Below are positions 1 through 32,000 of a stretch of DNA of 32,000 bases, in pieces. Source of the stretch: Alkanindiges illinoisensis DSM 15370 (GTDB lineage Bacteria > Pseudomonadota > Gammaproteobacteria > Pseudomonadales > Moraxellaceae); assembly GCF_000619845.1 (NCBI RefSeq), contig NZ_JHUX01000003.1, positions 1,450,064 through 1,482,063 on the forward strand. Reading direction: 5' to 3'. A model generated the notes under the pieces. That model saw nothing but the letters and a program-made list of their open reading frames with translations. It did not search any database and was not told where the DNA came from. Both the position numbers and the translations under genes were made by a program. Within the stretch, counting starts at the first letter, position 1; each line of letters opens with the position of its first letter.

Positions 1-345
1 CATTTGCAAGGCCATGCTATCGCCCGGATTGCTAACCAGTGTATTGGCCTGTGATTGAGCATCATTGAGCAACTGCGACACAATCGAATTATAATTTTGT
101 ACTTCATCAGGCACATCCAGCAGACGTGCCATCACATTATTCACCCAGTTCAGGGCGTCCTGATTGGCCTTGGTATAGGCATTAACAAAATCCTGCCAGT
201 CGGGTGGAATCTGATTTAAGGTAGGCAAGCTGGACGTCAGGACGCTGGTTACCCAGGTATTGACCACAATGACATTTTCCTTGTAGGTGTTTTGCGTTTC
301 AGCCAGTGAAACACTGTTTTTACTTATTGCTTGTGCTAATAACAT
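1..345 (-). CDS. 5' part (first 115 codons) of a helical protein resembling HBL/NHE/ClyA-type alpha-pore-forming toxin components; the gene runs off the window start
   Basis: Hand translation of the minus strand from ATG at 345-343 gives MLLAQAISKNSVSLAETQNTYKENVIVVNTWV...TKANQDALNWVNNVMARLLDVPDEVQNYNSIV..., open to position 1. A GGAGAAG Shine-Dalgarno motif lies 5 nt upstream of the ATG. The A..A..W.n....l..p..i.nY pattern resembles the N-terminal helices of HBL/NHE-family toxins, recalled from memory and not searched. Confidence 0.45.
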   Translation of the reverse strand, partial: MLLAQAISKNSVSLAETQNTYKENVIVVNTWVTSVLTSSLPTLNQIPPDWQDFVNAYTKANQDALNWVNNVMARLLDVPDEVQNYNSIVSQLLNDAQSQANTLVSNPGDSMALQM

Positions 346-347
346 CT

Positions 348-957
348 TCTTCTCCTTGGATAGGCTGTTTTGTTTAAACTCATAAATTGCACAGCCCTGA
401 CAATTTATGATTATTAATATTTTTTTGCCTGAATTTTAAAATAAATAGATAGCCACTCTTAATATAAATTAATATAAAGAGCATATTATTTAAGTTAGTA
501 TTTAAACCTATGCTAATATCCATATACATAGAGTATTAATTAAGATTTAGATAAATTAGTTTTTATGAGCTATAAAATAATTTGATTTGTTTCATAGAAT
601 TACCTTTTTAATTTAATAAATTTTTTACTACTTTGGTTAATTATTAAACTTAACTTAATTATAGGTTAACATTTAATAATTCATATAATCTTATTTTCAA
701 CGTGACATTTGCAACGCTAAGCAACCATAATATTTTTAATTTAAAGGTGTCAACAAAAATTAGGTAAAAAATATATGATAAAATATTTCATCATCAAAAT
801 AATTATATAAGATAAATTGATAAAATATGGGCTATATGATGCAGCCTGTATTTATTTTAATTGATAAATCAGCAAGGTAAAGATGAAACCAGCTAAACAT
901 AAGACTAGCCAGTTCTTACTCCATTACCTTGCTCCTTGCTATTTTATCCAACTGATT
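348..957. other. About 600-bp extremely AT-rich ORF-free intergenic region; probably holds the promoter of the toxin-like gene
   Basis: No ORF of 60 aa or more on either strand. A hand count of positions 541-600 gives 10 G+C out of 60. It contains a tandem 10-mer, ttaatataaa x2, at 459-478. Confidence 0.8.
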
Positions 958-991
958 TTAAAGCAAGTAAGATTTAATTAGTGGTGCTGAA

Positions 992-1897
992 TCAGAACGT
1001 ATCCTGCACATCAGACCACCAGGGGTAAAATGGCGGCATTTGTGAGGCTTTTTGCTTGAATTCCGGCGCACGTTTTTCCAGAAAAGACTGTACACCTTCC
1101 TTGCCATCGCCGACGCTGGTATAGAACATGGCCAGTGAATCCACCTGATGGGCAAACAAAGGATGCGGCATAGCACTGTTGCGGTACAACATCTGGCGAG
1201 CCAGTGCAAGCGCCACGGCTGAACGCCCATCAACAAACTTGTGCGCCAGTTTTTTGGCTTCATCCAGCAACTGGTCGGCAGGATACACCTGCTTGACCAG
1301 TCGGCCTTCTTTCGCCGTTTGCGCATCAAAAATATCTGCGCTGTATACCCATTCCAGTGCCTGCTGGATACCGACAATGCGTGGCAAAAACCAGCTTGAA
1401 CAGGCTTCCGGCACAATACCCAGCTTGCCAAATACAAAGCCAATTTTGGCTTTTTCGCTGGCCAGACGAATATCCATGGCCAAGGTCATGGTGGCGCCAA
1501 TCCCCACTGCTGCACCGTTAATAGCACCGATTACCGGTTTTTTACAGTCAAAAATTGATAGCACCACCCGGCCGCCAGTATCACATACGCCATTCTTGAT
1601 TTCGTCGTCATCGCGGCGTGCCTGCATGTCCTGCATGGACGGTTGCAGGGTTTCATTGAGGCCAAATACATTGCCTTCCTTGGACAAATCCATGCCTGCG
1701 CAAAATGCCCGGCCTTCGCCAGTCACAATAATGGCGCGAATGTCATCGTCTTCACTGGCTTTTTCAAAAAAATCCACCAGCTCATTGGCCATTTCCACGG
1801 TAAAGGCATTCATTTGCTCTGGCCGGTTTAGCGACAGTACTGTCACACCAGCAGCATCACGCTCGACTTTCAGGGTTTGATAGGTATAGCTTGCCAT
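992..1897 (-). CDS. Enoyl-CoA hydratase/isomerase (crotonase) family protein
   Basis: The track ORF is 992..1969. The likely true start is the internal Met at 1897 (MASYTYQTLKVERD...). Crotonase hallmarks are present: LNRPEQMNAF, FCAGMDL, and KPVIGAINGAAVGIG (oxyanion-hole region). Confidence 0.9.
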   Translation of the reverse strand: MASYTYQTLKVERDAAGVTVLSLNRPEQMNAFTVEMANELVDFFEKASEDDDIRAIIVTGEGRAFCAGMDLSKEGNVFGLNETLQPSMQDMQARRDDDEIKNGVCDTGGRVVLSIFDCKKPVIGAINGAAVGIGATMTLAMDIRLASEKAKIGFVFGKLGIVPEACSSWFLPRIVGIQQALEWVYSADIFDAQTAKEGRLVKQVYPADQLLDEAKKLAHKFVDGRSAVALALARQMLYRNSAMPHPLFAHQVDSLAMFYTSVGDGKEGVQSFLEKRAPEFKQKASQMPPFYPWWSDVQDTF

Positions 1898-2078
1898 GTG
1901 CAGCACACTCCATAATGACGAGAAAATGGTGGCATGCCACTTTTGCGCATCCACACCACGTTTATCCATTTTTATTGCCTAGGTTTTATAATAAAAAACG
2001 TCCAAATAAGCAAACCTGCCCGGCAAACTCAGGTATGATGAAACTCAGGTCTTTTATTTATTTTATTGTTATCACACC

Positions 2079-2741
2079 ATGACTTTATTATTTGTTGAAG
2101 ATGACAGCATGATTGGTGAATCCACCTGCGTGCTGTTAAAACAGGCTGGTTTTAATGTGCACTGGGCCAAAACCGGTACGCAGGCTCTGCAACTGTTTGA
2201 TAACCACGACTATGAATTTGTGCTGCTGGATCTGGGCCTGCCCGGCCTTGATGGCACACAGGTGCTGCAGCGCATCCGTAAGGTGAGCGACCTGCCAATC
2301 CTGATTTTAACGGCACGTGACAATGTGGAAGATCGCGTGTCCGGTCTGGAACAGGGTGCTGATGATTATCTGGTAAAGCCGTATCATATTGATGAGCTGC
2401 TGGCACGTATCCGCGCCTTGCTGCGCCGTGCCAAAGGAGCAACCCAGACTGAATATATGCTGGGCGACATCAAGATTATTCCGGCAGCACATGCAGTGTA
2501 TAAAAATGACCAGTTGATTGAAGTATCTGCCAAGGAATGGTCGATTATTGAAACGCTGGCCGCCACGCCCAACTGCATTTTTTCACGTGAGCAGCTGGAG
2601 CAAAAGATTTCTGAAAAACAGGATATTTTGCAAAGTAATACGGTAGAAGTGCATATTCATAATATCCGGCAGAAACTAGGCAAAAACTTTATCAAGACCA
2701 TCCGCGGATTGGGCTACAAGATTGGCAACCTTGAGCAATGA
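2079..2741 (+). CDS. OmpR/PhoB-family response regulator (receiver plus winged-helix domains)
   Basis: Receiver motifs are FVEDD, LLDLGLPGLDG and DDYLVKPY. The C-terminal winged helix shows VEVHIHNIRQKLG...IKTIRGLGYK. Confidence 0.9.
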   Translation: MTLLFVEDDSMIGESTCVLLKQAGFNVHWAKTGTQALQLFDNHDYEFVLLDLGLPGLDGTQVLQRIRKVSDLPILILTARDNVEDRVSGLEQGADDYLVKPYHIDELLARIRALLRRAKGATQTEYMLGDIKIIPAAHAVYKNDQLIEVSAKEWSIIETLAATPNCIFSREQLEQKISEKQDILQSNTVEVHIHNIRQKLGKNFIKTIRGLGYKIGNLEQ

Positions 2742-2827
2742 GACTTTGTACGACGTCAAGCCAGTTACAGCCAAACAAATGACAGGTTTTCAGCTGATAA
2801 GTGTTCAGGGGGCAGGATAGGCAAGCC

Positions 2828-4216
2828 ATGAGAAAAACGCATTTATTCTCTCTGGTCAACCGTATCCTGTTTTTGTTTGCAGCACTGGTGCTGGTGCTGT
2901 TTTTAATTATTTTTATTTTTGCCTACAACACCACCAAGTCTGAGTACGAACAAAAAGTCTATTACAAGATTGAGCGCGTGGGCATTTTGCTAGAGCGGGA
3001 ACTACGCGGCGCCAATGTAAGATCTTATCAGGGTCGCTATAAAATTGGTGAAGTCACGACCATTATCCGTATTGAGCAGAAAAATTGCAGCCAGCCGGTA
3101 ACACCTGTGATTGCAGCCGCGTGTAATCAGGTTTCCGGCTTTATTGCTGAAGAACTCAAAAACGATCACATTGATACGTATTACCTGAATGCCAGCAGCC
3201 CAAATACCAACAACAATTCAGTGATTCAGGTCAGTGTGCTACACAGCCATATCAATGCCTATGTATTAAAGCTCACCAGCCAGATTTTATTGCCTTACCT
3301 GATCATTTCCCCACTGGCGATTATTGCGCTGTTTGTTTTTCTACTCAATAGCTTAAAACCACTTCGCTCTCTGGAACAGGAAATTCAAAAGCGTGAACCC
3401 AACTATTTTGGGCCACTGGCCACCAGCCCGTCTTCAACGGAACTGAATTCGCTGGTGAATGCCCTAAACCAGTTATTTGAGCGTGCACACCAGTTTCAGA
3501 TTCAGCAGCAGCAGTTTATTGCCAATGCTGCCCATGAACTACGAACTCCCCTTACCGCCCTGAACCTGCACTTGCAAATTTTTAAAAATGAGCTGGTGAG
3601 TAGCGGACACTTGCAGCCTCATGAGCAGCAAATGTTTAGCGAACTGGAAGAACGCCTGCAACGCCTGCAACTACTGGTTAACCAGATGATGTCACTGGCG
3701 CATCAGGAAAAGCTGGGACATGAATCAGGCAAGCAGGCGGTTGAACTATCAGCACTGGTAAAAAGCTGTATTGAGCAGCTCTATCCCAGCCTTGAAAAAA
3801 AGCAGCTTAATCTGTACATCACCGACTTTGAAAAAAGCTGGATTATGGCGCGGCCTGACCAGCTCAATTCCATTGTAATGAACATCCTCGACAATGCCAT
3901 TAAATACACGCCCAAGGGAGGGCTGGTGAGCATTAGCCTTAAGGAACAGAGCCAGCAAACCACCCTGATTATTGAAGACAGTGGCCCCGGCATTGATGAA
4001 AGTGAATACCAGAATGTATTCCAGCGCTTTTATCGCCTGAACAATGCACAGGATATTATTGGCAGTGGGTTAGGTCTTGCAATTGTGCATCAGGCAGTGC
4101 AGCAATTGCAGGGTTCTATTGAACTGTCCCGCTCTATGCTGGGTGGCCTTGCCGTGATTTTAATATTTAAGAGTGCGCCCCAAAATTCTGCCCTGCCTGC
4201 TGTTTTGCCTGAATAA
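2828..4216 (+). CDS. Sensor histidine kinase, partner of the upstream response regulator
   Basis: The track ORF begins at GTG 2801, but ATG at 2828 (MRKTHLFSL...) is preferred. There are two hydrophobic segments, an H-box AAHELRTPL, an N-box NILDNAIKYTP, and G-boxes EDSGPGI and GSGLGLAIV. Confidence 0.85.
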   Translation: MRKTHLFSLVNRILFLFAALVLVLFLIIFIFAYNTTKSEYEQKVYYKIERVGILLERELRGANVRSYQGRYKIGEVTTIIRIEQKNCSQPVTPVIAAACNQVSGFIAEELKNDHIDTYYLNASSPNTNNNSVIQVSVLHSHINAYVLKLTSQILLPYLIISPLAIIALFVFLLNSLKPLRSLEQEIQKREPNYFGPLATSPSSTELNSLVNALNQLFERAHQFQIQQQQFIANAAHELRTPLTALNLHLQIFKNELVSSGHLQPHEQQMFSELEERLQRLQLLVNQMMSLAHQEKLGHESGKQAVELSALVKSCIEQLYPSLEKKQLNLYITDFEKSWIMARPDQLNSIVMNILDNAIKYTPKGGLVSISLKEQSQQTTLIIEDSGPGIDESEYQNVFQRFYRLNNAQDIIGSGLGLAIVHQAVQQLQGSIELSRSMLGGLAVILIFKSAPQNSALPAVLPE

Positions 4217-4409
4217 GATATTTTTAACATCCTTATGTCTGGCTTCATCTTTACCTGTTGGCAACTTTACGCTTCACAAGATGCTCTAACTTTTCACGTT
4301 TTTGCACTATTTGGAAACCCTTTTTTGCATTTTGCACATAGTGAAGGGCTAAAGTGAGCTTTGTTGCTGGCAGGTTTGCTGGCTGAAAATGCAAAGTGAG
4401 GCCTAAAAA

Positions 4410-5771
4410 ATGATGTCCCCTGTTAGTAAAATTTTAGCCCGCAAAAAAATGATAGGGTGGAAAACCAGCGTATTCTGGCTGGGATGCAATCTACTAAGCA
4501 CTGTCATTCATGCCCAGCAGCCTTTTGCCCAAGAAAGCCAGTGGATGCTGGGCAACTGGAATGGCAAACGCACGGCGCTGGCCGAACAAGGCTATACCTT
4601 TGATCTGGGCTATACTGGTGAAATGGCCAGCTTACTGGATGGCGGCTACAGTAATAACCACAGAACGGAATATGCCGACCAGTTTGCCCTGGGTACCCAT
4701 TTGGATCTGGAAAAAATTCTGGGCTGGCCAGATACACAGGCGCAAATTACCCTCACTGAGCGCAACGGCCATTCATTGTCCGACAAGAATTACGGTGTGA
4801 TTGGTGACCCGCGCGTAGGGCATTTAAGTGCCACGCAGGAAGTCTGGGGTCGCGGGCAAACCTGGCGGCTCACCGATTTCTGGATTCAAAAACAGTTTCT
4901 GGACAAGCGGCTAGATATTAAGCTGGGCCGTTTCGGCGAGGGCGAAGACTTTAACAGCTTTAATTGTGACTTTCAGAACCTGAGTCTGTGCGGATCACAG
5001 GTTGGCAACTGGGTGGGCGATATCTGGTACAACTGGCCGGTCAGCCAGTGGGCAGGACGGGTTAAATACAACATGCAGCCGGACTGGTATGCACAGGTGG
5101 GCGTGTATGAATATAACCCGGAAAACCTTGAGCGCAGCAAGGGCTTTAACCTGAGTACTGATGGCTCAAAAGGCGCTATTATTCCCATTGAACTGGTGTG
5201 GCAGCCCAAGCTGGGGTTACAGCAACTACCGGGAGAATATCGCGCTGGCTATTATCACAGTACCGCAGATTCTGGGCGCATTAACAGCTCAGACCGGACT
5301 GAGCACAAACATGGCGGCTGGCTGGTTCTCAAACAACAACTCACCAGTAAAACAGACACTGGTAATGATGATTCCATGAACAACAACAGCCGTGGCCTGA
5401 CTGGTTTTGCCAATATTACCCTGCATGACAAAGACACTAATACGGTTGATAATTTCCAGAATATTGGACTGGTATACCACGGCTGGTTTGATCAGCGCCC
5501 GCGTGATGACATCGGGCTTGGATTTTCACGCATTCACGTCAATGACGCAGTGAGCCGCGTGCAAAAACAAAATGACATTTTGCTGAACATTGATGATCCC
5601 TCCTATCAGCCTGTGCAGGATACTGAATACAACGCCGAGCTTTATTATGGACTGCACCTGTCAGACTGGTTGACCTTGCGGCCAAATATTCAATATATCA
5701 AACATGCCGGTGGCGTGGATTATCTGGATGACACATGGGTGGGTGGCATTAAGCTGCAACTGGGCTTTTAG
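4410..5771 (+). CDS. oprB: Carbohydrate-selective porin, OprB family
   Basis: N-terminal signal peptide (...LLSTVIHAQQ). OprB-like N-terminus W.LG.WNG.R..L...G..F...YTGE. The C-terminus is beta-barrel-like and ends in F. It lies beside gcd. The start could instead be Met at 4449. Confidence 0.8.
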   Translation: MMSPVSKILARKKMIGWKTSVFWLGCNLLSTVIHAQQPFAQESQWMLGNWNGKRTALAEQGYTFDLGYTGEMASLLDGGYSNNHRTEYADQFALGTHLDLEKILGWPDTQAQITLTERNGHSLSDKNYGVIGDPRVGHLSATQEVWGRGQTWRLTDFWIQKQFLDKRLDIKLGRFGEGEDFNSFNCDFQNLSLCGSQVGNWVGDIWYNWPVSQWAGRVKYNMQPDWYAQVGVYEYNPENLERSKGFNLSTDGSKGAIIPIELVWQPKLGLQQLPGEYRAGYYHSTADSGRINSSDRTEHKHGGWLVLKQQLTSKTDTGNDDSMNNNSRGLTGFANITLHDKDTNTVDNFQNIGLVYHGWFDQRPRDDIGLGFSRIHVNDAVSRVQKQNDILLNIDDPSYQPVQDTEYNAELYYGLHLSDWLTLRPNIQYIKHAGGVDYLDDTWVGGIKLQLGF

Positions 5772-5820
5772 CTTTATTTGGCAAAGGCTTTGGGCTAAGA
5801 AACTGGCAGTCGCTTTAATT

Positions 5821-5855
5821 AAACTACGTCTGAATTTTTCGGCGTAGTTTTTTAT
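5821..5855 (+). terminator. Rho-independent terminator after oprB
   Basis: A 9-bp stem pairs aactacgtc (5822-5830) with ggcgtagtt (5841-5849), including one G-U pair. The loop is 10 nt and a T-run follows at 5850-5854. Confidence 0.65.
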
Positions 5856-6227
5856 TGCGGAAAAATTCTTTGTTACTACTATTTAAAGTTAAAGCCTTAA
5901 AACCATTTCGAAATAAATTAAAAGGGGGAAACCGGACCAAATTTAGAATTTTTAACAGCAAGCCAACCTTTTACTATAGTTAAAATGATCTACTCCTATT
6001 GTGTAGTTTATTGATGGTAGTACCTTAGTTCTGTAAAAACTAAACTGGCATTAAGAAATCAGTTAAAGGTGAAAAGACTCGCAGTATTAAAGCTGCATTT
6101 ATTTATCCTTATTTTTTATTAAAAAACTGCCACATAAATTACTCAAAACTCCGGATTAACTAAAATTTGATATCAGCAACAATAAAACCAATAACACAAT
6201 CACCTGCTAGCTGTAGTGAGGTAAAAC

Positions 6228-8774
6228 ATGACTGCGACTTCCTCTGGTCACCCCTTCCTGCCCCGTATCATTGGGGTTATTTTATTGCTGAGTGGCCTTG
6301 CACTGGTTTTTGGTGGCATTAAGCTGCTGATGCTGGGTGGCTCCTGGTATTACTTGCCAGCAGGCCTTGCTGTTGCTATTGCCGGCCTGTTGCTGCTATG
6401 GCGAAACGCATCGGCTCTGAGCTTGTATGGCCTGTTTTTAATAATTAGTACCATTTGGGCCTGGTCGGAAATCGGGCTGGACTGGTGGCAACTAGTTCCC
6501 CGGCTGGCACTCTGGTTTGGCCTTGGCCTTTTACTGATTCTGCCGTGGTTTCGCAAGCCGTTGTTAACGCCCAATACCTCACCTGTACACACTGTCATGC
6601 TAAGTATCGGGTTACTGATGGCCGGAGGTTCGGCACTGATTAGCCAGTTTGTCGATCAGGACAAATATTCGCTAAAAGGAACGCTAGATCGCACCAGTAC
6701 CGAGATGACCAGCACAGCACCTGCCCAGCCCGCAGGTGACTGGCAATCTTATGGACGCACTGCCTTTGGGGACCGTTATTCGCCATTAGCCCAGATTACC
6801 CCGGATAATGTGCAAAAGCTGGAAGTAGCATGGAAGTATCGCACTGGTGATGTGCCGGGTGAAAATGACCCGCATGAAACCACTGCAGAAAACACGCCGT
6901 TAAAAGTCAATGGCAAGCTGTACGTCTGTACGCCACATAGCAAGGTGATTGCCCTTGATCCCGATACTGGCAAGGAAATATGGCGCTTTGACCCACAACT
7001 GAGCACCCAGCGCGCTGGAACTTTTAAAAACTGGGCACACATGACCTGCCGTGGCGTGGCCTACCATGACGATGCCGAATATGCACAGCAAACCAGCGGC
7101 ACCAATATTCCTGCTGACGCTACTTCAGTAGCTTCAAACACTACAGCTAGCACAACCGCAAATGCCGGTAATTCTTTACCCGTTGCCACCACTACTGATC
7201 CACTGGTTACAACAGTCGCTCCTGCCCCGGCCAGCGCCACCAATACTGCAAAAACTACCTGTAGCAAACGGATTTTTGTACCCACTGCCGATACCCGCTT
7301 GATTGCCATTAATGCCGATACTGGCCAGATGTGTCGTGAGTTTGGTAAGGATGGCAGCGTAGACTTAACTGCCAATATGGGCAGCTTTACAGCTGGTGGC
7401 TATTACTCAACTTCACCACCAGCCGTTACCCGCAATCTGGTTATTATTGGCGGCCATGTGACTGATAACCTGTCTACCGATGAGCCTTCGGGCGTGATCC
7501 GTGCTTATGATGTACATGATGGTCATCTGGTCTGGAACTGGGATAGCGGTAATCCGACCCAGACTGCACCCATTGCTGCGGATGGTATTTATACCCGTAA
7601 CTCCCCCAACATGTGGTCGGTTACTGCTGTGGATGAGAAAAATGGCCTGCTGTACCTGCCGATGGGTAACCAGATGCCTGACCAGTGGGGCGGCAACCGC
7701 ACCAAAGCTTCTGAAACCTACAGTGCCGGTGTTACTGCGCTGGATATTGCCACTGGGCAGGTACACTGGACGTTCCAGATGACGCATCACGACCTGTGGG
7801 ATATGGATGTTGGTGGCCAGCCGACTTTGATTGATATTAAAACGGCGCAAGGCGTGCAACCTGCCCTGATGGCATCTACCAAGCAAGGCAGTATCTATGT
7901 ATTAAATCGCCTGACCGGCAAGCCAGTTTATCCCGTTAAGGAAACGCCTGTACCGCAAGGCCATGAAAAGGAAGTATTGGCCAGTGGTGAATATTACTCC
8001 CCCACCCAGCCTATTTCCGACATTAACTTTGTACCCAAAATGTCGGAAAAAGACATGTGGGGCGGCACGCCATTTGACCAGCTCATCTGTCGCATTCAGT
8101 ACAAATCCATGAACTATCAAGGCATTTATACGCCGCCGTCATTACAGGGTTCGCTGGTTTATCCCGGTAACTTTGGTGTGTTTGACTGGGGTGGTATTTC
8201 AGTTGATCCGGTACGTCAGATTGCCTTTGTAAACCCCAACTTTATGGCCTTTAAATCCAAACTGGTACCGCGTGAAGCAGTGGCCAACGGTGCAGCGCGC
8301 AAAAGTGAGGTTGAAGGTGTACAACCTAATAAGGGCGCACCTTTTGGAGTGATTCTGGAGCCTTTTATTTCACCAACCGGCTTGCCCTGTCAGGCACCTG
8401 CTTGGGGTTATATTGCTGCCATTGACCTCACTACTGGCAAAAAAATCTGGATGCACAAAAATGGCACCGTGCGTGACAACTCACCATTGCCATTATTCTT
8501 TAAAATGGGTGTGCCCAGTCTGGGCGGCACCATTACAACCGCTGGCGGTGTAGGGTTTTTAAGTGGTACGCTTGATCAGTACCTGCGTGCCTATGACATG
8601 AAAAGCGGAAAAGAGTTGTGGCGGGGCCGCTTGCCTGCCGGAGCACAAACCACGCCCATGACCTATGCTGGAAAGGATGGCCAGCAGTATGTTCTGGTGA
8701 TGGCTGGAGGACATGGTTCACTGGGCACTCGTAAAGGCGATTATGTATATGCCTACAAATTGCCAAAAACCTAA
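6228..8774 (+). CDS. gcd: Membrane-bound PQQ-dependent (quinoprotein) glucose dehydrogenase
   Basis: The N-terminus has multiple transmembrane helices and is followed by a PQQ beta-propeller (W-rich repeats, e.g. DLWDMDVGGQP and AGGHG near the C-terminus). At 848 aa it is longer than I recall for typical Gcd, because of a Thr/Ala-rich insertion. Confidence 0.9.
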   Translation: MTATSSGHPFLPRIIGVILLLSGLALVFGGIKLLMLGGSWYYLPAGLAVAIAGLLLLWRNASALSLYGLFLIISTIWAWSEIGLDWWQLVPRLALWFGLGLLLILPWFRKPLLTPNTSPVHTVMLSIGLLMAGGSALISQFVDQDKYSLKGTLDRTSTEMTSTAPAQPAGDWQSYGRTAFGDRYSPLAQITPDNVQKLEVAWKYRTGDVPGENDPHETTAENTPLKVNGKLYVCTPHSKVIALDPDTGKEIWRFDPQLSTQRAGTFKNWAHMTCRGVAYHDDAEYAQQTSGTNIPADATSVASNTTASTTANAGNSLPVATTTDPLVTTVAPAPASATNTAKTTCSKRIFVPTADTRLIAINADTGQMCREFGKDGSVDLTANMGSFTAGGYYSTSPPAVTRNLVIIGGHVTDNLSTDEPSGVIRAYDVHDGHLVWNWDSGNPTQTAPIAADGIYTRNSPNMWSVTAVDEKNGLLYLPMGNQMPDQWGGNRTKASETYSAGVTALDIATGQVHWTFQMTHHDLWDMDVGGQPTLIDIKTAQGVQPALMASTKQGSIYVLNRLTGKPVYPVKETPVPQGHEKEVLASGEYYSPTQPISDINFVPKMSEKDMWGGTPFDQLICRIQYKSMNYQGIYTPPSLQGSLVYPGNFGVFDWGGISVDPVRQIAFVNPNFMAFKSKLVPREAVANGAARKSEVEGVQPNKGAPFGVILEPFISPTGLPCQAPAWGYIAAIDLTTGKKIWMHKNGTVRDNSPLPLFFKMGVPSLGGTITTAGGVGFLSGTLDQYLRAYDMKSGKELWRGRLPAGAQTTPMTYAGKDGQQYVLVMAGGHGSLGTRKGDYVYAYKLPKT

Positions 8775-8803
8775 ATCTGTCTAATTTGAAGGTTACTCCA
8801 ACG

Positions 8804-8837
8804 CCTGTCTTATCTCTTGTAAGGCAGGCTTTTTTAT
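8804..8837 (+). terminator. Rho-independent terminator after gcd
   Basis: A 10-bp stem pairs gcctgtctta (8804-8813) with taaggcaggc (8821-8830), with one G-U pair. A T-run follows at 8831-8836. Confidence 0.7.
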
Positions 8838-8959
8838 GGTGGCTATAGAACCAGCCAGGCCTGATTACTCTTACAATCTTGCTAAAAAACAAATGTATAA
8901 CTAACCGGATAATGTATTGGCCTCTAGGTTATAGTGAATAAAAATTCTGGAAAACTACC

Positions 8960-9523
8960 ATGCAGCGGCAACCACTGACCAAACAGCAAGCCATAGCACT
9001 GGAGCGGCAACTGGCGAGCTATGCCAATATTCTGGACAGTCTGGTGCGTATCCCGTTTACCCGACAGGGCATTGGCGCTGATGCAGCCTTGGGCACCATT
9101 CCAGTGGTGGGCGATCTGGCAGGCTTAGGTTTGGCATCTTTTGCCATTTTTAAGGCATGGCAAGCTGGTGTGCCAATACACAAGCTCATGCCTGCAGTAC
9201 GCCTTGCGCTGCTGGATGTTACCGTTGGTTTTGTACCTGTAGTAGGTGATGTGATGGATGTGTTTATCCGTCCTAGCCGCAAAGCGCTGGCTATTGTGCA
9301 TACGCATTTGCGTGAGGTGCATGGTTTGCAAAATGATGATCATATCGTCCATCCTTTTTTGCATCGCAAGCTGGAACAACGGCAGCAGACTTCAGCACTC
9401 TGGCGTAATCCTTTAGTGAGCTGGCTATGGCTGCGTATTCCCGATATTCTTGGCATCATTATTCTGGTATGGTTTGGCTTTACGCTATATGCACTGATTC
9501 GCTGGCTGGGCGGAATGTTTTAG
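8960..9523 (+). CDS. DUF4112-like small membrane protein
   Basis: The motif IPVVGDLAG... is duplicated as VPVVGDVMDVFIRPSRKAL, and there is a C-terminal transmembrane helix. This matches my recollection of the DUF4112 pattern. Confidence 0.6.
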   Translation: MQRQPLTKQQAIALERQLASYANILDSLVRIPFTRQGIGADAALGTIPVVGDLAGLGLASFAIFKAWQAGVPIHKLMPAVRLALLDVTVGFVPVVGDVMDVFIRPSRKALAIVHTHLREVHGLQNDDHIVHPFLHRKLEQRQQTSALWRNPLVSWLWLRIPDILGIIILVWFGFTLYALIRWLGGMF

Positions 9524-9615
9524 CGCTATTTGCTTAAAAGCTGTGCACTTGGCAAGCTTTTCTGACTAAAAATAATTGTTTTTTTAAATAACACCCTGTA
9601 TTCTTTGCAACCACT

Positions 9616-9703
9616 GGAAGCGTGGCAGAGTGGTTGAATGCACCGGTCTTGAAAACCGGCGACCCGCAAGGGTTCGTGAGTTCGAATCTCACCGCTTCCG
9701 CCA
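9616..9703 (+). tRNA. tRNA-Ser (anticodon UGA), long variable arm, encoded CCA
   Basis: Acceptor stem ggaagcg/cgcttcc. The anticodon stem ccggt/accgg has the loop cttgaaa, giving anticodon TGA. The T arm is gtgag-ttcgaat-ctcac. It is nearly identical in layout to enterobacterial tRNA-Ser(UGA). Confidence 0.95.
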
Positions 9704-9714
9704 GATTTTTAAAA

Positions 9715-9741
9715 AAGCCGTTGATAATCAACGGCTTTTTT
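9715..9741 (+). terminator. Rho-independent terminator of the tRNA gene
   Basis: A perfect 10-bp stem pairs aagccgttga with tcaacggctt around a 3-nt loop, followed by a T-run. Confidence 0.75.
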
Positions 9742-9749
9742 ATTTCCTA

Positions 9750-9792
9750 AAATCCAAACCCACATAAAAACCCACATAAAATTTTTGGATTT
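9750..9792. repeat. Tandem 12-mer (acccacataaaa x2) bracketed by a 9-bp inverted repeat, at the tRNA-proximal island edge
   Basis: The tandem copies are at 9758-9769 and 9770-9781. The flanking inverted repeat pairs aaatccaaa (9750-9758) with tttggattt (9784-9792). Confidence 0.7.
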
Positions 9793-10070
9793 AGAGCTTC
9801 TATACACTCTTCAAATAAGCTGTTCATACTTCTACTCATTATTTAAAAGCAAATTACTTATATATCCTGATATTACTATTCATCAATGTGGATAGAATTA
9901 TAAAACTGTCCCTTACGATGAGCATTAATTGAGGTATTCAACCACGTACCTTGCACTGCTAAAGTCTTACCATGATGTATTGATCAGTGCTTAATCATTT
10001 AATTCACACATATAACTAATCTATTGATTTTTTAATCAAAATAGCAATTATTTAGTCATGGAATGAATAA

Positions 10071-10733
10071 ATGTATTCAGAACTTTCTGAACGTCTAGAT
10101 CAACTAACCCTCCTACTAGAAGATTATCTTAAGGAATATTTTCCAAAAGAAGATTTCGCTCAAAAAATAAGTAAAATTCATCCTGATAAGTTTCCAGAAA
10201 CACGTCTAGACAACGCTGTTAGACGTTACTTCTATAGTGGTAAAAAGAACCTTCCCCTTACAGATGTTTTCTGGTGTTTTTCATATCTCCAAATTACTTT
10301 AGCCCGTCAGGCGCTAAGTGAAGGAAGATCATTACGGGAAATAGAAGAATTTATAGAAAAAGCTGAGATGTGGTTTGAATCCCAAAAGCAAAGTTCCTTT
10401 ATGAAAAAAGACTTTTCAGTCTTAGGTAATGCCGCTAAAAAGAAGCGCCACACATTGATAAAAGAAAAAATTGAAGAATTATTATTGAAAGAAAATCCAC
10501 CATATCAATGGAAAACAGCAACGGAAGCTGCTAGATCAATTGCGGAAGAAATACTTAGTTATGATCAAATCCTTAAAAGAGAAGCTAATGAAGATTATTT
10601 AAATAAAAAACCATATTCCAGTTTTACAAAAATGGGTCTAGTGGAATCGAATATTATCCGATTTATAAGTAAATCAATTAATGAAAATCTCGAATTAAGG
10701 CAGCAAATAATAAAACCAAAAAAGCAAAAATGA
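10071..10733 (+). CDS. Hypothetical protein (220 aa, Lys/Glu-rich, AT-rich gene) occupying the position where an island integrase is expected
   Basis: A clean 220-codon ORF in an AT-rich block. I recognise no motif in it. Confidence 0.6.
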   Translation: MYSELSERLDQLTLLLEDYLKEYFPKEDFAQKISKIHPDKFPETRLDNAVRRYFYSGKKNLPLTDVFWCFSYLQITLARQALSEGRSLREIEEFIEKAEMWFESQKQSSFMKKDFSVLGNAAKKKRHTLIKEKIEELLLKENPPYQWKTATEAARSIAEEILSYDQILKREANEDYLNKKPYSSFTKMGLVESNIIRFISKSINENLELRQQIIKPKKQK

Positions 10734-10884
10734 TTTCTCCCTATTAAAATTTTAACCAACTAAGACATTGAAATATAATTAATTTTTTATGTATTTTTTT
10801 ACATACGGGTGGAGGCCAGCAGCCTTGGGGATTTTGTTCTAAAGTTTATTCGTTGTTTAACGTTCACTACCGAGGATAAACTTT

Positions 10885-11136
10885 ATGTCTAATATCTCCA
10901 CTACTTCAGGGTCTTTCATTCCCCGAATTGTGCGAATCAAAACCGTTATGCAGATGACAGGCCTATCGCGTTCCAGTATTTACGAAAAAATTAACCCTAA
11001 ATCATCCTATTTCGAGTTGCACTTCCCTCGCCCAATAAGTCTTGGATCATCAGCAATCGGCTGGGTTGAACATGAGGTACAGGCATGGATCAACCAGCGT
11101 ATCCAGGATCGCCAAACCCGGGAGGACTGCGCATGA
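10885..11136 (+). CDS. alpA: AlpA-family phage/island transcriptional regulator (excisionase-like helix-turn-helix)
   Basis: IVRIKTVMQMTGLSRSSIYEKI...FPRPISLG..AIGWVEHEVQAWI fits the AlpA helix-turn-helix pattern (l.eV...tGlSrstiY...FP.p..lG.r...W...ev..Wi). Confidence 0.8.
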   Translation: MSNISTTSGSFIPRIVRIKTVMQMTGLSRSSIYEKINPKSSYFELHFPRPISLGSSAIGWVEHEVQAWINQRIQDRQTREDCA

Positions 11137-11471
11137 AATTCCCGGTCTTTCCAACGCTAACTTCGTATATAGCCGTCTCTGCAAAACTCCCGCCCTGTGC
11201 GGGGGCTTTGGCCAACATCTGTCGTGGCTGTCGCATGGCCTCTATCTGCTTATTTATATTATTAATAATAACCCAAAGGGTTCAAGCCATCTCCCCTGCA
11301 CTGGTTTTCAAACCAGGGCAACAGGCTAGTACGGTCACTGGAATACCCGATTCTCTTTTAGATGCAATGAAGTTTCATGTTCTACATTCAATAGGCCAGT
11401 GCAGTAAAATATTACAGCAGTGCCTGATGCTATGGAACCCAACTCAGTGTCTAGGAGGTCAACATGGTTAA
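11133..11471 (+). CDS. Possible Cys-rich 112-aa ORF translationally coupled on both sides; doubtful
   Basis: Its ATG overlaps the alpA stop as ATGA at 11133-11136, and its 3' end overlaps the next gene's ATG (11464) by 8 nt. It has no recognisable motif and contains a GC hairpin (cccgc cctgt gcggg). Confidence 0.3.
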   Translation: MKFPVFPTLTSYIAVSAKLPPCAGALANICRGCRMASICLFILLIITQRVQAISPALVFKPGQQASTVTGIPDSLLDAMKFHVLHSIGQCSKILQQCLMLWNPTQCLGGQHG

Positions 11472-12546
11472 GGTTAAGGACAAGGCTAAGGACAAAACTA
11501 CCGTATTTGATTCGATTACGCCAAGGCAACTGGCGGTCAGCATGCAGCTGGAAGCCAAGACCCTGATTTATTCAGACGATGACCTGCCACGCTGCGACAA
11601 GGTAAATATCCCGAATGCCGACAACCACGTCCTGTTACTCGAAGTAGCCAATGCTGTTGAGCTATTCTTGAGTACCGACCGGCTGGCCTATGAGACACGC
11701 CCGAATGGGCAGTGTCTTAAGAACCAGTGGTTTAACCGGCTGACTACCCGGCTGGATCACTTGCTTCAGGCACCGCACGAGAAGTATATCTGCTGCCCGG
11801 CCATCCATGCATTTTTCCATGCGGCCGAACAGGCAGGCCTGATTTCATTGACCGCATCAGACCCGGAGACAGTGAACCGCTTTGTCGATTATGTCCGTAA
11901 GGCCATGTCCAGTAAGGCGATTGATGATGCGTACAGAAATCTCATCCGTAGGTCAGAGGATAACTTTGACAGCGCCAACCTGCTGATTGATACGCTGTTT
12001 GCACGCTATGCACGCCTGCTGGTGATCCGTGTAGACCTGCATTACCAGCAGCAGTTTGCCAAGGCGGTTACCCTGAAGCAGGTCAAGGCTGACCTAAAAA
12101 GGATGGCCAATAACGCGCGTTCCAATAAGCGTATCTTTGGCGGACTGGTGGGCCGGATTTTCTGCATTGAGTATGGCGAACTGACCGGTATTCATGCCCA
12201 TTGTATTTTTTTCTTTGATGGTTCATTGCGCCAGAAAGATGCTGCCATTGCCGAGCAGATTGGCCAGTACTGGGCCACCACCATAACGCATGGCAAAGGC
12301 CGCTATTACAACTGTCATCGTTCCAGGAACAAGTACAAGCGCTTGTGCATTGGCCGCATTGAATATGATGATCATGCCAAGCGTGAAACATTGACCACGT
12401 GTGTGGCCTATATCACCAAGGTTGAGCAGTTCCTGGTGTACCGCGAGTTTGAAGGGGATCGTGCATTTATGCGAAGCGAGTTACCGCCTATCCCTGAAAT
12501 AAAACCTGGCAGGCCAAGAGCCGATATGCCGCCCAAGGCAGCCTAG
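11464..12546 (+). CDS. YagK/YfjJ-family protein (inovirus gpII-like), with HUH-like and YxxK-like motifs
   Basis: Strong Shine-Dalgarno (aggaggtcaacATG). LLVIRVDLHY, then GIHAHCIFFFDG (HAH at 12193-12201), then VAYITK (Y at 12409-12411). The order and spacing match the YfjJ/YagK C-terminal domain as I recall it. Confidence 0.8.
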   Translation: MVKVKDKAKDKTTVFDSITPRQLAVSMQLEAKTLIYSDDDLPRCDKVNIPNADNHVLLLEVANAVELFLSTDRLAYETRPNGQCLKNQWFNRLTTRLDHLLQAPHEKYICCPAIHAFFHAAEQAGLISLTASDPETVNRFVDYVRKAMSSKAIDDAYRNLIRRSEDNFDSANLLIDTLFARYARLLVIRVDLHYQQQFAKAVTLKQVKADLKRMANNARSNKRIFGGLVGRIFCIEYGELTGIHAHCIFFFDGSLRQKDAAIAEQIGQYWATTITHGKGRYYNCHRSRNKYKRLCIGRIEYDDHAKRETLTTCVAYITKVEQFLVYREFEGDRAFMRSELPPIPEIKPGRPRADMPPKAA

Positions 12547-12719
12547 GCTCACTGACACCTGGCACCACACCCAACCTTAATCTTAATGGCAAATTGCCGC
12601 TATCTGCCGGGACTGGCCGAACCTTGCCTGAATTTCACTGCCATCAGCTTTATGGACGGTGGCTGGCACAGGTTTAGCCTCCCCAGCCAGGTAGAACAAA
12701 CCAAATACTGGAGTACCTG

Positions 12720-13748
12720 ATGAATATCATCGCCAACCAAAACCAGCTGGACCACCTGTGTGCCGCCCTGATTGATAGCGTCACCCCAAGCCCAGTTATG
12801 CCGCCTGAGGGGGTGCGCTATGTGTGCAATAACCTGCTGGCGATCCACCAGCTTACCCTAAGGATTGCCCGCAGCACTAAATATCCATTTACCTGGCCAC
12901 CGTTAAAGTCACTCCGGCCCGTACAGGACTTCCAGCCCCGGATTAGCCCGCTGGGCAGTGATTTTATGAACCTGGTCAGGCAGCTTAACCCTGATCATTT
13001 GTACCGGCTGTTTCCCCGGCATCAATTCCATCCCCTGATCCATCTGTTTATCGACAAGATGAACCAGTACCAGCTGTGGGGACGCCCGCTGGATCACCTG
13101 ATGAACATGGGTGTCGTTATTAACCGCTGCTTTGATGATATCTCAAAGACCGCTTTTAAAAAGGAATTTGAAAAGCAGTGTGAGCAGTGGCTTGACCCAC
13201 TGCAAACCCGGCACTGTGATTTTACCAACCACACCGAGAAGCTGCTTAAAGCCCAGTCACAATACCTTGTCTCACGGCTGGAGCTGGGTTATGGCAATAG
13301 CCATGACCAGCAGGGTATCCATGCCACCCTGATGCAACAGCACTGGCAGCAGCTGGTGGACCGGTTAACACAGGAGCTATCACCCGATGGGTTGCTTGCC
13401 GCGTTCTGGTTACCGGACTGGATTGCAGGCTATGGCTACCGTTATTCCTTAATGCTCATCACCAGTCCAATGCTTAACCCAGACTCACTGGTGGCCAGCC
13501 GGGATCGTGTCATGACCTACTGGACGAATATAGCCAGACCCTATGGCACCGGTATCATCCAGGGGGCATACCCATTGCCCTATCGCCATGCTGGCTGTGG
13601 ACTGGTTGAGCGTGGCGACAAGCACAAGAAACAGCAGGTAGAGCTGGCCAGGACCTATATGACCAAAGCCCACTACCTGGTCAGGCCAGCCATTGCAGGG
13701 GGCTTTGGTTTTATCAGTGTCCTGGATACCGATACTAATCCCAGATAA
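12720..13748 (+). CDS. Divergent second YagK/YfjJ-like paralog lacking the His-x-His motif
   Basis: YLVSRLELGYG corresponds to LLVIRVDLHY. GYGYRYSLMLI (13428-13460) sits at the place of GIHAHCIFFF. TYMTK (13656-13667) corresponds to AYITK. A ggag Shine-Dalgarno motif precedes the ATG. Confidence 0.55.
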   Translation: MNIIANQNQLDHLCAALIDSVTPSPVMPPEGVRYVCNNLLAIHQLTLRIARSTKYPFTWPPLKSLRPVQDFQPRISPLGSDFMNLVRQLNPDHLYRLFPRHQFHPLIHLFIDKMNQYQLWGRPLDHLMNMGVVINRCFDDISKTAFKKEFEKQCEQWLDPLQTRHCDFTNHTEKLLKAQSQYLVSRLELGYGNSHDQQGIHATLMQQHWQQLVDRLTQELSPDGLLAAFWLPDWIAGYGYRYSLMLITSPMLNPDSLVASRDRVMTYWTNIARPYGTGIIQGAYPLPYRHAGCGLVERGDKHKKQQVELARTYMTKAHYLVRPAIAGGFGFISVLDTDTNPR

Positions 13749-13773
13749 TCCACATTGATGAGATAATGAGACT

Positions 13774-13803
13774 AACAGGTTGCCATGCGCAGCCTGTTTT
13801 TTT
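13774..13803 (+). terminator. Rho-independent terminator ending the alpA-yfjJ block
   Basis: A 10-bp stem pairs aacaggttgc with gcagcctgtt (one G-U pair) around a 5-nt loop, followed by a run of 7 T. Confidence 0.7.
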
Positions 13804-13931
13804 AGGCATCACTGAACTGTGATCAAAAATGCATCTGAAATTATGACAACTTCAAGGAACAGGCACATCCCAAGGAATTCTGGTTTTTTACCCTAGCTTA
13901 TACAGTGATTATTGTACTGGGCAGTATTAAG

Positions 13932-13958
13932 ATAAAAAGCTGGGTATTTTGCCCAGCC
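13932..13958 (-). terminator. Rho-independent terminator, minus strand, after the 95-aa gene
   Basis: On the minus strand the sequence reads gctggg-caaaata-cccagc followed by ttttt. Confidence 0.6.
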
Positions 13959-13981
13959 TTCGTGTGTTAGCGTATCTGTGC

Positions 13982-14269
13982 TTAATCTGGGATCAAGAAG
14001 TTTACTCTATCTGACCTCACGAGACTTTCTACAGCTGCCTCAATATTTAGACGATTTACTATTTTCACCACAATTAAATTCTTTTCAATAAAAACATCTT
14101 GTTCAAGTAATTCATCATTAGCCTCCTGCACCAGTCTCACAGGATCATAAAAACTTAACGTATACATTTTATCGCATACAGTGATCGGAACAGGAAACCA
14201 ACCTTTGGCTTCGACCTCCCATTCATAATCACCAAAATCATCAGGTAGATTAACTGAGTAGCTCATCAT
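13982..14269 (-). CDS. Small acidic cytoplasmic protein (95 aa), candidate immunity or antitoxin partner of the upstream 86-aa ORF
   Basis: An aaggaa Shine-Dalgarno motif lies 6 nt before the ATG, 10 nt after the upstream stop. The protein is acidic with no signal peptide, and the gene is AT-rich. Confidence 0.55.
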   Translation of the reverse strand: MMSYSVNLPDDFGDYEWEVEAKGWFPVPITVCDKMYTLSFYDPVRLVQEANDELLEQDVFIEKNLIVVKIVNRLNIEAAVESLVRSDRVNFLIPD

Positions 14270-14279
14270 AGTCGTTCCT

Positions 14280-14540
14280 TTACTTTATACATTTTATTTT
14301 CCCATATGCCTTAATATATTGCTGAGGAGTAAGATTTGCTCCTGGCTTAGGTGTTATTTCAAAATGCCGTGGATCGGCACCTCGTTGATAAATACGTAAA
14401 GAACTTGAAATAGAACCTTGATCTATTTTATGGGTGTAAATCCTCTCGCAGAAACACTTGCGCGCATTATCAACAAAAGATATTGTTATAGAACAGTCCA
14501 CCACTCTGCTACCGCTCCGTCTTGCGCTATGGCTCATCAT
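14280..14540 (-). CDS. Small basic protein (86 aa), candidate orphan toxin C-terminal fragment
   Basis: The ORF opens only 4 codons after an in-frame stop, and no Shine-Dalgarno motif is visible. It is basic and Cys-containing and is tightly followed by the acidic 95-aa ORF. Confidence 0.45.
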   Translation of the reverse strand: MMSHSARRSGSRVVDCSITISFVDNARKCFCERIYTHKIDQGSISSSLRIYQRGADPRHFEITPKPGANLTPQQYIKAYGKIKCIK

Positions 14541-14697
14541 TAGTACTGTCGATCAGGCTACGAGGCGCATAACTGTCGCATGATGTTAACATACAGGGCA
14601 CAAGCACAACGGAGAGATACTTAGATGCCTATAGGTGGTAGAATTAGAAGAGTATAGCGATGAAGGTAAAAAGCCAGACAAATGTCCAGCCTTCTCA

Positions 14698-15159
14698 TTA
14701 TTTAAGACTGTTGATAATTTTATCAGCCTCTTGCGCATCACTCTCATCATTTTTGTTGTACCAGAAATGCACATAGCTAGGCCATCCATTTTTACTATAC
14801 TTAGTCACGTCTACATAAACTTGTGCACAGTAAGCCATCTCGCACTTCCATTTCTTACCATCAACTTGACTGAAATTAGGAAGTGTAATTTGCTGATAAG
14901 GAGGAGCATTTGATCCTTCTTTATTTGGGAAATTTCCAACAAAGATACCTAAAATAGCTTTTTGGTCGGCGTTTAAGACATCATATAAAATAAAGTCCCC
15001 ACCATTATCTTTCTTTATTATCGTAGTATCATTGGGCAGCTCAATGACTCTGCCTCCCTCTAATTTATAAATACTTGTCATTGCCGATGGCTGAGCATAA
15101 GTCATGCAACCAGCCATGCTCATGCTCATGACGCTCCAAGCCAAATATCTTGAGATCAT
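14698..15159 (-). CDS. Lipoprotein (about 153 aa), candidate immunity protein for the upstream metallopeptidase-like ORF
   Basis: The preferred start is ATG at 15159 (MISRYLAWSVMSMSMAGC, a lipobox-like MAGC). A gagagga Shine-Dalgarno motif is present. The ATG lies 1 nt after the upstream TAA. Confidence 0.7.
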   Translation of the reverse strand: MISRYLAWSVMSMSMAGCMTYAQPSAMTSIYKLEGGRVIELPNDTTIIKKDNGGDFILYDVLNADQKAILGIFVGNFPNKEGSNAPPYQQITLPNFSQVDGKKWKCEMAYCAQVYVDVTKYSKNGWPSYVHFWYNKNDESDAQEADKIINSLK

Positions 15160-15160
15160 T

Positions 15161-15625
15161 TTAGAATCCTCTCGCAAGAACAAGACTACTCATCAATTGG
15201 CTGTTCCAATCCAGATTTAATGAACCATATTGAATAGCGTTATTACTTGTTTCCGGGAATAATGGCTGGAAGTTCATAAATGAAGTTGTTCCTGATTCCA
15301 TAATTTGATAAATGTTCCGGAAATCTACCGCTCCACCTGCACTTGAAGCCATAATATTTCCCTCCCAACCCTGTAAAGGTACAGATGGGTTCGTAAAGCG
15401 ATCATACTTCTCTTCATTAATACCCATCATATGCCCCGCCTCATGTGCAGCAACACTGCTGCTACTTCCTGAAAACCATGTTCCTTGGTTATAAGGTGAC
15501 GTATTCAAAATATTTGATCTATCAGATTGTGTCATAGGCCCGTATGGCACATTAACATTGTTCATATTGCCATTGGATACAGAAGCATGTACTTGATAGC
15601 TTCCAAAAGAGGGATACATTACCAA
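15161..15625 (-). CDS. Zincin-like metallopeptidase domain protein (HExxH), probably an N-terminally truncated toxin domain
   Basis: AAHEAGHMMG is encoded at 15431-15445 on the plus-strand complement. Only a TTG (15625) or an ATG (15619) start is available, without a Shine-Dalgarno motif. The frame stays open upstream only to 15664, where the composition switches. Confidence 0.6.
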   Translation of the reverse strand: MVMYPSFGSYQVHASVSNGNMNNVNVPYGPMTQSDRSNILNTSPYNQGTWFSGSSSSVAAHEAGHMMGINEEKYDRFTNPSVPLQGWEGNIMASSAGGAVDFRNIYQIMESGTTSFMNFQPLFPETSNNAIQYGSLNLDWNSQLMSSLVLARGF

Positions 15626-15663
15626 TGCACTGGTAAAATCACCCTGAAAAGCAGCTGGACATT

Positions 15664-15692
15664 TTTATACAAGTTAACGTCAAGTTATTGAA
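15664..15692 (-). promoter_or_regulatory. Possible sigma70 promoter for the minus-strand metallopeptidase/lipoprotein pair
   Basis: The minus strand reads TTCAAT-N17-TATAAA. This is a by-eye match only. Confidence 0.3.
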
Positions 15693-15887
15693 AGAACTTA
15701 CGAATTCGACGCCATTATTGTTCTGGTATTGTGGACTGGTGACCCAAGTCTAGCCATGCGTTTCATCATAACAAAACAGCTGTACCCAGACAAATTCATC
15801 TGTTTTTTACCAGACCCCTGCTAAGCAATTGACGGGGCTTTCATTCGTGATTATGCTTGGCAGGCTGGCCTACATTGCCAGTCGGTT

Positions 15888-16024
15888 TTGACAGACCGTA
15901 CATATAGCGCGTAATTCTTCCGGCTTATGCTGGTGTATTACGTGTGCCTTTCTCGCACCCCTCTGCGGTGGAACGGGAGGGGACGCGTTCGCGCGTGCTG
16001 GTTTCTATATGTCCAGTCTGTCAA
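15888..16024 (+). repeat. 137-bp structured element closed by a 20-bp imperfect inverted repeat, with inner GC-rich hairpins
   Basis: The arms ttgacagaccgtacatatag (15888-15907) and ctatatgtccagtctgtcaa (16005-16024) pair at 18 of 20 positions. Inner hairpins are 15908-15915/15937-15944; cccctc/gagggg at 15958-15963/15977-15982; and acgcg-ttcg-cgcgt at 15983-15996 (UUCG-type tetraloop). TTGACA-N16-cgTAAT lies at 15888-15915. Confidence 0.7.
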
Positions 16025-16032
16025 CCCCTTTC

Positions 16033-16077
16033 GTTCTGCCACCCATCATTTGACAGTGATCTGGCAGAACTTCTAAT
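16033..16077 (+). promoter_or_regulatory. Perfect 9-bp hairpin/operator enclosing a sigma70-like promoter (TTGACA-N16-TCTAAT)
   Basis: gttctgcca (16033-16041) pairs with tggcagaac (16062-16070). TTGACA at 16050-16055 sits in the loop and TCTAAT is at 16072-16077. It points into the plus-strand operon that follows. Confidence 0.45.
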
Positions 16078-16093
16078 CATATAGGATTCAGCC

Positions 16094-16207
16094 ATGACGA
16101 TTATTACCCCTGCCCTTTTATTGCCTGTTCAGGCCTCTGTTGCACTCCCTAAATCTAGGTTTCCAGACACTCCCCTGCTTCCTGTTCAGTATCCAGCGTT
16201 TCCCTAA
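16094..16207 (+). CDS. Possible 37-aa Pro/Leu-rich micro-ORF (doubtful)
   Basis: ATG at 16094 is preceded by agga. The product is MTIITPALLLPVQASVALPKSRFPDTPLLPVQYPAFP. It contains the 9-nt direct repeat cctgttcag at 16124 and 16181, which could be binding sites rather than coding sequence. Confidence 0.2.
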   Translation: MTIITPALLLPVQASVALPKSRFPDTPLLPVQYPAFP

Positions 16208-16356
16208 CAGCCTTAGCCATTTTTAATCCAGTGCACTTGACCTTAGCAGTTCAGGTGGGACGGGTTATGCATATACATGCGCGCTGCTTTATGAATGGCT
16301 ATGCCTGATACCCAAGTAAACCAAGAACGAGATAGACAAGAAATACAGGGGACCCC

Positions 16357-16614
16357 ATGAACCATTTCACCTCCATAGTGCTGCTCTCTGCCATGCTCGG
16401 CCTATCGGCATGCTCCAGTAGCCCCAGGGACCAGTTTGTTCAGGGTTGCCATGCGGATGGCGGCCCCAGCAAGTCGGTCTGCAAGTGTGCCTATGACAAG
16501 CTTGAGCAGCATTACTCAGCTGACTTGATGCAAAAGATGAGTACCGGCCAGATGCAGTTCCCGGAAGACTTCCTAAATGTCATGCAGCGTGCTGCCATGC
16601 AGTGCCAGGCTTAA
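16357..16614 (+). CDS. Small Cys-containing lipoprotein (85 aa)
   Basis: Signal peptide with lipobox: MNHFTSIVLLSAMLGLSAC. The mature part has four further Cys residues. Confidence 0.7.
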   Translation: MNHFTSIVLLSAMLGLSACSSSPRDQFVQGCHADGGPSKSVCKCAYDKLEQHYSADLMQKMSTGQMQFPEDFLNVMQRAAMQCQA

Positions 16615-16632
16615 CCGGGGACAGGATACCGC

Positions 16633-16788
16633 ATGAAAAACCAACTCATTGCAGGCTACATCATCATTGCCCTGATCTGCTCGGTGTACTTCAAGGCCTG
16701 TAGCACTACCTCAAATCGCAGTTATCCCTATAACCTGGGCCGTGGCCTGACCTGGCCTATCAGCGTGCTGATCTTCCATGGCAAGTAA
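16633..16788 (+). CDS. Small membrane protein (51 aa), not in the supplied track
   Basis: Hand translation gives MKNQLIAGYIIIALICSVYFKACSTTSNRSYPYNLGRGLTWPISVLIFHGK. It has hydrophobic ends and is tightly packed between its neighbours (18-nt and 12-nt gaps). Confidence 0.5.
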   Translation: MKNQLIAGYIIIALICSVYFKACSTTSNRSYPYNLGRGLTWPISVLIFHGK

Positions 16789-16800
16789 GGACACTTTGTT

Positions 16801-17811
16801 ATGACCAGCCTTTATCACTACATTCACAATAACCCAGTGACCGCCACCCTAAACCAGGATGATGCAGTCTACATCGCACCCAACATCCCGCATGGCAAGC
16901 TGCATGGCGCACTGTCCTCCTTTATCCCGGCAGGCATTAGTCCCAATGATGTGGTAGTGCTGATTGATGACACCGTATTTGGCAGTGCCAGGGAAGGACT
17001 GGCACTAACCCCAACCCACCTGTACTGCAAGCAGATCATGGATGCACCCAAGCAGTTCCCACTCAACACCATTCAGAGCATTCACTTTGGCAGTGGTTTC
17101 CTAAATGGTGGACTGTATGTCAATGGCCAGTATGTCAGTGGCATGACCAAGCCTTCTGGCCATAGCATGAAACTGTTTGTCCAGCTGGTTACTGGCTTTC
17201 TGGCTGAGCTGGCCAGTATGCCGGATACCAGAAGTACTCCAGCTAGTTCAGGCACTGGACTTGGCAACCATCATCACCCTCAGCAGGGTGGTGGAAACCA
17301 GGCTTATGCTGGACAGGCAGCAGGCCATGATCCATTTGCAACTTCTACGCAAGGGCAGAATGATCCGTTTGGACAGCCTGATCCGTTTGCCCCATCACCG
17401 CCTAAGCAGACCGACCCCTTTAGCAAGGGCTTGCCGCTCATTGACCTGCTGATCTTTTTTAGCCTGTTCAAGAGTGGGCAGTGGAATACCGCCAGTGTGC
17501 GCTATATCCGGCATTGCTTTGCCAACATGCCACCGGATTCCCAGGTACGCCTCGAGCAACGCATGAAGCAATGCCCGTTTAACCTGACCATTACCACCGA
17601 GCAGCTGGCACGCATGCTACCCAGCATCAGCATGGATAGCCGCAAGCTCCTTGTCAAATGGTCATTACAACTCATGCTGATCAATGAGTTTACAGAAGAT
17701 GAGTTTGACCACTACCTGCATATCCTGACCACCACACTGGCGTTAAGTCGCCATGAGGTTAACTGGGTAATTGATAACACCGAGGCCACCTCTGCTGAAG
17801 AGTGGCAGTAG
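16801..17811 (+). CDS. Two-domain protein: N-terminal bacterial PH/GRAM-like module, disordered DPF-repeat linker, C-terminal TerB-like helical module
   Basis: The N-terminus has VVVLIDDTVFGSAREGLALTPTHLY, a pattern common in bacterial PH-like domains. Residues 141-210 are low complexity with four DPF motifs. The C-terminus is helical and TerB/DjlA-N-like. The domain calls are from memory. Confidence 0.7.
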   Translation: MTSLYHYIHNNPVTATLNQDDAVYIAPNIPHGKLHGALSSFIPAGISPNDVVVLIDDTVFGSAREGLALTPTHLYCKQIMDAPKQFPLNTIQSIHFGSGFLNGGLYVNGQYVSGMTKPSGHSMKLFVQLVTGFLAELASMPDTRSTPASSGTGLGNHHHPQQGGGNQAYAGQAAGHDPFATSTQGQNDPFGQPDPFAPSPPKQTDPFSKGLPLIDLLIFFSLFKSGQWNTASVRYIRHCFANMPPDSQVRLEQRMKQCPFNLTITTEQLARMLPSISMDSRKLLVKWSLQLMLINEFTEDEFDHYLHILTTTLALSRHEVNWVIDNTEATSAEEWQ

Positions 17812-17886
17812 CTGTTCGTAACCATCACCACTGATTTTTAACTAACACCACAACCCAACATCACAACCATAAAGGAATGAATAGAC

Positions 17887-18438
17887 ATGAATAAGATCCT
17901 GCAACCCAACCGTCAAACAACCGCCTACCAGTCTGGCCTAATATTACTGTCAAGTCGCCATGTATTGATCCGATCATTTAAGCCACTACATACCCTGTTA
18001 CTGGCTTCCGGCCTGTTGCTGGCTTTATCCGGCACGACGACAGCCATGGCCGCCTGTCCCTCGGCAGCCAGTACGGTGTTTTCCTGTACCACAGCAAAGG
18101 GCAAGCAGGTCGATATCTGTAATGCAGGGAGTAACCTCAACTATTCCTTTGGCAAGCCTAATAAACCGGAACTGACCTTTAGCCTGCCCAAGGCACGTGC
18201 CTATAAATACCTGTGGTCAGGCATGACCACTTCCGAGTGGAATGAAGTGTACTTGCCACGTGGCAATACCACCTATGTGGCCTACCAGGCTAACCACCGT
18301 AACCATGGTGGTGAGGAGTATGGCTTAAATGTGCTGATCAATGGCAAACAGGCCGCCAATATCCGCTGTGCCTCCAACATCACGGAAAACATCAGTGACA
18401 TTAACCTGCGTGAGATTGGTGATGATGAGCGGCCTTAA
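17887..18438 (+). CDS. Exported hypothetical protein (183 aa)
   Basis: aagga Shine-Dalgarno motif. Hydrophobic signal-like segment LLLASGLLLALSGTTTAMA. The mature part contains several Cys. Confidence 0.7.
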   Translation: MNKILQPNRQTTAYQSGLILLSSRHVLIRSFKPLHTLLLASGLLLALSGTTTAMAACPSAASTVFSCTTAKGKQVDICNAGSNLNYSFGKPNKPELTFSLPKARAYKYLWSGMTTSEWNEVYLPRGNTTYVAYQANHRNHGGEEYGLNVLINGKQAANIRCASNITENISDINLREIGDDERP

Positions 18439-18558
18439 GCAATTTGTTCGGACAACTTAATTAGCAGCGTTTTTACACTGTACTGATCTCTCAAACCGCA
18501 AGCTGATTTAAACCACCAGCTGACCTAAAGCATAAATATCAATAGATAAGGATTTACC

Positions 18559-18891
18559 ATGAAACACACAAGTTACAACGCCGCCATACTGATTGCACTA
18601 ACCACCCTACTGGCAACCCATCAGGCGCAGGCCAAAACTGAACACTTTACCTTAACCGGTAAAACCACCTATGGTGAGGAAGGCATCTTCTTTAAGACCA
18701 GTAAAGGAGATGTGGCATTAAACCTGTACACCCTGCCGGAAGGTGTGGTGAACTCACTGCACAAGTACAACCTAAACAAGGGGGCCTGTATCGTGGTGAA
18801 TTCTGATTCAGGCTTTTTACAAGAAGATGGCGGTGGTGGATCTGGCATTCACAGCATCAAAAACTGTAATAAAACGAGCAAGAAGAAATAA
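18559..18891 (+). CDS. Exported small protein (110 aa) with a Gly-rich, Lys-rich tail
   Basis: taagga Shine-Dalgarno motif. Signal peptide MKHTSYNAAILIALTTLLATHQAQA. Confidence 0.7.
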   Translation: MKHTSYNAAILIALTTLLATHQAQAKTEHFTLTGKTTYGEEGIFFKTSKGDVALNLYTLPEGVVNSLHKYNLNKGACIVVNSDSGFLQEDGGGGSGIHSIKNCNKTSKKK

Positions 18892-18973
18892 CTGCATAAA
18901 GAACTAGTATTGAGAGCTTCTAAATGCCATCAAGACTAGCCATTAAATATTTTACATTCCTAGAATTTTAATA

Positions 18974-19012
18974 GGTTTATAGCTATGCTCATTATTACTA
19001 TAGCTATAAACC
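18974..19012. repeat. Perfect 12-13-bp inverted repeat between the exported-protein operon and the KAP NTPase gene (operator or hairpin)
   Basis: ggtttatagcta (18974-18985) pairs with tagctataaacc (19001-19012) across a 15-nt spacer, and no T-run follows. Confidence 0.6.
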
Positions 19013-19048
19013 AAGCCGCATGTTTGAGAATATTTTCAGGGATAGAAA

Positions 19049-20464
19049 ATGACAGTTAATAGACGAGTAAATTTACCAAAAGTAGATTTTAGTAATATAG
19101 AGGTTCCTTTTGAAGGTGATTTATGGAAACGTGAAGCTTTATCAAATCAATTAACTAATTATGTAGGACGCTTAGAGGCAGGGGCAACTTTAGCAATTGA
19201 TGCAGAATGGGGCGCAGGAAAAACTTGGTTTGTTCATCATTGGAAAAAGGTATTAACTCACAGAGGACATCAAGTTATTTATTTGGATGCATTTTCTAAT
19301 GACTATCTTGAAGATCCTTTTATCATCATCGCCACTGAAATTGCGGAAAGATTTGAAAAGGAAAAAGCCGGGCTAGGTGTTAAGCTTAGGGAAAAAGCTG
19401 TTGCAGCCTATCATGCCCTTCTACCTAATTTACCAATGCTTCTATTTCATTTAACGATGAGTCTAATAGGTGCAGGTGCTATTTCTAAAGGTGCAAGTGA
19501 TATTATTAAAGATGTAAAAGATAATAGTGGTGAGGTAGGTGAGAAGTTTGCCGAAGCTATAAATGAGCAAATTAAAGAACATCTTGAGGAACGCGTCAAA
19601 AATCATGAAGCAGAGAAAAGAACTTTAGATAGTTTTAAACATCAACTTCAAGAACTTTCTAAAGAACTTGATAAACCATTGATTTTTATTATTGACGAAC
19701 TAGATCGTTGTAAGCCCGAATTCTCTATTCGCCTTATAGAACGTATAAAACATTTTTTTGATACGCCAAAAATTGTATTTGTCTTAGCAATGCATAAAGC
19801 TCAGTTATGTGAATCCATTAATAGTTACTATGGTTTTCAAAGCAAGAATTATTATTTGGATAAGTTCATTGACTTTACTGTACTATTATCTACAGAAGAG
19901 CAAAAAAAACAAATCTCATATGAAGCTATTACTGAACAATATCTAGTAGAGCTAGGCCTATATCCACCTTCTGACGCCAAGCAATCAGGTCTATTTAGAG
20001 AAGCATGCTGGCTGTGTGCTACTTTTCATCCTTCAGCCCGGCAGATTAAGAAAATATTTAATAAATACTCACTTCTTTTAAGTCCTGACAATGAAACTAA
20101 AAAAAGTATGCTATTTTTAACATTATTTTTGGATGAAATTGGTTTTATCCCAGACAAAGAAGGCGCGACCTTTGAACTTATATATGATAGGCTCCAACCA
20201 CTTTATATAAAGAAATATGGTACTTCTTACCATCCAGGTCCTACAGGCACTAAAGAGTACATTACATCTTTTCAGGAATTTATAAATAATATACTCACTA
20301 CATCATATGGCCAAATGATGTTTCAATATCTAAGAATTAATAAAAAATTTTCAGGGGCAAGCTGGCAGGATATTTATGAGGGTAAAGCCATATCCCCTCC
20401 AATACAAGGTCATACTACTAACTTTGATAATGCTTGGTTTGACTATATTCATCAAGGATTTTAA
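19049..20464 (+). CDS. KAP-family P-loop NTPase
   Basis: Walker A AEWGAGKTWF (GAGKT at 19211-19225). Walker B-like LIFIIDELDRCKPEF. A hydrophobic insertion, LLPNLPMLLFHLTMSLIGAGAI, sits between them, as described for KAP NTPases. The gene is AT-rich. Confidence 0.85.
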   Translation: MTVNRRVNLPKVDFSNIEVPFEGDLWKREALSNQLTNYVGRLEAGATLAIDAEWGAGKTWFVHHWKKVLTHRGHQVIYLDAFSNDYLEDPFIIIATEIAERFEKEKAGLGVKLREKAVAAYHALLPNLPMLLFHLTMSLIGAGAISKGASDIIKDVKDNSGEVGEKFAEAINEQIKEHLEERVKNHEAEKRTLDSFKHQLQELSKELDKPLIFIIDELDRCKPEFSIRLIERIKHFFDTPKIVFVLAMHKAQLCESINSYYGFQSKNYYLDKFIDFTVLLSTEEQKKQISYEAITEQYLVELGLYPPSDAKQSGLFREACWLCATFHPSARQIKKIFNKYSLLLSPDNETKKSMLFLTLFLDEIGFIPDKEGATFELIYDRLQPLYIKKYGTSYHPGPTGTKEYITSFQEFINNILTTSYGQMMFQYLRINKKFSGASWQDIYEGKAISPPIQGHTTNFDNAWFDYIHQGF

Positions 20465-20526
20465 TAAAAGTAAATTGGTACAGAAATTTTATAAAATATT
20501 CTTATCTCTATGTAAGGGGATTATTT

Positions 20527-21246
20527 ATGTGGGTAGCTATCATTACAGGTATCTTTTCCGTTATCACAACACTTATTGCACTTAAGCATCCTAAAAAGAC
20601 TTCAAGGGAGCGCTTAAGAGAAGAGTTAGATCACGCAAAAAATTTTAACCACTATCTTCTTCAAGACCAAAAAAATGAAGAATCTCTTCCCATAGAAGTC
20701 AAACATAAAGCTGCGCAATACTACGCAGAAAATGAATATACTTCATTCTATGAAGTAAAGTATTTTTGGGGTACCTCAAATATAAAAAGGATTATCAGGA
20801 TAAAGCATGCCTATTTCTTTTTATTTGATGTTTTTTATCATAAAGATGGTTCTATTCAACAGATTATATATCGAAGAGACATAGCTCGGCTTTTATTACT
20901 CGGTTTAGCATTAGGGTATCCCTTGTTACTTTTTCTAGCTATAGATGATTTCAATAATTTCAATTTAATTATAGAGAAAATTGATCAATTCAAAACGCAA
21001 TATAAATATGTGGATCTTTTTAATTTCGTCATGTGGCGGTCAATCATGCTTTTTATTGGCTTTGGTTGCCTAGTTGGGTTTATCAATATTTGGGGAATTA
21101 ACACTGAAATTAAAAAATTCTGCCAACTATCCTCTACTATAAAGCTTAAGACCTTTTGGTTAGATAAACAACTTCACTTTAAGAAACGCTATGTGATTAT
21201 TTTAATCACAGTTGGATTAATTTGGGGTAGCTTAAAAACACTATAA
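20527..21246 (+). CDS. Polytopic membrane protein (239 aa, about 4 transmembrane segments), co-oriented partner of the KAP NTPase
   Basis: aagggga Shine-Dalgarno motif. Hydrophobic segments are MWVAIITGIFSVITTLIAL, LLLLGLALGYPLLLFLAI, IMLFIGFGCLVGFINIWG and VIILITVGLIWGSL. Confidence 0.7.
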   Translation: MWVAIITGIFSVITTLIALKHPKKTSRERLREELDHAKNFNHYLLQDQKNEESLPIEVKHKAAQYYAENEYTSFYEVKYFWGTSNIKRIIRIKHAYFFLFDVFYHKDGSIQQIIYRRDIARLLLLGLALGYPLLLFLAIDDFNNFNLIIEKIDQFKTQYKYVDLFNFVMWRSIMLFIGFGCLVGFINIWGINTEIKKFCQLSSTIKLKTFWLDKQLHFKKRYVIILITVGLIWGSLKTL

Positions 21247-21350
21247 CTTTTTAATTCAAAAATAAATGAGATATATAACATTACTGTGCATATACTACGA
21301 TATCTCTTGTCATTATGCTAAATCACTCATTACATCCTAATCCGGTATGA

Positions 21351-21378
21351 AAAAAGCCTGCATTTGCAGGCTTTTTTA
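21351..21378 (+). terminator. Rho-independent terminator closing the KAP/membrane pair
   Basis: gcctgc-attt-gcaggc, flanked by an A-run upstream and a run of 6 T downstream. Confidence 0.8.
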
Positions 21379-21429
21379 TGTCCGTAATATTTGTAGCTAG
21401 ATTTCATTTAACCCGTAAGGAGATTCTCT

Positions 21430-21765
21430 ATGAAAAAACCAGTCTGTCCCCACTGTCACTCTTCCCAGACCCACGCCACCGCATCTATCCCGAAGGCCGT
21501 AGTACTACAGGATGCCTTTTTAGAGATCCGACGCCTATGTGAGCATGTGGGTCAGTATGCCTTGGCAGGTGCTGCCATTGGCCGTAAGATCCGCCTGGTC
21601 TCACCCATGGCCGGAATGACCTCGGGCTTTGTGATCGGTAGCCTAGTTGGCGGCTTGACCTGTACGGTATCTGTACCCTTGATTTGCACAGCCCTCAAAA
21701 CCACGGTACTGCGGTCTTACCAGTGCCGCCATTGTGGCCAGTGCTTTAGGCACTTTGGCATTTAG
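21430..21765 (+). CDS. Small protein with a split CxxC...CxxC zinc ribbon flanking a glycine-zipper hydrophobic core
   Basis: aaggag Shine-Dalgarno motif. CPHC lies at the N-terminus and CRHCGQC at the C-terminus. GFVIGSLVGGLTC lies in the middle. Confidence 0.65.
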   Translation: MKKPVCPHCHSSQTHATASIPKAVVLQDAFLEIRRLCEHVGQYALAGAAIGRKIRLVSPMAGMTSGFVIGSLVGGLTCTVSVPLICTALKTTVLRSYQCRHCGQCFRHFGI

Positions 21766-21988
21766 TAAATTGAACCAACCTGAGTTGGTTTAGATTAGCC
21801 CTATTAGGGTTTTAGCTATCTTACCTTAAATCCATTTAATTAATTCATGTTAGCTAATAACATCACTCAACCTGCTGTCTCATTAAACCCAATCTTCCTT
21901 AAACCCATCCATTGACACTGCATTCACATGACGCGGTGGGAACCCGTTTATCTGTAATTTAACCAAACTCAATGAAGGACTATTTCCT

Positions 21989-23050
21989 ATGGCACATCTA
22001 ATTGACTCAATAGCCTTTACCGGCACTACCCCTTGGCATGGCCTTGGCAACCAGTTGACCCCACGACAACCCATCGAGGTCTGGGCACGCCAGGCAGGCA
22101 TGGACTGGACGATTGAAGCATCCCCAGTGCATTACCTGACCAAGCTCCCCAATTTGGATGGCGCTGATATCACAGCCTCAGGATTTAGCTCAAGCCCGGC
22201 ACCAATAGGCAAGCATCCCAAGTGCGATATCCTGCTGTCCTTTGATGAACAACAGGTACTGTACCGTTCTGACAACCAGGCACCGCTATCGGTGGTGAGT
22301 CAGCGCTATCAGGTGGTACAGCCCCGCGAGATCCTTGAGTTCTACCGGGACTTAACGATAAAGGCTGACTTTGAGCTGGAAACTGCCGGGGTACTTAAAG
22401 GCGGCAAGAAGCTATGGGCACTGGCACGCACCGGGCAATCAGCCAGCATTAAGGGCAAGGATGTGTCTAACGGCTATATCCTCTTGGCAACCGCCTGTGA
22501 TGGCACGATGGCCACTACCGCCCAGTTCACTAGTATCCGGGTGGTGTGTAATAACACCCTTGCCATTGCACTAAGGCAGAGTAAGGCACTAGGCAATTCA
22601 TCTAATTCACTTAACAATCAGGGCATGGTGAAAGTCCCGCACAACACCAAGTTTGATGCGCAAAGCGTCAAGCAGCAACTGGGTATTTCCATCTCAAGTT
22701 GGGATGAATACATCTATCAACTCAACCAGCTTTCCAAACGTAAGGTGAAAAATGCTGAGGTAGACCGGTATCTGTGGCAGGTATTTAATGACAAGACAGC
22801 ACCGATTAGCAGCAGCTTTAACGAACGTGCCATGACCAAGTGCAAGTCATTGTTTGAAGGCCATGGACGCGGTGCCATGCTGGATTCTGCCAAGGGTACT
22901 GCATTTGGACTACTCAACAGTGTCACTGAGTTTGTCGATCATGAGCGCAAGGCTAAAAGTACTGATCACCGGCTGGAGTCGGCATGGTTTGGTAATGGTG
23001 CGGTGATTAAGCAACGGGCACTGGATCTGGCAGGGTTGATGGTGGCTTGA
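21989..23050 (+). CDS. DUF932 domain protein (YfjQ-like island backbone protein)
   Basis: The N-terminus has FTGTTPWHGLGNQL...AGMDW. The central region has FTSIRVVCNNTLAIAL. Both are hallmark DUF932 motifs. Confidence 0.85.
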   Translation: MAHLIDSIAFTGTTPWHGLGNQLTPRQPIEVWARQAGMDWTIEASPVHYLTKLPNLDGADITASGFSSSPAPIGKHPKCDILLSFDEQQVLYRSDNQAPLSVVSQRYQVVQPREILEFYRDLTIKADFELETAGVLKGGKKLWALARTGQSASIKGKDVSNGYILLATACDGTMATTAQFTSIRVVCNNTLAIALRQSKALGNSSNSLNNQGMVKVPHNTKFDAQSVKQQLGISISSWDEYIYQLNQLSKRKVKNAEVDRYLWQVFNDKTAPISSSFNERAMTKCKSLFEGHGRGAMLDSAKGTAFGLLNSVTEFVDHERKAKSTDHRLESAWFGNGAVIKQRALDLAGLMVA

Positions 23051-23055
23051 TAGTT

Positions 23056-23079
23056 TGCCTGGAACTTTTGTTCCAGGCA
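23056..23079 (+). terminator. Hairpin/terminator after the DUF932 gene
   Basis: A perfect 10-bp stem pairs tgcctggaac with gttccaggca around a tttt loop. The T-rich tract starts only about 12 nt downstream. Confidence 0.55.
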
Positions 23080-23609
23080 CCCATTCAATCTTTTATTTTT
23101 TTCAACTTTCGTAAAATCATACATCGAACTACATGTTTTATGCATCAAGCCATTTAGAAAAGCTCATTATGATGATCACGCTCAAGAAGTAAATATAATG
23201 CACAACCTATTGTCAGCGTGGATGTAATGGAATACTTTTACGTCCATTATGGTACTGACGATTTAGAAAAATTGATTTTGGTATGACTTTGTCTAGAACA
23301 AGGATGTGGTTTTAACATGCAACATCAAGAGCTTTACTTTTCAAATAGTATCAATATGCAGCTGTTGCTGATGAAAATGTCGGAGTTTTTTATTAACAAT
23401 CCTCATTATAAGCTGATGGACTATGAGCCAATCACTAGGGGATTAAGGTTTTATTATATTGTGGTGCCATAGCTCACTTAAAAATGCTGATTTGTCACTC
23501 TATTAATGCTCTTACTTTGATCATAGATCCATCAATAAATCAAAAGAGCTTGAGTAAAGCCAGACACTAAGTTTTGCTCACCAAAAAAGATAACTTCAAG
23601 GTCATTGCC

Positions 23610-23975
23610 ATGCCAAAACCAGTCAGGTTAGCGATAAAGCTCATTTGGTTTTCTTTAATCATCCGGGTGTTGCTGAATCTTTTTGGAACAGTAATAGGAA
23701 TATATTTAGTAGGAACTTTCTTAATCACATTCATTATCAGTACACTGATTGCCATTATTCCTTATAAGCTAGGCCATAGGAGCAACGCTGCACGTTATGT
23801 ACTTTTGCTGATTGCGGTTCTTACCGCAATTGGTGCGTTATCGGTCTTTGTGTACCATGTGCCTAATACAATACTAGATCAACTGGATTTTCTGATTACG
23901 ATTCCATTGTATATATATGCATTATACTTTCTGTTCTTTAATAAAGAAGTAGTTCACTGGTTTAGGAGTCAATAG
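23610..23975 (+). CDS. Small polytopic membrane protein (about 121 aa)
   Basis: The track ORF starts at TTG 23574, but ATG at 23610 is preferred. It has three to four hydrophobic helices and is AT-rich. Confidence 0.55.
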   Translation: MPKPVRLAIKLIWFSLIIRVLLNLFGTVIGIYLVGTFLITFIISTLIAIIPYKLGHRSNAARYVLLLIAVLTAIGALSVFVYHVPNTILDQLDFLITIPLYIYALYFLFFNKEVVHWFRSQ

Positions 23976-24252
23976 AATAACTAATCCGAATTACCACACT
24001 CATTGTAGTAATTTTCTTTTTTTCTTATTGACACTTATCCCACTATTAGTTGTGGACTATTTGCCATAGAAAGCTGGCTATAAGCAGGGCACTGCGGAGT
24101 ATTTTGGCTATTCTTATGCCCGACAGTTGGCATCAGTACAAGAATGCATGATTGATCCCAATGTAGCCAATAATGCAGCTTTTTAAACAGGGTACCGTGC
24201 ATTTTTTGAGTAACCCTATGCAGCGCTTATAGCCGCAGTAGGGTTAACACAT

Positions 24253-24675
24253 TTATCCCACAAGCCACACATATTCTTCAGTGCATTGTGGATTTAAGTA
24301 CTTAATGCGATTAGCGTTTTTTTTAAACTTGCCACTGCCACCAGCAAAATCCACTTGCTGGCCGATTCGATAATTGCGGTTCATATACGTAAGAATCTGA
24401 TTCACCTCATCCCATTTAACCAAGTTTTCAGGAAAAATCAGAAGCGAACCATCAGCATATAAACAGCCATTTTTTAGGGTCAATATTCCTGTTAAACGTG
24501 CAGAGGCAGAAATGCCATTGTACTCATAAACAGGAATATTCACTGTTGCCTTGCTCGCTTGCTGCTGAGATTGTGGCTGCTGAGATTGTTGGGGTTGTGA
24601 TGGCTGCTGACATGCAGTCAGCAGCGTTAGTACAGCACATGTGCCACAGTACTTAAGTTGATTATTGATAAACAA
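24253..24675 (-). CDS. Lipoprotein with a Gln/Pro-rich linker (140 aa), TTG start coupled to the upstream protease remnant
   Basis: Lipobox LTLLTAC. An aggag Shine-Dalgarno motif lies 6 nt upstream of TTG at 24675, and an in-frame stop 3 codons upstream excludes a longer ORF. Confidence 0.7.
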   Translation of the reverse strand: MFINNQLKYCGTCAVLTLLTACQQPSQPQQSQQPQSQQQASKATVNIPVYEYNGISASARLTGILTLKNGCLYADGSLLIFPENLVKWDEVNQILTYMNRNYRIGQQVDFAGGSGKFKKNANRIKYLNPQCTEEYVWLVG

Positions 24676-24904
24676 GTTGTGCTCCTATATCTGCCAGAAA
24701 ATCTACACTGGTATAAATCACTGTCCGGGCAATGGTTTTATCGGCATCCTTCCAAGAGCAGGCGGATTGAACACCAAATGCAACGTTTAAGGCAAACCAT
24801 GAGCCGCCACTGTCCCCAGGTACACAGCGCAAGGTTCCTAACACCGAGGTATTTACTGTACCAGCTCCACAACTTTGCACTACTGCCGAGTTTATATTTA
24901 AGGT
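24662..24904 (-). pseudogene. C-terminal remnant of a chymotrypsin-fold (S1, alpha-lytic/streptogrisin-like) serine protease
   Basis: CVPGDSGGSWF is present (GDSGG encoded at 24804-24818). The frame is closed by a stop at 24905-24907, so the His and Asp parts of the catalytic triad are missing. Confidence 0.6.
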
Positions 24905-25010
24905 CTAACTCAAACAACAAATATGAGATCCTTTTAACAACAAAGCGGTTTTTGCCATTTATGATTTTCTTCCAAGCTGGATAAACAGTGACTGCATAGT
25001 CAGTCTTACT

Positions 25011-25066
25011 TTATATGATATCTATCATGTAATGAATAATGAGATTATATTATGATCATCATATAA
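25011..25066. promoter_or_regulatory. Cluster of ATGAT/ATCAT palindromes upstream of the thiolase gene (candidate operator region)
   Basis: atgata-tc-tatcat at 25015-25028. The palindrome atgatcat at 25052-25059. An outer inverted repeat pairs ttatatgat (25011-25019) with atcatataa (25058-25066). Confidence 0.35.
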
Positions 25067-25093
25067 ATGAAGTTAGGCTTCAGGAGAATCAAA

Positions 25094-26236
25094 ATGACTC
25101 AAGCTGTGATTGCCGGTTATGTGCGTACCCCATTTACCTTTGCACGCAAGGGTGCACTAGCAACTGTCCGCCCAGATGATCTGGCAGCGGTTGTATTAAA
25201 GGGGTTAATCGAAAAAACTGGCATTGACCCACATCTGATTGAAGATGTCATTATGGGTTGTGCTTATCCTGAAGGCACTCAAGGGGACAATATTGCCCGT
25301 AATGCGGCGTTGCTGGCAGGCTTGCCGATAGAAGTGGCAGGCACAACAGTGAACCGTTTTTGCGGTTCATCCATGTATGCCATTCATATTGCTGCTGGGC
25401 AAATTGCTATTGGCGCAGGTGATGCGTTTATTGCAGCCGGGGTAGAAAGTATGAGCATGGTGCCGCAAGGCGGTTTAAGCATGAACCCTAATCCTAAATT
25501 TTTTGAGCCAGGCGCGCCACAGGCTTATATAACGATGGGGCAAACAGCTGAAAATGTGGCCCAGCAGTATCAGGTGTTACGTGCTGATCAGGAACAACTG
25601 GCCTATGAATCGCAGCATAAGGCCGCCAGTGCGCAGCAAGCCGGTAAACTTCAGGATGAAATTATTCCGGTCACCACCCCTGAAGGTGTACTGGTAGACC
25701 AGGACCAGTGTCTAAGGCCATCCACCAGTCTTGAGGGGCTGGCTGCATTAAAACCAGCTTTTGATGAACATGGCAGTGTTACCGCTGGCACCTCTTCCCC
25801 GCTGACCGACGGCGCCAGTGCGGTATTGGTTACTTCACTTGAATTTGCCCAGCAGCATGGCCTGCCTATTCTGGCAAAGATCAAGTCCACCGCGGTGGCA
25901 GGCTGCCCGCCAGAACTGATGGGGATTGGCCCGGTGCCTGCCACCCAAAAAGCCCTTACCCGGGCAGGCTTAACCATTGCCGATATAGATGTGGTTGAAA
26001 TCAATGAAGCCTTTGGCTCACAAGCGGTAGCCTGCCTGCGTGAATTAGGCATTGACCGCAGCCGGGTTAATCTGGATGGCGGTGCACTGGCGCTAGGTCA
26101 TCCATTGGGCGCTACCGGGGCACGCATTACCGGTAAGGCAGCACAATTGTTACAACGGGAAGGTGGCAAATATGCACTGGCCACCCAGTGCATTGGCGGC
26201 GGCCAGGGAATTGCCACCATTTTAGAAGCGGTATAG
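25094..26236 (+). CDS. Acetyl-CoA C-acyltransferase / 3-ketoacyl-CoA thiolase
   Basis: The preferred start is ATG at 25094 (aggagaatcaaaATG). Thiolase motifs are NRFCGSSM (active-site Cys), NEAFGSQ, GHPLGATG and CIGGGQG. Confidence 0.9.
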   Translation: MTQAVIAGYVRTPFTFARKGALATVRPDDLAAVVLKGLIEKTGIDPHLIEDVIMGCAYPEGTQGDNIARNAALLAGLPIEVAGTTVNRFCGSSMYAIHIAAGQIAIGAGDAFIAAGVESMSMVPQGGLSMNPNPKFFEPGAPQAYITMGQTAENVAQQYQVLRADQEQLAYESQHKAASAQQAGKLQDEIIPVTTPEGVLVDQDQCLRPSTSLEGLAALKPAFDEHGSVTAGTSSPLTDGASAVLVTSLEFAQQHGLPILAKIKSTAVAGCPPELMGIGPVPATQKALTRAGLTIADIDVVEINEAFGSQAVACLRELGIDRSRVNLDGGALALGHPLGATGARITGKAAQLLQREGGKYALATQCIGGGQGIATILEAV

Positions 26237-26372
26237 CATATTTAGTTAAACCAGTGTGCGGGCTGGCAATCATCACAGGCAAACTGCCTGATAGTGAAAC
26301 TAGCCTGCACTATGTTAAATCTCCCTTAATACTCACACTGGCATTTAACCATGATTTTAGTAGGCGCTACCC

Positions 26373-26957
26373 ATGCGTTATAACGATGGACATAAGGCTC
26401 GTACCCATGCATTAATTATCAGTCATGCAGCGCAGGTCATCCGGCTCAAGGGTCCTGAACAGATGAGCGTGGCCTCACTGATGCAGCAGGTTGGCCTCAC
26501 CCACGGCGGCTTTTATGCCCATTTTAAAACCAAGGATGAATTGATCGCAGCAGCCATTGAACACATGTTTGCTGAAAGTCTGGCTTATTTTGATCAGGTC
26601 GTGGCAGGCCATACGGGTAAGGATGCCATTGCAGCGTATATCAGTTTTTATCTGTCTGGCCTGCATCGCGACAAACGCGCCGAAGGTTGTCCTCTGGCAA
26701 CTATTGCTCAACAGTTAACCCAGCTTGCACCCTTGGGTCAACAGGCATTTGCTAATGGGATGCAAGAGCTTTTGGGCAAGCTGACCAAGTATCTGGCCGA
26801 CGCAGGCTTTACTGATGCAAATGCCCTTAGCTATTCCGTATTTGCAGATATGGTGGGTGCTATCACGCTGGCACGCTGTGAGCTGGATCAGGAACGTTCT
26901 GACCAGATGCTAAATGCCAGCCGCACTGCCCTGTATACACGGCTGGCTTTAATTTAA
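26373..26957 (+). CDS. TetR/AcrR-family transcriptional regulator
   Basis: N-terminal helix-turn-helix: SVASLMQQVGLTHGGFYAHFKTKDELI. Confidence 0.9.
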   Translation: MRYNDGHKARTHALIISHAAQVIRLKGPEQMSVASLMQQVGLTHGGFYAHFKTKDELIAAAIEHMFAESLAYFDQVVAGHTGKDAIAAYISFYLSGLHRDKRAEGCPLATIAQQLTQLAPLGQQAFANGMQELLGKLTKYLADAGFTDANALSYSVFADMVGAITLARCELDQERSDQMLNASRTALYTRLALI

Positions 26958-27099
26958 GACCTTTTTTAATATTGGATGCGTAGCGAGTATTAAGGAATTT
27001 TCTAATCTTAATTCAACGGAAATCGCAAGATATGATGTAAATTGCTTAAATCACCTACTATCTGGATGTCAGTAAATAGCGAACGAAACGCCTGATAAA

Positions 27100-27423
27100 T
27101 TATAAAACCACTATAAAGAACATTACCGATAATAATGTTCCTATAATAAAGCAGGTAAGATTGCCAAATAATTTCAACAATATTCTTTCTTTAATATTTG
27201 CCCCATCCCTGTTTAAATGCTTGTTAAGTTTGGGAATCATAAAACAGTAAGCACAAATAAAGTATGCAATACCACTATTTATAGTAGCCAAGTTTTCTAC
27301 AAAAATTATTCCTTTTTGCTTTTGATACAATAAGAAAAACATTGAAATGGTGTAGGTGATTAAACCTAAAAATGCATAAAGAAAGCTATAAGCTTCTTCT
27401 TTACTCATAATCTTATTGTCCAT
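27100..27423 (-). CDS. Small membrane protein (107 aa, about 3 transmembrane segments), AT-rich
   Basis: Hydrophobic segments and a clean ORF in an AT-rich patch. No motif recognised. Confidence 0.55.
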   Translation of the reverse strand: MDNKIMSKEEAYSFLYAFLGLITYTISMFFLLYQKQKGIIFVENLATINSGIAYFICAYCFMIPKLNKHLNRDGANIKERILLKLFGNLTCFIIGTLLSVMFFIVVL

Positions 27424-27506
27424 CTTTCCTATCCTAGATCCTATCTTTTATTGAGCAGCCATCTCGCTAGACAACTACTCAAGCATAAACATTATGATCT
27501 AAATAA

Positions 27507-27527
27507 CCCAGGCATTAGGTGCCTGGG
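27507..27527 (-). terminator. Hairpin downstream of the HlyD-family gene (weak terminator candidate)
   Basis: An 8-bp stem pairs cccaggca with tgcctggg around a 5-nt loop. On the minus strand it is followed by ttattta. Confidence 0.4.
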
Positions 27528-27611
27528 AAAAATCTGATGCATACCTCTTTGATAACGCTAACGAATTTTTCAGTTTGAATCATTTTGCCTAAGCTTTTAA
27601 ATCATAACAGA

Positions 27612-29015
27612 TTAACGCTCATGCAGGCTGTCTTTGGCATTTTGGATTAATGGACTCAAGAAATACTCAATCAGGCGGCGCTGTCCAGTCTTGATCTCAA
27701 CCGTTACCGCCATACCGGGACTTAGATTGACCTGCTTGCCATCTACGTTAATGGTACTTTTTTCCATACGGATCAGTGAGGAATAAATCAGTCCCAGTTT
27801 TTCATCATTAATGGCATCGTGTGAAATTGAAAGTACTTTGGCATCAATAGTGCCATAGCGGGAATGCGGGAAGGTTTCAATCTTCACTTCAGCATTTTGG
27901 TCTTCCCGTACAAAGCCGATATCCTTGTTGGGAATAAACGCTTCAACTTCCAGCGGATTATTCTTTGGTACAATCACCATCAGTGCCTGTGCAGGGGTTA
28001 CCACCCCACCCACCGTATTAATGGCCAGTTGCTGTACCGTGCCATCTACCGGACTTTTGAGTGCGGTTAGGGCCTGACGCTGGGCCGTCTTGATACCTTC
28101 CTGCTCTAGGGTTTCAATTTGCTGCTGTGCTTCATTTAAGCTATCCATGGTGGATTTTCTAAACTCGGCCATAAACTGGGCGCGTTGGGTACGGGTTTCA
28201 TTTAAGGCCGCGCTCAGCTCTTTCACCTGTCCACGCTGACGATCCAGCTCGGTTTCTTTTTCCAGGCGTGCCTGCTCATAGGCCAGGTATTCATGCCGTG
28301 AGGCATAGTTTTCATCTTTCAACTGTTTAAAGTCATCAGCACGGGTCTTGGCAATCGGCACGATCTTTTCTAAGTTGGTGACTTGTGCGGTTGAAGAGTT
28401 AAGCTCGGCCTGACGACGACTGATTTCTGCATCATAGGTGGAAAGGCGGGACTGGTATTCATTGAGTTGGCTGAGCAAGGCACTGTGCGATTCATTGAAT
28501 AAATCTGGATTGATGTTGTGATGATCAATTGAAGGTAATGCTAAACCCGCAAGCTTAGCCAGAATATATTTAGCCCGGTAAGCTTTTAGCCTGGCGAACG
28601 CCAAATCACTGCTGGTCTTGGTGTTATCAGCCTGCGCCACCGTGTAATCCAGTGCCACCAGTACCTGTCCGGCTTTCACCGCCTGACCTTCCTTGACCAG
28701 GATTTGTTTCACCGTGGCTGTTTCAAATGGCTGGATTACCTTAGTCCGGTCACTGGGAATAATCTTACCCTGTGCAGTGGCCGTAATATCAATCTTGCCA
28801 AAGTACGCCCACAGCAAGGCAATGATAAAAAAGCTGACTATCAGCCACATGGCAATCCGTGGTGCTGGCGATACCGGTTGTTCCTGTAAAGCCAAGGCTG
28901 CTGGCAGGAATTCAGCTTCGGTTGGCGTGACCGGACGGCTGGCCAGTTGTTTACGGCTTTGCCAGGACAGTTTGGCCACACCCGCATAGTGTTTTAAATG
29001 ATTGAGAATACTCAT
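27612..29015 (-). CDS. HlyD-family type I secretion periplasmic adaptor (membrane fusion protein)
   Basis: One N-terminal transmembrane helix, a long coiled-coil centre, and a C-terminal ...GMAVTVEIKTGQRRLIEYFLSPL typical of HlyD/LapC-type adaptors. Confidence 0.9.
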   Translation of the reverse strand: MSILNHLKHYAGVAKLSWQSRKQLASRPVTPTEAEFLPAALALQEQPVSPAPRIAMWLIVSFFIIALLWAYFGKIDITATAQGKIIPSDRTKVIQPFETATVKQILVKEGQAVKAGQVLVALDYTVAQADNTKTSSDLAFARLKAYRAKYILAKLAGLALPSIDHHNINPDLFNESHSALLSQLNEYQSRLSTYDAEISRRQAELNSSTAQVTNLEKIVPIAKTRADDFKQLKDENYASRHEYLAYEQARLEKETELDRQRGQVKELSAALNETRTQRAQFMAEFRKSTMDSLNEAQQQIETLEQEGIKTAQRQALTALKSPVDGTVQQLAINTVGGVVTPAQALMVIVPKNNPLEVEAFIPNKDIGFVREDQNAEVKIETFPHSRYGTIDAKVLSISHDAINDEKLGLIYSSLIRMEKSTINVDGKQVNLSPGMAVTVEIKTGQRRLIEYFLSPLIQNAKDSLHER

Positions 29016-29021
29016 GATGGG

Positions 29022-31190
29022 TTAACCGTGCTGTAACTGGTGTAATTTGGCATAGGCGCCACCGGGTGTTTGCAACAGCTGCTGATGCGTGCCGCTTTCA
29101 ACAATCTCGCCCTGCTCCATCACAATGATCCGGTTGGCATTACGCACGGCGGATAAGCGATGGGCAATGATCAGCACCGTGCGGCCCTGGCAAATGGTTT
29201 GCATGTTGGCCTGGATAATGTGCTCACTTTCATAATCCAAGGCACTGGTGGCTTCATCAAAGATCAGGATGCGTGGATTGGTAATTAACGCGCGGGCAAT
29301 CGCAATGCGCTGGCGCTGGCCACCCGATAAGGTTGAACCATGCTCACCCACCATGGTGTTATAGCCTTCTGGCAACTCCACAATAAATTCATGCGCACCA
29401 GCCAGCTTGGCCACTTCAATCACTCGCTCTAAAGAGGCACTGGGGTCAGACAGGGCAATATTTTCCCGGATGGTCCGGTTAAACAGCATGTTTTCCTGTA
29501 GTACCACGCCAATTTGCCGCCGCAGCGAGCTGGTATCCATAATGGATAAGTCCATACCGTCAATCAGGATGCGGCCACGTTCTGGCACATACAGGCGCTG
29601 GATGAGTTTGGTTAAGGTGCTTTTACCGGAACCCGAACGCCCGACAATCCCAATCACCTCACCTGGCTGGATACTCATATCAATGTCTTTAAGGATTTCA
29701 CGGCCATCAGGACGATAACGGAAGAACAAATGATCAAGCGTGATGCTGCCTGCAATCTTAGGCAGACTGCCCTTGCTGTCGGACAGCTCGGTTTTGGTAT
29801 TGAGGATATCGCCCAAGCGCTGAATGGAAATCCCTACCTGCTGGAAGTCAGTCCACATTTGTGCCAGACGCATGACGGGCTGTGACACCTGTCCGGCCAG
29901 CATGTTAAAGGCAATCAACTGGCCGACACTGAGCTTGCCTTCAATCACCAGTTTGGCCCCAAAATACATGATGGCCACGGTGACTATTTTATTAATGAGG
30001 GTCACGCCACTATTGGCAAAGGTACTGATGGTAGTGGTTTTAAAGCTGGATTTGACATAGCCTGCCAGCTGGTTATCCCATTTACGTACCCAGTGGTTTT
30101 CAGTAGCCAGTGATTTTACCGTATCCACCCCACTCACCGTTTCAACCAAAAAGGCCTGATTTTCCGCACCACGGGCAAATTTTTCATTCAAGCGCTGACG
30201 CAGGATTGGGGTAAAAATCACTGACAGCAGCAAATAACAGGGAATTGAAGCAATCACAATTAACGTGAGCCAGCCACTGTAATAAACCATCACGGCAATA
30301 AACACAAAGGAAAACACCAAATCCAGAATCAGGGTCAAGGCATTGCCGGTGAGAAAGGAGCGAATGTTTTCCAGCTCACGAATACGCGCGACCGAGTCGC
30401 CAACCCGGCGTGCCTGAAAGTAATTCAGTGGCAAGGCCAGCAAATGGCGAAATACCTTGGCTCCCAGTTCCACATCAATGCGGCTGGTGGTATGGGCGAA
30501 CACATAACTGCGTAACGTCGAGAGCAATACATCAAAGATAATGATCACCGTTAAGCCAATGGCAATCACATCCAGGGTGGTCAATGCCCGATGCACCAGT
30601 ACCTTGTCCATGACCACCTGAAAGAACAGTGGTGTGATCAAGGCAAATAGTTGCAGCACAAAGCTGACCAGCAGTACTTCAATCAGTAGCTTGCGATACT
30701 TAATCACTGAAGGAATAAACCAGGACAAGTCAAACTTGCGTAAGGCTTGAGCCAGGCTATCCTTGGTGGTGACTAAGATCAGTTTGCCCTGCCATAGCTC
30801 GCCAAACTGTACAGGCGTTAACAACTGGGGCCGTCCCATACGCGGAGACTGGACCAGATACTGGTCATTTTCAATTCGCGCCAGAATAAAGAATTCTGGT
30901 TCTCCATCAGGATTGGTGGTTTCTACAATGGCAGGTAATGGAATCTTGTCCAGCCGCTCAAGTGTCGTACTTACCGCCTTGGCTTTTAAATTTAAGCGCT
31001 TGGCCGCCAGCAATAACTCGGTGCTGTTAAATTGGGTATTATCCAGACCCGCTTCATGGATCACCTGCTCTGGCTCAACTGCCATGTGGTGAAAACGCGC
31101 CATCATGATCAGGCAAGCAAGGCCAGTGTCAATCCGGAGCATGGTATGAGCGGTATCGGGGGATTCTTGATTTTGGGCAACAAAAGACAT
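29022..31190 (-). CDS. Type I secretion ABC transporter (permease/ATPase) with an N-terminal C39-peptidase-like domain (HlyB-like)
   Basis: The N-terminus has GLACLIMMARFHH..., followed by six transmembrane segments. Motifs are Walker A GRSGSGKST, signature LSGGQRQR and Walker B ILIFDEATSALD. Confidence 0.9.
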   Translation of the reverse strand: MSFVAQNQESPDTAHTMLRIDTGLACLIMMARFHHMAVEPEQVIHEAGLDNTQFNSTELLLAAKRLNLKAKAVSTTLERLDKIPLPAIVETTNPDGEPEFFILARIENDQYLVQSPRMGRPQLLTPVQFGELWQGKLILVTTKDSLAQALRKFDLSWFIPSVIKYRKLLIEVLLVSFVLQLFALITPLFFQVVMDKVLVHRALTTLDVIAIGLTVIIIFDVLLSTLRSYVFAHTTSRIDVELGAKVFRHLLALPLNYFQARRVGDSVARIRELENIRSFLTGNALTLILDLVFSFVFIAVMVYYSGWLTLIVIASIPCYLLLSVIFTPILRQRLNEKFARGAENQAFLVETVSGVDTVKSLATENHWVRKWDNQLAGYVKSSFKTTTISTFANSGVTLINKIVTVAIMYFGAKLVIEGKLSVGQLIAFNMLAGQVSQPVMRLAQMWTDFQQVGISIQRLGDILNTKTELSDSKGSLPKIAGSITLDHLFFRYRPDGREILKDIDMSIQPGEVIGIVGRSGSGKSTLTKLIQRLYVPERGRILIDGMDLSIMDTSSLRRQIGVVLQENMLFNRTIRENIALSDPSASLERVIEVAKLAGAHEFIVELPEGYNTMVGEHGSTLSGGQRQRIAIARALITNPRILIFDEATSALDYESEHIIQANMQTICQGRTVLIIAHRLSAVRNANRIIVMEQGEIVESGTHQQLLQTPGGAYAKLHQLQHG

Positions 31191-31217
31191 GTACAGTAAA
31201 ACCTATAGACTGACCAA

Positions 31218-31254
31218 ACAATCAGGCCTTAACCATCGGTTAAGGCCTGATTGT
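31218..31254 (-). terminator. Perfect 17-bp hairpin between the RTX substrate gene and the ABC exporter gene (attenuator or transcript-stabiliser candidate)
   Basis: Positions 31218-31234 pair perfectly with 31238-31254 around a 3-nt loop. No U-run follows on the minus strand. Confidence 0.55.
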
Positions 31255-31267
31255 CAGCAGTAATTTA

Positions 31268-32000
31268 TTATTTCCAGTTGGCTGTAATCACCGCATTCAG
31301 CTGCGTTTGATATTCAGGCGGTAGGGAGGTTTGACCAGCTGCTGGCGGGGTCATGCCTGCCATGGCCTGTACTAGGTTTTGTACCTGGGTATCCAGCAAA
31401 GTCAGGTTATTGCCCGACTTTAACTGCTCCATATGATACTGGTTACCCAAGTACCAGTCCTTCATGACCGCTTTATTGCTGGTGCCAATGACACTGACTT
31501 CCAGGTTGTTACCTGACTTGGTAAACCACAGCTGGTCAGCGGCAATGTCACTACCAAAGCTTAAGGTGTCCTTGTTGCCGGATGTGGTGTCATTTTCAAC
31601 AAGGGTATCAATGCCACTGCTGCGGTCAAACAAATAGGTATCATTGCCTGTACCACCCGTTAAGGTATTGGCCGCAGTATTTCCTTTTAAGGTGTTGGCC
31701 AGCGTATTGCCAGTGCCATTGATAACACTGCTGCCAGTTAAGTTCAGGTTTTCAAGGTTAGTGCCCAAGGTATAGGTAATACTACTTTGTACGCTATCGG
31801 TTCCTTCATTGGCATTTTCAGTAATGACATCCCCGGTGTTATCGATCACGTAGGTATCATTACCCACACCACCAATTAGCTTATCAGCCCCTGCACCACC
31901 ATCCAGATAATCATCACCAGCAAGACCGGTTAAGGTATTAATGGCGCTGTTGCCAAGCAGGATGTTGTTTAGGGTATTGCCAGTTGCACTGTTGGCACCT
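31268..32000 (-). CDS. RTX-repeat calcium-binding secreted protein, C-terminal part (5' end lies outside the window)
   Basis: The track start at 31867 is really an internal GTG. Hand translation stays open to position 32000 (...GLAGDDYLDGGAGADKLIGGVGNDTYVID...). It carries GGxGxD nonapeptide repeats and a C-terminus of the LWF..GN.L.....G......W...... type used as a type I secretion signal. Confidence 0.85.
   Translation of the reverse strand, partial: GANSATGNTLNNILLGNSAINTLTGLAGDDYLDGGAGADKLIGGVGNDTYVIDNTGDVITENANEGTDSVQSSITYTLGTNLENLNLTGSSVINGTGNTLANTLKGNTAANTLTGGTGNDTYLFDRSSGIDTLVENDTTSGNKDTLSFGSDIAADQLWFTKSGNNLEVSVIGTSNKAVMKDWYLGNQYHMEQLKSGNNLTLLDTQVQNLVQAMAGMTPPAAGQTSLPPEYQTQLNAVITANWK

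Follow-up and report, generated by a model that had tools for sequence, protein, structure and literature searches.

The 32,000-nucleotide stretch of Alkanindiges illinoisensis DNA analysed here (the window) contains an AT-rich block at 18892-21378, which holds two co-oriented ORFs and candidate regulatory elements around them (Table 1). The GC content of the block is 32.4%, compared with 49.5% in the upstream flank (16801-18891) and 49.8% in the downstream flank (21379-23050). Its borders at ~18.9 kb and ~21.4 kb are abrupt, with GC rising from 0.34 to 0.51 at the latter, and the first-pass annotation's count of 19 G+C in 60 nt at 19261-19320 was reproduced exactly. Gene 1 has a GC content at third codon positions (GC3) of 0.21 and gene 2 one of 0.30, versus 0.53-0.60 for five flanking genes. 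The ORFs are separated by a gap of 62 nt within the 2.5-kb block, and the inverted repeat upstream and strong terminator downstream that had been described as belonging to the pair are both present.

Table 1 Features of the AT-rich block (positions are those of the window)
Feature	Position	Strand	Basis
Sigma-70-like promoter candidate: TAGCCA, 18-nt spacer, TAGAAT	18937..18966	+	Consensus scan, 9/12 matches
Perfect 13-bp inverted repeat: GGTTTATAGCTAT, 13-nt spacer, ATAGCTATAAACC	18974..19012	strandless	100% complementary arms
Gene 1, KAP-family P-loop NTPase, 471 aa	19049..20464	+	PF07693, PADLOC PDC-S20, phrog_8614
Gene 2, orphan, predicted all-helical membrane protein, 239 aa	20527..21246	+	ORF, hydrophobicity
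Intrinsic terminator: AAAAAAGCCTGCA-TT-TGCAGGCTTTTTT	21350..21377	strandless	-17.4 kcal/mol; GC-rich stem between A-run and T-run

The block is horizontally acquired cargo in a tRNA-Ser-associated AlpA/YfjJ/DUF932 island, and its source was probably a low-GC Moraxellaceae prophage or island. The cargo slot had been placed between YfjJ and DUF932; its character as island cargo was borne out, but the YfjJ-like gene (11464-12546) is no direct neighbour, being located 6.5 kb upstream. To delimit the island, the tRNA-Ser 3' end was searched for in an att-like, directly repeated copy of at least 14 nt; none was found. The earlier comparison with E. coli islands carrying rnlAB does not carry over to this host, which is no enterobacterium, and megablast of the block DNA returned nothing from 5,426 E. 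coli genomes or from the plasmid collection.

Upstream of gene 1, sigma-70-like sites were at least as frequent in shuffled sequences as in the region of the promoter candidate. Because there is no excess of such sites, the candidate is a guess from its position only. The inverted repeat lies between the promoter-like -10 element and the start of gene 1, with arms at 18974-18986 and 19000-19012, and has a folding energy of -17.1 kcal/mol as RNA. The window has four sites with a perfect 13-bp inverted repeat whose spacer is at most 30 nt, whereas simulated windows had 0.027 on average; any such repeat was present in 7 of the 300 Markov simulations. Each arm includes the 8-bp palindrome ATAGCTAT, which occurs nowhere else in the window. 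The repeat could serve as an operator or as a 5'-UTR hairpin, and it was not conserved upstream of the eight related KAP genes inspected. The terminator, which is potentially bidirectional, forms the 3' border of the AT-rich block; it was absent from the list returned by a simple terminator scan. A scan of the gap between the two genes revealed no terminator-like site.

Gene 1, preceded by an SD-like AGGGA at 19038-19042, matches Pfam PF07693 at residues 30-288 with 111.8 bits (cutoff 20; E = 5e-32), which confirms its initial reading as a KAP P-loop NTPase. The best PADLOC match was the PDC-S20 model PDLC04959 (E = 5.1e-76, 255 bits); three further PDC-S20 models (PDLC04956, PDLC04958 and PDLC04957) matched with E values from 3e-32 to 5.7e-50, and the phage family phrog_8614 matched with E = 8e-71. 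Judged by the patterns GxxGxGK[ST] and hhhhDE, the Walker A motif (W54-G-A-G-K58-T59) and the Walker B motif (F-I-I-D216-E217-L-D219-R-C) are intact. No variation was seen at G55, G57, K58, D216, E217 and D219 among 29 family sequences, in agreement with the GAGKT and IIDELDRC motifs picked out at first sight. Based on its sequence, gene 1 thus qualifies as a bona fide KAP P-loop NTPase of the PDC-S20 candidate family.

The conserved NTPase core (residues 30-290) is followed by a helical C-terminal region, of which the last ~105 residues are hypervariable within the family. Mean identity to gene 1 falls from 44-68% over residues 1-290 to 30% over 291-365 and 13-18% over 366-471. Residues 18-361 align to positions 13-342 of the 464 positions of the PDC-S20 model. 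Since the match stops there, the C-terminal region of gene 1 differs from that of the model. KAP NTPases typically have two or four TM helices in the part of the P-loop domain that separates Walker A from Walker B. In gene 1, an insertion at residues ~125-160 had been described as hydrophobic. The description fits one borderline segment, 128-146, whose Kyte-Doolittle score of 1.59 is just below the threshold of 1.6. A membrane-spanning hairpin is thus no more than a possibility: the helix that follows is amphipathic, and the AlphaFold2 model has pLDDT values below 50 across residues 126-157.

More than 1,200 relatives of gene 1 were found at E <= 1e-10, chiefly in Acinetobacter and other Moraxellaceae. 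The nearest share 49-56% identity, with none above 56%, and are full-length (463-481 aa) and solo. One solo relative (L001) stands between a YfjJ-like gene and AlpA, in an island of the type seen here, another (L003) adjoins terminase genes, and two more (L004, L006) adjoin lysis and tail genes; at L096 and L175, relatives neighbour gpD/gpU tail genes of the P2-like kind. Known hotspots of defence genes include P2-like variable regions (PMC9122126). Relatives were also present on 105 IMG/VR viral contigs and in 74 plasmid records, and in several Acinetobacter species they occupy apparently chromosomal, non-prophage sites with conserved neighbours (neighbour clusters of 12 and 7 members). Across the 157 full-length loci, neighbours are variable. 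With solo closest relatives and variable surroundings, the family agrees with the single-gene definition of PDC-S20. Together, the PADLOC candidate family and the occupancy of prophage variable regions uphold the earlier view of gene 1 as mobile cargo linked to phage defence. PDCs are PADLOC defence candidates recognised through guilt by embedding, i.e., by association (PMC12881386). In the literature searched, we found no mention of PDC-S20 and no published experimental test of it. The defence role of gene 1 is for this reason read from association and by comparison with distant KAP relatives.

Among these relatives, KAP NTPases have been shown experimentally to act as single-protein anti-phage defences, with protection by the four proteins tested so far (PMC13552941). 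The defence by the Enterococcus protein EF_KAP needs Walker B and an uncharacterised C-terminal region, and reportedly does not work by abortive infection (PMC13552941). Like EF_KAP, gene 1 is a stand-alone gene on mobile DNA. Both encode a KAP P-loop domain in which a helical insertion separates Walker A from Walker B, and behind this domain a C-terminal region without known domain. Compared by description, an N-terminal TM helix is present in EF_KAP and absent from gene 1, and the C-terminal region is 322 aa long in the former and ~180 aa in the latter; the hosts are Firmicutes in one case and Moraxellaceae in the other. PDC-S20 itself comprises single-gene KAP NTPases of ~450-465 aa with relatives in prophage and island variable regions. 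Gene 1 departs from it in its C-terminal ~110 residues, which remain unaligned to the model, and in being followed by an orphan membrane gene that lies outside the PDC-S20 definition. Tmn, a validated KAP-type anti-phage NTPase (10.1101/2022.08.21.504612), likewise consists of one P-loop NTPase gene and has its insertion behind Walker A, but this insertion has two clear TM helices compared with the one borderline hydrophobic helix of gene 1. No Tmn model was among the PADLOC matches of gene 1 at E <= 0.1.

QatA (QatABCD system) shares partial P-loop similarity with gene 1 (PADLOC E = 1.1e-16; NCBIfam NF041923, 47.8 bits), but the NF041923 cutoff is 600 and QatA is ~600-650 aa long; the neighbours of gene 1 gave no PADLOC Qat match to QatB, QatC or QatD. 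By structure, the gene 1 model came closest to RdrA of RADAR (8fnu_A, Foldseek E = 3.1e-4), with TM-scores of only 0.39 (query-normalised) and 0.25 (target-normalised) and 14% identity. RdrA has ~800 aa and acts with the deaminase RdrB, for which the six ORFs scanned gave no PADLOC match. Since ORC/Cdc6 and FtsH ATPases score similarly, this likeness reflects the generic ATPase fold. A sequence-profile search of the PDB returned nothing significant for gene 1. The F-plasmid protein PifA (T7 exclusion) shares the KAP P-loop domain (PADLOC E = 2.5e-12, gene 1 residues 43-284), but the match covers only profile positions 38-257 of 720, and architecture and length differ.

Gene 2 carries an SD-like AAGGGG at 20514-20519, 7 nt upstream of its ATG. 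Three strong Kyte-Doolittle segments (window starts 1, 122 and 173; scores 2.16-2.24) and a weaker C-terminal one (221-239; 1.47) agree with the ~4 TM helices originally proposed; the three strong ones are spaced as in real membrane proteins and have basic residues at their flanks. The frame comprises 239 sense codons at 31.5% GC, a composition at which ~7.6% of random codons are stops, and the chance of it lacking stops was calculated as ~6e-9. The ORF was also called by the gene caller in an independent assembly (L009). Gene 2 is therefore probably a real gene, predicted to encode a membrane protein with three to four TM segments. In contrast to gene 1, it had no relatives. Only self-matches were returned from ~15 billion proteins, including a word-indexed search of 5.8 billion clusters and an exhaustive phmmer search over 1.84 billion representatives. 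Tblastn on phage records and a pattern/tblastn scan of metagenome and viral contigs gave self or nothing, and the plasmid DNA searched gave nothing beyond self. Pfam, NCBIfam, PADLOC and PHROGs contained no match; at E <= 10, Pfam yielded nothing but noise, DUF2897 (0.18) and TMEM175 (0.2), each aligned to the N-terminal TM helix. Foldseek, which had been put forward as a route to identifying this protein, was of no help: AlphaFold2, run on the single sequence, gave a poor model (pLDDT 50.5, pTM 0.26), and the best match of this model in the PDB had a meaningless E of 2.3. By these searches, gene 2 is a lineage-specific orphan.

The first-pass annotation had regarded the block as a self-contained, undescribed two-gene cassette, in which an NTPase sensor is paired with a membrane effector and whose homologues might be syntenic elsewhere. 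None of the 168 other loci with gene 1 relatives carried a homologue of gene 2 (best non-self BLASTP match, E = 0.041 over 47 aa). With a crude Kyte-Doolittle predictor, 15 of the 111 closely linked (<= 150 nt), co-oriented neighbours of KAP genes had at least two TM segments (13.5%), compared with 139 of the 1390 ORFs of at least 150 aa in the KAP loci (10%). Membrane-protein neighbours are thus no commoner than background. The solo, full-length nearest relatives of gene 1 and the orphan status of gene 2 speak against a self-contained cassette. As the gene 1 family is already catalogued (PDC-S20, phrog_8614) and gene 2 is without relatives, the proposal of a new two-gene system lacks comparative support. 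A gene without a homologue anywhere cannot be shown to co-occur with gene 1; conversely, its orphan status is compatible with functional coupling of the two genes within this one lineage. From the low GC and GC3 common to both genes, we infer that they were co-acquired, and the single terminator after gene 2 with no terminator-like site in the gap suggests that they are probably co-transcribed. Tight linkage, promoter-like site, terminator and common composition are equally expected of a true operon partner.

Small membrane proteins also adjoin related KAP genes at four loci, at distances of 11-225 nt: family A3 in L007, L095 and L014, and family B in L096. They have the same layout as gene 2, with an N-terminal TM segment, a basic patch, a ~100-aa helical region and two C-terminal TM segments, such that three sequence-unrelated small membrane proteins stand beside KAP genes of one sub-clade. 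A functional reason, instead of a hotspot neighbourhood, could lie behind this recurrence. Profiles were built for both families, A3 having been traced from L007 and L014 and B from L096. That gene 2 is a diverged member of A3 or B was rejected after negative hhalign, hmmsearch and shuffle tests. For A3, the hhalign probability was 0.2% and the HMM score -3.1 bits (E = 0.22), a score that 2271 of 3000 layout-preserving shuffles attained. For B, the probability was 1.5% and the HMM score -0.7 bits, attained by 1444-1537 of 3000 such shuffles. A collinear hhalign alignment between gene 2 and B at 30% identity was convincing to the eye but was rejected because shuffled sequence scores equally well. 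Near A3 in L090-L094, no KAP gene was called, with some of these loci ending at a contig edge, and the family B loci L176-L185 gave no match to gene 1. Family B is a fixed anchor beside gpD/gpU, and its upstream cargo varies. We rejected A3 and B as dedicated KAP partners, since both occur mostly without a KAP gene and beside P2-like gpD/gpU genes.

Considering all lines of evidence, the explanation that we hold to be reasonably probable is that the block is acquired cargo whose core is gene 1, a stand-alone PDC-S20 NTPase in defence, and that gene 2 is an orphan and not a conserved partner. In anti-phage or anti-MGE defence, gene 1 would act alone, as a switch dependent on NTP. Binding and hydrolysis of NTP would fall to its conserved N-terminal P-loop domain (K58 in Walker A, D216/E217 in Walker B), and its diversifying C-terminal helical region may provide specificity or effector function. 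Such a model matches the Enterococcus protein, whose tested defence depends on Walker B and on the C-terminal region. Gene 2 would have come with gene 1 and would probably be co-transcribed with it without being a conserved partner of the NTPase family; we infer that it is dispensable.

The originally suggested logic, an obligate abortive-infection module in which the KAP NTPase would sense infection and activate the four-TM protein to damage the membrane, seems unlikely. The co-orientation, the short gap free of terminator-like sites, the one promoter-like site with the repeat upstream, the one terminator downstream, the common foreign composition and the layout-alike proteins of families A3 and B would all fit such a module. 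Against it stand the failure of every search to find a gene 2 homologue, nearest gene 1 relatives that are solo at equal length, membrane neighbours at background frequency, and the finding that A3 and B are not homologous to gene 2 and mostly occur without a KAP gene, B being anchored at gpD/gpU; the tested Enterococcus KAP defence, moreover, was reported not to be abortive infection (PMC13552941). A modular variant, in which gene 2 is a fast-evolving, lineage-specific anchor or effector of the KAP protein, A3 and B are its analogues, and the PDC-S20 sub-clade combines an NTPase with an interchangeable 3-4-TM protein, strikes us as quite improbable, as does its corollary that the second component has diverged past sequence recognition. 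That gene 2 is a spurious or decaying ORF without function, lying 3' in the insert, is very improbable: the missing homologues, the low-confidence model and the missing fold match are what one would see in such a case, but they are opposed by the long open frame, the SD-like site, the well-spaced hydrophobic segments (Kyte-Doolittle >= 2.16) with basic flanks, and the independent gene call.

Rather doubtful is the reading that gene 1 chiefly serves the mobile element, for instance in maintenance, exclusion of competitors or membrane-complex regulation, much as has been argued for PifA. Hypervariable C-terminal tails, as in gene 1, are typical of conflict genes and speak against this reading, as do the best matches of gene 1 to a PADLOC defence-candidate family and the relatives in classic prophage variable regions. 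Phage protection by the four tested KAP proteins points in the same direction (PMC13552941). The partial match to the PifA model favours such a role, given that phage restriction is probably not the primary function of PifA (PMC13552941), and so do the plasmid-borne relatives, those at apparently chromosomal, non-prophage Acinetobacter sites, and the basis of PDC status in association only (PMC12881386).

If gene 1 is indeed a stand-alone defence NTPase, it adds one more diverged member (at most 56% identity to others) to the predicted single-gene defence family PDC-S20. The family is found in prophage variable regions with P2-like tails and in YfjJ/AlpA-type islands across Moraxellaceae, and these settings strengthen the case for testing it experimentally. 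Gene 2 would be of importance only if it is required; it would then exemplify how defence NTPases recruit fast-evolving membrane partners that are invisible to homology searches. For gene 1, the hypervariable C-terminal ~105 residues would be a natural target for specificity swaps.

The KAP NTPase encoded by gene 1 is a diverged new member of an already catalogued candidate family, accompanied by an orphan passenger, the membrane-protein gene 2. By sequence, gene 1 belongs both to Pfam KAP_NTPase (PF07693, 111.8 bits at a cutoff of 20) and to PDC-S20, one of the PADLOC "Phage Defense Candidates" (PDCs), which were inferred through guilt-by-embedding (PMC12881386). PDC-S20 was the top PADLOC match (E = 5.1e-76), three more PDC-S20 models also matched, and phrog_8614, a family of unknown function, was matched with E = 8e-71. 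The first-pass annotation had correctly identified a KAP NTPase with Walker A and Walker B motifs: residues G55, G57 and K58 of the former and D216, E217 and D219 of the latter are invariant across a 29-sequence family alignment. Its description of the module as undescribed does not hold, since the family is already present in PADLOC and as phrog_8614; PDC-S20 by name was not mentioned in the literature searched. The hydrophobic insertion that it named lies between the Walker motifs (approximately residues 125-160); its single hydrophobic helix is borderline (Kyte-Doolittle 1.59), an amphipathic helix comes next, and the stretch is poorly modelled by AlphaFold2, so a hairpin that spans the membrane is no more than possible. 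Mean identity of relatives to gene 1 was 44-68% over residues 1-290 and only 13-18% over 366-471, the pattern of an NTPase that is conserved but whose C-terminal tail is diversifying.

Comparison with known systems gave weak, partial PADLOC matches to QatA, with a score far under the NCBIfam cutoff, and to PifA; gene 1 qualifies as neither. No Tmn model was matched, and no sequence relatives were found in the PDB. The top structural neighbour, RdrA of RADAR, reached a TM-score of 0.39, short of an assignment, and was followed by ORC/Cdc6 and FtsH; the structural neighbours are thus generic. Tested single-protein KAP defences require Walker B and an uncharacterised C-terminal region and are reported as not abortive (PMC13552941), and Tmn is a further KAP-type defence example (10.1101/2022.08.21.504612). 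By analogy with the tested single-protein defences, the best-supported reading, which we infer, is that gene 1 would act in defence as a stand-alone, NTP-dependent KAP switch, with the variable C-terminal region providing specificity or effector function.

Both genes lie in an AT-rich block (32.4% GC) that meets flanks of 49.5% and 49.8% GC at sharp edges. Here the first-pass annotation was accurate: its hand count of 19 G+C in 60 nt was exact, and the two co-oriented genes, the perfect upstream inverted repeat and the strong downstream terminator are all present. GC3 was 0.21 in gene 1 and 0.30 in gene 2 compared with 0.53-0.60 in five neighbouring genes, and the two therefore share one foreign signature; a low-GC donor probably supplied gene 2 together with gene 1. 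The window belongs to Alkanindiges illinoisensis (Moraxellaceae), and NCBI holds 100% identical entries for both proteins, that of gene 1 on a 1.78-Mb contig. No identical copy of gene 1 was found among the best 80 loci in a scan of GTDB species-representative genomes; the representative of the species may be another assembly without the insert, or a masked record.

Folded as RNA, the upstream inverted repeat reaches -17.1 kcal/mol, and the 8-bp palindrome ATAGCTAT is present in both of its arms but nowhere else in the window. The window has 4 sites with a perfect 13-bp inverted repeat whose spacer is at most 30 nt; Markov simulation gave 0.027 such sites per window on average. An operator and a 5'-UTR hairpin are both plausible; the repeat was not conserved 5' of eight related KAP genes. 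Two further perfect repeats with arms of at least 13 bp were observed, one being a terminator directly after tRNA-Ser and the other lying between an ABC transporter/C39 peptidase gene and the next gene. As the 62-nt gap between genes 1 and 2 holds no terminator-like site and a single terminator follows gene 2, we infer that the pair is probably co-transcribed.

Coordinates of features in the window and in collected loci (L numbers) with gene 1 relatives or family A3/B members
Feature	Coordinates	Remarks
Island by tRNA-Ser(tga)	9616-24500	
Perfect inverted repeat	9710-9742	
AlpA	10885-11136	in island
YfjJ-like	11464-12546	in island
BnzA-like protein	16801-17811 (+)	336 aa
Small genes	17887-18438, 18559-18891	
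AT-rich block	18892-21378	
Promoter-like site	18937-18966	candidate; inverted repeat sits between it and gene 1 start
Inverted repeat	18974-18986, 19000-19012	perfect; 13-nt arms, 13-nt spacer
Gene 1	19049-20464 (+)	471 aa
Gene 2	20527-21246 (+)	239 aa
Terminator	21350-21377	textbook type, potentially bidirectional; -17.4 kcal/mol
DUF932	21989-23050	in island
ABC transporter/C39 peptidase	29022-31190 (-)	
Perfect inverted repeat	31218-31254	
Family A3	L092:4001-4744, L093:4001-4744, L007:3195-3977, L014:6597-7292, L095:1251-2042	
334-aa gene, KAP gene, A3 gene	L014:3888-7292	
Family B	L096:5359-6009, L176-L185	195-216 aa, 3 TM

Gene 2 is very probably a real gene, because its 239 sense codons in DNA of 31.5% GC would remain stop-free by chance with a probability of ~6e-9 (calculated from composition), its ATG is preceded at 7 nt by an SD-like AAGGGG, hydrophobic segments are encoded, and the gene caller of an independent assembly also called it. 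It has three strong hydrophobic segments and a fourth that is weaker, which, together with no family match in Pfam, NCBIfam, PADLOC or PHROG, agrees with its initial description as a membrane protein lacking a recognisable motif. By the positive-inside rule, the predicted topology is 4-TM and N-out, and TM1 is followed by a cytoplasmic helical region of ~95 aa. Only the self-match was recovered among 5.8 billion clusters and in an exhaustive read of 1.84 billion representatives, with no match in phage records, metagenome contigs or viral contigs; the AlphaFold2 model was uninformative (pLDDT 50.5) and no fold match was found. Gene 2 is a complete orphan.

A lack of synteny between homologues of the two genes had been named beforehand as refuting a self-contained cassette. 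Among 174 loci, 169 carry a gene 1 relative, one of them the window's own, and a gene 2 homologue was found in 0 of the 168 others. The closest relatives (49-56% identity) are 463-481 aa long, therefore full length, and solo. One of these lies directly 3' of a YfjJ-like gene and ahead of AlpA, in the same island type as gene 1, another adjoins terminase genes, and two adjoin lysis and tail genes. Neighbours are highly variable. Within 150 nt, 15 of 111 co-oriented neighbours at 157 full-length loci (13.5%) had at least two TM segments, against 10% of all ORFs of at least 150 aa in those loci, which is no real enrichment of membrane proteins. Comparative data thus lend no support to the cassette or to gene 2 as a required partner of gene 1.

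Four loci of a 43-48% identity sub-clade do place a small membrane protein with a gene 2-like layout (N-terminal TM helix, basic patch, ~100-aa helical region, two C-terminal TM helices) beside the KAP gene. It lies 5' in L007 and L095 (14-nt gap) and 3' in L014 (225-nt gap) and L096 (11-nt gap); the L096 protein belongs to family B and the others to family A3. Such same-layout, sequence-unrelated proteins might be interchangeable partners of this sub-clade, which we consider unlikely. Neither family proved to be a dedicated KAP partner: A3 usually neighbours a 328-352-aa gene, and B is fixed by gpD/gpU. No homology of gene 2 was found with A3 (hhalign probability 0.2%, HMM score -3.1 bits) or with B (1.5%, -0.7 bits); against B, about half of 3000 layout-preserving shuffles score as high. 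The P2-like phage region concerned is a known defence hotspot (PMC9122126), which supports the gene 1 family as hotspot cargo and explains the adjacency to membrane proteins without need for coupling. Flagging the locus as defence-related is reasonable.

Family A3 is Acinetobacter-only (31 clusters of 225-263-aa membrane proteins without a Pfam domain) and usually lies 1-3 nt 3' of a 328-352-aa domain-less protein in P2-like prophage accessory regions; the two could form an uncharacterised prophage module of their own. In L014 the KAP gene stands between a 334-aa gene and the A3 gene, a pair directly adjacent in L092 and L093, which looks like insertion into, or expansion of, that pair. Family B is fixed beside convergent gpD/gpU/tape-measure genes in P2-like Acinetobacter prophages (L176, L177, L179), with variable cargo 5' of it (KAP plus BRCT protein, Dam-like methyltransferase, or unknown genes), and may be useful as an anchor in mining this hotspot. 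In approximately 47 of the 80 IMG/VR viral-contig loci with gene 1 relatives (L095-L174), the contig ends no more than 4 kb from the KAP gene, which fits a location near prophage ends.

Neither an integrase ORF nor a direct repeat of the tRNA 3' end of at least 14 nt was found in the island around genes 1 and 2, so nothing marks its far boundary, and the element may be degraded or integrase-less. The two small genes preceding the block encode N-terminal hydrophobic, signal-like segments and gave no family match. Residues 16-98 of the 336-aa protein just 5' of the block match PADLOC BnzA (Bunzi; E = 6.9e-15); a low-complexity linker rich in Q, P and G connects this N-terminal domain to a C-terminal one that has no annotation.
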